Assembly: GCA_963727175.1 (NCBI GenBank)
Contig: CAVSFD010000002.1
Coordinates: forward strand, 4,403,071-4,467,070
Length of the DNA stretch: 64,000 nt
Reading direction: 5' to 3'
DNA from: an uncultured Spirochaetota bacterium
GTDB taxonomy: Bacteria; Spirochaetota; UBA4802; UBA5550
Shown here: positions 1 to 64,000 of the stretch, in pieces
How the letters are laid out: the number at the start of each line of letters is the position of its first letter
Numbering within the stretch: the first letter of the stretch is position 1
Made by a program: the position numbers and the translations under genes
Notes under the pieces: generated by a model
What the model was told of the DNA's origin: nothing
Seen by the model: only the letters and a program-made list of their open reading frames with translations
The model's database searches: none

Positions 1-6
1 GCTGAT

Positions 7-906
7 ATGGAATTGTACAACAGCATGCTCATCAGCGAGACGCTTCCCCGCGGGGACGGAATCACTGTAACATGGCTGGGGACGGCCGGACTTTTTATAT
101 CGGACAGGAAAACGGGCATACTCATCGATCCCTACGTAAGCAGGTTCGGCATGATAAAAGTCCTGTTCCAGAGGCCCCTGGAGCCGGATAAAGAGCTTAT
201 CCGGCAATGGACAGAACAACTGGGGAAGAAGTGTATCCGGGCCGTAATCGTGAGCCACTCCCATTTTGACCATTCCGTTGACGCGCCCTTTTTCGCCAGG
301 GAAACCGGGGCACCGCTGGTTGGCACTGAAAGCACCCTCAACATCGGTCGCGGTGCCGGCCTCCGGGAAGACGAGCTGAAGCTTGTTAAACCGGGCCAGA
401 CGATATCAGTCGGCAAATTCACTGTTACGTTCTTAGAAAGCGCCCACGGGCCGGTATTCGGCAGCGTCCCCTATCCCGGTATCATAGAACATCCCCTGGT
501 CCCGCCGGCGAAGGCGAAAGACTACAGGCTGGGAGGCGTCTTCGGCATTCTGGTAAGTCACCCCGCAGGTTCGATACTGCACCACGGAAGCGCCGGCTTC
601 ATACCGGGCATGTATGACGGAATCAGGGCAGACATGGTGTTCCTTGGGATTGCCGGCAGGGGCGATACCGAAGAATATATCCGGGAAGTGCCCCTTCGTG
701 TCAGGGCCGGAACGCTGACACCGATACATTTTGACAATTTCTTCAAGCCCCTGGAGGCAGGCATGTCCCTCCTTCCAGCCTCCATAGGATTCAAAGAATT
801 CTGCAGAACCGCGGGAACCCACAAATCTTCTTTTACTCTCAGGACAGTCCCTCTGGGGAAGCCGGTGCGTATCCTGCCCCTCAACGGGCAGCAGCTTAAC
901 CGATGA
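7..906 (+). CDS. MBL-fold metallo-hydrolase (UlaG/beta-lactamase superfamily)
   Basis: TWLGTAG, ILIDPY, SHSHFDH (HxHxDH) and PIHFD motifs. Confidence 0.85.
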   Translation: MELYNSMLISETLPRGDGITVTWLGTAGLFISDRKTGILIDPYVSRFGMIKVLFQRPLEPDKELIRQWTEQLGKKCIRAVIVSHSHFDHSVDAPFFARETGAPLVGTESTLNIGRGAGLREDELKLVKPGQTISVGKFTVTFLESAHGPVFGSVPYPGIIEHPLVPPAKAKDYRLGGVFGILVSHPAGSILHHGSAGFIPGMYDGIRADMVFLGIAGRGDTEEYIREVPLRVRAGTLTPIHFDNFFKPLEAGMSLLPASIGFKEFCRTAGTHKSSFTLRTVPLGKPVRILPLNGQQLNR

Positions 907-907
907 A

Positions 908-1858
908 TTATTTTTTTTCCCCGGAACCGCCCGAGTGGGGATGATATTTCTCAAAGACCTTCCGGAGGCGCTCCTTAGTGGTATGGGTATACACCTGCGT
1001 GGTGGAGATGTTCTTGTGTCCAAGCATTTCCTGCACAGCGCGGATATCGGCGCCCCGATCCAGGAGTTCTGTCGCAAAGCTGTGGCGGAGGGTATGGGGC
1101 GACACCCGTTCGAGGAGTCCCGCAGCCCGGGCCCTTTTCACCACGATATCATAGACTCCGCGGACGGTTATCCTGCCACCGCGGCTGTTGATGAAGAGAG
1201 GATCACCCAGCTCCCCGAATTTCCGCTGCCGTTCTGAAAGGTACCGCCGCAGCAGGGCGGCAGTGCCGTCAGTGATGAATACGATTCGTTCCTCCGCGCC
1301 CTTGCCGGTGACCCTGAGCCGCCCGGATTCGAAATCAAGGTCGGGAACATCGGCTGAGCAGAGCTCTGCAACACGCGCCCCGGTGGAATAAAAGGATTCC
1401 AGTATGGCACGGTCCCGGATATCCAGGAACGTAGTGAGCTCAAAATCGAGCAGCTCTTCTATCTGGTTGAGGTGAAGAAATTTAGGAAGGCGCGATTCCT
1501 TTTTCGGATAGCCGATTTTAACAGCCGGATTTTTTTCTAAATAACCCTTGTTGTAGAGAAAGGAAAAAAACGACCGTATCGTCGCAATCCTGCGCTCGAT
1601 GCTTGAGCGCTTCAGGCCGCGGTCATAGGAATATTCTATGAAGGCCGTTATATCATCGCCGACGATCGACGCTATGGGGATATCATCATCAATGACCGGC
1701 GCTTTCACCTCATACCGGTCGCGGACATCATCGCCGGGATCGCCGCACAGGAACCGGTAGAATTGCTGCAGGTCCCTGTTGTACGCTTCAAGCGTCTTCC
1801 CGGAGGAGTTCTTCTCGCTGCCGAGATAACTCATGAATTGTTCGATTTCGGCTGTCAT
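908..1858 (-). CDS. xerC: XerC/XerD-type tyrosine recombinase
   Basis: TGARVAE, GKG, HTLRHSFAT, LGH, TQVY catalytic residues; overlaps topA stop in dprA-topA-xerC synteny. Confidence 0.88.
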   Translation of the reverse strand: MTAEIEQFMSYLGSEKNSSGKTLEAYNRDLQQFYRFLCGDPGDDVRDRYEVKAPVIDDDIPIASIVGDDITAFIEYSYDRGLKRSSIERRIATIRSFFSFLYNKGYLEKNPAVKIGYPKKESRLPKFLHLNQIEELLDFELTTFLDIRDRAILESFYSTGARVAELCSADVPDLDFESGRLRVTGKGAEERIVFITDGTAALLRRYLSERQRKFGELGDPLFINSRGGRITVRGVYDIVVKRARAAGLLERVSPHTLRHSFATELLDRGADIRAVQEMLGHKNISTTQVYTHTTKERLRKVFEKYHPHSGGSGEKK

Positions 1859-4020
1859 GCCTCCTGCTGCTCTGTACCGTTAGTGTTCAGCCCATTGCCG
1901 TTGCCGCCGCCATTTGACGGCTGGGATTCATCCAGAAGTTCGACCTGATAGTTGCATGATTCGTTCAGGCAGAGAAGCTTTTCACCCTTGTGCTTTATTA
2001 TTTTTTTGAACAGGAGCTTGCCGCATCGCGGGCAGGCCTTCTCAGCCGGGTTGTCGCGGGTGAAAAATTCGCAGGTCGGGTAGTTTGTGCAGGCGTAAAA
2101 CGTGCCGCCCCTGCCCTTCTTGGACGAACGCTTGACAACATCGCCGTTTTCGCACCGCGGGCATTTCCCCAGGGGAAGGGGCTTGGAATTCCTGCACTCC
2201 GGGAACCCGGGGCACGCCAGGAAAAATCCGAACTTGCCCAGCTTCTTCACCATCTTGCGGCCGCACTGCTCGCAGACGATATCGGTCTCCACGTCAAGAA
2301 TGCCCTTCATCTCCTCGATGTTAATCTCCGCCTGGTCAAGGGTATCCTTGAAGGGACCGTAGAACTCTTGCAGCATTTTTTTCCAGTCCGTTTTCGCATC
2401 CTCGATATGGTCGAGGCGGTCTTCCATGTTGGCGGTAAAATCGATCGACACCAGGGAAGCAAAATGCTTGGCCATGATGTCATTTACCAGCTTTCCCAGT
2501 ATGGTCGGAACAAGCTGCTTACCCGACCTGGTCACATAATAGCGCTTTACCAGTGTATTTATCGTCGGCGCATACGTGGAGGGACGGCCGATGCCGGACT
2601 CCTCGAGGAACTTCACCAGGGAGGCATCATTGTACCGCGGCGGCGGCGTGGTGAAATGCTGCTCGGGAAAGAATTCATTTATCTGCACAATGTCCCCTGC
2701 GGCAAGGTGCGGCAGCGAGGAGCGCTCCGATTTGTCGCTCTTGTCCACGGCGGTGAATCCCTTGAAGAGCACCCTGCTGCCGTTCGCCCTGAAGAGATAG
2801 TCCCCCGCTTCAAGGTTGACGGTGGTGACCTCCGAAACCTCAGGGGTCATCTGCGAGGACACGAACCGCTTCCAGATGAGATCGTAGATCTTATACTGGT
2901 CCCGGGTCAGGTCCCCTTTCAGCGATTCCGGCGTCCGCAACACGTCAGTCGGCCGAATCGCCTCGTGCGCGTCCTGGGCGCCCTTCTTATTGGTGTAAAA
3001 ATTAGTGCTATCCGGCAGGTATTCTTTATCGAAGGTATCGAGGATATATTTCCTCACGGCCTGGAGGGCCGAATCAGCGACCCGGGTGGAATCCGTTCTC
3101 ATGTAGGTAATGAGTCCTGTCGGTCCTTCACCGGTGATGTCAATTCCCTCATACAGCTGCTGGGCGATGATCATGGTCTTCTGCGAGGTAAATCCGAGCC
3201 TGTTGGCGGCATCTTGCTGGAGCTTGCTGGTTATAAATGGCGCGACGGGCTTTCGCTTCCGCTCCTGGACCTTCACGTCCCGCACCGTCATTGTCTTGCC
3301 TTTCAGGTTTTCCAGCACTGCATCAACTTCGCTCTTTGACCGTATTTTTATCTTTTCGTTACGGAACGCCGCCAGCTGCGACCTGAATGTTTTCGCTTTA
3401 TGAGTGAGCTCCGCGTCGAGTGACCAGTATTCCTCGGGTATGAAATTGTCGATCTCCCGCTCACGGTCGCATATGACTTTGAGCGCGACAGACTGCACCC
3501 TGCCGGCCGACAGACCCTTCTTCACCTTCTTCCATAGTATGGGGCTTATATTGTAGCCGACGATGCGGTCAAGGACCCGCCGTGCCTGCTGCGCGTTCAC
3601 CAGGTCCATATTGATGTCCCGCGGATGGGACACGGCTTCCTTCACCGCGTGTTCGGTGATCTCGTTGAATTCGATCCGCTTGATGTCGCTATTTTTATCG
3701 GCAAGAGCATTGGAGAGGTGCCAGGATATGGCCTCTCCCTCACGGTCAGGGTCAGTCGCCAGAAGGACGCGCGTAACGGCAGCGGCCTGTTTCTTCAGCT
3801 CGTTGAGGATCTTTGCCTTGCCGCGTATCGTTATGTATTCCGGTTTGAAATTATTTTCTATGTCGATGGCGAGCCTTGACTTGGGCAGGTCAATGATGTG
3901 ACCGACCGAGGATGATATGATGTAATCATCACCCAGATATTTATGAATGGTTTTCGCCTTGGAGGGTGACTCGACGATAACCAGCGTACCCGCCTTGGTG
4001 CTGCTGTTGCGTTTGTTCAT
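1855..4020 (-). CDS. topA: DNA topoisomerase I
   Basis: LVIVESPSKAKTI, ATDPDREGE, SAGRVQS, ITYMRTDS, GIGRPSTY, C-terminal Cys4 zinc ribbons. Confidence 0.97.
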   Translation of the reverse strand: MNKRNSSTKAGTLVIVESPSKAKTIHKYLGDDYIISSSVGHIIDLPKSRLAIDIENNFKPEYITIRGKAKILNELKKQAAAVTRVLLATDPDREGEAISWHLSNALADKNSDIKRIEFNEITEHAVKEAVSHPRDINMDLVNAQQARRVLDRIVGYNISPILWKKVKKGLSAGRVQSVALKVICDREREIDNFIPEEYWSLDAELTHKAKTFRSQLAAFRNEKIKIRSKSEVDAVLENLKGKTMTVRDVKVQERKRKPVAPFITSKLQQDAANRLGFTSQKTMIIAQQLYEGIDITGEGPTGLITYMRTDSTRVADSALQAVRKYILDTFDKEYLPDSTNFYTNKKGAQDAHEAIRPTDVLRTPESLKGDLTRDQYKIYDLIWKRFVSSQMTPEVSEVTTVNLEAGDYLFRANGSRVLFKGFTAVDKSDKSERSSLPHLAAGDIVQINEFFPEQHFTTPPPRYNDASLVKFLEESGIGRPSTYAPTINTLVKRYYVTRSGKQLVPTILGKLVNDIMAKHFASLVSIDFTANMEDRLDHIEDAKTDWKKMLQEFYGPFKDTLDQAEINIEEMKGILDVETDIVCEQCGRKMVKKLGKFGFFLACPGFPECRNSKPLPLGKCPRCENGDVVKRSSKKGRGGTFYACTNYPTCEFFTRDNPAEKACPRCGKLLFKKIIKHKGEKLLCLNESCNYQVELLDESQPSNGGGNGNGLNTNGTEQQEA

Positions 4021-4093
4021 TATCCATCCCCGTACATCATTCGGTCTTCACGTCACGTACCCGCGACTTTATAACAACTGGAAATATATGGTC

Positions 4094-4705
4094 TTATTTG
4101 TCAAATAATTCTTTAATATTCTTACCCGGGTCCCATCTCACCACGGCAAACAGGAGAACGCCGAGTATGATGGTCACCAGCAGGAATATGATGATCCGTT
4201 CAGACGAATAATACACGGTCGCATCGTAGGACCTCTCGAAGCTGAGGGCGCCGATCACTTCGCGCCTGTTCCAGCGGGTGTGGCAGAATTTGCACTCGTC
4301 CCGGGCCTTCATCGGCATGATCGAAAAATATCTGCCGCCGCGAATCTCCGTATACGCTGAGGGCTTCATCTGGTTTATCACTTCGTATACTTTCCTGTCC
4401 TGCCCGGGGTCCTTCTCGCCCGGAGCCGGCACCGGGTAACCACGGTAATCATACACCCTGATGTTCATGTCATGTGCCGCAGCGATATCGTTCAGAAAAA
4501 TCCACGCGAATTCAGGCTTTGTCATCGACTTGATCCCGACAAAGGAATCGGCAATGACGCCGAAGCCCCGGTCAAGCTCTTTGAAATAGCCGGACTTATA
4601 CACCGGGAACACGTCGCCGGCGTAGGGAGGGATCGAGAACATCTGCGAGATAGATACCACCATGAGGAGCGATATCAGTATGGAAAAAATGAGTTTAACT
4701 TTCAT
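4094..4705 (-). CDS. Two-TM membrane protein with extracytoplasmic CxxCH (c-type haem) sensor-like domain
   Basis: N- and C-terminal hydrophobic helices flanking ECKFCH; start taken at ATG 4705 (ORF open to 4744). Confidence 0.6.
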   Translation of the reverse strand: MKVKLIFSILISLLMVVSISQMFSIPPYAGDVFPVYKSGYFKELDRGFGVIADSFVGIKSMTKPEFAWIFLNDIAAAHDMNIRVYDYRGYPVPAPGEKDPGQDRKVYEVINQMKPSAYTEIRGGRYFSIMPMKARDECKFCHTRWNRREVIGALSFERSYDATVYYSSERIIIFLLVTIILGVLLFAVVRWDPGKNIKELFDK

Positions 4706-4773
4706 TTTCAAATCCTGAGCATTAGTAATGCGCGACCGATCCACTGCGGCGCAGTCGCGTCAATGGCTTTCCC

Positions 4774-5952
4774 TCACACCCGTGATATGGCATTGCCGTT
4801 CCTGATGACCCTGCCGTCCAGTTCCAGTGTCACTACGGCCTCGTTGATTTCTCCGGCGCCAGCGCCCAGCTCCCGGACGATTGAATCGATGTCGCGCTCC
4901 CCCGACAGAAGAAGCCGGAGTATTGAACCTGCCGTTGAATCGGGGAAGGGTTCTGCGGCATCGCCTACCCTGCCTGTTACGCCGGATGGAACGCCGGCAT
5001 CGGCTGCGGGCCGGGATGCTTCCTCCGCGGGCGCGGGGATCTGCGACAGCTCCTCGAAAATATCTTCGGTGCGGGAGACCAGCACCGCGCCCTCCCTGAC
5101 AAGGCGATGGCAGCCGGCGTACTCCTCGTCGAAGGAACTGCCTGCGCAGGCGAAGACCTCGCGGTTCTGTTCTACGGCGTGGCGCGCTGTTATAAGGGCG
5201 CCGCTCCGCTCCCCCGCCTTGACCACCACGGTGCCGGCGCAGAGGCCGCTGATGATCCGGTTCCTCCTGACGAAGGTCCATCGCCCGGCGAATATGCCGG
5301 GCGGGTATTCGGAAACCAGGGCCGACCCCTCCGATCCTTCGATGAGCCGGTACAGATCCCTGTTGGGCCACGGATAGATGATGTCGATTCCGTTCGCGAG
5401 GACTCCGACGGTTTTACCGCCGCCTTCAAGGGCCCCGAGATGTGCTTCCCGGTCGATGCCGACCGCCATGCCGCTTACCACCGTGCATCCCCTTGCCGAC
5501 AGCTCCCGGGAGAGGCGCCGCGCCACCGACGATGACCGGATGTCAGACTTCCTCGTCCCGACAACAGCCACGGCCGCCGCCGCTGGAAGAGTCCCCTTGA
5601 GGTAGAGCACCAGGGGCGGACACTGGATCTCCCGCAGCAGGGCGGGATAATCCCGGTCCCAGTAGGTGAGTATCCTGATTGATTTTTGTTCCGAACTCCT
5701 GATGATGATCTCCGCCGCATCGAGGGGATTATCCGGATACGATTCGGTGAAAAAACTCCGGGTGGAAGGCGCGCAACTGCTGCTGACCATCCGGTATATT
5801 TCTCCCGGCCCATGGGTCGCTAACATCGACCATATCCTGTGCGCCCCGGGAGACGAATGTATCGAAAGGGCAACGGCATGCATCCTCTCATCTTCGCTCA
5901 GGGTCCCCCGGCAGGAATGCGGATCTTCCGGCACAAATAATGTTCCCTGCAT
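4774..5952 (-). CDS. dprA: DNA-processing protein DprA
   Basis: YPALLREI..PPLVLY.KG, VAVVGTR, VSGMAVGID, RRNRIISG, SGALITA, C-terminal winged helix; start uncertain (ORF open to 6051). Confidence 0.92.
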   Translation of the reverse strand: MQGTLFVPEDPHSCRGTLSEDERMHAVALSIHSSPGAHRIWSMLATHGPGEIYRMVSSSCAPSTRSFFTESYPDNPLDAAEIIIRSSEQKSIRILTYWDRDYPALLREIQCPPLVLYLKGTLPAAAAVAVVGTRKSDIRSSSVARRLSRELSARGCTVVSGMAVGIDREAHLGALEGGGKTVGVLANGIDIIYPWPNRDLYRLIEGSEGSALVSEYPPGIFAGRWTFVRRNRIISGLCAGTVVVKAGERSGALITARHAVEQNREVFACAGSSFDEEYAGCHRLVREGAVLVSRTEDIFEELSQIPAPAEEASRPAADAGVPSGVTGRVGDAAEPFPDSTAGSILRLLLSGERDIDSIVRELGAGAGEINEAVVTLELDGRVIRNGNAISRV

Positions 5953-6225
5953 GGTGATCGGCTTTCTCCTGTTCAGTGTCTTATCATGAATGGTTACGAA
6001 CAGGCGGCGATGTGTATGAAAAGATTTTTTCATATCTGGATAATTATGCATATTAATTCTAATGTGACATAATTATGTACAGTGTCTAAAATTTATCAAT
6101 ATAAATTTTATTTTTTTTGCTATTTGCTATTAATAAAGAGAACAATTTTATCACTCACCCCAGTCCCGAGCGCATTTTCCTATAATATCATACAATCCTC
6201 AGTCCCCCGACAATACGAAATATAA

Positions 6226-6373
6226 AAATTTCTCTCGCAGAGGCGCTGAGTCGCGGAGTTTTTAATAATATTCTTATGATATTCCATGACTGACAATATT
6301 AAAAATTTTATTTTCAACGTGCCTTGAATCTCTTTTTTTCTCTGCGCCTCTGCGTCTCCGCGAGAAACATTTT
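6226..6373. mobile_element. MITE-like element, copy 1 (terminal inverted repeats built from CTCTGCGN units)
   Basis: TCTCGCAGAGGCGCTGAGTCGCGGAG ... CTCTGCGCCTCTGCGTCTCCGCGAGA; homologous to 30831-30963 and 38671-38814. Confidence 0.65.
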
Positions 6374-6406
6374 ACGAGGAATAATCAACGGAACATTAAC
6401 CCCAAA

Positions 6407-6437
6407 AAAAAGGCCGCCCATGATGGGCGGCCTTTTT
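6407..6437. terminator. Intrinsic (bidirectional) terminator
   Basis: AAAAAGGCCGCCCA-TGA-TGGGCGGCCTTTTT about 20 nt past the acyl-CoA dehydrogenase stop. Confidence 0.85.
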
Positions 6438-6456
6438 GATATTCGTGTAATCAGTG

Positions 6457-8336
6457 TTACTGCTCGAGAGCCCCGGTGAAAATCGGGTCCGACGCCTTGA
6501 TGACGGCTGCTTCGCCGAACAGCAGGGCCTCGATCTTGCCGAAGTATTTGGGGAATTCGGCGCCGAGATAGAACTGGACTGAAAGGACCTTGCCGGTGTA
6601 GTAGGCGGCTTCGGCGTTGTCCTTCAGGAGCTTCTCGCGGTCCGCGCCTTTCTTGTCGCCCACGAGCTCTTTCATCTTGGGCTGGGTGAGCGTGAGGATC
6701 GAGAGGTGCGCCCACGCCATGCAGAGCATGAACATCGCCTGCTGCAGCGGCGTCGCGTTCATGAACAGGTGCAGGAACTTGCCCTTCGCCATCTGGTCCT
6801 TCATCATCTCGATGACTTCGTCGAGCTTCTGGCATGCCGCGCTCAACCAGGGCGACGTACTTGTCGTCCACGATGCCCTTGGCCTTGTTGACGGCTTCTG
6901 CGATCCGTTTCTTCAGGATCTGTGTAGTTGTACTGCTCGGGGTTCATGAGGATCTTCCGCATGGTGAGGTCCATCGACTGGATGCCGTTGGTGCCTTCAT
7001 AAATCGCGGTGATCTTGGCGTCCCTCATCATCTGCTCAACCGGATAGTCTGCGCAGAATCCGTATCCGCCGTATACCTGCATCGCCTCGGAGGCGACCTC
7101 AACGCTCTTGTCGGTGTTGCCGGCCTTGCAGATCGGGATCAGGATCTCGGCAATGCGCCATGGCTTCTTTGGCCTCTTCGCCTTCGGCCACATGCTCGAT
7201 GTTCAGAGCTGTGGGTCAGGTAATAGGTGATGAACCGCATCCCCTCGACATGGGACTTCATCCAGAGGAGCATCCGCTTCACGTCGGGGTGCTGGATGAT
7301 GGTGACGCTCTTCGCTTCGGGATTCAGCATCTGGGTCACGTGCGCGCCCTGGATCCTGTTCTTCGCGTAGGTGACCGCGTGCATGTACGCGGCGCTGGCA
7401 AGCGCAAGGCCCTGCATACCGACGCCCAGGCGGGCTTCGTTCATCATCTGGAACATGATCTTCATGCCCTTGCGCTCTTCGCCGAGGAGGTAGCCGATGC
7501 AGTTGCCGTTGTCGCCGAAGCTCAGCGTACAGGTCGCTGAGCCCTTGATGCCCATCTTGTGCTCGATGCCGGCGCAGTTCACGTCGTTGTGAGTCGCCCA
7601 GGGATCCGTCTGGGTTACCAGGAACTTGGGAACGATGAAAATCGAGATGCCCTTGGTGCCCGCCGGGTCGCCTTCGATCCGGGCGAGAACAGGGTGGATC
7701 ATGTTCTTGTAATAGTCGTTGTCGCCGGAGGAGATGAATATCTTCTGGCCGGTGATCTTGTAGGTGCCGTCGGCCTGCTTGACGGCCTTGGTCTTCAGGG
7801 CGCCGACGTCGGAACCGGCATCGGGCTCGGTGAGGCACATGGTGCCGCCCCACTCGCCGGACATCATCTTGGGGATATACGTTTCCTTCTGCTCTTCGGT
7901 GCCGAAGGTATGGATCATGCCCATCGCGCCGTGGGAAAGGCCGGGATACATCATGATGTTATAGTTTGCGGCGCAGAGATATTCGTTGACGGACATGTAC
8001 ATGACGGCGGGCATTCCCATGCCGCCGATTTCGGGGTCTTCCATGGTGCCGATGAAACCGGTTTCATAATAGGCATCCAGGGCCGGTTTGTAGCATTTCG
8101 GTATTTTAACTGCTTTTTTATCAGGAACGAAGGTACATCCTTCCCTGTCGCCGTCTTTGTAAGTAGGATACATTTTCTCAACAGCCAGTTTCTCAGCGAG
8201 ATCGAGAGTGCTTTCCAGCGTATCCTTGTCAAAATCAGCGTACCGGGGATACTTGGTGCAGAATTTATCAAGTTCCAGCTGTTCGAAGAGAATGAAACGG
8301 ACGTCTCTGGAATCGATTATAGTTATTTAATGCCAT
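6457..8336 (-). pseudogene. Acyl-CoA dehydrogenase (~600 aa type), split by several frameshifts (probably consensus errors)
   Basis: RBS GAGGAGG + ATG 8336; MCLTEPDAGSD, KITGQKIFIS, EHKMGIKGS, QVYGGYG, IYEGTNGIQ spread over ORFs 7139-8173, 6843-7193, 6457-6846. Confidence 0.88.
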
Positions 8337-8596
8337 TAGGAACCTCCTCGTATTTTTGTGTTTTTATTAATTTACTGCCCGAAAAGATAGAATCAATCTG
8401 GTTGATCAGGTTCCAGCGGCCGATTTCGCTTCCACCGCCGGAACTGATTGCTAACCTGATCTAAAAATCTCTCTGCCATCTACCAGGTCAAGCCTTAAAT
8501 TGTATTTATATGCAAATTTTACTCTCGTTTTTAAAATAAAATCTGGGGCTTATCTGTCAACGGAATTAATTGATTTTTAACCAAAATTTGGCGTGA

Positions 8597-8953
8597 TTAT
8601 TGAAGATTATCGAGATATTCGAAGGCTTGCTCCCTGGTCTCCAAAACCCGGATTATCTGAGGCACCTTCAGCATGGCCATTACATGAAGCACCTTCGGAT
8701 CGTTGCACACGATGGCAATCCCGCGGCCGTTCTTCTTGACCGAATTCTGCACTTCCAGGAGAAATCCGAAGACACTGGAATCGATGAGACTGACCCTGTT
8801 GAAATCAAAGATAATCGACGGATAATGACGTTCTTCCAGCAGGTCCCGCAATTGAGCGGAATTATCCGAAACCATGAAAAAATCAAATTTTTCCACCATC
8901 ACTTCTATGACAAGCAGGCCCCGGTAGTCAATTATGTGTAAATCGCCATCCAT
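8597..8953 (-). CDS. STAS-domain anti-sigma-factor antagonist
   Basis: IIFDFNRVSLIDSSVFG STAS motif; start taken at ATG 8953. Confidence 0.8.
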   Translation of the reverse strand: MDGDLHIIDYRGLLVIEVMVEKFDFFMVSDNSAQLRDLLEERHYPSIIFDFNRVSLIDSSVFGFLLEVQNSVKKNGRGIAIVCNDPKVLHVMAMLKVPQIIRVLETREQAFEYLDNLQ

Positions 8954-9163
8954 AAAGTCGATTATAAGACATACATTTCTTTTTACAAGGACTTTTGGGA
9001 ATGAACATTCATCTGAAAAACTCATTCACTATATCATGCCCCAGGGGGTTAAGGGGTCTATGCTTAGAGCTTTTAATTGACTTTTTATGGATATTCCTGT
9101 TATTGTCTCATACCAAACCATGCCGGAGGATGTATATTTTGCTTCCGGAACAAAGAAAAGAAA

Positions 9164-10087
9164 ATGAACAGCACAAAGTACTGGATAGCCCTTGAGCAGA
9201 CACATGGCATCGGACCGGCACACCTGATGGAGATACATGATGCGTTGAAAAAACAGAGCCTTTCCGTGGAAGACCTGTGCGACCTTTCGAGCGATGACAT
9301 CAGGAAGGAATTCAGTTTCCCCGAAAAAATCGCCGAAGCCATTGCCGGTATCCAATCCATCCTGCCGAAGATCGAGGAAGACTACTTCAAACTGCTTGAA
9401 TCGGGCATAGATGCGATCACGTTTTTCTCGGACCTTTACCCCATACGCCTGCGCGAGGTCCTGGGAAACGCGATACCCCCCATACTGTACGTCTATGGAA
9501 ACAGCCGTCTTTTGAAGCAGAAGGGAGTTGCCATCCTCGGGGACAAGGACGTCAGCGACAAGGGGGAGATGATCACATTCGAAGCGTCGCGGCAGCTTGC
9601 AAATCACCGGATCCCGGTCGTCAGCGGGTACGCCCGCGGCGCTGACCTGATCGCGCACCGCTCCGCCCTGGTGAGCGGCGGCACCACCATCGCCCTGGTG
9701 CCCTACGGCATATTCCATCTCTCGGTCCCGGAGATTCTCCGGGACGTCATGAACCCGGATACCATGGCGGTGGTCTCCACATTTTATCCGACCCGGGAAC
9801 CGAACAAGTTCAACGCCTTCATCAGGAACAAGCTAATATGCGCCATATCCTGCGCTGTATATATCGTGGAAGCGCCGGCGGAGGGAGGCATCTTCGAGGC
9901 GGCCAAGTCCGCCAATAATCTGAAAGTACCCCTCTTTACCACTGAATACGGCGAGTATCCTAAAAACGCCGGCGGCAACAGGAAAATTATCGACGAACTG
10001 GGCGGGATACCGGTACTCGGGAAGATGGACAAGAACATGCTGGTTCCCAATATGGACAGGATCATAGGACTGGCTAAGTTCGGATAG
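9164..10087 (+). CDS. Second, divergent DprA/Smf-family protein
   Basis: GIGP HhH, YPIRLRE..PPILYVYGN, VSGYARGAD, RNKLI; no C-terminal winged helix. Confidence 0.8.
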   Translation: MNSTKYWIALEQTHGIGPAHLMEIHDALKKQSLSVEDLCDLSSDDIRKEFSFPEKIAEAIAGIQSILPKIEEDYFKLLESGIDAITFFSDLYPIRLREVLGNAIPPILYVYGNSRLLKQKGVAILGDKDVSDKGEMITFEASRQLANHRIPVVSGYARGADLIAHRSALVSGGTTIALVPYGIFHLSVPEILRDVMNPDTMAVVSTFYPTREPNKFNAFIRNKLICAISCAVYIVEAPAEGGIFEAAKSANNLKVPLFTTEYGEYPKNAGGNRKIIDELGGIPVLGKMDKNMLVPNMDRIIGLAKFG

Positions 10088-10104
10088 GATTATCGGAGAC
10101 GATT

Positions 10105-11070
10105 ATGAAAAAGTATATCGCATTGGCAGTCATCCTGACACTGGGATGCATCTCCTTACTCCTCTACCTGAATTCACCGCCGCCGCTGATGCAGGAGCAG
10201 TCCTTCATGGTATCATACGGCGATTCAATGCGCCGCATAGCCGGCAACTTGAGAAAAAGCAACCTTGTCCGGAGCAGCGATTTCTTCGTGTACTCGTCCT
10301 ATATCCTGAACCGGCGCCATGTCCGAGCCGGCACATACAGGATCTTTTCCGGGATGAATTCCTTCCAGATATTGAGTAAACTCACCCGCGGCGACATCCT
10401 TTCCAGGAAGGTCACCATACCCGAAGGTTTCAACATCTACCAGATCGCGGACCGCCTGGAGGCCAATGCCATTTGCGGCTCCGGCGCCTTTCTCGATTAC
10501 GCCTCGGACGAAACCTTCCTGAAGTCCCTCCGGATAGACTCGCCCACTGCCGAGGGCTATCTCTTCCCCGATACCTATGTCTTTCCGGAAGGCTCCGATC
10601 CGCGGGACATCATTGGTGTCATGTACAAAAAAATGAAAAATATCCTCGGTGACCGCCCGGCCTACGGCCCCGGCATGAGCGTCCACGAACTGCTCACCAT
10701 GGCGTCCCTTGTTGAAAAAGAGGCGAAGGTGTACAACGAACGCGAATTCATATCCTCCGTGTTTCATAACCGCCTCCGGAAAAAAATGAAGCTCGACTGC
10801 GATCCCACGGTGCGCTACGCGGTGAAAAAATTCACCGGCCCCATAACCGTGAGCGACCTCAGGTCCGATTCGCCCTATAATACCTACCGCCATAATGGTC
10901 TCCCCCCGACGCCCATCTGCTCCCCCGGACGCGAATCTATCCTCGCCGCAATGTACCCGATGAAGTCGGAGTACCTCTTCTTTGTCGCTAAAAACGACGG
11001 GTCGCATTATTTTTCAAAAACGCTGAAAGAGCATAACGAGGCGGTGCGGTTGTATCAGAGAAGACGGTAG
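10105..11070 (+). CDS. mltG: Endolytic transglycosylase MltG
   Basis: VTIPEG, EGYLFPDTY, ASLVEKE, SVFHNRL, SPYNTY, GLPPTPI. Confidence 0.95.
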   Translation: MKKYIALAVILTLGCISLLLYLNSPPPLMQEQSFMVSYGDSMRRIAGNLRKSNLVRSSDFFVYSSYILNRRHVRAGTYRIFSGMNSFQILSKLTRGDILSRKVTIPEGFNIYQIADRLEANAICGSGAFLDYASDETFLKSLRIDSPTAEGYLFPDTYVFPEGSDPRDIIGVMYKKMKNILGDRPAYGPGMSVHELLTMASLVEKEAKVYNEREFISSVFHNRLRKKMKLDCDPTVRYAVKKFTGPITVSDLRSDSPYNTYRHNGLPPTPICSPGRESILAAMYPMKSEYLFFVAKNDGSHYFSKTLKEHNEAVRLYQRRR

Positions 11071-11119
11071 TCCCCGCCTTCTGTTAGCCAGGGGTTTAAA
11101 CCACGCCCTCTCGGAAAGG

Positions 11120-13492
11120 TCATTGTAAAATATTATGCAGTATAACAGACAATTCCCTGGCAAAGTACGGCTTGTTGGCAAAATCCCTGATCCCCATCGC
11201 AGCGGCCCGTTCCCTTGACTCATTATCGAGCATACCCGATGAAAGGATCGCCCGTACACCCGGGTCGATGTTCTTCAGCGTCTGGAAGACCTCAAGTCCT
11301 GACTTGCCCGGCATGGCCAGGTCAATGATGACCGCGGCAATGGAAGCGCGGCGTTCACTGAAGATTTCTATGCCCCTGTCCGGCGAGTCCGCGGTGATGA
11401 CCTCATAACCGCACTGGGTGAGAAAGCCCCGGACGACATTGAGGACCATGGCCTCATCATCAATAACGAGGATCGTCCCCGTTCCCCTGGTGAGATCGTT
11501 TTCCACTGGATGTCTTACGCTGTTTCCGGCTTCTGAATCGCAGGCGGGGAACAGCAGGGTGAAGTGCGTTCCCGCACCGGGCTCGGAGCTGACGCGGATA
11601 AGGCCGCCGTGCTTCTGTATGATATTATATGATATCGATAGTCCCAGGCCGGTGCCTTCGCCGCGCTTCTTCCTGGTATAGAAGGGCTCATAGATACGCA
11701 TGACCGTTTCATGGTCCATGCCGACCCCGGTATCACCGATGGTGATTCTCACCCATCCGCGGCCGCCGGGAATGTCCGACTCGACAGGCAGGGAGGAATA
11801 ATCTTCGGGTTCGATTTTGTCCACCATAACCGAAAGCCTTCCGCCCTGCCGTTCATCCGGCCGCCTCATTATGGTCATGGCGTGAGACGCGTTGATGCAG
11901 AGATTGAGCAGAACCTGGCCTATCTGCACCATGTCGCCCATGATAAGGGGCTGCTCCGGTGAATAGTGGAAGTCAAGCTCTATGGACTTCGGCAGGCTGT
12001 TCGTGCAGAGTTCGTGTATATGACGGACCGCCTCATTCATGTCAATCGGCTCCGGCTTGATCTCGTGCCGCTGCGACAGGGTGAGGAGCTCCTTGATAAG
12101 ATTGACTGAGCGTTTCGCCGATTCCATGCCCATCGCCAGGTATTTATCCACGGTTTCCCGGTCTTCAAGTTTTTCTCTCCCGAGGGTCAGGCGGAGGAGA
12201 TCGAAACTTCCGAGTATGCCGCTCAGAATGTTGTTGAAATCATGGGCAAGGCCGCCCACCAGGGTGCCGATGGCCTCCATCTTCTGCGACTGCGCGAGCT
12301 GTTCCCGCATCTTTTCATTTTCCTGCTGGGCCCTGATCCGATCGCTGATATCCCGTATAATACCTACGATGCCGACCGGTTTTCCCGTTTCGTCCCTGAG
12401 AAAGGACGCCTTTATCTCCACGTCGAACAGTGATCCGTCCTTGCGCCGGTGCACCAGCACCATCATGGCATGCCGTTCGGGATCGGCCCCCTTATTTTTA
12501 TCTAGTTCCGTTTGTTCCTGAAAGACCTTCATTACCATGTCGAGGGATTCCGGTGAATGGATATCCGCCATCGTCAAGCGCTTCGCTTCCTCCACGGTAT
12601 ATCCGTACATGGCGGTAATAGAAGGGCTTATATATTCGATTTTAAAATTCATTCCCAGGGAAAAGATCAGGTCGTTCACGTTGTCAGCGAGAAGACGGTA
12701 GCGTTTCTCGCTCTCCCTGAGCTCGAGGTTATAGCGCTGGAGCTCGCGGGTGCGCTCCTCGACGATCGCTTCGAGATTGTCACGGTGCCGCTTCAGATCA
12801 TTCTCGGCGATTATACGCACGTCCATTTCTTCGCTGAGACGCTCGTTTATCGCGTCAACCTCCGACTTTGCCGCCGCCAGGTGCTCTTTTTCCCTGAGGA
12901 GCAGGCTCTGTTCATTCACAATGGCCCTTTTAAAACGCTCCTTGACCGATTCATAGGAATAGGTGAAAAGAAAAATGATGAACATGGTAAAAAGGTGCCG
13001 TGAAACGTATTCGGGCTCATACTTCCACACATCGAGCAGGTTAAAGGGGTTGATAAACAATGCAATGGTCCCAACCGTCAATATGATTGTCCAGAACAGG
13101 CCCTCGCGGCGGCCGGTAAGGAAAAAAAAGTATATCGGCGTCGCGACGATCCATATGCTGGCATGACCATGGACCGCCCCGGTTTTTAGCCAGTAGAAAA
13201 GCATGGCGCCGATCATTAAAATTGTTATCCGGTACAGGATGATAGGCCTTTTCATATACCTGAGGGCAATAACGAATCCCGCCAGGATAAGAGCCGCCAT
13301 ATGATCAATGATCCAGTAGGTATAGAAGCCCTTCCTGAAATGAGCGGCGCCGAAAATTACGAAGGGAATAATAAGCAGAATAAGAAAGAGCGCAAAGAGC
13401 CTTTTTCTTCCCTGCTCATCGCTGCTGGCTGAATCGGCCGGCAGCATCCACTCGGTAACACGGAGTATCGTTTTTCTTACGCTATTGAACAT
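11120..13492 (-). CDS. Hybrid sensor histidine kinase (multi-TM, PAS/PAC, HisKA, HATPase, REC)
   Basis: GLAHDFNN, NLCINA, DTGVGM, GTGLGL, ILVIDDE...DLAMP...KPY. Confidence 0.93.
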   Translation of the reverse strand: MFNSVRKTILRVTEWMLPADSASSDEQGRKRLFALFLILLIIPFVIFGAAHFRKGFYTYWIIDHMAALILAGFVIALRYMKRPIILYRITILMIGAMLFYWLKTGAVHGHASIWIVATPIYFFFLTGRREGLFWTIILTVGTIALFINPFNLLDVWKYEPEYVSRHLFTMFIIFLFTYSYESVKERFKRAIVNEQSLLLREKEHLAAAKSEVDAINERLSEEMDVRIIAENDLKRHRDNLEAIVEERTRELQRYNLELRESEKRYRLLADNVNDLIFSLGMNFKIEYISPSITAMYGYTVEEAKRLTMADIHSPESLDMVMKVFQEQTELDKNKGADPERHAMMVLVHRRKDGSLFDVEIKASFLRDETGKPVGIVGIIRDISDRIRAQQENEKMREQLAQSQKMEAIGTLVGGLAHDFNNILSGILGSFDLLRLTLGREKLEDRETVDKYLAMGMESAKRSVNLIKELLTLSQRHEIKPEPIDMNEAVRHIHELCTNSLPKSIELDFHYSPEQPLIMGDMVQIGQVLLNLCINASHAMTIMRRPDERQGGRLSVMVDKIEPEDYSSLPVESDIPGGRGWVRITIGDTGVGMDHETVMRIYEPFYTRKKRGEGTGLGLSISYNIIQKHGGLIRVSSEPGAGTHFTLLFPACDSEAGNSVRHPVENDLTRGTGTILVIDDEAMVLNVVRGFLTQCGYEVITADSPDRGIEIFSERRASIAAVIIDLAMPGKSGLEVFQTLKNIDPGVRAILSSGMLDNESRERAAAMGIRDFANKPYFARELSVILHNILQ

Positions 13493-13677
13493 TGTCCTTA
13501 CAGATTATAGATTCATAAAAAACATAAAAATGCATACACTGGCTATTAGTATATTATCGTAACATATATTGAATGAAAATAATCATTTTCGGTTCGTTTT
13601 GAAGGCTCTTTCGATGTAATTTGAGAATTCTGAAGAAATAAATTGACATTAACACCTGTGAATTTTTTCATACCCGC

Positions 13678-13725
13678 AGGTGATGGGGTTCACCTTAAAC
13701 CGCCGTATGGCTGATGACTCCTACC
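13678..13725 (+). ncRNA. Fluoride riboswitch (crcB motif)
   Basis: GGTGATGGGGTTCACC-TTAAACCGCC..GGCTGATGACTCCTAC matches the crcB consensus, directly upstream of crcB; TTGACA at 13643. Confidence 0.92.
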
Positions 13726-13753
13726 ACATTTCCTTCCTTCGAGGAGCCGCGGC

Positions 13754-14140
13754 ATGAGGCATTTACTTATTATTGCATTGGGCGGAAGTTTCGGCGCGAT
13801 AACCCGTTATATTCTGTCAAAAAACATACAGAACCTGATCAATCACATATATCCCCTCGGTACGCTCTTCGTTAACGCGACCGGTTCTTTTCTGATAGGC
13901 TTTTTATTCTACTTCTTCGAAAACATCATTATCTCAAATGACATCAAATCCTTTCTGACAATCGGATTTCTCGGCGCCTACACGACATTTTCAACCTATT
14001 CCCTTGAGACGATCAATTTTATCAGGGACGGGGAAATTAAGGTTGGACTTGCAAACATCGTTGTGAGCAATATAATCTGCTTATCAATGGTCATCGCGGG
14101 CATGATATGTTCGAGACTGATATTTAAGGCATTACGGTAG
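13754..14140 (+). CDS. crcB: Fluoride efflux channel CrcB/FluC
   Basis: GGSFGAITRY, GTLFVN, GFLGAYTTFSTY; upstream riboswitch. Confidence 0.96.
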   Translation: MRHLLIIALGGSFGAITRYILSKNIQNLINHIYPLGTLFVNATGSFLIGFLFYFFENIIISNDIKSFLTIGFLGAYTTFSTYSLETINFIRDGEIKVGLANIVVSNIICLSMVIAGMICSRLIFKALR

Positions 14141-14147
14141 GAACAGT

Positions 14148-14480
14148 ATGAAACTGCCAGAACAAGCGGTAATGGTAAGGATATTCATTGGAGAGAGCGA
14201 TCGTCATAAAGGCAAACCCCTCTACGAACAGATTGTCCTCAAGGCCCGGGAGCTGAACCTGGCCGGAGCGACCGTCACCCGGGGCATACTCGGCTTCGGC
14301 GCCGACAGCCGCCTCCATTCATCAAAGATCCTGGAACTCTCCGAGGACCTGCCAGTCATCATAGAAATTGTTGATACCGAAGAGAACATCAACAGGCTCA
14401 TGCCCTTCATAGATGAAACCGTCGAAGAGGGACTGGTGACCATGGAAAAAATGCGGGTGATAAAATACCGGCACAGCTAA
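14148..14480 (+). CDS. DUF190 (PII-like) protein
   Basis: RIFIGESD, GATVTRGILGFG, LSEDLPVIIEIVD; usual crcB partner. Confidence 0.9.
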   Translation: MKLPEQAVMVRIFIGESDRHKGKPLYEQIVLKARELNLAGATVTRGILGFGADSRLHSSKILELSEDLPVIIEIVDTEENINRLMPFIDETVEEGLVTMEKMRVIKYRHS

Positions 14481-14490
14481 AACATGCGCC

Positions 14491-16227
<1,737 letters not shown>

Positions 16228-16235
16228 CTAATTAC

Positions 16236-16586
16236 TCAGGAAGCCCCGGCCCGTTTCACGGTAAATCCCTCATTCTGGAGCAGCCGGATGATCGCATCGA
16301 CCTTGTCTCCCTGGATGAGTATCACGCCGTCCTTGACGGTCCCGCCGGTGCCGCACTTCTGCTTCAGCCTCGCCGCCATGTCCATCAGGGCAATTTCAGA
16401 AAGCGGGAGCCCGTAGACAGCAGACACGGTCTTGCCGCCGCGCCCCTTGCTCTCCTTCTGGACCCGCACGACACCATCCTTTTTGAAGGCCGTGTTTTTC
16501 GCGGGAGAAGGCTTATCCCTGTTCCTATCCTTATCCTTCTCTCTGGAATCACCGAATTCGGTGGAATATACGATTTTATCTGCCAT
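16236..16586 (-). CDS. yciH: SUI1/YciH translation initiation factor
   Basis: KGRGGKTVSAV, LKQKCGTGGTVK, IQGD. Confidence 0.92.
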   Translation of the reverse strand: MADKIVYSTEFGDSREKDKDRNRDKPSPAKNTAFKKDGVVRVQKESKGRGGKTVSAVYGLPLSEIALMDMAARLKQKCGTGGTVKDGVILIQGDKVDAIIRLLQNEGFTVKRAGAS

Positions 16587-16632
16587 ACTGTTTTACGTCC
16601 CAAAAAGTAACGCTCCTGCATAGATTTTCCCA

Positions 16633-16851
16633 ATGCGCGGTGAGTTCATCAGCTTGGCCGCCACGGGCATCCGTGCCCTCCGCGGCATTCCTGCCATCCT
16701 GGCAGTAATATGTGACCGGGATGTCGGATGTCGCCGTTCCCGCCGAGAAAAAACAGGTGCGCTGGCCAGGATGGCCGAGTGCAGTGCCGCGACAGGAGGT
16801 CGCATTAGGCTCTGCTTATACGAGGCGGACGAGCGATGAACTCCCGCGCGT
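16633..16851. repeat. GGA-hairpin palindromic element, long copy
   Basis: Outer IR ATGCGCGGTGAGTTCATC/GATGAACTCCCGCGCGT; shares GGATGTCGCCG..CCGCCGAG and TTATACGAGGCGGACGAG with the copies at 23778 and 34688. Confidence 0.75.
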
Positions 16852-16868
16852 CAACCGAACATCATCAA

Positions 16869-17372
<504 letters not shown>

Positions 17373-17387
17373 TATTGTTCTCCTGGT

Positions 17388-18191
17388 TTATTTATTCGAT
17401 TTGCTGATGCTGCGGTACTGGGCGATCTGCCTTGATATGACGGCCAGGTTCCCATCCTCGTCCCACATCTCCCCGTCCTCCTCCGCCAGGCCGCAGCTGA
17501 CGAAGCGGGTGCGGAAAAAGCCCTTCAGCCATTTCGTCTGCGGGATGTTCCTGACGCTCACGCTGAGCTCCAGCGTAGGGACCCAGGCCGCAAGGCCCTG
17601 GCTCGCGAAGATGGGCGGCGGAAAGGCGTCGGCCATAAGGAGGAGCGAAAGCATGTCAAAGGGACGGTCATCCCTGAACCTGATCCACCCCTTGTGCTCG
17701 GACTTATCCGCCAGCTTCCCCTGCATCCAGCCTGCGCAGGATGGATCAAGCCGTATATCGAGATTGTCCATGAGGGTGTACTTCGGGATCGCCGGGATGG
17801 GAACGCACGAATCAAGGGGCGCCAGCTCGGGCGCCGATGTTTCATACCGGTCAAGGATGCATTCTATCTTTTCATCCGCGAAGGTCCCCCAGGCGCGGAT
17901 CTTTTCGCTCCCCTCCTGGAGGAGCCGCGCCTGGAGGCGGTTGAACTGGCTCGACTCCGAAATTACGTCAACGTGCAGTTCCACGTCGCCGGGGACGCAG
18001 CGTGAGATATAATTGACGGTCATGATGGGTATAGATTTCCTGGCGCTGCGCTGGAGCATCGCGCTGGCCGCCAGGGCCATCAGGTATCCGCCGTTGGGAT
18101 TGCCGTTGATGAGCCAGTTGGGTGACACGGTCCCCCTGAAGAGGGATTGGCCCTGTTCCGTTACTGCTATATCCTGATCGAAAATACCCAT
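17388..18191 (-). CDS. TesB-like double hotdog thioesterase family protein
   Basis: W..NGNPNGGY, ADAFPP, VPTLEL, EEDGEMWD...SRQ. Confidence 0.87.
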   Translation of the reverse strand: MGIFDQDIAVTEQGQSLFRGTVSPNWLINGNPNGGYLMALAASAMLQRSARKSIPIMTVNYISRCVPGDVELHVDVISESSQFNRLQARLLQEGSEKIRAWGTFADEKIECILDRYETSAPELAPLDSCVPIPAIPKYTLMDNLDIRLDPSCAGWMQGKLADKSEHKGWIRFRDDRPFDMLSLLLMADAFPPPIFASQGLAAWVPTLELSVSVRNIPQTKWLKGFFRTRFVSCGLAEEDGEMWDEDGNLAVISRQIAQYRSISKSNK

Positions 18192-18201
18192 AGTACACCT
18201 C

Positions 18202-18828
18202 TTATTGCCTGGTAAGGGCCAGCTTTACCGCCAGGGCGGCGAACACCGTGCCGGCCGTCATATTTAATATTTTTTCGAACTTTTCCGACCTCTGCAGCCA
18301 GGCGCCGATTATGCCGGCGAGCTGGCTTATAAGACCGAAGACAAGTATGGTTACAGCGATAAAAATCAGTCCCAGAAATACCAGCTGGAGGGTCATGGAG
18401 CCTCTCGCCGGATTTGCAAACTGCGGCAGAAAGGCCAGGAAGAATATCGACACCTTCGGGTTTGTCACGTTCATGATGATACCCCGGCGGTAGAGATGCC
18501 AGGACGGGATTTCCCTGCTTTTTTGAAGCTCAATGCCGCCCGATGAGGCCCTGAAGGCTTTCCACGACAGGAACAGCAGGTATGCCGCTCCCAGGTATTT
18601 AAGAACGTTGAAGGCGATCACCGATGTCTGGAAGAGCGCCGCGACCCCCAGGGCAACAACCGTTGTATGCACGATGAGCCCCGTGCAGAGGCCCAGGGTT
18701 ATCCTGAAGCCCGCCGACCTGCCGAAAAGAATCGACTGGGTCAGGACAAAGATGTTGTCCGGTCCCGGGGCGAAGCCCAAAAGGACCGACGCCGTGACAA
18801 ACATGATGAGCGTATTCAGGTCGAACAT
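18202..18828 (-). CDS. LysE/RhtB family translocator
   Basis: APGPDN, GAAYL, NVTNPK, FLPQF. Confidence 0.92.
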   Translation of the reverse strand: MFDLNTLIMFVTASVLLGFAPGPDNIFVLTQSILFGRSAGFRITLGLCTGLIVHTTVVALGVAALFQTSVIAFNVLKYLGAAYLLFLSWKAFRASSGGIELQKSREIPSWHLYRRGIIMNVTNPKVSIFFLAFLPQFANPARGSMTLQLVFLGLIFIAVTILVFGLISQLAGIIGAWLQRSEKFEKILNMTAGTVFAALAVKLALTRQ

Positions 18829-18936
18829 CGGGGTTCCTTGTCAATTTTTGTCCCCATTGATGCCGCAAAGAACCATGGCATCAAACAGGAACATAACACC
18901 AAAACCTTGAAAACACGTTCCTTGTCAATAAAATAT

Positions 18937-19005
18937 TGACCTCACCCCGCCTCCGGCGTGCCCTCTCCCCTGTGACGTCAGAGGGGGACTGAGGGGGTGA
19001 GGTCA
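18937..19005. repeat. REP-like palindrome
   Basis: TGACCTCACCCC...CCCTCTCCCC...GAGGGGG...GGGGTGAGGTCA, downstream of the helicase stop. Confidence 0.6.
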
Positions 19006-19076
19006 GAGTAATTGTTCAATGATTTTTGATTCGTGCCCCCTCAGGGGGAAAGGGTAGTCTACCTGGAGAGCGGTGT

Positions 19077-20711
19077 TTATTTAAACTTCTGCTTTTTCTT
19101 GCTCGTATATTTATCCTTCTTTTTCTTCTTCTCCACATCCGCCCTCTTCACGATCGCCTTATGGGAGCCCTTCTTCTCCTTGAAGGCCTTCAGCAGCACC
19201 TCGGCCTCTTTAAAGGGCACTGAAAGAAAGGAATAGCTGTCCATGACCCTTATTTCACTTACCTTCCCGGCCGGGATCCTGGTTTCGTTATTTATCAGCT
19301 TGGTGAGCTTCTTCGGCGTGAGGCCGTCCTTTTTCCCCAGGGAAATAAAGAGCCGCGCCCTCCCCTTTTCTTCAACCGATTCTTCAGTGTATTCCCTGAT
19401 GTCCCGGTATTTCCCTTCACTCAACTCGTCCTCAAGGGTATACTTGAGGAGAGCAGCCACGATCTCCGCCGGATCCTGGTCATGGACCATCTGCATGGCC
19501 GTGGTAAGGTAGTCCCGGTGCTCCCGCGCCTCTATGATCTCATTCAGCTCCGCCAGTATCCTCGTTTTTTTAACCGTGATGATCTCGGACGCCCGGGGAA
19601 CCTTTTCCTTGCGTATTTCCTTTTTCGTGACCCGGGCGATATACATGAGCTTCCGGTATTCGTCGGGGGTAGTGAAGGTTATGGCTATCCCCTTCTTGCC
19701 CGCCCTCCCGGTCCGGCCGATCCGGTGTATATACGCTTCCGCGTCCTGGGGCAGCGAAAAATTTATGACGTGGGAGAGGTCTGCCACATCGATGCCCCGC
19801 GCGGCCACGTCCGTGGCGACGAGGATGGTAATATGTCGTTTCCTGAACTTTTCTAAAATCCGCTCCCGCTGGTTCTGTGACAGGTCGCCATGGATACCCT
19901 CCGCTTCATAACCCCGGTCGATGAGCTTGTTCGCGAGCTCGTCCACCGCGACCTTGGTGCGGCAGAATATCAGCCCGTAGAATTCCTTTTCGATATCTAT
20001 GATACGGCAGAGCGATTCGAACCGGTCATTGGGGGCCACTTCGAAATAGATCTGGTCGGTGAGGTCAACGGTGAGCTGTCCCTTTTTCGTGTTCACGACC
20101 CGGTATTTATGCATGTAACGGCGGGCGATATCCATGATACGGTCCGGCATGGTCGCTGAGAAGAGAAGGGTCCGCCGGTCAGGGTTCGTGTGATCCAGGA
20201 TTTCCTTCACTTCATCGATGAAACCCATGTTCAGCATTTCATCAGCCTCGTCGAGGACGACATGGGACACGCGGTCAAAGACGATGGTCTTTCTTCTCAT
20301 ATGATCGAGGATTCTTCCGGGAGTTCCCACGACGATATCCGCTCCCTTCCTGAGGCGCTGGAGCTGATCGACAATCGACTGGCCGCCGTATATCGGTATG
20401 ATTTGGCATTTCCTGCTGCCCTTGAAGGAGTTAATCTCTTCAGCGACCTGTATTGCCAGTTCCCTGGTCGGCACCAGCACAAGTGCCTGGATTCCTTCCG
20501 CCCCCGGATCAAGCCTGTCCAGGATGGGCAGGCCGAAGGCGGCCGTCTTGCCGGTGCCGGTCTGCGCCTGCCCGATAATATCCGCGCCCCCTTCGAGGAG
20601 GATGGGGATTGTTTTCTCCTGTATTTCCGTCGGCTCCTCAAAGCCTTTTTTGCGGAGTTCCGCCAGGGTTTCTTCCGAGAGGCCCAGGGCCCTGAATTTT
20701 TCAAGTTCCAT
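19077..20711 (-). CDS. DEAD-box RNA helicase (DeaD/CshA-like, DbpA-type RNA-binding domain)
   Basis: Q motif, AQTGTGKT, PTRELA, DEAD, SAT, HRIGRTGR, Lys-rich tail. Confidence 0.95.
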   Translation of the reverse strand: MELEKFRALGLSEETLAELRKKGFEEPTEIQEKTIPILLEGGADIIGQAQTGTGKTAAFGLPILDRLDPGAEGIQALVLVPTRELAIQVAEEINSFKGSRKCQIIPIYGGQSIVDQLQRLRKGADIVVGTPGRILDHMRRKTIVFDRVSHVVLDEADEMLNMGFIDEVKEILDHTNPDRRTLLFSATMPDRIMDIARRYMHKYRVVNTKKGQLTVDLTDQIYFEVAPNDRFESLCRIIDIEKEFYGLIFCRTKVAVDELANKLIDRGYEAEGIHGDLSQNQRERILEKFRKRHITILVATDVAARGIDVADLSHVINFSLPQDAEAYIHRIGRTGRAGKKGIAITFTTPDEYRKLMYIARVTKKEIRKEKVPRASEIITVKKTRILAELNEIIEAREHRDYLTTAMQMVHDQDPAEIVAALLKYTLEDELSEGKYRDIREYTEESVEEKGRARLFISLGKKDGLTPKKLTKLINNETRIPAGKVSEIRVMDSYSFLSVPFKEAEVLLKAFKEKKGSHKAIVKRADVEKKKKKDKYTSKKKQKFK

Positions 20712-20831
20712 TGTATTGTTCCTGCCTTATGATTGTGACCATAACTTAACAGGGGGTCTGAAACTACAATAGTTTTTTATTTATTTATTGTATGCGCTTC
20801 TATTGATAAAGGGTAATACCGCATGACACTG

Positions 20832-21428
20832 TTACCGTTCCAGGAAACCGACTGCGCCGGTCATGATCATCTGGGCCGCAAGGGCCGCCAGTATCAGCCC
20901 GGTGATTTTGCTGAGTATCGACAGGCCCTGCTTCCCCACCACTTTTTCAATGGAGCCGCTGATGAAGAGAAACAGACCGGTGCAGAGCACCGCTGCGACG
21001 ATGGCCGAAATACCGACGATTTTTTCGGTCACAGCGCCCAGCTCTCCGCCCATGACCAGGAGTGCCCCTGTCGTGGCCGGTCCCACCGCCACCGGGATCG
21101 CCAGGGGCACCACGGCGATGTCATCGGAGGAATTCAACTGCTGCTCCCCCTTTGGACCCTGGACAAGGGTAATCGCGGAAAAGAAAAGCAGGATGCCGGT
21201 GCCGATGCGGAATGAATTCAGCGTTATCCCGAAGACCGTAAAGATCTGGTTACCGATGAGAAAGAGGATTATGCAAATGATGACTATTGAGAGGGTCGAC
21301 TTGACCGCTATTTTTCTTTTTTTTCCGCCTTCCATATCCTTGGTCATGGAAAGGAATGTCGATAATAGAAAAAACGGCGTGAGAAGAAAAAAGAATTTTA
21401 TGAAGGTGTTGATAAATAGTCCTGGCAT
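20832..21428 (-). CDS. MarC family membrane protein
   Basis: FGITLNSFRIGTG, VVPLAIP..VGPAT, KITGLILAALA. Confidence 0.9.
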   Translation of the reverse strand: MPGLFINTFIKFFFLLTPFFLLSTFLSMTKDMEGGKKRKIAVKSTLSIVIICIILFLIGNQIFTVFGITLNSFRIGTGILLFFSAITLVQGPKGEQQLNSSDDIAVVPLAIPVAVGPATTGALLVMGGELGAVTEKIVGISAIVAAVLCTGLFLFISGSIEKVVGKQGLSILSKITGLILAALAAQMIMTGAVGFLER

Positions 21429-21591
21429 AACCTATTCCTGACTTGTTGCGGAGCCGGCTGCGCGTCACGCAGCTAACTATACTATAAGCTATACGATGAT
21501 TCCTGTCTACAAATTTAATTGCATTAATGGCCGTTACTGCTCATATACAGGCCAGGAGCTGTCCCGATCGTCCGCCCTTCAGGTTATGTTA

Positions 21592-21680
21592 CATCTGAAA
21601 AAAGCCTCACGGCCTGCGGAACTAATTTGTATACTCTGAAAATGTAGACATCCTCGGCCGTTCGGCTCTTTTTTCAGATG
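21592..21680. repeat. Long imperfect inverted repeat
   Basis: CATCTGAAAAAAGCC..ACGGCC ... GGCCGTTCGGCTCTTTTTTCAGATG. Confidence 0.55.
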
Positions 21681-21711
21681 CTATTGCCACTATTAACGAT
21701 ACTTGCCATTG

Positions 21712-22437
21712 CTACCGCAAGAAAGAAACCAGGGCCTGAAACTCCCGGATAAGCGGATAGGCACGGATCGAATAATAGAGGGCCAGGGCGTGGAGGCCGG
21801 CGCCGGCGAGGATGAAAATGTGGAAAACACCATGGAAGCCGATAACTCCCGGCTTCGGATCAGGCCGCTTCAAGGCGTACACGATACCGCCGAAGGCGTA
21901 GGTGACCAGCCCTGCAACCAGCAGGGACTTGAGGAACGAAATGGAAACTCCCCGCAGGGGTATTCCATCGACCGAGGACCAGAGAAGGGCCATGGGCACG
22001 ACGGATATGACGCAGAGGGGGGCGTAGATCGCCACGTTGACCCAGTTGGGGGAGATCAGGTGCCTGAGCTTGAGGACGATGCCCAGGATGGCGAAGAGCC
22101 ACACGGCGCCCAGCACGGCCCATCGTATCCCCCCGGGCGCGTATATATAGAGGGGACCCACATAGGAGCCGGCTATCATGACAAAAATGGCGCAGTGGTC
22201 CAGCTTGAGCCAGAGACTTGGCTCATCCTCGTCAATCTTGCTGGCGTGGTACAGAAAACTTGACGCAAAGAGGAACACGTAGGAGATGGCCGTGAAGCAT
22301 ACCGCCAGGGCCAGGCCCCGGTCAAAGTCAATGGAGATGGAATAGAACACGACGGCAATGATAACGCTGGCGACTGCGCCGGCGCAATGGGTCAGGGAAT
22401 TGAAAAGCTCGTTTTTCTGTATGATCATGGCAAGCAT
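21712..22437 (-). CDS. Hemolysin III/PAQR family membrane protein
   Basis: NSLTH, SFLYH, KLDHCAIF..IAGSY, FHGVFHIF; start uncertain. Confidence 0.9.
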   Translation of the reverse strand: MLAMIIQKNELFNSLTHCAGAVASVIIAVVFYSISIDFDRGLALAVCFTAISYVFLFASSFLYHASKIDEDEPSLWLKLDHCAIFVMIAGSYVGPLYIYAPGGIRWAVLGAVWLFAILGIVLKLRHLISPNWVNVAIYAPLCVISVVPMALLWSSVDGIPLRGVSISFLKSLLVAGLVTYAFGGIVYALKRPDPKPGVIGFHGVFHIFILAGAGLHALALYYSIRAYPLIREFQALVSFLR

Positions 22438-22551
22438 TATCCATTCGACAGGCACGTAATGTCCGGAGGCACGACCCCGGAGAAACTGACACATAAGTTT
22501 TACATACGTTAAATTTTGTCAATGATTTTATCGTAAGCCGGAAACCGCTTG

Positions 22552-23649
22552 TCAACCTCCCATGATTCCGGTTTTATAACAGATCGCCACGGCCGTGCAG
22601 ATAAGCAAAAAAATGACGATCATTGACAGTGCTGCCATGAAATCCCTTCTGAGCACAAGGATGGCCGAATAATTTGAAACTATTTCGGAAGGCCGCGCCT
22701 CTCCGGTTATATACACCTTTTCAGCAAGGCGGTTGATTTCAACGGCCATGGCCGCTTTCCACGCCCTTCCGATATCCGCCTTTGCCACGCCGGGGTCGCC
22801 GCTGTAGGTATAGCGCTCCTTCTTCTGATCATACATTTTATCCGCTGTCGCAAGGATCCTGAACCCCTCCACCAGGGGAAGATCGAGGAGCTTCAGGACA
22901 CGGCCAAGGACCGGGAGCCTCCGCGCAGCCGGCTCAAGGAGGCGCGCCCATTTCTTCTTCCCTTCACTCATCGTGAGCATGGACGATTTGTAGCTGCGGA
23001 AATCGCCGGAAACCAGCGCGGGACTTTCCGCGAGAATGATCGATGTTTCCCATCCGCCGGCGTGCTCAAGATCAGTGAGGCCCTCCTTTTCCCGGTCTGT
23101 CAGCTTCCTTCCCAGTTCCTTCTCCATGAGGGGAAACTTCTTTCCGAAGATGAAGTCCTGGTACACGCGTATCCCCGGGGAAATCATCTTCATGTTATAC
23201 CTGCGGTTGCAGGTTCTGCAGGCATCGTCAAGGGCCAGGTTATGCTTCAGGCCGCCATGGCCGTTGGTCAGGATAAGGTTTTTAAATCCGTAGCGCCGCA
23301 GGGACCAGGCATACTCCTTCAGGGCGCGGTATACTGTTTTCCGGGAGAACTCGATACTCCCCGGCAGGGGCAGCTCATCAGTGCCGATATTCAGGAGCGG
23401 CAGAAGGACCACGGTCCAGTCGCCGTGATCCCGGGCAAACATGGCGCCGCTCTCCTCCGCCATGGCCACGGCGGAGGTCATGTCCGTGTCGTTGGGCAGA
23501 TGGTAACCGTGCACTTCGAGGGAGCTCACCGGCAGGATAAACAGGGTCCTTTCCCTGTCCAGCCTGTCAAAATCCTCGAGCCTGGACCAGGCGGCCCGTA
23601 TCAGGTTCTTAGGTGTTTTCCCTGCGGGTTTGCCGCTTTTTCTTTCCAT
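22552..23649 (-). CDS. Creatininase family protein with C-terminal membrane anchor
   Basis: EVHGYHLP..TD, NGHGG, HAGGWETS; the ORF-track extension to 23877 runs into a repeat. Confidence 0.82.
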   Translation of the reverse strand: MERKSGKPAGKTPKNLIRAAWSRLEDFDRLDRERTLFILPVSSLEVHGYHLPNDTDMTSAVAMAEESGAMFARDHGDWTVVLLPLLNIGTDELPLPGSIEFSRKTVYRALKEYAWSLRRYGFKNLILTNGHGGLKHNLALDDACRTCNRRYNMKMISPGIRVYQDFIFGKKFPLMEKELGRKLTDREKEGLTDLEHAGGWETSIILAESPALVSGDFRSYKSSMLTMSEGKKKWARLLEPAARRLPVLGRVLKLLDLPLVEGFRILATADKMYDQKKERYTYSGDPGVAKADIGRAWKAAMAVEINRLAEKVYITGEARPSEIVSNYSAILVLRRDFMAALSMIVIFLLICTAVAICYKTGIMGG

Positions 23650-23777
23650 ATTTCTACCCTTGCGATGGATATAGTAACTATTTCCTGATTTGATGAGAAG
23701 AGCTTGCAGTAGAGAGATATAATTTGTCAAGCAATGCCGGTAAAGATAGATGAAACTACCATTGATAACAAATCTTG

Positions 23778-23889
23778 TTAACTGGCCTGGTGCTGTCCCA
23801 ACGAGCAGACGACAGGGATGTCGCCGATTCCGCCGAGTCAACAGGAGGTTATACGAGGCGGACGAGTGGGATAGCACCCAGCCAGTTAA
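23778..23889. repeat. GGA-hairpin palindromic element, copy A
   Basis: Outer IR TTAACTGGCCTGGTGCTGTCCCA/TGGGATAGCACCCAGCCAGTTAA; 63-nt core 62/63 identical to 34708-34770. Confidence 0.85.
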
Positions 23890-23897
23890 TTATTATT

Positions 23898-25517
23898 TCA
23901 TCCGACGCTGATGCCCGTATCACCCTTGACGAGGCTGCACTTCTGTGCCACAACCTTCCCTCCAAGGAAGACCAGCCTGATATCCCTGAGAGCTTTTATA
24001 TCAGCCAGTGGATTGTCCTTCATTACAATGATATCAGCCAGCTTTCCCGTATCGATCGAGCCGATCTCCTGTTCCATGCCCATGATCTTTGCGTTGTTCA
24101 ATGTGGCGCATCGTAAGATCTCGGCATTGCTGAAACCGATCCGTGAATACATTTCCATCTCCCGCCAGAGGGTCCCGTGATAGTTCCAGGGCACGCCGGA
24201 ATCGGTGCCGCAGCCGATCAATATTCCTGCGCTCCTCATCTTCTGGACATTTTTGACGCCGTAGATCATGTAGTTGAAGAAGGGAAAGGGATCGACGGCG
24301 AGTTTTTTATCCAGGTACATCTTTTCATAATTATAATTGTATTGTTTGAACCAGTCCTGCGCCTTAACGTTGCTTTCGTGGATGCTCGGGACAACATCTT
24401 TAGTGGTGATAGAATTCCAGTACTCCCCGCGTATTTTCATTTCATTCATGATAAAATCGGTTTTGAATTCCTTTGGGAACTCATCGAAGGACGAGGCGCA
24501 GGCGTAGAGGTTGCCGAGTATCACCGTGGGAACAATGGACATGTTCTTGTTCCTCATGGTGTTGATGTCGGCATCGCTGATATACCCGTCGACCACGACA
24601 TGCTCAAAGGAATGAAAGGGATACTGCAGCGCCCTCCTGAAAGCCTTCATGGTCATGTCGTGGATCGCACAGGGCAGGTTATTCTTCTGCGCGTAGTCGA
24701 ACACATAGACCAGCTCTTCATCGGTGAAGACCGGCAGTTCTGTTTTTTTCCCTGCAACGAGAGGCTTGATATCCATGCTTGAAACTTTTATCAGGCCGGC
24801 ATTCTTGATGTTCTCCCTTATTTTTTCCTTCAGGTCCTTCATGCCGGTGACTTTTGTTGAGATACTGCCCGCGCCCATGAGCGAAACAAAAAGCGCCCCG
24901 AGGGGATGAAGGTCCTTCTCGTCGATTTCGATGTATCCTCCCTTGACTGACAGGAATGCATTGCTGTACATGACCCGGGGTCCCGGGAAGTTGCCCTTCT
25001 CGCTCTGGGCTATATAGTCCTTGAGAAGACCGGGATATCCCCCCATGTCGCGCACGGTCGTAATCCCGTGTTCGATGTTGAGGGAAAAATTCAACTTCAT
25101 CTGGGTCAGCAGGTCAAGGGCCTTGCCCATGCTCACCAGATAACTGCCGGCAGGGATGGTAAGATGGCAATGTCCGTTGATAAGACCGGGCATCACATAC
25201 TGGTTCTTCAGGTCAAATACCTGGGCGCTCCTGTTTTCAGGCATGGCGGTTTCACTTACAGCGGTAATTCTACCATTGTTAATGCGGATAGTGGCATTGT
25301 TGATTATCCTTCCTGTTTTGACATCAACTGCCCGGCAATTAATGAGCCTGATCTCCTTCTTATAATCAACTACAGGCATGTCCTTAACCAGGCTTGCATT
25401 CGAGGAACAACCGGTAAGGCCGGAAATGATATAGGGCCCGGCAGCTGTGGCGGCCAGAGCCGAGGCTGTTGTTTTAGCCGTCATCCGTAAGAATTCTTTG
25501 CGAGATAAATCTTTCAT
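23898..25517 (-). CDS. Amidohydrolase family protein, probable Tat-exported lipoprotein
   Basis: SRKEFL Tat-like motif, LTGC lipobox; PGLINGHCH, GITTVRDMG, GTDSG, GKLADII. Confidence 0.87.
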   Translation of the reverse strand: MKDLSRKEFLRMTAKTTASALAATAAGPYIISGLTGCSSNASLVKDMPVVDYKKEIRLINCRAVDVKTGRIINNATIRINNGRITAVSETAMPENRSAQVFDLKNQYVMPGLINGHCHLTIPAGSYLVSMGKALDLLTQMKLNFSLNIEHGITTVRDMGGYPGLLKDYIAQSEKGNFPGPRVMYSNAFLSVKGGYIEIDEKDLHPLGALFVSLMGAGSISTKVTGMKDLKEKIRENIKNAGLIKVSSMDIKPLVAGKKTELPVFTDEELVYVFDYAQKNNLPCAIHDMTMKAFRRALQYPFHSFEHVVVDGYISDADINTMRNKNMSIVPTVILGNLYACASSFDEFPKEFKTDFIMNEMKIRGEYWNSITTKDVVPSIHESNVKAQDWFKQYNYNYEKMYLDKKLAVDPFPFFNYMIYGVKNVQKMRSAGILIGCGTDSGVPWNYHGTLWREMEMYSRIGFSNAEILRCATLNNAKIMGMEQEIGSIDTGKLADIIVMKDNPLADIKALRDIRLVFLGGKVVAQKCSLVKGDTGISVG

Positions 25518-25573
25518 TTTTTTAACCCCCCACTCTCATCTAGTACATTATTTTTTTATCCATATCCGGATAA

Positions 25574-25589
25574 TACCATCCAGACGGTT
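25574..25589. promoter_or_regulatory. Putative TetR-type operator
   Basis: TACCATCCAGACGGTT; similar to sites at 32241, 40924 and 41123. Confidence 0.45.
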
Positions 25590-25760
25590 TTTATATACAC
25601 AATTTGAATACACTTTGTCTGGCCAAGTACAGATTTTATCTGTATTTGGCATTAGAAACTGACAGGTTGTGCAATTTTTTCAGCTGTGCTCGCAGGACAA
25701 GTGGCCAGGGATACTTTGATTCAACGGAAAAATACCGGGTCCGAGTAAATCAAAAACCGG

Positions 25761-25958
25761 CTATTTTCTATCACCACCGACAAGACGGGGGTCAATATTA
25801 TCGGTGCCGCCGCATTCCGGCGTGTAGCAGGTAACATCAGTAAAAGCGCAGGTCTCTTTACAGGAGGGACATGATCCCGGCGGCACCGACGCCTGAAGTG
25901 TATAACCGCATATGGAGCATTTCCACCAGCTTTCGTTTTTTTGCTTATCCCGTGCCAT
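25761..25958 (-). CDS. Small rubredoxin-like protein (RCKP type)
   Basis: [34 protein letters not shown]; RBS GAAGGAG. Confidence 0.85.
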
Positions 25959-26315
25959 TGTGATATCTCCTTCTTGAATTCTCCAGATTGCATGTTTCCG
26001 GTTGATCCTCATCCAGTCGCCAATAAACTGCGCTGGTCCGCCAATTATGCACGGTGCCGAATTATACAATACATGTGGATTTAATGTAGTATTATTCTTT
26101 ATAAAAGTCAATCACGCAGCCCATCGGCTGATGCAAAAATACAGCTTCCCGATATTTCAGTCTGTAAATTCCGCCTGACCAAAAATACAGTTTCGTGTTT
26201 TTAGCAGGATACGGCGCCGTTTTTGATGTTATTTAATAGACAGGGAATGACACGGTTCCCTCTGCCGGATAGAAACCTGCCCGGCACGGCATACTATGTT
26301 AAGGAGGAATGCCGC

Positions 26316-28169
26316 ATGATGTTCAACCAGAAAACCCTTGTCCGCCGGGGTGTCGGGTTTATCAATCTCCGTACCCATTTCCTGTTCAGGACCAGGATCA
26401 TCACGCGCAGAAACAGGACCTTTTTTCTTTTTGAAGGGAAGGAATTCACCTATCGTGAAACCTATAATCGATCCATGGGGTACGCGCGCTTTTTCCTGTC
26501 GGAAAGAAAAAAGCGGATCCTCGCAGGAAAGCTTGGAAAAAAAGAAAGAATGTCCATCGGAATTTACCAGGAAAACCGGCCGGAATTCATTTTCGCCATT
26601 TTCGGCGCTGCCATCAGCAATACCGTTGTTTTTGCCATCAATACCGGCTTTCGCGGCGATATTCTTGCGAAAATAATCAATCAGGCGATGCTGTCTCTCC
26701 TTCTCCTCGATTCCAGCACCGAGAAAGAAATAAGGCGGATACTACCCGATCTGAATACCCTGGACCGTGGCAGCATCCTCTTCGCCGCTGATAAACCCGG
26801 GGAAGGTAGCCGGTACCGGGACCTTGAACAAGCTGTTGCCGCATCCAGGGGTGATGAATGTGAAGACTACCGGATACCCATTGTCAACACCACTCCTTTC
26901 ATCGTCATCTACACCTCGGGCACGACAGGACTGCCCAAGGGAGTGCCCTGCACGCACATCAAGCTTTTCGGGGCAGGCCTGGTCACCCGGTACCGCATCC
27001 GCCTGAGGAAAAATGATCGCGGGTACATCTGCATGCCTCTCTTCCATTCCAATTCCCTCTACCTCGGTCTCATGCCGATACTGAGAGCCGGGGCAAGTTT
27101 CGTCCTCAGGAGAAAATTCAGCGCCAGTTCCTTTGAGGAAGACATGCTGACACACGGTGTGACATACATGAACTACGTGGGTCAGCCGCTCCATTATATC
27201 ATCACCGCCCTTGAAAAAAAATACGGGAGCGGCGAAGCGGTTGAATCGGCCCTCGCCCGCCATCCGAAGAACAGGTTCAGGATCGCCCACGGCAACGGCT
27301 CCTCGGCAGTGGACAGGATCAAGCTCACGCGTTATCTCGGCATGGAGCACATCTATGAATTGTACGGATCCACGGAGGCGACCATAACCACTGCCAACAG
27401 GCCGGGGGATCCCGTTGATTCGGTAGGGAGGATAAAGGATTCCGTTGTCATCCTCGGCAGTGAGGACAACATCTGCCCGCCGGGCATTGTCGATGATAAC
27501 GGACAGCTCCTCAACTATGAAGAGGCTGTCGGCGAAATTTCGAGAAAAACCGGGAAAGAAAATGTCTTTTTTGACGGCTACCTTGACAACAGCGCGGCAA
27601 CGGATCAGAAATTCCGCAACGGTTATTATCATTCCGGCGACCTCGGCCACGTGCGGATCGTCAGCGGGAAACGCTACCTCTTTTTCAACGGCCGCACAGA
27701 CGACTGGATCCGCAAGGACGGCGAAAACTTTTCCGCGGAAAACGTGCTGGCCTATGCGCAGAAGCTGCCGGGGGTCGAGCTTGCCATCGCCTACGGTGTC
27801 CCCTGCGAAGTATCCGACGAAAAGGTTATGGTCGCCCTTCAAATGATGAAGGGCGCCTCCTTTGATAGCCAGACGGCCTATGACTGGTTCATGCTCCAGC
27901 AGCGTGAAGGCGGGATGGATCCCAAATGGATGCCGGATTACATCCGGATCGTTGAAGAATTCTCGTTAACCAATACGCAGAAGATACTGGTCAGACCCTA
28001 TAAACGGGAGCACTTCAACATACTGACAAACCCTGGAATGGTTATATATAACCGCCAGCGTGGCGAGTCCGCCTATCACCGGCTGACTGCTCATAGGTTT
28101 AATGGTATAGTCAGCGGTTTCAGGGAAACAGGACGCTTCTCACTGATAGGACCCGGTTTGCCGAATTAG
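26316..28169 (+). CDS. Long-chain acyl-CoA synthetase (AMP-binding, FATP/FadD-like)
   Basis: YTSGTTGLPKG, PLFHSN, ELYGSTE, SGDLG, GR..D.IRKDGEN; RBS AAGGAGG. Confidence 0.9.
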   Translation: MMFNQKTLVRRGVGFINLRTHFLFRTRIITRRNRTFFLFEGKEFTYRETYNRSMGYARFFLSERKKRILAGKLGKKERMSIGIYQENRPEFIFAIFGAAISNTVVFAINTGFRGDILAKIINQAMLSLLLLDSSTEKEIRRILPDLNTLDRGSILFAADKPGEGSRYRDLEQAVAASRGDECEDYRIPIVNTTPFIVIYTSGTTGLPKGVPCTHIKLFGAGLVTRYRIRLRKNDRGYICMPLFHSNSLYLGLMPILRAGASFVLRRKFSASSFEEDMLTHGVTYMNYVGQPLHYIITALEKKYGSGEAVESALARHPKNRFRIAHGNGSSAVDRIKLTRYLGMEHIYELYGSTEATITTANRPGDPVDSVGRIKDSVVILGSEDNICPPGIVDDNGQLLNYEEAVGEISRKTGKENVFFDGYLDNSAATDQKFRNGYYHSGDLGHVRIVSGKRYLFFNGRTDDWIRKDGENFSAENVLAYAQKLPGVELAIAYGVPCEVSDEKVMVALQMMKGASFDSQTAYDWFMLQQREGGMDPKWMPDYIRIVEEFSLTNTQKILVRPYKREHFNILTNPGMVIYNRQRGESAYHRLTAHRFNGIVSGFRETGRFSLIGPGLPN

Positions 28170-28367
28170 ACATCCTCTTCAACGATACCGGTCCATCAGC
28201 GATGTAAAAGATTGATTTGAAATGTATTGACAAAAATCCGGCAGTCGCGAATGGTTTTTCAAAAAAAGCATCCCCGATGACGGCTGGATCATCGTCTGCA
28301 CCAGGCAGTGACAGCAGGATGCCATTGTTTTCTTGAATGTTCATACATTTCTCTCAGTAAAACAGCA

Positions 28368-29135
28368 ATGCTCGACCAGATCATAATCCACATCATCAAC
28401 AGTGAGGAAGAAGAAGGCCAGATCCGGTATGATTCTCCATCAATGGACTACATGGGACAGCTCTTCTCGGTCGAGAAGCTGACTCCCGGCATTCCGGCAG
28501 CACCCTTTTTCATGGATGACTCTCCCGACCAGGGTCCCATCGAAATCTTTGAAAAAACAGAGCTGCAATCCCATGCCGCCGGGGACGCATATCCCCTGAC
28601 CGTAACCATTGATCCGGGTTATTCCTTCGGGGACGGCCGTCATGCCACCACATGGCTCTGCGTCAAATTTCTCGTGGAATACCTCGCGGATATACCCGGC
28701 GAACAGCGTTCCGGGTTATCGCTGCTCGACGCCGGCACCGGAACCGGCGTTCTCGCCATAACAGCGGCCAGGCTCGGCATCCGGGACATAGACGCCATCG
28801 ACATCTATCACCACGCTGTCCAGTGCGCGGGCAACAACTGCTCTCTCAACAATTGCGGATGGATCAGGCTGCACGAGTCGGACATCGCCGCATTCAACCG
28901 GGGAAGGACCTATGATATCGTCATGGCCAACCTTGTTTCCGATGTTATCATCGCCAACCTGGAAACGCTGATACGGCTCACCGCACCCGGAGGTGTTATC
29001 ATCGCCAGCGGTGTAAACGCCGGAAGGGCCGGGACAGTGCTGCAGCATTTCCATCAATCCGGGCTGGCCATGGTTGATCACGCCCCCAGGGACGGCTGGC
29101 ACGGATTTCTCCTTCGGCGAAGTCTCTGTAGATAG
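28368..29135 (+). CDS. PrmA-like class I SAM methyltransferase (5' end uncertain)
   Basis: IDPGYSFGDGRHATT, LDAGTGTG, DIVMANL, PGG.IIASG. Confidence 0.78.
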   Translation: MLDQIIIHIINSEEEEGQIRYDSPSMDYMGQLFSVEKLTPGIPAAPFFMDDSPDQGPIEIFEKTELQSHAAGDAYPLTVTIDPGYSFGDGRHATTWLCVKFLVEYLADIPGEQRSGLSLLDAGTGTGVLAITAARLGIRDIDAIDIYHHAVQCAGNNCSLNNCGWIRLHESDIAAFNRGRTYDIVMANLVSDVIIANLETLIRLTAPGGVIIASGVNAGRAGTVLQHFHQSGLAMVDHAPRDGWHGFLLRRSLCR

Positions 29136-29255
29136 CACTTTACAGCTATACATGGTAATAAAAAATATTGACATATCTCAACGCTATACTAACATTTCTC
29201 TTGATATCCGGATTATTATCCGGCATGTCATATTTTTATTCGGGAAGGTGATGTC

Positions 29256-29591
29256 ATGAAAAAAGCAGATGTTCTTATCGCGTTAATGGCCGGTATGCTT
29301 CTGGCCACGTCAGCCTTTGCCAGGACAGATTTCAACAAAACAATCGTCGGCACCTGGAGCTTCGACCTGGGAGGCGGCTTCATGGCGACCGTGGAATATA
29401 AAAGTGACGGCACCCTGATACAGAAAATGGGCGACCTCACCATAACCGGGACCTATACGGTGCAAAACAACAAGATGACAACCATCGTCAAGGGACAGAC
29501 CACCGCGTTTACCATCATATCCGGGGATGAATCCACCATTACCATGAAGAGGGATAAAGACGGGAAAACCGTTGTCTACAAGAAGCAGTAA
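29256..29591 (+). CDS. Small secreted beta-rich protein (lipocalin/DUF5640-like)
   Basis: Signal peptide ending AFA, IVGTW, DGT, GTY motifs. Confidence 0.65.
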   Translation: MKKADVLIALMAGMLLATSAFARTDFNKTIVGTWSFDLGGGFMATVEYKSDGTLIQKMGDLTITGTYTVQNNKMTTIVKGQTTAFTIISGDESTITMKRDKDGKTVVYKKQ

Positions 29592-29610
29592 GGTATTATA
29601 ATAATTCAAC

Positions 29611-29641
29611 CCGGGGCCGGAATTAATTACTCTGACCCCGG
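29611..29641. repeat. Degenerate GGGGTCAGAGT/ACTCTGACCCC palindrome
   Basis: CCGGGGCCGGAATTAATTACTCTGACCCCGG; same arm at 19001, 40805 and 53464. Confidence 0.5.
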
Positions 29642-29727
29642 CATGACCCCGCGCCGTAACCGGCTCTATCTATCGGAAACGGCCAGGTGCATGATGAAGC
29701 TGTACGATGAAACCCGGGAAATTCCAC

Positions 29728-30706
29728 ATGAAAAGATACATCCTGCCGCTGCTGGCTGCGATAACGATAGCAGTAATCATTACTGTTATTTTCCTGCTCA
29801 AAAATTATCATGCCCCGGGGCCCTGCAGGGATAATCAATAAAAAATATCTTATCACCCGGGAAGACTACTGGCAGTCACTGCGACCCGCCGGCAGATTCG
29901 ACAGCAACGCCATAGGAACATACTTCGTCAACGAAGCGGCCAACAAGCATACCCTTGATTTTTTCGGCCATCTGCAGGACAGATTCAAGGATATGGAATA
30001 CGACGATCACATGCGAGCAGTCAGGGAATATCTCCATGAGACAATCCGGCCGGACGAAAAGGCAGAAGAGATGTTTGAACTGTACGGCAGGTACAACGAA
30101 TACCAGAAAGAGCTGTACCTTGACCAGAAGCGATGGGCTGCGAGCGGAACCCCGGAAGCAATGCTGGAGAACCTGCGCGAAATGCAGGAATTCAGGCGTC
30201 AGCACTTCGGCCAGGATGCCGCTGACGCCATCTTCGGCGTCGAAGTAAAAAGCAATGAATACGCGCTGCGCCGGCAGATAATTATCGGCGAGACCGGCAT
30301 TACCGGAAAAGAGAAGGAGGCACGCCTCGCCTCGCTGCGCCGCGAAATGTGGGGGGACCAGGCTGATATAATTGATGCCGGCCAGGATCCGCGCGACCGC
30401 TACCTTGAAAAGCTCAAAATCCATGAAGCGGAACTTGCCGGCATGAATGAAGAAGAACGGGAACGGCAGATAAGGGAATTCCGGCGGGAGGTCTTCAGCC
30501 CTGCAGAAGCCGGGCTCATGGATAATGCCGATCGTCAGCTCAAATACATCAGGGACAGGGACAGGGATTATGCGAGGCTCAGCAGGGCAATCCTGGACGA
30601 CAGAGATCTTTCAGAAGCGGAAAAAAACCGGAAAATCAGGGAACTTCACAGCAGGCTGTACGGCGGGTACGGCAAAGCTCCGGCAGCCGGCACCGGGGAA
30701 CACTGA
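29728..30706 (+). CDS. Lipase-specific foldase (Lif/LipH-like); one frameshift near 29815
   Basis: ATG 29728 gives a TM anchor (MKRYILPLLAAITIAVII) out of frame with the helical body (RRQHFGQDAADAIFG, RREVFS); adjacent to a lipase. Confidence 0.65.
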
Positions 30707-30830
30707 CCTTCATCCCGGTGCGCCCCTGCCATCGGCACACAAAAATGAGGTTGTCTAAAAATCTAACACAGAGGAACTGGGACTCTTGATTTAAGTCCTG
30801 ATAATAGGAATATAAAAGGAACATATTCAT

Positions 30831-30963
30831 CAGTCCACAGTCGCAGAGTTATAATAATTCACTCATGATATTTATTAATAAAACTTTTAACACTATCTCT
30901 TAAATCAGCGATTGATTCTCTATTTTTCTCTGCGTCCCTGCGACTCTGCGAGAAACATTTTCT
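30831..30963. mobile_element. MITE-like element, copy 2 (one end eroded)
   Basis: ...TCGCAGAGTT..TTCACTCATGATA...TTCTCTATTTTTCTCTGCGTCCCTGCGACTCTGCGAGAAACATTTT, between convergent genes. Confidence 0.65.
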
Positions 30964-30972
30964 AATTTAACA

Positions 30973-32202
30973 TTAATTACATGCCTTCACTCTCGAGAAG
31001 GCTACTATATCCTTGTATAGTTTTTTTGTGTCGAATCCGGGATGAAAGCCCATGAGCTGGTTAACCAGGGTCCAGTGATCCACGCCTACAGTCCCCAGGA
31101 TGGGGATGTACCCCTGGAGGTGTTGCACGAATCGCCATGATCCATACTGCTCGCCGCTCCCGGGAACCCACTCCGCGCTCTGCCTCGGCGTCACGCCGTC
31201 GCTCGGATTTTTGCCCTTATACCTGGGATCGGAGTTGATGATGGCCCACAACGGGAGTATGATCACCGCGTTCAGGTTCGGCGCCGCCGCGGGAACCGTC
31301 GCCGAATAGGTGAAGACTTTGATGTGAGGTGTCCTGCGGCCGATCTTCTCGATGAGGGGATTGAAGGTGTCGCGCATATAAGGCTCGGCGCAGTTATTCG
31401 TTGCCCCGATGTAATCATTGTTTTTCTGACCTGCCAGGAGTCCCGCCCAGATATTCTCAAACACCCATTCCCCGATGGCGTCAAGGGGCTTTGTTTCAAT
31501 GGCCCACTGGGCAAGGTAGGTGCCATTGTTCGGCGTGCTGATCATCACGATGGAGGCCACGAAACGCGAAGCGGGGATGAGGGGCGCCGAGGAGGCATCG
31601 TCATAGCGCGGATCCGCCATGCTGAGAACTTTAACCATGTAGCGGGCGTTGATGCCGCCCTGTGAATGGCAGAGGAGATTAAACTTGAGGTCCGACAGAT
31701 CGACATCCCGCGGAGCGATCCCCTTTGTCTTAGCTATTTCACGGACCCGGGTGAAAAGGATGGTATATATAAAATCCCTGAGCTCCGCCGCGCGGGCATG
31801 ATGGGTGGAAAAACAATTCAGGTCAGCGGTATAGGTTTCCCTGCCCGCATCGGTCAGGGCCGACTTGAGCTGCCAGAAATAATCTATGGTATTCATGAAT
31901 TTTTCCGTGCCTGCCCATCCCGGAACAAGGATGACCGGATAACGCATATCCTTGACCGTGACATTTACAGTTTCCGGTATAACAACAACTCCATCGAGAG
32001 GGCTAACCGGCCAGTCGGATTGACTATCATCGATGGAAGAAGAAGGATTGGCTGTATTGCTATCATTACCTGATCCTGACACTGCTGAACCTGAATTACT
32101 GGATACAGGGTTCATTAACGATGATTTTTCCTGGGTATCACAGGCCATGAACAGAACGACACATATACAATGGATTAGAAGGATATTGATAGTTCGCATC
32201 AT
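30973..32202 (-). CDS. Triacylglycerol lipase/esterase (alpha/beta hydrolase), lipoprotein
   Basis: LFMAC lipobox, YPVILVPG, CHSQGG nucleophile elbow, STPNNGT, SDG, VDH. Confidence 0.85.
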   Translation of the reverse strand: MMRTINILLIHCICVVLFMACDTQEKSSLMNPVSSNSGSAVSGSGNDSNTANPSSSIDDSQSDWPVSPLDGVVVIPETVNVTVKDMRYPVILVPGWAGTEKFMNTIDYFWQLKSALTDAGRETYTADLNCFSTHHARAAELRDFIYTILFTRVREIAKTKGIAPRDVDLSDLKFNLLCHSQGGINARYMVKVLSMADPRYDDASSAPLIPASRFVASIVMISTPNNGTYLAQWAIETKPLDAIGEWVFENIWAGLLAGQKNNDYIGATNNCAEPYMRDTFNPLIEKIGRRTPHIKVFTYSATVPAAAPNLNAVIILPLWAIINSDPRYKGKNPSDGVTPRQSAEWVPGSGEQYGSWRFVQHLQGYIPILGTVGVDHWTLVNQLMGFHPGFDTKKLYKDIVAFSRVKACN

Positions 32203-32240
32203 ATGATTTCTCCTCTAAGAAATAATAATAATTTGCGGAA

Positions 32241-32256
32241 AACCAACCAGACGGCT
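32241..32256. promoter_or_regulatory. Putative TetR-type operator
   Basis: AACCAACCAGACGGCT, about 40 nt upstream of the lipase start. Confidence 0.45.
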
Positions 32257-32366
32257 TTATTTATTCTGGGCTGAATATACACATAAAGAATATTACATGT
32301 CTCGCCATTAGCAGATTGATGCTAGGATTGGCCTTTATCAATAAAGATAACTGCGGGGACTTATTC

Positions 32367-32416
32367 TGCGCTTATTTGCCAAAGGCAGATCGATCTTGTT
32401 TTGGCAAATAAGCGCA
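32367..32416. terminator. Hairpin with perfect 17-bp arms downstream of the rubrerythrin-like gene
   Basis: TGCGCTTATTTGCCAAA...TTTGGCAAATAAGCGCA. Confidence 0.55.
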
Positions 32417-32463
32417 AAAGGCGGTATTCTCCGGCGCATTTCAAAAAGATGAGGTTGTATTGT

Positions 32464-32940
32464 TTATTTTTTCAAGGAAAGGAGTTCCTTCCCCAGCATT
32501 ATGATATGCTTTTTTTCCTCATTGATGATGGCGTCGATTTTGTCTTTACCAAGCTTTTCCGGTACCAGGTCTTTCATCCCGAGATAAAAAACAATGGAGT
32601 CCTTTTCCGCTGCTATGGCTGTTGTTAATATCCCCTCGATTGAGGAGGTATCCATTTCCTTCTGGTAAAATACACGCAGATCCGCAAGGGATTTCAGGTA
32701 GAGAACGGACTCCTCGTTCGGGTCAAAAACAGTCGGCTTCTTTTCTTTTTCTGAAAGCGCCGCCCGCATAGTGGCAAAGGTCTTTTTATGAAAGACTTCC
32801 ATGGTGGAAAGGTCCAGGAGGAACTTTTTATAGTATGAATCGCTGATGATTGCGGCCGCCTTATTATAAAACGCCGCACCGTTTTCTTCTATCTCTTCCG
32901 CTATCTTATAAACATCGTCTGCATTGAAATCGAACGCCAT
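32464..32940 (-). CDS. Rubrerythrin-like ferritin-family protein
   Basis: IEENGAAFY, EVFH, AEKDSIVFY, EEKKH di-iron motifs. Confidence 0.9.
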   Translation of the reverse strand: MAFDFNADDVYKIAEEIEENGAAFYNKAAAIISDSYYKKFLLDLSTMEVFHKKTFATMRAALSEKEKKPTVFDPNEESVLYLKSLADLRVFYQKEMDTSSIEGILTTAIAAEKDSIVFYLGMKDLVPEKLGKDKIDAIINEEKKHIIMLGKELLSLKK

Positions 32941-33001
32941 GGCGCCGGCCTCCTCTCATAGTGTTTTGTTATCAAGTTTCACCAGGGCAACCCAGACCCG
33001 G

Positions 33002-34009
33002 TCATGGCGCGCCCAGTTGTGTAAATGGTAAATACTTGAACTCATCCGTCAATAAATAATTGATGGGATGGCAGCCGCAGGTCTGCTTTGCCTGGCGCGT
33101 TGTTATGGCGCATGAGACAAAGCGGATACCGGGGTCCTTAAAGGCATAATTCATGCAGGTATTCATCTGTTCGTAAAACATGCCTGACCGTATATACCGG
33201 TCTGCGATCACATGCTGGCACATGATCAGCGTATTGCCCCTTTTCAGGTAAGTGGCAATCCCCACCACCCTTCCTTCTTTCGAATAAACGTGCATGCGCA
33301 CGGGAAGGAACAGTATGATGAAATAGTCCCTCATCACCAGGTAGTGGCCGAAGAGGAGGGAGTATCCGCGGTTTTTCCTGAAATTGGACCTGCAGATAAG
33401 GGCGAAGTATTTATAAGAAAACAGCGCCCTGAAGAAAACCTCATGATCGGGGATAACCTCCTCCATGATTCCATGTGACCGGTAGGTTTTGAGCTTTTTC
33501 TTAAACCTCCATCGGACCCTCGAATCGCGATAGGATGAGAGGAAATCCGCATGATCCCGGTATTTACCCCTGTCAAGACCGTACCAGAAGTCATCATAAT
33601 CATTGAAGCAGGACAACCACAGCCCGATGTAGATATAATACAGTTTATAAATGACGTAATGCACCGGCGAGACTACCCTGTTTTTTAAGTCCCAGATCCG
33701 CCCCGCTGCAGAGGCGTCTGCCAGGAGCAGCAGTATATGCAGCGGTGTATAGAATAGTAATTTCAATGACAGCATCAGGGGAAAAACAATATAACCGGCC
33801 GGTATAATAAAAAGAATACTCACCAGGCCCATGATATAATGCAGCGGCTTTTTAGCGTGGGGATACAGCTGCATCAATGTCAGGTCTGTTTCAACAGGGG
33901 CACTCACTGCTCTTCTCGCATATATGCCGCTCAACTGCCCGCAGTAGTTTTCATCTTTATAATATGCATCACTGGCTGCTATCGGGTTATTCGTGTTTCT
34001 AGAAATCAA
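33002..34009 (-). CDS. Hypothetical membrane-associated protein with possible C-terminal GNAT-like fold
   Basis: Hydrophobic N-terminal helices; EGRVVGIA...YIRSGMF...K..CGC resembles a GNAT/FemAB core. Confidence 0.5.
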   Translation of the reverse strand: MISRNTNNPIAASDAYYKDENYCGQLSGIYARRAVSAPVETDLTLMQLYPHAKKPLHYIMGLVSILFIIPAGYIVFPLMLSLKLLFYTPLHILLLLADASAAGRIWDLKNRVVSPVHYVIYKLYYIYIGLWLSCFNDYDDFWYGLDRGKYRDHADFLSSYRDSRVRWRFKKKLKTYRSHGIMEEVIPDHEVFFRALFSYKYFALICRSNFRKNRGYSLLFGHYLVMRDYFIILFLPVRMHVYSKEGRVVGIATYLKRGNTLIMCQHVIADRYIRSGMFYEQMNTCMNYAFKDPGIRFVSCAITTRQAKQTCGCHPINYLLTDEFKYLPFTQLGAP

Positions 34010-34571
34010 GTTCCTTCTTCACCGGCTTTTTATTCATTTCTATATCATGCAACTCCTTCTGCTTCTGCAAAAGTGTGTCGGTATACTGCACCTCAAACTT
34101 GTCCCATGAGGTTATGTTCTGGAAAAATATTTCATACCGGCCGCTGTCCGGATACCAGTTGGCAATAAGGTCAAGGGTATTGGTTATTTTTCGCTTTGAC
34201 GGCACGCCGTATTTTTCTTCAATAACCCTGACCACTTCATCAGGCTCCGGGTTCCCCGTTATTTTCTTTATCTTGACATTGATTTTATACAGGATGGATT
34301 TATGGTCAAAAATCAATTCGATAAGAAGCACCGGTTTATCGACTGCGATCTTTCTCAGCACCAGGGCGTTGTCAGCCTCATTGGTCACCTTGTATTCGCC
34401 TTCAAAATTATTCCTGACAATCTCCCTGATCTTTTCGCGGCTGGTTCCCAGCATGAGTTTGCGGTAACCGACCTCGACTGCCCCGGCGGATGATATAAAC
34501 GGCAACAATATGCTTCCGATAATAAAAAAACCGGTAAGAACGAAAAGAAATGACGATGCATTCTTTTTCAT
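33999..34571 (-). CDS. Hypothetical secreted protein
   Basis: RBS GGGGGA, signal peptide ending AGA, EKYG.P motif, ends ELDF. Confidence 0.65.
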   Translation of the reverse strand: MKKNASSFLFVLTGFFIIGSILLPFISSAGAVEVGYRKLMLGTSREKIREIVRNNFEGEYKVTNEADNALVLRKIAVDKPVLLIELIFDHKSILYKINVKIKKITGNPEPDEVVRVIEEKYGVPSKRKITNTLDLIANWYPDSGRYEIFFQNITSWDKFEVQYTDTLLQKQKELHDIEMNKKPVKKELDF

Positions 34572-34687
34572 GGTATCCCCCCACGCATTATCTTTATCTG
34601 TATATGCAAAAATTTGGCTCTCTATTAAAAATTGCAACTATTTTATAATCGGCTCAGGCATTTGGTATTGATTGCAGATTAATATCA

Positions 34688-34791
34688 GGGGTTGGAAGCC
34701 ATCCCGGCGAGCAGGCGACAGGGATGTCGCCGATTCCGCCGAGTCAACAGGAGGTTATACGAGGCGGACGGACGGGATGGTTCCCAACCCC
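34688..34791. repeat. GGA-hairpin palindromic element, copy B
   Basis: Outer IR GGGGTTGGAAGCCATCCCG/CGGGATGGTTCCCAACCCC around the same core as copy A. Confidence 0.85.
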
Positions 34792-34835
34792 CATAACAAC
34801 CATATACACATATTTCAATAATTTTTTTATATAGG

Positions 34836-35609
34836 CTAAGCAAACCCCTTGCAGAAGGCGTCGACATTTTTGCCGATAATGTCATGGTTGTATCCACCTT
34901 CAAGGAGGGCGTAGCGCCGGCCTCCGCAGAGCTTCTCCGAATATTCCTTCATGAGACGGCCCAGCTCGGTATAGTCTTCAGGGTACAGGAGATTTCCCCA
35001 GTCGTCTATTCCCTGGTCGAAGCCAGCCGCGGCCACGAAGATATCGATGTTCGCGAGGTCCTCCATGTATTCCTTCACTTCACGCAGGTAGTCCACCCGG
35101 TCATGGGACATCGGGTTAAGTATCGAAACCCTGAAGCCGTCCCTCCTGCCCTGCAGAATGTTTATGTTGCCGTCACCGGTGTGAAGGTCAAAATCAAGGA
35201 CGAAGGCGGACTTGATCTTACCATCCGCCCACAGGCGCAGCAGACTGACGCTGATATTGTTGAAGAAGCAGAAGCCCCAGCAGGAATCGGCGGAGGCATG
35301 GTGGCCCGGCGGCCGTATCACCGCGAAGGACGGATGGCCGCCATAGGCCCGCTCCGCGGCCAGGAGCGCCCCGCCCGCTGCGAGGGTAGCCATCTCATAC
35401 AGCTGATGATCGCTTTTAATGCGCTGAACGTGCTGCCCTCCATGGGCCCGCAGGATATCCTCTTCCGGGGCGGGTTCAGGCCTTATGATCTCGTACCGGT
35501 CCCTGTTGGCGGAAATAATTTCCATTATACTGTCAAGGCGCCCCGGCGCGGCCGCGGGATCTCCGGCATAATCGGAATTATAGTATTTTTCATGGAAGAT
35601 GATCTTCAT
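34836..35609 (-). CDS. Histone deacetylase family protein
   Basis: RPPGHHA, GFCFFNN, DFDLHTGDG, AGFD, LEGGY. Confidence 0.92.
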   Translation of the reverse strand: MKIIFHEKYYNSDYAGDPAAAPGRLDSIMEIISANRDRYEIIRPEPAPEEDILRAHGGQHVQRIKSDHQLYEMATLAAGGALLAAERAYGGHPSFAVIRPPGHHASADSCWGFCFFNNISVSLLRLWADGKIKSAFVLDFDLHTGDGNINILQGRRDGFRVSILNPMSHDRVDYLREVKEYMEDLANIDIFVAAAGFDQGIDDWGNLLYPEDYTELGRLMKEYSEKLCGGRRYALLEGGYNHDIIGKNVDAFCKGFA

Positions 35610-35636
35610 GGTCCCACCTCCGCAGGCGATCGTACA

Positions 35637-37034
35637 TCAGTTTTTCGGGATCTGCGCCTCTTCCGTCTCGTTCAGGTCCCGTTCTTCGCCATCCTCGTCG
35701 AGGTCATCCTCGAACTCTATCATATCCGCCGCGTCTGCGGCGGGAAGCTCTTCGACCTTCTTCAGCTTTTTCTCTATGGTGCGCGACTTTTTCGATGCAT
35801 CACCGATGGTGTTTCCTGCCTCGTCGATCTTTTTCTTCGCCTTGTCCAGGAGCACGCCGAACCTGCCGAATTCAGTTTTAATGGCGCCCAGGAGCTTCCA
35901 TACCTCGCTGGAGCGCTTTTCAATCGCCAGGGTGCGGAATCCCATCTGGAGGCTGTTCAGCAGGGCCGCCAGGGTCGTCGGTCCGGCTACCACGACGCGG
36001 CATTCCCTCTGTAAAAACTCGCAGAGGCCGGCCCTGCGGATGATCTCCGCGTAGAGCCCTTCGGTGGGCAGGTACATGACAGCAAAATCTGTCGTGCCGG
36101 GAGGGTCGATATATTTTTCACGTATTGTCTTTGCTTCATTTTTTATCACCGCTTCCAGCCTTTTCGAAGCATCCTCGGCAAGGGCGGGATTGGCCCTGTC
36201 CTGTGCTTCCACCAGCCGCTGGTAATCCTCCTGGGGAAATTTTGCATCAATGGGAAGCCATACAATATCGTCCCGGTCTCCAGTCCGCCCCGGCAGCTTG
36301 ATGGCAAATTCAACCTTGTCGTTGCTGCGCTTCTTGGTAGCAACATTCTCGGCGAATTGTTCCGGCGCCAGAACCTGTTCCAGCAATATACCCAGCTGTA
36401 CCTCACCCCATATCCCCCGGGGTTTGACCTTCGTAAGGACGTTTTTTAAATCTCCCACGCTTGCCGCCAGGGTCTGCATCTCGCCGAGGCCCTTATGGAC
36501 CATCTCGAGGCGCTCACTCACCATCTTAAAGGACTCTCCGAGCCTCTTTTCCAGGGTGGTCTGGAGCTTCTCGTCAACGGTCCCCCGGATCTGGTCGAGC
36601 TTTTTCGAATTCTCGTCCTGGAGGTGCTTGATGCGCTCCTCGATGGTGCGCCGCATCCATTCCATTTTTTTATCGTTCGTTTCGGTGAGATTCACCAGCT
36701 GCTTTGAAAAGGAATCGAGCATGTCCCTGTTGCTGCCGAAGGCGTCATTCATCCGTTTGACAAGGGAATCGCTGAAAATTCTGAAGGAGTTCATCAACTC
36801 CTCCCGGGCCTCCTTGGAGCTCTTCCCCGATTCAAGCCTGTTCTGGGAAATCTCGTTTTTCAGGGAAGTCTCAATGCCCTTTATGCTCTTCTCGAAATAG
36901 TCCAGGGCCGATTGAAACTGGCCCAGCAGGTTTTCATTGCTGGCCTTTGAAGCCTTGTATGACAGATAGGTGTTGACCAGGAGCAGGACAAGGACCGCCG
37001 CTGACAGGATGAGCAGAATCGTCACAACATTCAT
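35637..37034 (-). CDS. rmuC: DNA recombination protein RmuC
   Basis: RGIWGEVQL, PIDAKFP.EDY, KYIDPP.TTDFA.MYLPTE, GPTTL. Confidence 0.94.
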   Translation of the reverse strand: MNVVTILLILSAAVLVLLLVNTYLSYKASKASNENLLGQFQSALDYFEKSIKGIETSLKNEISQNRLESGKSSKEAREELMNSFRIFSDSLVKRMNDAFGSNRDMLDSFSKQLVNLTETNDKKMEWMRRTIEERIKHLQDENSKKLDQIRGTVDEKLQTTLEKRLGESFKMVSERLEMVHKGLGEMQTLAASVGDLKNVLTKVKPRGIWGEVQLGILLEQVLAPEQFAENVATKKRSNDKVEFAIKLPGRTGDRDDIVWLPIDAKFPQEDYQRLVEAQDRANPALAEDASKRLEAVIKNEAKTIREKYIDPPGTTDFAVMYLPTEGLYAEIIRRAGLCEFLQRECRVVVAGPTTLAALLNSLQMGFRTLAIEKRSSEVWKLLGAIKTEFGRFGVLLDKAKKKIDEAGNTIGDASKKSRTIEKKLKKVEELPAADAADMIEFEDDLDEDGEERDLNETEEAQIPKN

Positions 37035-37358
37035 TAAGAATCCTCCGGGATTGATATCTGCCCCCCGCCTGCAACGGCGGGGACTTGTATCATAGTAGAA
37101 TACGAATATCTGTATGATAATAATTCAATAAAAATATGATATGGCGGAAAATTTTACTTATCTGCCTTTACAAAAGAAGCACTTATGTACAATATATTTC
37201 AGGTCCCATGACAAATAGCGTCATAGTCAGAAATTAATCATGATTTATAGTTTTGTTAATGAGCAATCAGAAAATAATAGTTGATTTTATAATTTTTCTG
37301 AAGATACAAATAGATTCACTGATCTCTTTAACAAGAATTATCATAAAAGGAGGCTTCC

Positions 37359-38033
37359 ATGGCAGCAACATTCGAAATATATAAGAATAAAAACGGCGCA
37401 TACCGTTTCCGTTTGAAAGCTACCAACGGAGAAGTCATAGCGACAAGCGAAGGCTACTCATCCATACAGAGCTGTCTCAATGGCATTGACTCGGTAAAGT
37501 ATAACGCTGCCACAGCAGACATTATTGAATTTGACCCTGATAAGGATCTCCTTAAAGCCTGCGATAATGGCGATCTCTTCGGGGCGATAAAGGCCCTCAA
37601 TCAGGGGGCGAATCCCAACGCGGTTGATTCCGAAGGCGAACCTGCCATAGTGGAAGCCGCCGAATCCGGGAACCTTGACCTGGTCAAGCTCATGATCAGG
37701 AACAAGGCCAGCGTCAACTGTGCCGATCTCGGCGGAGAGACCCCGCTCCACGAAGCGAGCGAGGAAGGATATGACACTATCGTCCAGCTGCTTATAAAGG
37801 CCGGGGCAAAACTTGACGCGAAAGACAACAAGGGGAATACGCCCCTGCATAAAGCGCTGCTCCATGGCCAGGAAAAGACGGCACGGGTCCTCATCCGGGC
37901 CGGGGCAAACATTAACATCATCAATAATGATGTGAAAACCCCTCTCCAGATCGCAGATGAAAAAGGAATTCCCCTGACGGCGAAAAGCATGCCGGTGAAG
38001 AAGAAGGCGACAACAGCAGCGGTAAAGAATTAA
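37359..38033 (+). CDS. YegP (DUF1508) domain fused to ankyrin repeats
   Basis: FEIYK..GAYRFRLKATNGEVIATSEGY then GEPAI/GETPLH/GNTPLH/KTPL repeats; RBS AAGGAGG. Confidence 0.85.
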   Translation: MAATFEIYKNKNGAYRFRLKATNGEVIATSEGYSSIQSCLNGIDSVKYNAATADIIEFDPDKDLLKACDNGDLFGAIKALNQGANPNAVDSEGEPAIVEAAESGNLDLVKLMIRNKASVNCADLGGETPLHEASEEGYDTIVQLLIKAGAKLDAKDNKGNTPLHKALLHGQEKTARVLIRAGANINIINNDVKTPLQIADEKGIPLTAKSMPVKKKATTAAVKN

Positions 38034-38044
38034 AAGAAGAAGAA

Positions 38045-38629
38045 ATGATTGGATCACCGGCGGTTAATCCCGGAAAAATTATAAAAATACTGACCGATGA
38101 AATCGATGATACCTTTCATGAGGTAATGCCCTGGTTTGCGAAGGACGGGCTTGCCCGCACTTTCCGTTCCTCCGGTGATGAGTGGACCATCGATCAGATC
38201 CTGGAACACATATCCCTGGTCAATCATTACCTGCTGATACTCATAGACAAGGGGGCACGAAAGGCCCTCAAGGGTACTGACCGGATAAAGATTGAGCAGG
38301 AACTGGAAGGGTACGAACTAACCACTCCCCTCCTGGAAGACATCGGCATCAACAACTCCTTTGAGTGGAAAAGCCCCCCTCACATGGTGCCCACCGGCAC
38401 CCCCTTTTCCGGGCAGATACAGGAAGAGTTATTGAAACAGAAAACCAGGCTGATGGATATCCTTATGATGCTGAAAAACGGCGAAGGAGTATTATGCAAA
38501 ACCTCCATGTCGGTCCATTCCCTGGGGAAGCTCGATGTGTATCAATACACATATTTTTTATTGAAGCACATGAGGCGGCATATACAGCAGATGGAAGGTA
38601 TAGAAAAGGAATATTATGAACACCGATAG
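38045..38629 (+). CDS. DinB family protein
   Basis: WTIDQILEHI ... KHMRRHIQQ His triad. Confidence 0.82.
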   Translation: MIGSPAVNPGKIIKILTDEIDDTFHEVMPWFAKDGLARTFRSSGDEWTIDQILEHISLVNHYLLILIDKGARKALKGTDRIKIEQELEGYELTTPLLEDIGINNSFEWKSPPHMVPTGTPFSGQIQEELLKQKTRLMDILMMLKNGEGVLCKTSMSVHSLGKLDVYQYTYFLLKHMRRHIQQMEGIEKEYYEHR

Positions 38630-38670
38630 AGGCTATCGGCCATACTTTATTACAGAGGCCAGATCATTTC

Positions 38671-38814
38671 TGTTCTCGCAGAGGCGCAGGGGCGCAGAGA
38701 AAAAATAGAGAATAAAATCGTTACGTTTTAAAACCATTCCCCCAATAGATTACATCCTAGACTATCATGAGTGAACCGGCAAAACTCTGCGGCTCTGCGA
38801 CTCTGCGAGAGATA
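38671..38814. mobile_element. MITE-like element, copy 3
   Basis: TCTCGCAGAGGCGCAGGGGCGCAGAG ... CTCTGCGGCTCTGCGACTCTGCGAGA, between convergent genes. Confidence 0.7.
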
Positions 38815-38818
38815 TTCC

Positions 38819-40177
38819 CTACAGGTGCCTCTCTGCGTATTTACGAATCGCCTCATGGTATGCCCGTGCCACTGTTTTGACCCGTTCAGGCACCTTCCCC
38901 TCGCTTATCACGGCGAGCTCGCGCGCCTCCCGTAAATTATTCTGCTGGAGCGGCTCACCCAGGCAGAGGGTGCCGCGCACCAGCCGGTTCATCCGGAAAT
39001 TACGGGCATAGACTCCTTTCCGGCAGAAGCCCACCCTGCGCCCGCCGGGCAGCTGCATATCCGCCGGCGGCAGGTCCAGCATCCTGGTAAAGTTTTCCAG
39101 CACGTAAAAAGAGTACCGTATGGAGTTCCTGAGGTCAGGTGAAATAATGAGCCGTAGAAACTCGACGCGGGACTCCATGTTGTCAAGCTCGCCGCGGAGA
39201 AAGCATCCCGGCACGAAAACCGTGGAAAAGTCACGATCAGTTTCCGCGGTAGACTTCAACACCTCGCGGTAATCCGTCATCATGGCCTTCCGGGAACCGT
39301 AGTTTTTCGTCATGATCTCCAGGACGCGGCCGTACTTCTCGCGGTACCCCCCGGACTCGCCGCTCGAATCATAATGGACCATCACGGTGATATCGGGATG
39401 GAAGGCGTTGATGAGCTTCGCCCGGTATGGCATTTCGTATTCACTGTTAAAGAATTTGAGACGCCGTTTGTCTCCGGCATGGGCAAGAAGCATGGCAGCT
39501 TCGCTGTCCGTGATGAATTTGTCGCGCTGTTTTTCCATCACGGCGCTGCTGAAATTGCGTTTCATCCAGTAGTCGAAAGGAACCGGGTATACCTGCCTGT
39601 TGGCGTTCCTGGTGAGCATCACCAGGGCGCCGTCCTTTTCAAGGAGTTCCCGTAACATCAGGGCAGTTGCGAGATTGAGCATTGATTCATGGAACTTGAG
39701 ACGCCGGCCGTCCCTGTCGAAGAGCCACATGTACTTGCTTTCCCTGATCGCCTCTTCCATGGAACCGGCGCCGTGGCCCGGGTCAATTGCCACGCGGAGG
39801 CCCGACAGCGGCTGGCGTGATCCCGGCCTGTAACGAAACACCGGCTCCTCCATGGCCCGGACCTTCGCCGAAAATTCATCGCTGAAAGGTGCCCCTCCCT
39901 TGGAACGGTACGCTTCCCGTATCGCGTCATCGTCAAGAACGCGAAACATCTTGATAAAGACATCGTACTCGTTTTTATAGACCCTGCATTCAATCTTACC
40001 GGAACTTTTATCTTCCGGCGTCGCGTACATGGTTACCGAATCAGATTCGATAGAATAATAGCCCCTGAGAGATTCATCGCCGACAAGAAGTTTTGCGCGG
40101 CTCCCCGTCGTATCACATGCGGTCATGATAAGCAGGAGTAATAAGAAAAAATGAATCACACAGAATTTCATATTCAT
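38819..40177 (-). CDS. N-acetylmuramoyl-L-alanine amidase (Amidase_3-like), lipoprotein
   Basis: MTAC lipobox; VAIDPGHG, E..LNL, V.LTR, R..LIN, VHYD, LGE. Confidence 0.8.
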   Translation of the reverse strand: MNMKFCVIHFFLLLLLIMTACDTTGSRAKLLVGDESLRGYYSIESDSVTMYATPEDKSSGKIECRVYKNEYDVFIKMFRVLDDDAIREAYRSKGGAPFSDEFSAKVRAMEEPVFRYRPGSRQPLSGLRVAIDPGHGAGSMEEAIRESKYMWLFDRDGRRLKFHESMLNLATALMLRELLEKDGALVMLTRNANRQVYPVPFDYWMKRNFSSAVMEKQRDKFITDSEAAMLLAHAGDKRRLKFFNSEYEMPYRAKLINAFHPDITVMVHYDSSGESGGYREKYGRVLEIMTKNYGSRKAMMTDYREVLKSTAETDRDFSTVFVPGCFLRGELDNMESRVEFLRLIISPDLRNSIRYSFYVLENFTRMLDLPPADMQLPGGRRVGFCRKGVYARNFRMNRLVRGTLCLGEPLQQNNLREARELAVISEGKVPERVKTVARAYHEAIRKYAERHL

Positions 40178-40358
40178 TATGCCGGCCCGTTGACTTCCAG
40201 ATTATAATACTGATGAGTAATCTATGACGGCTGATGGTTTTTTTAAATCACTTTTTTATTATACCGGTAAAATCTACTTGATTTAATTATTGAGAGAGAT
40301 CATATTTTTTCAGCAGACTGCCCGTGGAGGCAGTAATCAACAATTATTGGAGTATTCT

Positions 40359-40565
40359 ATGCTGGATAAAATCGGTAGCATAATTATTCCCAATTTTATT
40401 GGGATCTGCTTGATGGTCATAGGATGGTACATAAGCATTCTCAACGTGGGATTGACCCGCTTCCAGGCTGATGTACTCTTTACAAAGTGGACACTGATGG
40501 GCCTGATTCTGATCATTATCGGGGCATATATCCCGAGGATATGGAACAAAATTCGCGGTAACTGA
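40359..40565 (+). CDS. Small two-TM hypothetical protein
   Basis: GGAG RBS, two hydrophobic helices, 68 aa. Confidence 0.6.
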   Translation: MLDKIGSIIIPNFIGICLMVIGWYISILNVGLTRFQADVLFTKWTLMGLILIIIGAYIPRIWNKIRGN

Positions 40566-40774
40566 TCATTCCTTTATAATCATATAGCCTGGTTCAAATA
40601 AATCTTATAGAATAGTAATTTCATAGCTCGTGATATTATATCATGAGCTAAAACGTTATTCCATATCAGTTTAAGTATGTCTTTTCAAATGTATTATATG
40701 GAATGATAATTGGTGTTCTGTATACAATCGACCTGTAATACATTTTTTGGCTGTAATATATAAAAGGAAATAAT

Positions 40775-40817
40775 CGTACCGATAACTATCGGTATATCAA
40801 TTTTTTACTCTGACCCC
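40775..40817 (+). repeat. Left copy of inverted repeat bracketing the 41-53 kb cluster
   Basis: CGTACCGATAACTATCGGTATATCAATTTTTTACTCTGACCCC; inverted counterpart at 53464-53504. Confidence 0.75.
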
Positions 40818-40923
40818 GCCACTATTTTTTATAGTGACTATCATATAAATATATACAAATTCATTAATTTCTTCATTTTCATAATAGACAAAAACAGATT
40901 AATCCATTTCTGTCCTGCCCTAA

Positions 40924-40939
40924 AACTGACTGGTCAGTA
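40924..40939. promoter_or_regulatory. Putative TetR-type operator
   Basis: AACTGACTGGTCAGTA palindrome in AT-rich leader. Confidence 0.5.
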
Positions 40940-41122
40940 TCCAATTATTATAGTAAATTTTTTCAATTTGGACAATTTTTGATATATCAGACTATGGCGA
41001 GACATAAAGAAATTAATAGTATATATATTCTATTATAAAAATCAAACCACCTTTTTTAAAGATTATTAAAATTATTAAATGTTTTTCAAAGAATTTATAA
41101 TGCTAATGTGGAAGAATATTAC

Positions 41123-41138
41123 TACCGACCGGACGGTT
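41123..41138. promoter_or_regulatory. Putative TetR-type operator
   Basis: TACCGACCGGACGGTT just upstream of TGTTATAAT (extended -10-like). Confidence 0.5.
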
Positions 41139-41200
41139 TGTTGTTATAATTTTTTAATATTGAAGATTCACAGGAATCTTCATGGCTATGGATACAAAAT

Positions 41201-42520
41201 ATGATCAGATTTTTAATATATCTGGCAATATCTGTAATAAAAGTTCACTGGAACAATCTCCTTTCAGAGAAAAGCCTGAGGAAATTCACTGAGCGGAGAA
41301 TTATTCGAATGATACGGAAAGCGTACAGGGATGTGCCCTACTACAAGCAGTTGTATGATCAATGCGGCGTCAGCATAAACGAGATAAAAACCCTTGAAGA
41401 TTTGAAAAAACTTCCCTGCATAACCAAGGACGAGATACGCGAACAATTTCCCGGCGGCATCGTTTCCTCGAAATTCAAAGTTGAGGATTGCCATTACTCG
41501 GCCACGACCGGATCCACCGGCAGATCCCTACCCTTCGTTTTCAACAATTCAGCGTACGCTTTTTACATCGCAACGGGTCTGCGCATGTACACCATGATAG
41601 GCTACCGGCCATGGCACAAGATGGTCTACATCAAGTACACTGCCATCAACTATCCGCACTTCGGCCCCTTTTTCAGGACCGAGCACATACCATCCACCAT
41701 TACCGTCAATGAACAGATCGCAATGCTGCGGAGAATGAAGCCCGACCTCCTGCTCGGCTACGCGTCCATTATCTTCGAAATCGCCCAGAAAGCGACCCCC
41801 GACGATCTGAAGCATATCAGGCCCAAATTCATCGGCATCAACTCCGAGCTCTCAACAAAGGACCAGCGCGATTTCATATCTTCGGTGTTCGGGTGTGCGG
41901 TATACGACGAATACTCGACCGAAGAGACATGGATGATCGCTTCCCAGTGCGGGCACGGGAATTACCATATTTTTACCGACAACGTGTGGATGGAATTTGT
42001 CGATAAAAACGGGAACAGCGTGAAGCCCGGTGAGGAAGGCGAAATTGTTCTGACCACATCACGGTGCGACGCCATGCCGTTTATCCGTTACCGCATCGGC
42101 GATATCGGGCGATACAGCGGGAACGCGTGCACCTGCGGCCTCGGTTACCCCCTTCTCGAGGCCTTCGACGGAAGGGCCGACGATTCCTTCATACTGCCCA
42201 GCGGCAAATACGTCTCCTCCCTGAAGATACTCAATACCTTTACCAGGTTTATAAAGAAATACCTCCATCTCATGGAGGAATTCAAGATTATTCAAAAGGA
42301 ACGGGGTTATATTGTCATTGAACTCGTCAAAGGCAGAGAATACAGCGACCGTCACTTCAAGGAGCTGACGGACAGCCTGCACGGTTTATTCGGCGAGCCT
42401 GTAACCATAAGCGTGGAGCCGGTGAACCATATTTCAATGAACAACAAGATAAAACGCAAGGCAATTGAATCCCGGGTACCAGCTAAAGACAAGGAGCCGG
42501 CCCTCATGTCAGCCATGTAA
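41201..42520 (+). CDS. Phenylacetate-CoA ligase/CapK-like adenylate-forming enzyme
   Basis: AY..VPYY, LP.ITK, TTGSTG, DEYSTEE, MPFIRYRIGD, GRADD. Confidence 0.87.
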   Translation: MIRFLIYLAISVIKVHWNNLLSEKSLRKFTERRIIRMIRKAYRDVPYYKQLYDQCGVSINEIKTLEDLKKLPCITKDEIREQFPGGIVSSKFKVEDCHYSATTGSTGRSLPFVFNNSAYAFYIATGLRMYTMIGYRPWHKMVYIKYTAINYPHFGPFFRTEHIPSTITVNEQIAMLRRMKPDLLLGYASIIFEIAQKATPDDLKHIRPKFIGINSELSTKDQRDFISSVFGCAVYDEYSTEETWMIASQCGHGNYHIFTDNVWMEFVDKNGNSVKPGEEGEIVLTTSRCDAMPFIRYRIGDIGRYSGNACTCGLGYPLLEAFDGRADDSFILPSGKYVSSLKILNTFTRFIKKYLHLMEEFKIIQKERGYIVIELVKGREYSDRHFKELTDSLHGLFGEPVTISVEPVNHISMNNKIKRKAIESRVPAKDKEPALMSAM

Positions 42521-42556
42521 CGGGCCGATCAGCATAGATGATAGATACAAGATATT

Positions 42557-44110
42557 ATGGAGGAGAGAAGGATAATGCTTAAATCAAGAGTTATTTCAAT
42601 AACACTAGTGGCATTAATGATTGGTCTCATTTACAGCGATGTATTTCCCTGTGACGTGGCAGTTGTCTCAGCCCGCGCATCCTCGACAGGAAGGCCTTTT
42701 ATCTGGAAAAACAGGGACTGCTCCGCCAGCTGGCATCAGGAGATAAAATACTTCAACGCGGTCACCCAGAAAGCAGGGGCCTACATCATGGTCATCGGCT
42801 TCGACGACGTGGCCGAATTGAACAACGGGACCCCGGTCAATCCTTCGGGAGGAGTGAACGCGGCCGGTTTTGCCATATCCTGCACATCGGTCTATGAAGA
42901 GTTGAACCCCATCGATGAACTTTTCAATATCAATACAGACCTGATACGGCACGCCCTTCAGGAGTGCGCCACCGTTGACGATTTTGACTCATTGCTCAAG
43001 ACCTTTAAAAAGAACCATTTCGGTAAAGTCATCAGCGGCAATTTTGTCGCCATTGATGCCAAGGGCGGGGCTGCGCTGTATGAATGTTTTACCGGCCTTC
43101 TCTTTGGCATGTTCCGTCCGGTAATGTACCGGAAATATGACGCCAACAATGGCAGGGTCACGGAGTATAACGGCCTTTACACCTACACCAAGAACCAGGG
43201 ATCAGGAAACAATTTCATCGGTTTTATCAACCGCGCCAACGCGAACACATACATACCCTATAATTACGGCGAAGAGCGACGCTGGCGGGCGAGAGATATT
43301 ATGACCAACCTGGCGTCAGCAGGGCGGCTTAACTACCGGAACTGCATGACCGAGGTGGCCAAGGATATATACGGCAAGCAGGTCGACACCTGGGGCAACG
43401 AGGTAGACCAGGCCAGCCGCCAGACGGATTACAGCTCAACATACTGCATCAGCCGGGCCGCAACACGTCTGGGCATGGTTGTTGACGGAGTCGCGCCCGG
43501 CGGGGACCCGCGCCTGAGCACCTTCTGGTGCGTGCTTGGCGAGCCCTCCACCGGAATTTTCGTCCCCTACTACGTGTATGCGGGAGAAGTTTCATGGCTT
43601 GCATGGGTCGATGATATCGATCTCGACGGCACCCAGTATGACCTGACCGATGCGTCAATGCTCGCCAGGGCGGCCAACCGGCGCGAGATCTATGAGAATC
43701 TCATATACGATTCAAACGACGGCGACGCCCTGTGGGGAATGGAAGATAAGACCATGAACAAGACCGAAAACCTGAAGATACAGAACTGGTCGCAACCGCT
43801 CGAGGAATTCATATTCCTGAAAAACGAGGAAATGCTGGCCGACATGACGATCCATCCCTCGTATATTACAAAACAAAACCTTAGTGAATTTTCCAACTAC
43901 TGCGCCTCATACGTCTACAGCAATTACAACGAGGGAACGGATGCCCAGTATGCCTGGACCTTCAACAAACCGTGGAACGCGACATGGCTCGGCTACACCA
44001 GGGGCGGATTCCAGAATGACGGGCTGACCGCCCTGTCGCCTGAATTATCGGTGAGCGGCTCACAGGACTCCAGTCTGGCAAGCAGCGTATCAAAATTCCT
44101 GGGCCTGTAA
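42557..44110 (+). CDS. Secreted Ntn-hydrolase (C45/AAT-like cysteine nucleophile)
   Basis: Signal peptide followed by Cys32, GRPFIWKNRD, G.N.AGFAI, IDAKGGAALYE, LGEP. Confidence 0.75.
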   Translation: MEERRIMLKSRVISITLVALMIGLIYSDVFPCDVAVVSARASSTGRPFIWKNRDCSASWHQEIKYFNAVTQKAGAYIMVIGFDDVAELNNGTPVNPSGGVNAAGFAISCTSVYEELNPIDELFNINTDLIRHALQECATVDDFDSLLKTFKKNHFGKVISGNFVAIDAKGGAALYECFTGLLFGMFRPVMYRKYDANNGRVTEYNGLYTYTKNQGSGNNFIGFINRANANTYIPYNYGEERRWRARDIMTNLASAGRLNYRNCMTEVAKDIYGKQVDTWGNEVDQASRQTDYSSTYCISRAATRLGMVVDGVAPGGDPRLSTFWCVLGEPSTGIFVPYYVYAGEVSWLAWVDDIDLDGTQYDLTDASMLARAANRREIYENLIYDSNDGDALWGMEDKTMNKTENLKIQNWSQPLEEFIFLKNEEMLADMTIHPSYITKQNLSEFSNYCASYVYSNYNEGTDAQYAWTFNKPWNATWLGYTRGGFQNDGLTALSPELSVSGSQDSSLASSVSKFLGL

Positions 44111-44131
44111 GTTATTTACTGGACAGGGCAG

Positions 44132-45196
44132 ATGATACCGGCATTGAAATTCAACCATGATGACCGGCCGGCCGAAAGACCGGCCGGCACGGGCAATCAG
44201 CGAGCCGCCGGGCCGGGGATCATTCCCGCGGGCGGCTCCGCGAAGCAGTTCGCGAAGAGGATGATCCCATGGCTCGTGGGAATAGCCATCCTGGCCTACC
44301 TGGTATGGCGCATAGAGATCACGCCGCTGCTCAATGCGCTTTCCCATGCCGACGTGATACTGTACATACCGGTCCTGACCGCCTTCATTCTTGTTAATTT
44401 TCTTGCCGACACGCAGAACCTGAATGCCCTCCTGAAATACTCGCGGAGCCCGATCCCTTTCCGCGACAGCATGATCATCCGGGGCGCGTCATACCTGCTG
44501 ATGATCATCGATTACACGCTGGGAATGGGCAGTATCGTGTATTATCTGAAAAAATACAAGAATGTCCCCATAGCCCGGGGGACGGGGTCAATGCTTTTCC
44601 TGAATTACATCACCCATGTGTCTCTGCTGATAATGGCAATCGCCGGATGCCTGATGGCGGCCGCGGCAGGCGCGCTTTCCACGCTGCTTTCAAACATTGC
44701 CCTTACCGCCACCGTGCTGCTGGCATTAGCCATTATCACCATCATACTCATGAAGATGCTTCCCGATAAATCCTTTATGAAAAAAATCAAGCACAGCGAG
44801 ATGATGCTGATCTTCATTGAGAGCCCGGCGAGCACCTACCTCATTAGTACGCTCTACCGGTGCGGATTCTATTCTACCTTCATCCTGTTTTTTTATGTCG
44901 CGGTCAGGACCTTCAACATGGATATGCCATTTTTCGAACTGGTCGCCTATGTCCCGGTAATCCTGCTCGTGATCAGCGTTCCCATATCGGCCTTCGGCCT
45001 GGGTACCGCGCAGGCGGCGATGCTGCTCCTCTTCAAGGACCATGGCTCGCCGGCGCAGATCCTGGCTTTCAGCCTGACGTACTCGGCGTCAATAATCATC
45101 TTCAGGGGAATAATAGGCGCCTGTTATTATGGTATTATCACAAAAAGAGTATCATATCTATACAAAGCAAGTTTGTTGCGAGGAGAAGTTTCATGA
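44132..45196 (+). CDS. Lysylphosphatidylglycerol synthase TM / UPF0104 flippase-like membrane protein
   Basis: About 8 TM helices; PISAFGLGTAQAA motif. Confidence 0.75.
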   Translation: MIPALKFNHDDRPAERPAGTGNQRAAGPGIIPAGGSAKQFAKRMIPWLVGIAILAYLVWRIEITPLLNALSHADVILYIPVLTAFILVNFLADTQNLNALLKYSRSPIPFRDSMIIRGASYLLMIIDYTLGMGSIVYYLKKYKNVPIARGTGSMLFLNYITHVSLLIMAIAGCLMAAAAGALSTLLSNIALTATVLLALAIITIILMKMLPDKSFMKKIKHSEMMLIFIESPASTYLISTLYRCGFYSTFILFFYVAVRTFNMDMPFFELVAYVPVILLVISVPISAFGLGTAQAAMLLLFKDHGSPAQILAFSLTYSASIIIFRGIIGACYYGIITKRVSYLYKASLLRGEVS

Positions 45197-46281
45197 AAAA
45201 ATTCTGGTTAATGTCAATAAGCGTGTGCATCCTTTCCATACTGGCGTTCGGTTGCAGCCAGGCTCAAGAAGATATCGTCGTGTCGATGGCGAGGAAAAAT
45301 TCAAAGCAGACCAATAACGGCGCCAACAATGAGAATTACGGCACCATTATACCCGGCGACGGGAGCGATACAGGGAGCGGGACAGGAACCGGGACAGGAA
45401 CAGAGAATGCCATTCGCCTGGTGTTCGCCGGTGACGTCATGCTGGCAGGAAAAGTAAAAGACGTTGTGGCCAGCAACGGCGGCGGCAGCTATCAGTATCC
45501 GTTTTTATATGTCGCCGACTATCTCCGGAACGCCGACCTGGCCTTTGTAAACCTCGAAAGCATCGTTAGCAGCGATGGAACATCGAGTGGTTCATCCGCC
45601 CTGAGGGCCGATCCGGCTGCGGTCAGCGGATTGACCTACGCGGGGATCGATGTCGTATCGGTCGCCAACGACCACGCCTTTGATTACGGCAGGACCGGAT
45701 TTGACAGCAGCATCCAGAACCTGAAAAACGGAGGGATTACCTGCATTGGCGGCGGGAACTTTGACGAGTCCTATACTGCAAAAATAATCGATGTCAAGGG
45801 GACCAGGGTGGCCTTCCTTGCCTTTACCAACCTGGGCGACGAATACACCGTCCGGGCGCAGAAAAATGATTCATCCCAGGGACTTACAGCGAGAACGGGC
45901 GTTGCGTGGTTCTACAAGAAATATGTCGGTCCCGCTCTCATCAGCGCCAAGAAACAGGCTGATATCGTCATTGTTTCCCTCCACATGGGTAAAGCTGGCA
46001 GCAATCTGCCGAACCTTTACCAGGACAAGTATGCCCATTACTGCGTCGACCAGGGGGCAAGCATCGTAATCGGCCACCATCCCCAGGTCATCCAGCCGGT
46101 GATGGTGTACATCAAAGGAGATATCGCCTATTCGCTGGGGAACCTGGTTTCCGATGCAGGCACGACCGATACGAAAAAAGGGATGATTCTCGAAGTCATC
46201 GTCGACAACAAGCAGATAACGCAGGTCAACAGGAAATACGTGCAGATCAGCAGCACGTATCAGCCGATCATGCTGCAGTAA
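45193..46281 (+). CDS. CapA (PGA_cap) metallophosphoesterase-family lipoprotein
   Basis: AFGC lipobox, GDVML, NLE, ANDH, LHMG, GHHPQ, YSLGN; ATGA overlap with upstream gene. Confidence 0.85.
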   Translation: MKKFWLMSISVCILSILAFGCSQAQEDIVVSMARKNSKQTNNGANNENYGTIIPGDGSDTGSGTGTGTGTENAIRLVFAGDVMLAGKVKDVVASNGGGSYQYPFLYVADYLRNADLAFVNLESIVSSDGTSSGSSALRADPAAVSGLTYAGIDVVSVANDHAFDYGRTGFDSSIQNLKNGGITCIGGGNFDESYTAKIIDVKGTRVAFLAFTNLGDEYTVRAQKNDSSQGLTARTGVAWFYKKYVGPALISAKKQADIVIVSLHMGKAGSNLPNLYQDKYAHYCVDQGASIVIGHHPQVIQPVMVYIKGDIAYSLGNLVSDAGTTDTKKGMILEVIVDNKQITQVNRKYVQISSTYQPIMLQ

Positions 46282-46311
46282 TTTGACCGGATTAAGAGGA
46301 TCAGCACGAGA

Positions 46312-47451
46312 ATGAAAGGAAAAACTGCCGCTGAAAAACTCCAGGAGAAGCTGGCGGAACTTATACCGCTCCGGCACTTTATTGCCACCGGATACACCCG
46401 GAACGGGCTCTTTCTTCTCATAAAGGCCAAGCGCTGGGAAAACACCGCTGAAATCATAATCCCGGCCTTCACCTGCCCGGTCATCAGGCACACTATCGCT
46501 GAAGCCGGTGCCGTCCCGGTCCCGGTTGACGCAGAGGAAGACGGCATAAATATCGATCCCGACAAGATAATCCCTGCAATCACGGGAAGAACAAAGGCCA
46601 TATATGTGGTCCACACCTACGGCATGGCCGCGCAGATTGAAAAGATATGCGCGATAGCGAAAAAGCACGGCCTTATGGTCATCGAGGACCTGGCGCACGC
46701 TCCCTTCTCTCTCTGCGGTGACAGGCAGCTCGGGACCTATGGAGATATCGCGCTGTTAAGCTTTACGAAGAAGCTGGTTAATTTCGAAGGGGGGGCCATC
46801 GGCACCAATGATACGGCCTTGCATGCACGCATGACGATGCTTCAAAGAGAATATGCCTTTCGGCGTTCTTTTTCGCTCCTTTTTTTAATCGATTGTTTCG
46901 TCCGTCTGGTAGGATCCTGGTGGGAGAGCAGTTTTTCCATGCCCGCGCTGCTTCTCATGAAGCTGAATGACGCGATCAATACGATCGTATACAGAGGGTC
47001 TTACGGAATGTCGATAGACGGCGCGGCATTTTCAGCAAGCGAACGGGGGTGCCGCATAACACTGCGCCAGATAGACCGCCTTTTCGATAGATACCGAAGC
47101 AACAGCACTCATTACCGGCGACGGGCCGTCACGGCGCCGGACATACTTATATACAGGCCGCACCAGAAAAACAGTGACACTCCGACCTTCTATATCACGG
47201 GTATTCCCGCCGGCAGGAACCGCCTCTACAGGCTGCTGTCTTTTCGCACATGGCACAACAGCAACAGGCCCGGCTCCTTTCCCAGAGCGGATTACCTGTA
47301 TGAAAATTACAGGATATTTTCAAAAGCGGTACTGATGTTTCTTCCCGGACGGAAGAACAGCTCTATCCGCCTGGTACAGAAAGGGGATGTGAATATACAC
47401 AAAAAGAATATGAAACAGCCAACCTTATCAAACAAAAGGGGGATCATATGA
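46312..47451 (+). CDS. DegT/DnrJ/EryC1/StrS family PLP-dependent protein
   Basis: IIPAFTC, VVHTYG, IEDLAHA, G..GD...SFTKK, EGG. Confidence 0.8.
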   Translation: MKGKTAAEKLQEKLAELIPLRHFIATGYTRNGLFLLIKAKRWENTAEIIIPAFTCPVIRHTIAEAGAVPVPVDAEEDGINIDPDKIIPAITGRTKAIYVVHTYGMAAQIEKICAIAKKHGLMVIEDLAHAPFSLCGDRQLGTYGDIALLSFTKKLVNFEGGAIGTNDTALHARMTMLQREYAFRRSFSLLFLIDCFVRLVGSWWESSFSMPALLLMKLNDAINTIVYRGSYGMSIDGAAFSASERGCRITLRQIDRLFDRYRSNSTHYRRRAVTAPDILIYRPHQKNSDTPTFYITGIPAGRNRLYRLLSFRTWHNSNRPGSFPRADYLYENYRIFSKAVLMFLPGRKNSSIRLVQKGDVNIHKKNMKQPTLSNKRGII

Positions 47452-48482
47452 AACTCGTACAAGAAGCTATTGCCAGAACAGTTGAAAGAGAAGAAAATTT
47501 CCAGGTGGCCATTACCTGCAGGGACAACTTCCTCGTGGATCACAAAGGGTTCAATTACTACGTAATCGACCTCAAGAACACCGATTTCTCGATTCTTGAA
47601 GATATAGTCAGCGGGTGCGAGGCCGTGGAAAGCGACACATGGAAGGCGCAGGAAGATTTTTTTGATTACATCAAGAAAAGCGACATCCTGGTCTATGCCG
47701 AAAAGGACGGCCGAATCGTCGGCTTCAACCTTGTATCCCTGCTGCTCATCAACGAATACTGTTTTTACACGATCGACGAAGCGATGGTGCTCAGGGCATT
47801 CCAGGGCAACAACATCGCGCGGAATATCGTTAGTGCCACCCTCTGGTGGTTTTTGAAAATAATCGATTTGGACGGCGCCGTAAAGAAAGGAGTCCTGGTG
47901 TCGATTTCCAGCAATCCGAAGGTCGTGAATAACTATTTTAAGAATAAATATATCACGCGTCTCATGGACAATTCCTTTTTCCCGTCAGAGGACCTGATCG
48001 CCGTGCACCACGCCTATCTGGCTAAAAACAATTTTGAACTTGTCCACGATGATTATCCATTCTGCGTGAAAAACCTTTTTCCCGGTTCGCAGCAGCTTGA
48101 CTGGAACAATAAAAAATATCAATTCCTTGATGATGTAAAACGAAGAATGCCCGGCGAGTTTGAGCACACCAGGCGCGGCGACGCCTGGGCCTTCATGGTC
48201 GTTGCCAATATGCATCTTGCCTATTTCGTCATACGGGCCATCGTGTTCGCCTTCTTCGGATGGAAATCCCTGCTGCATAAAAAAATCGGCCTTCTCAGAA
48301 ACAAGAAGAAACTGGAAACAAGGCCTGAAATGACAAGGATCAGGCTCATTGACGGCAAGTTCTTTGACGTGCGCGCCCATGAAAGACGGAAGACCGAACG
48401 CAGGGTCCACAATGCCGGGTACGATGCGACAGGGACAGACCGGCGGGTTACCGAAAGAAGAATAACCCTACAGACAATCTAA
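47448..48482 (+). CDS. GNAT-like acyltransferase with Arg-rich tail
   Basis: DGRIVGF, V..AFQGNNIA acyl-CoA motif A; ATGA overlap with DegT gene. Confidence 0.6.
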   Translation: MKLVQEAIARTVEREENFQVAITCRDNFLVDHKGFNYYVIDLKNTDFSILEDIVSGCEAVESDTWKAQEDFFDYIKKSDILVYAEKDGRIVGFNLVSLLLINEYCFYTIDEAMVLRAFQGNNIARNIVSATLWWFLKIIDLDGAVKKGVLVSISSNPKVVNNYFKNKYITRLMDNSFFPSEDLIAVHHAYLAKNNFELVHDDYPFCVKNLFPGSQQLDWNNKKYQFLDDVKRRMPGEFEHTRRGDAWAFMVVANMHLAYFVIRAIVFAFFGWKSLLHKKIGLLRNKKKLETRPEMTRIRLIDGKFFDVRAHERRKTERRVHNAGYDATGTDRRVTERRITLQTI

Positions 48483-48557
48483 CGCGTACATGTGCCGGGG
48501 CGGTTTGCACGGATCAGATAACAGCATTTTTTTGAATAGTGATTCCAGAGGATTACG

Positions 48558-49790
48558 TTGAGCGCCAGATTGCAGAACACGTGGGACAAGCCTTATTCCC
48601 GGATACTTTCAGTCAATGAGCGGCTGTGGCTTGCGGCCGATACGATGAACGCCCCCTTCGCGATACAGATGGTCTGCGAGGGAAGCGGAACCATTGATAT
48701 ACATGAATGGCGGAAAGCCGTTGAACTTGCCAGCGCAGCAAACCCCGGGAGCCGGCTGAAGCTTGTAGGCCGCCTCAATTCCTGCAAATGGGTGGATTCG
48801 GAAACAGCGCCGCCGGTACATGAGGTCGACGGCAGCGCATGGACCGGCTACAGCCCCGATGGAGCACCGTTCCTGGAAAAACCGTTCAATGTCGTCGACG
48901 GTCCCACCTGCGAAGTGCTCATTATCCGCGGCAATCCCACCCGCGTGGCCTTCCGGGCCCATCACGCGGTGATGGACAACCACGGCATTATTTTCTGGGC
49001 CGAAGAAATATTCCGCTCACTCCAGGGCAAGCCGCTGCGGGGCTCCTTTTCACGCGCGACGGACTGGGACGTGGCACGATCATTCCAGAGTGAATACCGC
49101 AAACCGTTCCCGCACGATAACCTTTCAATCACCGGAACGGCGGAAGGCAATGAACAGGGAACTGTCTGGGGCCGCAGGAGCATTCAGGGACATTTCCGGC
49201 AGGTCCTCGCCCAGGTGGCCTACCACGCTGCGCGGGAGGCACGCCGGCACGGGGAGGGAAATGTGCGCTTCGCTGTCCCCATCAACCTGAGATCGCGCAT
49301 CCAGGGTCTCCGGTCAACGGGGAACCTCTCAATCGGCATCTACATTGATGTGAGGCCTGAGACCACCATCGATGAAATCAGCTGGGACATCGCGTGGCAG
49401 CTCAGGGAAAAACGCGACTGCATGATCGACCGGTGGGACTTTATTTACAAATACATCCCCATCAGCATCATCGGGCAGGAAGGCACCAGGCGGACTTTTG
49501 ATTATCACAGCAAGGGCCTGTACAGCCTGTCTGGCATCATAAGCAACGCCGGCAAACTCAACGCAAAGCATTTCTCAGGCGGGGGTTTTGAATGCAAATC
49601 CGTATTCGCGATTCCTCCCTATTTCTCATATCTTCCCCTGCTGCTGTGGCTCTACGGAACCGAGGATTCCGTTGAACTGGTCTATGCAGCGCCGCGGGTC
49701 CTTGCGACGCAGGGCAGGCTGGACGCCGCCATTGACCGAATCGTTTCGTCCCTGTTGCCCGCGAGCTACATGGCAATCTACCAGGTCTGA
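48558..49790 (+). CDS. Stand-alone condensation-domain/CoA-dependent acyltransferase 1
   Basis: FRAHHAVMDN, PINLR, SNAG; paralog of the next two genes. Confidence 0.75.
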   Translation: MSARLQNTWDKPYSRILSVNERLWLAADTMNAPFAIQMVCEGSGTIDIHEWRKAVELASAANPGSRLKLVGRLNSCKWVDSETAPPVHEVDGSAWTGYSPDGAPFLEKPFNVVDGPTCEVLIIRGNPTRVAFRAHHAVMDNHGIIFWAEEIFRSLQGKPLRGSFSRATDWDVARSFQSEYRKPFPHDNLSITGTAEGNEQGTVWGRRSIQGHFRQVLAQVAYHAAREARRHGEGNVRFAVPINLRSRIQGLRSTGNLSIGIYIDVRPETTIDEISWDIAWQLREKRDCMIDRWDFIYKYIPISIIGQEGTRRTFDYHSKGLYSLSGIISNAGKLNAKHFSGGGFECKSVFAIPPYFSYLPLLLWLYGTEDSVELVYAAPRVLATQGRLDAAIDRIVSSLLPASYMAIYQV

Positions 49791-49802
49791 CAGGGAATAA
49801 TC

Positions 49803-51008
49803 TTGCGCAGGCTCCGCCCTCATGATATCTCACCGGTACGGCCGCTATCAATAGCCTCGCGATTATGGGTAGCCGCAGATAGGATCATTTCCCCCTTTGC
49901 AAACCAGGTCATCATAGAAGGCACGGGGCATTTCAATGCCGATGAATTGCGGAGTGCCGTCAGAACCGCATCGGAGGCAAACCGCGGTGCACGCCTTGTT
50001 CTGAAGGGGCACCTCGGGTCCAGCCACTGGATCGATTCGGGGATCGCACCGCCGGTCCGTGAAGTTGACGGCACCTCGTGGGATGGACTGGGATCGGAAG
50101 GAGCGCCCTTCCTCATGAAAGGATTCGATATCCGCACGGGACCCAGCAGCGAGGTCCTGCTGATGCACGGCAACCCTGCCCGGATCTCATTCCGGAGCCA
50201 TCATGCGGTCATGGACGGACGCGGGGCCATGACCTGGACCGAAGACATCTTCCGGGTCCTCCGCGGCGAGAAACCGCTGGGCTCCGAGTATGCCATGATT
50301 GAAAACGACCTCCTGAATCTGGGAAGGGGGAAAAGGGGCAAACCGCTCCCCCACCGCTTTATCGCCCCCACGGGGAAAGCGGAGGGCACCGGCGCAGACC
50401 TTGTCTGGAAGAGGGCGTCCCTCACCGGCAAATATCCAAGGCTCCTTGCCAGGGTGCTCCTCCTCACAGCCCGGGAAGCGTGGCGCCATGGAAACGGGAA
50501 GGTAAGGATCGGCATTCCCGTCGATCTGAGGTCACGCCGTGAAGGCCTCCGTTCCACCAGCAACCTCACCAATGCCATATACATTGACATCGACCGGAAG
50601 GCAACACCGGAAACGATAGCCAACGACATCACGCGGAGGCTTTCAAGCAGGGCCGACGGAGAAATCACCTGGGAGGACCTCATCATCAGGTATGTGCCGG
50701 TGAGTCTCCTCGCCATGGCCATACGGAAGGAAGGGATGCGCAACCAGAGGTCGGGACAATTCCGCTTCTCGGGCTTCGTATCAAACCTGGGCCGCATTGA
50801 CAGCGCCGCTCATTCATGCGGCAGCTTTACCGCAACAGCGTTTTACGGGGTTCCTGTTTGTGTGCCCATCCTTCCCTTCAGCATGACCCTGTCCGGCCTG
50901 GGGGACCGTGTCGAGATGCTCATCATGATGCCCCGCGTCATGGCAGCCGGGGGCAGGCTCGAAGCAGCACTTGAGAGGATAACTGAGGCACTCTCGGAGG
51001 CCGGCTGA
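49803..51008 (+). CDS. Stand-alone condensation-domain/CoA-dependent acyltransferase 2
   Basis: FRSHHAVMDG (HHxxxDG), PVDLR, SNLG. Confidence 0.78.
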   Translation: MRRLRPHDISPVRPLSIASRLWVAADRIISPFANQVIIEGTGHFNADELRSAVRTASEANRGARLVLKGHLGSSHWIDSGIAPPVREVDGTSWDGLGSEGAPFLMKGFDIRTGPSSEVLLMHGNPARISFRSHHAVMDGRGAMTWTEDIFRVLRGEKPLGSEYAMIENDLLNLGRGKRGKPLPHRFIAPTGKAEGTGADLVWKRASLTGKYPRLLARVLLLTAREAWRHGNGKVRIGIPVDLRSRREGLRSTSNLTNAIYIDIDRKATPETIANDITRRLSSRADGEITWEDLIIRYVPVSLLAMAIRKEGMRNQRSGQFRFSGFVSNLGRIDSAAHSCGSFTATAFYGVPVCVPILPFSMTLSGLGDRVEMLIMMPRVMAAGGRLEAALERITEALSEAG

Positions 51009-51135
51009 CGCCAATAAAGGCTTGACATTGAAAATCTTGATCCATTGTATATTAATAGTAACTTGATGCATAACCTGTTATAATTATTCATGCCTGCCCC
51101 CCGCCTTCGGCGGCAGGGACAGGTATTATTCCGCT

Positions 51136-52323
51136 ATGACCAGAGACTATATCCGCAAACTTTCATCCACCGAACGGGCGTATGTGATCCTCGGCGACCT
51201 GTATCCCCCCTTCGCGAACCAGTATTTCTGGGAAGGTACGGGTGTGCTCGACCCGAACCTCTGGCACAGTGCGGTTGAAAAAGCCGCGGAGCGCAACATA
51301 GGGTGCCGCCTGGCGCTGCGGGGTGTCCTCAACCGGGCCCGATGGATCGATTCCGGCAAGCCGCCGATAGTGAGTGAAGTTGACGGCAGCCGCTGGTCCG
51401 GCATGAGCTCGGACGGCGCCGATTTCCTGACAACGGCGCTGTCGCCCTGGAACGGGGAGGGATGCCAGATACTCCTTATCCACGGCAACCCGCAGCGGGT
51501 GGTGTTCCGCACCCATCACGCGGTGATGGACGGCCGCGGGACACAGACCCTCGCCGAGGACGTCTTCAGCGCCCTTCGCGGTGAACCGCTGGCCGGTTCT
51601 GAATGCCGGACCGTCGAGCAGGTTCTGGCCCGCAGCTTTCAGAAAAAAGGGAGGGACGCCTCCCCGCCGGTACACATCGCCCCGACAGGAAGAGCTGACG
51701 GAGCCGGCAGGGAGATATTCTGGCGCAGGTTCCAGGTCAGGGGCGCCTACAAGAAAATCGTTTCCCAGGTTGCCGTTGCCCTGGCGAGGGAGGCCCGCTC
51801 CTATTCACAAGGACCGGTACGCATCGGCATCCCTGTCGACCTCCGGCCCAGGAAAAACGGCCTCCGGTCGACCAGCAACCTGACGAACCTCATTTACGTG
51901 GATGTGAATCCCGAAGACAACTATATCGGTATCGATAATGATATCAAGCAGCAGCTGGCCGAGTGCCGCGACGGGATGCTGTACCGGGGGGACGAACTGA
52001 TACGATTTCTGCCCCTAGGATTCGTCCGAAGACTGGCTGATCGAAGGATCCAAAAAAATCATGCCCGGGGATTATACAACGCAACGGCGCTGATTTCCAA
52101 TCTCGGTAAAAAGGATCTCATGCAATTCTCCGGGGGCGGGTTCCGCGCAACGGCCTTCTGGGCGATTCCACCCGGCTCGGAGCTCTACCCTTACTCCGTG
52201 GTTCTGGCAGGCCATGGTGATATCATCGAGATAATCATCACCATCCCGAAGGTCATGGCGACAGGGGGCCGTTTTGACAGGAGCATCGACGCCCTGGCCC
52301 GTAACCTGGAAATATTTTCCTGA
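51136..52323 (+). CDS. Stand-alone condensation-domain/CoA-dependent acyltransferase 3
   Basis: FRTHHAVMDG, PVDLR, SNLG. Confidence 0.78.
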   Translation: MTRDYIRKLSSTERAYVILGDLYPPFANQYFWEGTGVLDPNLWHSAVEKAAERNIGCRLALRGVLNRARWIDSGKPPIVSEVDGSRWSGMSSDGADFLTTALSPWNGEGCQILLIHGNPQRVVFRTHHAVMDGRGTQTLAEDVFSALRGEPLAGSECRTVEQVLARSFQKKGRDASPPVHIAPTGRADGAGREIFWRRFQVRGAYKKIVSQVAVALAREARSYSQGPVRIGIPVDLRPRKNGLRSTSNLTNLIYVDVNPEDNYIGIDNDIKQQLAECRDGMLYRGDELIRFLPLGFVRRLADRRIQKNHARGLYNATALISNLGKKDLMQFSGGGFRATAFWAIPPGSELYPYSVVLAGHGDIIEIIITIPKVMATGGRFDRSIDALARNLEIFS

Positions 52324-52342
52324 ACGGATGAGAACAGGCCTG

Positions 52343-53341
52343 CTATTTTTCGAAGAGATTGCTGATCTTCTGCCTTATTGAAAGAATAATCTCCGACCTT
52401 TCCGACGTGCAGAACTCGTAGATGGCGCGGGCCACCTCCGGAGCCCTGAGGTACCCGTACAGCTTGTGAGGGAACCGCTCGCCATTGATCTCATAATTAT
52501 TGTAAATGAGGGTGTCCTTCGGGACGACGCCATGGGAATTAGGCCGGTAATCATCACCAAGGTTGTAGTTAATCGCCACCGGGTCATCAAGGTCGGAATA
52601 ATTATACCATCCTTTCCGGATGTTCTCCGGAGTCACGGGCTTCTGCTCCTTTTTGTAATCCCTGCCCTGCTCAATCAGGACCTTCTTTAAAATCAATGGC
52701 ATCGCCAGGGGTGACCCGATAGTTATCAGCGTATTTATTGAGACATCCGGCGTTGTCTGTGATAGCACATCAAAGGATATAATCGTGCCCATGGAATGGG
52801 CTATGAGCAGGATGTCCCTGTCGCGGTACTTGCGCAGGACTTCCGCAAGTCTCATCCTGATGGCGTCCCGTGCCAGCAGACCCCGGTATCGGGTTACGGG
52901 ACAGTCCTTGTGATAATAGAGGTCGAGGTCCTTGAAGAGATTGCGGATAAGGATATTGGCAATCTTGTCAAAATTAATAAAGCTGTCCTCTTTGAAATAC
53001 ATTTTATCCAGCCGCTTTTCCAATCTGTCCAGGACCTTCTTCTTCATTTTACTCGGTTTGAAATTCATGTAATCATCCGGGTTCCCGGGCAGATACGGGT
53101 CATCAAAATATGTGTCTTTCTTTTTATCTGGTTCCTTGGGATCCTGAGGCAATTCGTGCATCAGGTCAGCCCAATAAACAAGCTTTAACGTGAAAGGAGT
53201 CCCTTTCTTCTGGATTGTTTTAAATCCTTCGCGGATGGAAGCCTTACACCATGTTTCCAGTACTTTTTTTTCCGGCTTGTTGGCCAGTCCGTGGATGCAG
53301 ATAATTATCTTCTTCTTGAACATTTTGTCAAATATGCTCAT
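52343..53341 (-). CDS. Alpha/beta hydrolase (lipase-like)
   Basis: IHGL, AHSMG, TIGSPL, W.N..D.DD.VA, H..YGYL; start ATG 53341 after GGAGG. Confidence 0.8.
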   Translation of the reverse strand: MSIFDKMFKKKIIICIHGLANKPEKKVLETWCKASIREGFKTIQKKGTPFTLKLVYWADLMHELPQDPKEPDKKKDTYFDDPYLPGNPDDYMNFKPSKMKKKVLDRLEKRLDKMYFKEDSFINFDKIANILIRNLFKDLDLYYHKDCPVTRYRGLLARDAIRMRLAEVLRKYRDRDILLIAHSMGTIISFDVLSQTTPDVSINTLITIGSPLAMPLILKKVLIEQGRDYKKEQKPVTPENIRKGWYNYSDLDDPVAINYNLGDDYRPNSHGVVPKDTLIYNNYEINGERFPHKLYGYLRAPEVARAIYEFCTSERSEIILSIRQKISNLFEK

Positions 53342-53463
53342 GAGTAACAGCCTCCAACAAAGTTCTGAAATGATCTGTTCAATTGATACGTATTTATCAC
53401 CCTGACTTACAGCCTGTCCAGACTTTTGTGTTTTTACAGTTTTTTTTTTCATTGGATGTGCAA

Positions 53464-53504
53464 GGGGTCAGAGTAAAATCATTCTACCGATAACTATCGG
53501 TACG
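53464..53504 (-). repeat. Right copy of inverted repeat bracketing the 41-53 kb cluster
   Basis: GGGGTCAGAGTAAAATCATTCTACCGATAACTATCGGTACG. Confidence 0.75.
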
Positions 53505-53531
53505 GCGTCAGAGAAACAGGTAAAAATGACC

Positions 53532-53560
53532 TTGACACTCTTTACAGTAGAAAGTACATT
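53532..53560 (+). promoter_or_regulatory. Sigma70-type promoter
   Basis: TTGACA-17 bp-TACATT upstream of 53594. Confidence 0.55.
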
Positions 53561-53593
53561 AAAAATATAAGAAGAAAAGAAAGAGATATATCA

Positions 53594-54028
53594 ATGAAAC
53601 ATGGTCGCCTCGTTCCGTACTTGCTCCTTTTCGCATTCATTTCAGTCCCTGCGCCTACCCGTCCGGAAATCACTTTACCTGTCAAAGCAAAGATCAAGAT
53701 ATTCTGGCGCTATGTCCCGGCTGACATGAATCCGCTTGATATCAGGGGGGCCTTCAAGCACAACGGCATTGTAACGGCTTCCAAATCGCCGTTAGGCGGG
53801 GGTGGAATAACGGGAAAACAAATAGTCTCTCTCATTAAAAAAAAATCCAACGATAAAACGATTCTTCGTTATCGGGCCCTTTTGCTGAAAGACGGGGAAG
53901 ATCCGGCAAACAGGCCGACTCTGGCATCGATAGTTGTGAGGGAAGACAACAGTCTTTATAACAGCTATGTGATAAAGAACAATAACGGCGACCCGGCGCT
54001 CTATGTCGACGTGCTGGTTTCGAAGTAG
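53594..54028 (+). CDS. Hypothetical secreted protein
   Basis: Signal-peptide-like N-terminus; upstream promoter. Confidence 0.55.
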   Translation: MKHGRLVPYLLLFAFISVPAPTRPEITLPVKAKIKIFWRYVPADMNPLDIRGAFKHNGIVTASKSPLGGGGITGKQIVSLIKKKSNDKTILRYRALLLKDGEDPANRPTLASIVVREDNSLYNSYVIKNNNGDPALYVDVLVSK

Positions 54029-54067
54029 CATCAACGGCATGGGATAAACCGGTTAGGTCATCTGGAT

Positions 54068-54463
54068 ATGCGAAAACTCATCACCAACATCCTGCTCTGT
54101 CACCTGGGCCTGATCCTGGTCCTGGCGGCGCCGGCAGCATCACTGGACCAGGTCGTCAAACTGTACATCTGCCAGACGGAGCACGACCTGGAAGAGATCA
54201 CATCCTGTGAATACTCGGACCCGGAAAAATACCGCCGGGTTACAAAAAACGGGAAGCTCACCCCCCTGGAGGCAGCGCAGGAATCCGCCGGCACCTTTGT
54301 TTCAATGGACAGGATACAATGCGATGCCGACAACAGGCTGGTGATTGAAAAATCCAGCGGCGAAGGAAAAACGAAAACATCCTCCCTGCACCCGCTGGAA
54401 AAGGCCGAGCTTGAACAGTACTGCCCGAGGACATTAAAAAAATACGGCCACCCCTGCCGTTAA
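54068..54463 (+). CDS. Hypothetical secreted Cys-containing protein
   Basis: Signal peptide (..AAPAAS), five Cys in the mature part. Confidence 0.55.
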   Translation: MRKLITNILLCHLGLILVLAAPAASLDQVVKLYICQTEHDLEEITSCEYSDPEKYRRVTKNGKLTPLEAAQESAGTFVSMDRIQCDADNRLVIEKSSGEGKTKTSSLHPLEKAELEQYCPRTLKKYGHPCR

Positions 54464-54466
54464 AGC

Positions 54467-54492
54467 AAAAAGCGACGATGGGTATCGTCGCT
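54467..54492 (-). terminator. Intrinsic terminator of the flg operon
   Basis: AAAA-AGCGACGAT-GGGT-ATCGTCGCT gives stem plus U-tract on the minus strand. Confidence 0.55.
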
Positions 54493-54545
54493 CATATTAA
54501 TTATCATGGAGCGCCGCACTGACGCGCCGATGTTGCTCTTTTTTG

Positions 54546-54968
54546 CTAGACCTTCCGCTTCAGCTCATCATAGAGCATCTTTGCCATGCCGAGGTTTGAA
54601 TTGCGGGAGAGGCTCATGGCGTACTCATCATAGAGCATGTCTTCGAATATCTCCTCGGCGAAGCCGCCGTTCATCCAGCCGGTCTTCTGCACGGATTTCC
54701 GCATCTCCTTGAGCATCCTTCCCACCAGGAGGGATTCCATCTCCACGCAGGCGTCCCAGAGACGCTTCTCCTGTTTTGCGTGTTTTGAATTGTCCTTCCG
54801 GGGAACGCCGCTGCCATCACTGACGGCCTTCGACAGGATCCTGTCGAAAGAGGAGCCGCCCGCATCAGAGGCAGGCAGCGCCTTCGCGGGAACCCTTACC
54901 AGTTTTGACGCCACATCTTCATCGCTGATCCGCGAATTCGCCAGGGGTGTTGTTCCCAGTGCCAGCAT
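54546..54968 (-). CDS. flgJ: FlgJ-like rod-binding protein (no muramidase domain)
   Basis: AC.EMESL....MLKEMRKSV, EEIFEDMLYDEYA, LGMAKMLY; follows flgI. Confidence 0.85.
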   Translation of the reverse strand: MLALGTTPLANSRISDEDVASKLVRVPAKALPASDAGGSSFDRILSKAVSDGSGVPRKDNSKHAKQEKRLWDACVEMESLLVGRMLKEMRKSVQKTGWMNGGFAEEIFEDMLYDEYAMSLSRNSNLGMAKMLYDELKRKV

Positions 54969-54971
54969 ACG

Positions 54972-55973
54972 TTACCTCACTATCAATTCAGCATGGAGAG
55001 CGCCGGAAGCCTCGAGCGCTTTCAGTATGGATATGATATCCGCCGTGGTCGCGCCGGTAGCGTTCAGCGAATCGACAAGCTCCTTAACCGACGCGGAATC
55101 CTTCAATTCAGTCGCGGAAACCTTCTTGCCGGTTTCCTTTATTTCCACCGTGAGACCTTCCCTGCTCACCATGGCGGCCGATATCTTCACCTCGCCGCCG
55201 GTGACGATGGTGCCGTCGCGCTCGTTGACCACGACCTTTGCGCGGTACGCCGGAGCGACCTCGATATTTTCAATGTTTGATATGAATTCCGGTATGCTGA
55301 TGTTTTTCAGCAGGGTGACCTGGATCCTTCCTCCCGGGGCCAACACCGGCTTCGATTCCGGGTACTTGTTCGCCACCGCCTTGATGATGCTGTTCCCCAC
55401 GGTATAGTCCCATTCCCTGAGGACGATAAAGATCTTGTTGTCATCCTCCCTGTCATTCTTGTCGCGGAACACTATTTCCGGATATATTTCCCGTTCCACC
55501 ACGGCGCCGCCGTCGATCTGGGCTACGGTGCGGACGCTCCTCCGCTCGTTTTTTATCCTCGGCACCGCGAGCGTCCCCTGGGCCACCGCGTAGATGGCGC
55601 CGTCGCCGCCCCGCAGGGGCGACTGTACCAGTATGCCGCCTTCGAGTGACTTGGCGTCGCCGATGGAGGACACCGTCACGTCGATCCGGTCACCGACGCG
55701 CACGAAGGCCGGGAGTCTTCCCGTGACGAGGACCGCCGCCGTGTTGGCCGACGTGATATCATCCCCCTCCATGCCGAGGTTTTTCAGGAGATTCTTCAGG
55801 GACGACCTGGTCAGGGGCGATTTCCTCGTATCACCGGTGCCCGGAAGCCCGACGACAAGACCGTAGCCGAAGACCTGGTTCTCCTTGAGCCCGTCTATGT
55901 AGGATATGTCCTTGATCTTGACCGACACCTCGGTATGTCCGGATACGGCGGTCAGCAACAACAGTGCGATCAT
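54972..55973 (-). CDS. flgI: Flagellar P-ring protein
   Basis: IKDI..I.G..ENQ..GYGLVVGL.GTGD, SSIGDAKSLEGG, VVVNERDGTIV, GALHAEL; true start may be ~55995 with a homopolymer slip. Confidence 0.93.
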   Translation of the reverse strand: MIALLLLTAVSGHTEVSVKIKDISYIDGLKENQVFGYGLVVGLPGTGDTRKSPLTRSSLKNLLKNLGMEGDDITSANTAAVLVTGRLPAFVRVGDRIDVTVSSIGDAKSLEGGILVQSPLRGGDGAIYAVAQGTLAVPRIKNERRSVRTVAQIDGGAVVEREIYPEIVFRDKNDREDDNKIFIVLREWDYTVGNSIIKAVANKYPESKPVLAPGGRIQVTLLKNISIPEFISNIENIEVAPAYRAKVVVNERDGTIVTGGEVKISAAMVSREGLTVEIKETGKKVSATELKDSASVKELVDSLNATGATTADIISILKALEASGALHAELIVR

Positions 55974-55999
55974 GAACAGTGACCTTTTTCATCATGGCA

Positions 56000-56626
56000 T
56001 TACCGCGTGAGCTCCCCGAGCATTTTCCGTAAGTAATCTATTATAATGGTCTGTTTTTCCTGTTCGGTCAGGCTGCTGCTGGCGGCCTCGTCCTTTTTAA
56101 GCGGGGGCCGCTGGATATTGAGGCCCTGCTTGATGCCCCGTATCTCCAGCGTGAAATCAGCCACGCTGCTGGAATCGACGGCCCGTCCTTTCATCATGGC
56201 CGGATCAACGAGGCCGGTCACGGTAATTATGCTGTTGGCACCGTTCAGCGTATAGGTGCGGCTTCCGGCCACGTTCAGCATGGGTCCCACCTTGTTCAGG
56301 ACCCGGGTGGCAATGGAAAAGGCCAGCTTCCCCTTGACCTGGAACTGGGTGCTGTCGTCATTGTTAATTTTCTTCTGCATTGCCACTTTCGGCAGGAAAC
56401 CGGTTATGGTCATGTCCGGGTTCGACGACACGATGGAATTGCTCTTGTCGTTCATGGACAGGGTAAACTTCATGTCGGAAACATCATTCACGTTGACCAC
56501 GACCACGGTGCCGACCTTGATGTCCCCTTCCGACGTGTAGGGATTCCGGTCCTTCCAGATGGTCCTGGCGTTAAGGATGCAGCCGAAAAGTATGATTACG
56601 ATATATGCTATTAATGCTTTTCTCAT
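56000..56626 (-). CDS. flgH: Flagellar L-ring protein FlgH-like
   Basis: Position between flgA and flgI; VG..V.V, V.GSR, ITVTGLVDP, VDSSSVAD. Confidence 0.75.
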   Translation of the reverse strand: MRKALIAYIVIILFGCILNARTIWKDRNPYTSEGDIKVGTVVVVNVNDVSDMKFTLSMNDKSNSIVSSNPDMTITGFLPKVAMQKKINNDDSTQFQVKGKLAFSIATRVLNKVGPMLNVAGSRTYTLNGANSIITVTGLVDPAMMKGRAVDSSSVADFTLEIRGIKQGLNIQRPPLKKDEAASSSLTEQEKQTIIIDYLRKMLGELTR

Positions 56627-57126
56627 AAGGCCAGCTCGACCACCCGTTCATTCAATATCCTGCCGCGCGACACGGTTGTGCCCTTGAGTTTTACCGGAAT
56701 CTCCTCACCGACAGCGCCATCCTGAAGGGCCGTGCCGGTCTGTTCAACGCGGACCCGGGAACTGACGACCTGGAACCGCACCAGGCATCCCTTGCGGACC
56801 ACGACCCGGGGCTCTTCCTGGACCGCCCCGGTCACGGCGTCGCTTACCCTGACGCCGCTTCCGTAAATGTTGACACGCCCCGCCACATGGGCCCTCACCA
56901 GGTCGATCAGCTCTTTACGGTCGATATATCCGTCCGCGAAAAGGGTGTCCTCGATGCCTATTGAGCCGACCTTCGCCGCCTCATCGTCGCCGTCAATTGT
57001 TCCCAGGTCGTTCAAGACCAGGGCATTTTTTCCGCGGTCAACCCGGGGGTACAGGTATATGGTAACCTCCGCGTATACAGCCGCGGTGGTCAGGAGCAGA
57101 AACATGATGAAGCAGAGGATCTTCAT
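56623..57126 (-). CDS. flgA: FlgA-like P-ring assembly chaperone (short)
   Basis: VVRKG..V, GTALQDGAVGEEIPV SAF-like C-terminus. Confidence 0.75.
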   Translation of the reverse strand: MKILCFIMFLLLTTAAVYAEVTIYLYPRVDRGKNALVLNDLGTIDGDDEAAKVGSIGIEDTLFADGYIDRKELIDLVRAHVAGRVNIYGSGVRVSDAVTGAVQEEPRVVVRKGCLVRFQVVSSRVRVEQTGTALQDGAVGEEIPVKLKGTTVSRGRILNERVVELAL

Positions 57127-57920
57127 TACCGCTTCAATCCTATCGCGGTTCCCAGCATCGAATCGGAGGTCTGGATGGCCTTGGAGTTCACCTCGTAGGC
57201 CCTCTGGGCCACGATCATGTTGACCATCTCCTCGACGATCTTGACGTTGGACATTTCGAGGAAACCCTGGTGCGTTTTTGCCATGCCGTCTATGCCCGGC
57301 ATTCCGGCGATCTCCTCGCCCGAGGCGGGCGTGGTCTTGAAGAGGTTGCCGCCGATGCTCTGGAGGCCGGCGGGGTTAATGAAGCGGTAGATCTCGATCT
57401 GCCCCACTTCGACCGGGTCCTCTTCGCCAATCACCTTCACCGTCACCTTGCCGGTCTGGCTGATGGCGAGGCTCTCGGCGATGAAGTTCTCAGGAAGGAC
57501 CAGAGGCGGCTCAAGGAGGTACCCGTTGGCCGTCACCACCTGGCGGTTTGAATCTATCTTGAACGAGCCGTCGCGCGTGTAGGCAAAGGTCCCGTCATAG
57601 AGCTGTATCTTAAAAAAGCCCTCTCCCTCGAGGGCGAGATCGAGCTTGTTTTCCGTGGACTGGAGGCTTCCCTGGGAGAACATCTTCTGCGTGGCCGAGA
57701 CCTTCACGCCGTGTCCCACCTGTATCCCCGTCGGAACTTCTGACACTTCCGTAGCCGGGGTTCCCGCCATGAGGAGAGTCTGGTAGATAAGATCCTCGAA
57801 CTCGGCCCTCATCTTTTTGAAACCGGTGGTATTGACGTTGGCCAGGTTGTTCGATATGGTATCGATATTAAACTGCTGACCCACCATGCCTGACGCCGCG
57901 GTCCACAATGATCTCATCAT
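57126..57920 (-). CDS. flgG: Flagellar distal rod protein FlgG
   Basis: MRSLWTAASGM, ISNNLANVNTTGFK, YTRDGSF, LEMSNV, QRAYEVNSKAIQTSD. Confidence 0.97.
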   Translation of the reverse strand: MMRSLWTAASGMVGQQFNIDTISNNLANVNTTGFKKMRAEFEDLIYQTLLMAGTPATEVSEVPTGIQVGHGVKVSATQKMFSQGSLQSTENKLDLALEGEGFFKIQLYDGTFAYTRDGSFKIDSNRQVVTANGYLLEPPLVLPENFIAESLAISQTGKVTVKVIGEEDPVEVGQIEIYRFINPAGLQSIGGNLFKTTPASGEEIAGMPGIDGMAKTHQGFLEMSNVKIVEEMVNMIVAQRAYEVNSKAIQTSDSMLGTAIGLKR

Positions 57921-58258
57921 AATTGTTCACCCCTGTACGGATTTAATATGCCGGTTTGGACCGGCTGTTTGTCAAAAAAACATTTGACTTATAATTAATT
58001 CTTCCAAACGATTGTTTATTCTAACTCTCTTATTATTTTCGGATAAAAAACTCCTGGAAAATACGATTTTTTGATTAAAAATCACTATTTTCGTTAATGG
58101 CGGTAACCGGTACTGTCGCATAAACTCATAATTATTTATAGTTTTCCGCGCCGCCTCCGGAGGCGGGAACAACTATCACTGATTATCGGTTTTTACAACA
58201 AGCCTGCTTTTTATCCGGAAAAACACATGCAAAAAATATAAAGAGGAGACCTGACATT

Positions 58259-58963
58259 ATGTTACACAAGGTAATCAGCGTATTATCATGCTGTCTTGCC
58301 CTTATCATCGGATGCGCGGGGGCGGAACAGAACCTTAAGCGCGAAACGCCCGATCTGGCGAAAAGCATTGTCATAACCGGCCCTGCCGGGAATACCTATA
58401 AGGCATTCTGGCCCGACAAGTCGTTGATGGCGGAAGGACCTGTTGTCGGAAATAAAAAGAACGGACAATGGAAATTATACTTCATGGGTACCGGGGGCAA
58501 ATCCGTAATGGCTGAAATCATTTTCAGGGATGATATGATCGACGGCAAGATGAAGGAATTTTATCCTTCCGGGAAAATGATGGTTGAATCAGAATATAAA
58601 ATGGGCGTCCTCAACGGCAGATACATGTCATACTACGAATCGGGCATCGGCAGGGTCGAAGCCTACTATAAAGAAGGCAGGAAGACAGGAAAAGCCTTCG
58701 AGTATTACGATAACGGCAACACGAAAGAGAACGCCTACTACCAGAACGACCTGCGCGACGGCATGTCTACCACCTTCCATTACAATGGCAAGCGCGAGGC
58801 CATGGGCCGTTATATCGCGGGAAAGAAAAATGGCCTGTGGGATCATTTCGATCAGGAAATGGGGATGCTGGAGGCCCGGGGGATGTACACCAACGACAAA
58901 AAGACCGGCAAGTGGACTTTTTACGATAAAAGCGGCAAAGTGACCGAAAAAACATTCGATTAA
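58259..58963 (+). CDS. MORN-variant repeat lipoprotein
   Basis: IIGC lipobox; repeated G..NG....YY..G units. Confidence 0.8.
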   Translation: MLHKVISVLSCCLALIIGCAGAEQNLKRETPDLAKSIVITGPAGNTYKAFWPDKSLMAEGPVVGNKKNGQWKLYFMGTGGKSVMAEIIFRDDMIDGKMKEFYPSGKMMVESEYKMGVLNGRYMSYYESGIGRVEAYYKEGRKTGKAFEYYDNGNTKENAYYQNDLRDGMSTTFHYNGKREAMGRYIAGKKNGLWDHFDQEMGMLEARGMYTNDKKTGKWTFYDKSGKVTEKTFD

Positions 58964-58969
58964 TCTCCC

Positions 58970-59593
58970 ATGAAACTGGTGCTCATCGGACCGCCCGGGT
59001 CAGGCAAGGGAACACAGGCGCTGAAGTTAAAGGAAAAGTATGGTATACCCCACCTTTCATCAGGGGACGTCCTGCGTTCACAGGTGGCGGCCGGAACGGA
59101 ATTCGGGAAAAAGATAAAGGTCTACATGGACCGGGGTGAGATCGGCCCGGCGGAGCTCATTACCGAGGTGATCCTCCACCACCTGGCCGGTAACTGCCCC
59201 GGCGGCTTCATCCTCGACGGGTTCCCCCGTACCCTGTACCAGGCGGAAAAGCTCTCGGAGCGGCACCGCATGGATGCGGCCCTGTTTATCAATGTTTCAG
59301 AGAGGGAAATCATATCGCGCGTCACCGGCCGGCGCACCTGTAAAAACTGCGGCGCCATCTACCACATAAAAACAAAACCTCCGCACACCGCCGGCATTTG
59401 TGATTCCTGCGGCGGTCCCCTCTACCATCGGCCCGACGACAACGAGGAAACAATCCTCAACCGGATACGCGTTTACGACAATGAAACCCGTCCGGTCCTT
59501 GAATACTACCGCAGAGCCGGTCTTCTTCATGATATAAACGGAGAGCAGGACGCGGAGGTCATTTTCAGGGAGATCGTCGGGCTGCTCGGGTAA
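58970..59593 (+). CDS. adk: Adenylate kinase
   Basis: GPPGSGKGTQA, LSSGD, LDGFPRT, zinc LID CxxC..CxxC, RPDD. Confidence 0.95.
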   Translation: MKLVLIGPPGSGKGTQALKLKEKYGIPHLSSGDVLRSQVAAGTEFGKKIKVYMDRGEIGPAELITEVILHHLAGNCPGGFILDGFPRTLYQAEKLSERHRMDAALFINVSEREIISRVTGRRTCKNCGAIYHIKTKPPHTAGICDSCGGPLYHRPDDNEETILNRIRVYDNETRPVLEYYRRAGLLHDINGEQDAEVIFREIVGLLG

Positions 59594-59616
59594 GCGCGGT
59601 TTTAAAACCGCGCTTA
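59591..59616. repeat. Perfect 26-bp palindrome at the adk stop (REP-like or terminator)
   Basis: TAAGCGCGGTTTTAAAACCGCGCTTA. Confidence 0.6.
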
Positions 59617-59649
59617 TCTGGAAACTCGCTTTCTGACCGCGCCTATCTG

Positions 59650-60678
59650 CTACAGGATATCAGCCATTTCCAGGATAAACCGTTCCGAATCCTCCCAGCC
59701 CAGGCAGGGATCGGTGATCGATTTGCCGAATTCGTCACCCGACGGGTCCTGCGAGCCCTCCAGGAGATAGCTCTCCACCATGAAGCCCTTCACCATCTTT
59801 CTCAGGAGTTCGGAATACTTCACGCTCCGCATCACCTCCATGATGATGCGCGGCTGTTCGCGAAACTTTTTGCCGGAATTCGAGTGATTCGCATCGATGA
59901 TAATTGACGGGTTGTCCAGCGAACGATCAAGGTACATTTCTGTCAGGACTATCAGGTCCTCGTAGTGATAGTTGGGGAAATGGTTCCCGTACCGGTCCAC
60001 GGAGCCGCGCACCACGCCATGGGCCAGGGGATTGCCGCTGGTGGCCACCTCCCAGCCGTTATAAACAAAGGTATGGGGCTGCTGAGCCGCATAGATAGAA
60101 TCGATCATGACGCGCATATCCCCCGATGTCGGGTTTTTCAGGCCCACGGGCACGTCCAGGCCGCTCACGGTTAGGCGGTGCTCTTGGTTTTCCACGGAAC
60201 GTGCCCCTACCGCCACGTAGGACAGGATATCGGCCAGGTATGGATAGTTGCCCGGATAGAGCATCTCGTCGGCTGCCGGCAGGTGGGAAATCTCAAGGGA
60301 CCTGATGTGCATTTCCCTGATAGCCAGGAGCCCCTTGGTCATATCGGGCTTTTCGCGGTGGTCCGGCTGATGCAGCATCCCCTTGTAGCCTTTACCGGTA
60401 GTGCGGGGTTTGTTCGTGTAAATCCGGGGCATGAGGACCAGCTTGTCCTTCACCCGGTCCTGGAGCTTCGACAGCCTCGACACGTATTCATAGACCGCCT
60501 CCGCGTGGTGGGCCGAGCAGGGCCCGATCAGTACCAGCATACGGCTGTCGTTGCCGGTAAAGATGTTTCGTATCAATTCATCCCGTTTCTTTTTAACGTC
60601 CTGAAGATCGACCGGGAGCGGGTTGCTCTCCAGTATTTCCCCCGGTGACGGATACTTGCGAATGTAATTCAGACTCAT
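59650..60678 (-). CDS. 3-deoxy-7-phosphoheptulonate (DAHP) synthase, class I-alpha
   Basis: IGPCSA, KPRTT, GARS.E.Q.HR, KNPTSG, DANHSNS, SITDPCLGW; start ATG 60678 after GGAGG. Confidence 0.94.
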   Translation of the reverse strand: MSLNYIRKYPSPGEILESNPLPVDLQDVKKKRDELIRNIFTGNDSRMLVLIGPCSAHHAEAVYEYVSRLSKLQDRVKDKLVLMPRIYTNKPRTTGKGYKGMLHQPDHREKPDMTKGLLAIREMHIRSLEISHLPAADEMLYPGNYPYLADILSYVAVGARSVENQEHRLTVSGLDVPVGLKNPTSGDMRVMIDSIYAAQQPHTFVYNGWEVATSGNPLAHGVVRGSVDRYGNHFPNYHYEDLIVLTEMYLDRSLDNPSIIIDANHSNSGKKFREQPRIIMEVMRSVKYSELLRKMVKGFMVESYLLEGSQDPSGDEFGKSITDPCLGWEDSERFILEMADIL

Positions 60679-60707
60679 GGTATTCCCTCCTGATAATAAA
60701 AAACAGG

Positions 60708-60771
60708 GCCACCCTGAGCCTGTCAAAGGTGACCCCTGCCGCGGGTCATGCTTCGACATGCTCAGCATGAC
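60708..60771. repeat. REP-like palindrome (CTGAGC.TGTCGAAG type)
   Basis: GCCACCCTGAGCCTGTCAAAG ... CTTCGACATGCTCAGCATGAC. Confidence 0.6.
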
Positions 60772-60814
60772 CTCCTATGGTATATGTTCTCACATGCCGA
60801 GCCTAACGGTTATC

Positions 60815-61624
60815 CTAACTAAAATACTCCACCGCGTTCTTAAATATGGCAAATCCGTCAGCATCCTCAGGCATGTTCTTTCCCTCCCGTGCGAGCATTT
60901 CCCGCATATTCGTCCAGTCATCGCGCTGAGTGAAAAACATCCCCCGCTCAGGGTGCGGCATCATACCCATGATCCTTCCTGACCTGTCGCAGATTGAAGC
61001 GATATCATTCATCGATCCGTTCGGGTTGGAGGGGAACTCGCCTCCGGCCGGCTTCCCGTCCGGCTTCACGTAGCGCATGGTCACCTGGCCGCTCTTCTCT
61101 ATGCGGCGCAGCATTTCGATCGGGGCAAAGAAATTTCCTTCGCCGTGGGCCACCGGGATATGGAGCCGCTTGATGCCGCGCGTGAACACTGATGGAGAAC
61201 CCGCCTCAACGGCCAGGTCCACCCAGCGGCACTGGTACCGGAAGGTCTTATTGTGCTCGAGGGCCGCTTCCGCCTCGCCGGTAAAGCCGTCCAGTGCGGG
61301 GATGATCCCGATATTAATCATGACCTGGAACCCGTTGCATATCCCCAGCATCAGGGTATCGCGATCGGTAAAACGCCGCACCTCATCCATGAGGTTGTTC
61401 TTGATCCGGTTTCCCAGGGCCTTGCCGCTCCCCGTGTCGTCGCCGTAGGAAAAGCCGCCGGGAAAGGCAAAAACCTGGTACCGGTCAAGGAGCGCCCGGT
61501 TCTCAATCAGGTCATTGATGTGGACGATGTCCGCGTCAGCGCCCGCTTTGCGGAAAGCGAAGGCGGTTTCATCATCACAGTTGATGCCGTATCCGGTCAG
61601 CACTAGTACTCTTGGTTTAGCCAT
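60815..61624 (-). CDS. purQ: Phosphoribosylformylglycinamidine synthase glutaminase subunit
   Basis: GINCD.ET, PGGFSYGD, GICNGFQ, AHGEG, NPNGS, MMPHPER. Confidence 0.96.
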   Translation of the reverse strand: MAKPRVLVLTGYGINCDDETAFAFRKAGADADIVHINDLIENRALLDRYQVFAFPGGFSYGDDTGSGKALGNRIKNNLMDEVRRFTDRDTLMLGICNGFQVMINIGIIPALDGFTGEAEAALEHNKTFRYQCRWVDLAVEAGSPSVFTRGIKRLHIPVAHGEGNFFAPIEMLRRIEKSGQVTMRYVKPDGKPAGGEFPSNPNGSMNDIASICDRSGRIMGMMPHPERGMFFTQRDDWTNMREMLAREGKNMPEDADGFAIFKNAVEYFS

Positions 61625-64000
61625 TTAAAAATCCTTAAACAGGCCTTTATATGCCGTCATAAGCGATTCAACATCAGTATGGATAATCGTATTCATTTTT
61701 AATCCGGTTATTTCAATGATAGAAGATCCGGCGACCGTTCCGATCAGTCCCACCGGCACTCCGGCGAAGACCTCCTCGAATTCCTTTTTACGCGAGGGAT
61801 TGACAGAAACCAGCACCCTCCCCTGCGACTCCGAGTAGAGAATGAAGTCGTTCCGGTCCGTTTCCGACGGCACAGCCGCGAGATTGGCCGAAAAGCCCAT
61901 CATCCCCGCCAGTGCTGATCTGGCCAGGGCCACGCCGAGGCCGCCCCGCTCGATGCTGAGGCACGACGACACGAGCCCACGGTCAATGGCGGTTTCAACG
62001 GCCCGGTATGTCGCAACAAATCCTTCAGCAGGAACAGAAGGGGCATCGTCGCCGATATAGCGCCGCCCGGAAATTGTTTCGCCCCGGCAGGCAAGGTACT
62101 CGCTTCCGCCGGTCTCCTCCCGGGTCATTCCGATGACGTATATCAGATCGCCGGGGAACTTGAAGTCAATGGTCTGGCACTTCCGGATATCGTCCACCAC
62201 GCCGATGGAGGAAACCAGGAGCGTGGGAGGGATGGATATTGCCATCTCGCGGAAATTCTCGTCGTATCCGCGGAAATCGTTGAACATGCTGTCCTTGCCG
62301 GAAATGAAGGGCGTGCCGTAGGCTATGGCATAATCATGGCACGCCCGCGCCGCCTCGCGGAGCTGTCCGAGGCGCTCCGGATTGTTGGAATCGCACCAGC
62401 AGAAATTATCCAGGATGGCCAGCCTGTCCAGACGGCCGCCGGCGGCTATGGCATTCCGGACCGCCGTATCGATGGAACAGGCAGCCATCCGGTAGGTATC
62501 GATGTCGCTGTAGGACGGGTAGAGGCCCTGGGAGAGCACCACACCCCGGTATGAATCCGAGCACGGGCCGGATCACCGTTGCGTTGCCGTTCACGCCGCC
62601 CCTTCCCTGAAGGGGCTTGATCACGGAATTCGCCTGTACCTCGTGATCGTACTGGGTTGATATGAATTCGAAGCTGGCGGTATTGAGCCGTCGCGGCCAT
62701 ATCGCGATATATATCAGTCATGTCTTCCGGCTCGGGAAAGGCCGGATAGGGATGCTTCTCTTTCGTGTATGTTGTTTTCAGCTTTTTCCGCGGGAGCCCT
62801 TCATGGAGAAAGGACATGTCCAGGTCGAAGATGACCTTCCCGCCGTAGCGCACGACGCCCCTCTTCCCGTCCCGTGAAGTTTCCGATCACCGTGGCCTCG
62901 ACGCCGCGGCGCTCCATGAGGCCGATGAACTCCTCCACCCGGTCGTCGGGCACCGCCAGCGGTCATCCGCTCCTGGGACTCGCTGACCCATATCTGCCAC
63001 GGGGCGAGGCCCGGGTATTTCAGCGGCACCTGTTCAAGGTCCACCTCGAAGCCGCCGCACTCCCGCGCCATCTCCGCCACGGAGCAGGAGAGACCGCCGG
63101 CGCCGTTGTCTGTTATGGAATGGTAAAGGCCCCGGTCACGCGCCTCCTTCACAATGGCGTCGGAGAGCTTCTTCTGGGTGATGGGATCGCCGATCTGTAC
63201 CGCCGTGGCGGGGCTGCCGGACGACAGGGCCTCTGATGAAAAAGTGGCGCCGTGTATGCCGTCCCTCCCCACCCTGCCCCCGATCATGACGATAGTGTCC
63301 CCCGCCATGGCCTTCTTGAGGCATGATGATCTACCGTTCACGTATCTTGGTATGAGGCCCACGGTCCCGACGAAGACCAGGGGCTTTCCCTTGTAGCGCT
63401 CGTCGAAATAGACAAAGCCCTGCGGTGTCGGTATCCCCGACGTGTTGCCGCCGGCGTTCACGCCGTGCACTACTCCTTCCATGATGCGCCGCGGCGAGAG
63501 CATCTTGCTCGACGGGTCCTTGCTCTTGTATAACGGTTTTGTATCGAAGGGATCGGCAAAGCAGAAACCGTAACGGTTTGCCACGGGCCTTGATCCCATG
63601 CCGAAGCCTATGGCGTCCCGGTTGACCCCCACGATACCGGTAATGGCCCCGCCGAAGGGGTCCAGGGCGCTCGGGCTGTTGTGGGTTTCCACTTTATCGG
63701 ATATGATATAATTCTCGTCGAACTCAATGCCGCCTGCATTGTCCTCGAAGACAGACACGCAGAAGTCCCTGTCTCCCATATCGCGGCGTATCCTGACGGT
63801 CGCGTCCCTGATGTAGCTGCTGAATATTCCTTCCGGGACGTCATCGTCTATTTCAGCGGCAAAGATGGTATGTTTGCAGTGCTCGCTCCATGTCTGGGCA
63901 ATGGATTCAAGCTCCACGTCTGTGGGATTTCGTTTCTCGGAACCGGCGAAGTAATCGCGGATCGCGTACATCGAGGCCATGTCCAGAGCCAGGGGCCCCC
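61625..64000 (-). pseudogene. purL: Phosphoribosylformylglycinamidine synthase PurL (5' end outside window), frameshifted near 62540-62950 (probably consensus errors)
   Basis: QTWSEHCKH, KVETHNSPS, DGIHGAT, DNGAGG, SESQERM, DNFCW, ISGKDS split over frames. Confidence 0.92.

Follow-up and report, generated by a model that had tools for sequence, protein, structure and literature searches.

The nine genes at positions 41201-52323 of the window (the whole stretch of DNA analysed, 64,000 nucleotides from an uncultured Spirochaetota bacterium) may work together as a single module that makes and exports an acylated small molecule with membrane activity (lipoamino-acid, lipopeptide-like or poly-acylated-amine type), a reading to which we assign a probability of roughly 0.45. 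The molecule would be activated and multiply acylated in the cytoplasm, flipped as an amphiphile and trimmed in the periplasm. This reading builds on what we could observe directly: which genes are present, their folds and catalytic motifs, the signals for a place outside the cytoplasm, the conservation of the co-occurrence and the association with exporters. The module is conserved but unstudied; as the original prediction had held, it is not a described pathway as far as literature searches go, which found no description in print.

Layout of the operon and its upstream region

An ORF check of the sequence placed all nine genes on the + strand, co-oriented as predicted, and both expected ATGA overlaps, at 45193 and 47448, were present. 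Domain, motif and fold evidence, collected gene by gene, agreed with all nine predicted identities. No RNA run was found to contain the locus. The features are as follows.

40566..41200, + strand: AT-rich upstream non-coding region (GC 0.39 in 40001-42000; conserved blocks)
41201..42520, + strand: g1, PaaK/F390-synthetase-like adenylate-forming ligase (sub-cut-off NCBIfam matches, PDB match, motifs)
42557..44110, + strand: g2, secreted Cys-Ntn (C45/AAT-like) hydrolase or acyltransferase (sub-threshold profiles, invariant Cys)
44132..45196, + strand: g3, stand-alone LPG_synthase_TM (UPF0104/PplT) membrane protein (PF03706)
45193..46281, + strand: g4, CapA/PGA_cap-family lipoprotein of a metallophosphatase-type fold family (PF09587, lipobox)
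46312..47451, + strand: g5, DegT/DnrJ/EryC1-type PLP enzyme with a divergent C-terminal half (PF01041)
47448..48482, + strand: g6, GNAT-fold acyltransferase with a C-terminal hydrophobic helix and a basic (D/E)RR-repeat tail (fold)
48558..49790, + strand: g7, stand-alone condensation-fold paralog, HHAVMDN (42% identity to g8)
49803..51008, + strand: g8, stand-alone condensation-fold paralog, HHAVMDG (AF2 model, structure search)
51136..52323, + strand: g9, stand-alone condensation-fold paralog, HHAVMDG (41% identity to g8)

The region at 40566-41200 is likely the operon promoter/operator. It has conserved blocks in five related loci and holds the palindrome TACCGATAACTATCGGTA at 40777-40794; it matched no Rfam family, and covariation analysis lent no support to an RNA structure. 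A domain scan of 22 ORFs (the nine genes and 13 neighbours) revealed no NRPS/PKS or glycosyltransferase domains, in line with the prediction that multi-domain NRPS/PKS and glycosyltransferase genes would be absent, and no exporter gene.

Predicted activation, transfer and envelope genes g1-g6

The ligase g1 matched the NCBIfam models for DVU_1553, PaaK and FlxY-type proteins, every one under its (equivalog) cut-off, and the PDB phenylacetate-CoA ligase PaaK (4r1l) at E 2.6e-28. Its P-loop, SATTGSTG, was kept in 19 out of 20 homologs covering that stretch and its C-terminal Lys motif, (I/V)KRK, in 21 out of 21. It is the best-conserved gene of the set, with a median identity of 63% across 14 distant loci. 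The PLP enzyme g5 matched PF01041 with 145 bits, limited to profile positions 26-200 of 360; its residues 7-180 matched sugar aminotransferases and dehydrases in the PDB (E down to 3e-25), and the SFTK Lys motif was found in 12 out of 13 homologs, the remaining one reading SFIKK. For g6 the Pfam signal was weak (E 0.011). Its AF2 model had a pLDDT of 75.3 (core 80-94), and the best structural matches were all GNATs (Foldseek E ~1e-5, VIA Z ~11), tied near Z 11 with no specific likeness to any GNAT subfamily. Beyond the helix at residues 255-274, the tail is disordered.

The remaining three genes point to the membrane and beyond. g3 matched PF03706 over profile positions 1-302 of 302 (60.5 bits; cut-off 33.4) and has no synthase domain; its sequence makes it a putative lipid translocator, the PplT domain having been proposed as a general lipid translocator in a preprint (10.1101/2022.03.11.483950). 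In g2, a hydrophobic signal segment is directly followed by a Cys that is invariant in 17 out of 17 homologs and lies in the motif CDVAVVS...GRPxIWKNRD. The Pfam AAT match (19.6 bits, cut-off 23.2) and the NCBIfam C45_proenzyme match (E 2.4e-8) both fell under their cut-offs, and a PDB sequence search gave no match. All 30 out of 30 Atlas neighbour matches of g2 belonged to one cluster set in which a minority of members have AAT; PF03417 AAT was carried by 18-38% of members in these clusters among the matches listed. g4 is a strong PF09587 (PGA_cap) match (219.6 bits) with a lipobox, AFGC; its nearest solved sequences were 8ith and 8gq9 (E 4.4e-18) and its nearest NCBIfam model, under cut-off, was the lasso-peptide epimerase MslH. 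By these signals, g2 and g4 are predicted to be extracytoplasmic.

The condensation-fold paralogs

The three paralogs, about 400 aa each with mutual identities of 41-42%, carry the predicted HHAVMD(G/N) motif. None matched a Pfam or NCBIfam model at threshold: Pfam Condensation reached 10.4 bits (cut-off 30.6) and PapA_C 13.2 bits (E 0.06, cut-off 30), with sub-threshold WS_DGAT_cat and Condensation matches to g9 located at the motif. Structure was more telling. The AF2 model of g8 (pLDDT 92.6) showed a condensation-domain fold; AzeD ranked first in Foldseek, the search suggested earlier (E 1.4e-20), and VIA gave Z 35.1 for AzeD, 27.6 for CDA C1, 25.2 for PapA5 (1q9j) and 23.4 for RzmA, so that the matches include acyl-CoA-binding starter C domains (RzmA with C8-CoA). 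Judged by this model, the paralogs adopt the condensation/CAT fold and retain the catalytic His-Asp, as anticipated.

In close relatives, g7 orthologs were 82-86% and g9 orthologs 78-80% identical. The g8-type clade comprised 21 rows from 21 different loci, which by sequence places g8 in an old orthogroup with a single copy per locus; because the paralogy is this old, the paralogs probably have distinct roles. The wider family comprises 968 cluster representatives. Among 79 members from loci, the second His and the Asp of the motif were invariant (79 out of 79), and the first His was missing in 11. In 21 out of 22 long relatives, the family domain precedes an adenylation (AMP-binding) domain, at the N-terminal C position; 20 out of 22 carry a PP-binding (carrier) domain, namely 19 C*-A-T modules and one C*-T didomain. 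On two Rhodococcus plasmids, such a C*-A-T-type module lies alongside KAS III, a fatty-acid CoA ligase, a small ORF and an MMPL exporter, and on a Streptomyces plasmid directly downstream of type I PKS genes.

Conservation of the gene set, and exporters in related loci

We counted co-occurrence in 33 non-duplicate loci, all fished with a paralog as bait. g1, g3 and g6 stood alongside two to four paralogs in 17 out of 33 loci; g2 was present in 16, g3 in 19, g4 in 10, g5 in 12 and g6 in 20, and nine loci had paralogs without any of g1-g6. Gene order in related loci was shuffled or divergent. Recurrence in many loci with rearranged gene order puts the co-occurrence far beyond chance. The cross-genome comparison upheld the idea of a conserved functional module.

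Exporters were often embedded in related loci: RND+MFP+OMF in three (L014, L042 and L051), a MacB-type ABC exporter in one (L026) and LolA_like+DUF1302 in another (L053). By their sequence families these are of small-molecule or lipid type and would suit hydrophobic cargo. Together with the signal-peptide and lipoprotein signals of g2 and g4, they make the predicted export and periplasmic maturation plausible.

Proposed pathway and alternatives

In the pathway we propose, g1 would adenylate a carboxylic acid and probably pass it to CoA, whose phosphopantetheine arm would replace the carrier domain of the fused relatives. The old, non-redundant g7-g9 and the membrane-anchored g6 would then build several amide or ester linkages onto a scaffold that bears amines or hydroxyls, and g5 may install one of the amines. 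g3 would carry the amphiphile across the inner membrane, and the secreted g2 and the lipoprotein g4 would trim or remodel it in the periplasm. CoA use, substrates, step order and product are what we infer here, as are the sequential acylation, donor, acceptor and product class (lipid or polymer) of the original prediction.

The prediction of a carrier-protein-free cluster stood for the locus, where a six-frame search of the window gave no PP-binding match, and fell for the family, given its PP-binding long relatives and one related locus (L063) where an ACP gene and two for KAS III lie between the paralogs. Since fused relatives and L063 use carriers and the genome has eight PP-binding (ACP-like) ORF matches, all >500 kb from the window, the window enzymes may need an ACP encoded elsewhere. 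The ACP of fatty-acid synthesis, for example, may serve them in trans; g1 would then load a carrier, not CoA, and g7-g9 would perform ordinary trans-acting NRPS/FAS-linked acylation on ACP- or PCP-tethered substrates. The C*-T didomain also fits this scheme. However, the 94 ORFs scanned in seven related loci include no carrier gene, and the PaaK-type ligases that g1 matches in the PDB are either CoA ligases or enzymes forming esters or amides directly; we consider the scheme rather unlikely. Nor is condensation chemistry guaranteed, because AzeD, the closest match among solved structures, works as a dehydratase on an intermediate that is free and not bound to a carrier. With AzeD by far the closest structure (the next Z being 27.6) and the first His variable in the family, g7-g9 might be dehydratases, epimerases or isomerases that tailor a free metabolite produced by the other genes. 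However, all three window paralogs keep HHxxxD(G/N) where AzeD has PHxxxDG, relatives occupy the C position of C-A-T modules (of the 21 placing the domain before AMP-binding, 19 also have PP-binding, which speaks for an acylating role) and it would be unusual for a locus to carry three to four paralogs for tailoring, all of which makes this very improbable.

Two further alternatives concern the fate of the product. The acyl chain could be a temporary membrane tether, with a soluble siderophore, signal or antibiotic made in acylated form, exported and deacylated in the periplasm by g2, as acylated ferribactin is by PvdQ. The invariant N-terminal Cys of the secreted, Ntn-type g2 and the RND and MacB pumps in related loci, which are small-molecule expellers, are consistent with such a route, and for pyoverdine it is established that an Ntn enzyme removes the acyl chain in the periplasm once export has taken place (PMC6206403). 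We nevertheless think it improbable: 17 out of 33 loci do not have g2, PvdQ is an autoproteolytic proenzyme of another Ntn family, g2 has no PDB sequence match, and neither the 22 window ORFs nor the 94 locus ORFs scanned include chelating-group or receptor genes. A surface polyamide or capsule-like polymer is less probable by far. Here the ligase and C enzymes would polymerise an amino-acid-like monomer that CapA and the Ntn hydrolase export and anchor, in the manner of CapA and CapD with poly-gamma-glutamate. The PGA_cap score of g4 and the secretion and Ntn type of g2 agree with a polymer, and tandem C-like units recall epsilon-poly-lysine synthetase. However, CapB- and CapC-type genes were not found among the 22 window ORFs scanned, g4 occurs in only 10 out of 33 loci, the exporters are of small-molecule or lipid type and g4's nearest, sub-cut-off NCBIfam model is MslH; on the same side we list that the only solved CapA-family matches of g4 (8ith, 8gq9 and 8gqb) are labelled poly-gamma-glutamate/capsule synthesis. 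An acylated, exported small molecule is the reading we prefer.

Comparison with known systems

AzeD (PDB 8s6l), founding member of the 'C_standalone' clade from the azetidomonamide pathway of Pseudomonas aeruginosa, resembles g8 as a stand-alone condensation fold of ~430 aa (Z 35.1, rmsd 3.1 over 380 residues) that works without a carrier protein, and some members of both groups have no first His. Identity is only 14%, and a PDB search with the family profile, taken as far as E 1, gave no sequence match. AzeD is moreover a PHxxxDG dehydratase in an NRPS cluster, whereas the present system has intact HHxxxD(G/N), no NRPS and three to four paralogs in tandem. NRPS starter, or lipoinitiation, C domains also match g8 in fold (CDA C1, RzmA), and Cs domains are known to take acyl-CoA as donor, as the title of PDB entry 7c1l states. 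The paralog family itself fills the N-terminal C position of single C-A-T modules, beside fatty-acyl activation or PKS genes. Unlike NRPS C domains, the window paralogs are free-standing and multiplied, with a PaaK-type ligase partner in place of the A-T pair.

The mycobacterial PDIM, sulfolipid and acyltrehalose lipids are made with PapA acyltransferases, FadD ligases and MmpL exporters. Like the window, PapA systems combine an adenylating ligase with stand-alone acyltransferases that have this fold and HHxxxD, often in several paralogous copies, and their multi-acylated envelope lipid leaves by RND/MMPL-type export, as the RND exporters of related loci would allow here. However, the window has no PKS, its ligase is PaaK-like rather than FadD-like, and nothing in the PapA systems corresponds to its GNAT, PplT, Ntn hydrolase and CapA. 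Pyoverdine maturation shares the logic of cytoplasmic acylation, export and periplasmic Ntn hydrolysis, with acylated ferribactin, PvdE and PvdQ in these roles (PMC6206403); it differs in the Ntn family of PvdQ and in its multimodular NRPS, and g2 is optional (16 out of 33 loci). MprF, the aminoacyl-phosphatidylglycerol synthase/flippase, differs from g3 in its fused synthase domain, and g6 has no specific GNAT-subfamily likeness; yet g3 is a full-length LPG_synthase_TM/PplT domain, like stand-alone PplT, and its position beside the acyltransferase-fold g6 echoes the flippase-plus-synthase logic of MprF (preprint 10.1101/2022.03.11.483950).

Organization of the gene cluster and its flanks

The original prediction placed nine co-oriented genes at 41201-52323 of the window, and we found nine same-strand ORFs (g1 to g9) at those positions, with intergenic gaps of no more than 127 nt. 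The predicted ATGA start/stop overlaps were also present in the sequence, at 45193 (g3/g4) and 47448 (g5/g6).

41201-42520 (+): g1, adenylate-forming ligase
42557-44110 (+): g2, putative Cys-Ntn hydrolase
44132-45196 (+): g3, PplT/UPF0104 protein
45193-46281 (+): g4, CapA lipoprotein
46312-47451 (+): g5, DegT-type PLP enzyme
47448-48482 (+): g6, GNAT-fold protein
48558-49790 (+): g7, condensation-fold paralog
49803-51008 (+): g8, condensation-fold paralog
51136-52323 (+): g9, condensation-fold paralog

A 635-nt AT-rich gap lies 5' of g1, and the GC content was 0.39 in 40001-42000 versus 0.50-0.60 over the remaining operon (42001-52000). Within this gap, long non-coding blocks at 40965-41200 (for example, TTGGACAATTTTTGATATATCAGACTATGGCGAGACA and ACTACCGACCGGACGGTTT) were conserved over five related loci. 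We considered a riboswitch or leader RNA at this position and rejected it: Rfam returned one chance-level match (PYLIS_6, E 0.51), and the covariation term from RNAalifold was +0.4, with one compensatory pair out of 34. Since both the Rfam match and covariation support were lacking, the blocks are probably promoter or operator DNA sites rather than RNA.

The gene downstream of g9, at 52343-53452 on the opposite (-) strand and convergent with the operon end, encodes a PGAP1-like alpha/beta hydrolase. Its position is kept in ten related spirochaete loci; the hydrolase could act as an accessory deacylase, or its placement could reflect mere synteny. An 18-nt near-palindrome, TACCGATAACTATCGGTA, occurs as identical copies at 40777-40794, approximately 400 nt upstream of g1, and at 53485-53502, in the divergent promoter gap beyond the downstream gene, with the operon in between. 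Allowing two or fewer mismatches, we counted 46 forward and 44 reverse matches genome-wide versus 0 and 1 for a reversed control, and the core of the near-palindrome also adjoins the cluster in two related loci (L003 and L004). It may be a global-regulator operator or a REP-like repeat. Further out, 37359-38033 (+) is an ORF fusing a DUF1508 domain to ankyrin repeats. The region just downstream, 54972-57920 (-), holds flagellar genes, namely those for the P-ring protein FlgI, an FlgH-like L-ring protein (E 3e-11), FlgA and a rod protein. The presence of L- and P-ring genes in a genome labelled as a spirochaete may merit attention.

The three paralogs are predicted to have a condensation-type fold

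The products of g7, g8 and g9 share 41-42% identity and carry the motifs HHAVMDN, HHAVMDG and HHAVMDG, respectively. Pfam and NCBIfam gave no match for any of them. Against the PF00668 Condensation model (cut-off 30.6 bits), the best score was that of g9, at 10.4 bits (E 0.26), with no match for g7 or g8; the scores for PapA_C (13.2 bits, cut-off 30) and WS_DGAT_cat (12.6 bits, cut-off 23.6) were likewise below threshold. Searching the PDB with g8 by phmmer yielded chance matches only (LolA, E 0.007, and one hypothetical protein), and a profile of the paralog family found only a polyamine oxidase (E 0.67).

An AlphaFold (AF2) model of g8, built from 40 homologs, had a pLDDT of 92.6 and a pTM of 0.91. 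Foldseek returned 264 matches to this model at E<=0.001, C domains foremost; the top match was AzeD (8s6l, E 1.4e-20), and NRPS C, E and X domains came next. We also aligned the model independently against all representative structures (VIA), obtaining Z scores from 35.1 to 17.6 across C, E, Cy, PapA5, WS/DGAT and BAHD structures, with PapA5 and WS/DGAT lower than NRPS C domains.

Structural alignment (VIA) of the g8 model with selected structures
AzeD: Z 35.1, rmsd 3.1, 380 residues, 14% identity
CDA C1: Z 27.6
PapA5: Z 25.2
WS/DGAT: Z 22.1
VibH: Z 19.2

The two structural comparisons thus bore out the condensation-type identity claimed for the paralogs: the model showed a two-lobed, CAT-like, V-shaped fold nearest to AzeD, itself a C-family protein of the stand-alone type, confirming at the level of predicted structure a condensation/CAT-superfamily fold. 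The catalytic HHxxxDG motif is present in the paralogs. Over the family, its second His and its Asp were invariant (79 out of 79 members); its first His was replaced in 11 out of 79.

A large family with stand-alone and fused members

A word-indexed search identified 178 homologs of the paralog among the candidates scored. Among the 120 listed, none had a precomputed Pfam domain and every named one was "hypothetical"; the labels were Spirochaetota, Smithella, Deltaproteobacteria, Hydrogenedentes, Ignavibacteriales, Syntrophomonadaceae and one Methanolinea bin. An exhaustive profile search found 968 representatives (50% clustering) at E<=1e-3, 563 of them at E<=1e-30.

Among the best 150 of these 968 representatives, 22 exceeded single-domain length, and we scanned all 22. 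AMP-binding followed the paralog-family domain (C*) in 21 out of 22 and PP-binding was present in 20 out of 22, one being a C*-T (carrier) didomain; an extra canonical Condensation match lay between the two in three. Some of these long relatives are named NRPS in their sources. In the family tree, the fused forms fell into few clades (6 changes versus 20.6 when shuffled), and the window paralogs lay among the stand-alone forms.

Annotated plasmids gave a similar picture. In 22 Streptomyces and two Rhodococcus records, C* (31-33% identity) forms the N-terminus of NRPS proteins of approximately 1000 aa. Both Rhodococcus plasmids, L086 (NZ_CP023721) and L088 (NZ_CP077418), carry a conserved cassette around a C*-A-T NRPS (A, adenylation), comprising a KAS III, a hypothetical protein, a fatty-acid CoA ligase, a small ORF, an epimerase/dehydratase-family protein, the NRPS, a formyltransferase and an MMPL exporter. 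As yet uncharacterised, the cassette has the look of a lipoamino-acid or lipopeptide lipid cluster that employs the same C-domain clade. On one Streptomyces plasmid, the C* module comes after type I PKS genes. In the plasmid and fused relatives, C* thus holds an acyl-accepting or lipoinitiation C-domain position.

Conservation and distribution of the gene set

Using a paralog as bait, we fetched seven genome loci (all Spirochaetota) and 69 metagenome loci. Loci shorter than 9 kb were discarded, as were 16 near-duplicates identified by eye from their identical layouts (L008, L009, L011, L013, L015, L018, L023, L027, L033, L035, L043, L046, L059 and L069-L071), leaving 33 foreign loci. Because a crude longest-ORF script missed g3 in the window and g4 in L003 and L004, we scored presence by tblastn.

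Presence of the partner genes in 33 paralog-baited loci (tblastn)
g1: 20
g6: 20
g3: 19
g2: 16
g5: 12
g4: 10
g1, g3 and g6 jointly: 17
none of g1-g6: 9

Co-occurrence in other genomes, which the original prediction had put forward as a check, was observed: the gene set recurs, with g1, g3 and g6 together in 17 out of 33 paralog-baited loci. Close relatives have all nine genes in the same order, with g8 and g9 separated by a fourth paralog. Distant loci have the genes in other orders and orientations, divergent operons among them, which argues for functional linkage and not inherited synteny. Scanning 94 ORFs of seven diverse loci against Pfam, we found embedded exporters, namely RND, MFP and OMF in L014, L042 and L051, MacB-type ABC and MFP in L026, and LolA_like and DUF1302 in L053. 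Loci lacking g1-g6 showed other acyl contexts: in L063, three paralogs accompany two KAS III genes, an ACP and an MMPL protein; L074 combines two paralogs with a GH3 amido synthetase and a radical SAM enzyme; and in L034 a GDSL lipase adjoins. Genes resembling carboxynorspermidine dehydrogenase and decarboxylase (L017:15821-18192) are located 2-4 kb from one of the cluster versions, a weak hint at a polyamine as acceptor.

In a tree of 83 paralogs (a quick search with some unresolved forks), the g8-type clade had exactly one member per locus across 21 loci, and the remaining window paralogs fell into separate deep groups. The paralogs therefore multiplied before the cluster spread, and this implies that their roles are distinct. 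The family was present in 8 out of 301 sampled genomes of the phylum, all in the family-level group of the window and including 6 out of 10 in its genus. This patchy distribution, which extends to bins labelled as other phyla, fits an accessory, transferable module.

The genome of the window also holds a fourth, solo paralog (G000:C2:3684271-3685461; L085:9257-10462, -), 0.77 Mb from the window and adjoining two group-1 glycosyltransferase genes. Its motif is LHAVMDG, with Leu replacing the first His. We rejected the idea that it is simply a relocated in-cluster fourth copy, as its identity to the in-cluster fourth paralog of the relatives is only 54%.

Partner genes

The most conserved partner was g1, with a median identity of 63% in distant loci versus 40-51% for the other genes. 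It encodes a PaaK/F390-synthetase-like adenylate-forming ligase matching phenylacetate-CoA ligase 4r1l in the PDB (E 2.6e-28). Its score against the PaaK equivalog TIGR02155 (NCBIfam) was 91.6 bits (cut-off 646), so it is PaaK-like only; every other NCBIfam match was also under its equivalog cut-off. The P-loop SATTGSTG was kept in 19 out of 20 homologs covering that region, and the C-terminal (I/V)KRK motif in 21 out of 21.

The 354-aa g3 product consists of a complete LPG_synthase_TM domain (60.5 bits) and nothing beyond it; it thus shares the TM domain of MprF and lacks the C-terminal aminoacyl-tRNA-dependent synthase domain. A complex prediction for g3 and g6 as a split MprF-like pair scored 0.00, which gives no verdict and counts neither way. 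g5 matched the DegT/DnrJ/EryC1/StrS family (PF01041, 145.2 bits, cut-off 19.8) over the N-terminal half of the profile only, with the PLP-lysine motif SFTK in 12 out of 13 homologs and SFIKK in the remaining one. g6 scored 16.4 bits against Pfam Acetyltransf_1, below the cut-off of 20.7. For its model (pLDDT 75.3), the top 50 VIA rows were all GNAT-type (Z 11.1-9.1), with Foldseek E values of ~1e-5; no GNAT subfamily stood out, with structural Z scores tied at 9-11. The C-terminus of g6 is a hydrophobic helix with a basic repeat tail.

Proposed pathway and alternatives

Our best reading, with a probability of about 0.45, is cytoplasmic acyl activation and multi-acylation, followed by membrane translocation and periplasmic editing. 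In the cytoplasm, g1 would activate a carboxylic acid, probably to a CoA thioester: its PDB relatives are CoA ligases or direct ester/amide formers, and acyl-CoA binding is known for starter C domains (7c1l). The paralogs g7-g9, together with the GNAT g6, would form several amide or ester bonds, and g5 may provide an amine. At the membrane, g3 would translocate the amphiphile; PplT domains are proposed as general lipid translocators in a preprint (10.1101/2022.03.11.483950). In the periplasm, g2 and g4 would edit the product. A bolder version, which we consider unlikely, is a carrier-less "NRPS in pieces". Here, PaaK-type CoA thioesters would mimic phosphopantetheine tethers, three to four specialised, anciently diverged stand-alone C enzymes would build an oligo-amide/ester or poly-N-acylated-amine amphiphile stepwise, PplT would flip it, and the Cys-Ntn hydrolase and the CapA-type enzyme would edit it in the periplasm.

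Dependence on a carrier acting in trans is a rival that we doubt. A six-frame PF00550 search found no PP-binding match in the window, and no AMP-binding/PP-binding module was found there, so the paralogs are not part of an NRPS module. The same search of the genome found eight small ACP-like ORFs, and the nearest is more than 500 kb from the window, which makes the locus carrier-free; the 94 ORFs of the seven diverse loci contained no PP-binding domain either. The original claim of a carrier-protein-free cluster thus holds for the locus but not for the family: the fused relatives and the ACP-bearing L063 are carrier-compatible, so carrier independence can only be proposed. Separately, three of the eight ACP-like ORFs lie within 27 kb (G000:C2:1011950-1038273), a grouping that points to a distinct carrier-dependent locus of lipid or polyketide-like type.

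Other alternatives concern the periplasmic genes and the chemistry of the paralogs. g2 has a signal segment followed by Cys, in the motif CDVAVVS...GRPxIWKNRD, and this Cys is invariant in 17 out of 17 homologs. All its scores against AAT/C45 models were sub-threshold (Pfam 19.6 bits, cut-off 23.2; NCBIfam 33.7, cut-off 85), a PDB sequence search gave no match, and all 30 of its Atlas matches were in clusters with AAT on a minority of members. A transient-acyl pro-metabolite route, like that of ferribactin and PvdQ (PMC6206403), has a rather low probability in our view. g4 is a PGA_cap lipoprotein (219.6 bits), as a capsule-like polyamide might lead one to expect, and CapB- and CapC-type families were absent among the nine genes and 13 neighbouring ORFs scanned, setting the cluster apart from CapBCA/PgsBCA; we rate this reading the least probable of all. 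A RiPP idea rested on an MslH-like match of g4, a gene present in only 10 out of 33 loci, and we found no precursor-like conserved small ORF clustering with the gene set. AzeD-like tailoring chemistry is also very improbable. The AzeD preprint describes an off-line-acting dehydratase with PHxxxDG, founder of a C_standalone clade in which the first His varies in a third of members. As candidate members of that clade, the paralogs are discrete proteins with AzeD as their nearest solved structure, yet no sequence-profile match to it was found in the PDB at E<=1.

Significance and comparison with known systems

Non-ribosomal peptide pathways, and several lipid pathways, rely on condensation-fold enzymes as their bond-forming core. 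The clade reported here is sizeable (968 representatives at 50% clustering) and unrecognised by Pfam and NCBIfam, and genome-mining rules built on these models likely overlook it. In its stand-alone form, two to four old paralogs accompany a PaaK-type ligase, a GNAT and a lipid-translocator homolog, with no carrier gene in sight. If the paralogs use CoA-bound or free substrates, the known routes to amide/ester amphiphiles would be broadened; an "NRPS in pieces", if true, would be a new biosynthetic logic, disseminated through gene transfer among uncultured anaerobes of several phyla. The cluster offers a handle on molecules that uncultured wetland and digester bacteria secrete or place in their envelopes, and its small size (~11 kb) makes expression tests practical.

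The gene set had not been recognised as a described pathway in the original prediction; likewise, our literature search, which covered sources other than subscription journals and preprint (bioRxiv) supplements, found no description of the family or gene set. In its proposed workings, the operon resembles established routes built on C-fold acyltransferases, namely NRPS lipoinitiation, the PapA/FadD/MmpL lipid systems and pyoverdine maturation. It nevertheless scores below the sequence models for Condensation, PapA_C, WS_DGAT and PaaK, and the A-T partners of a module are missing.
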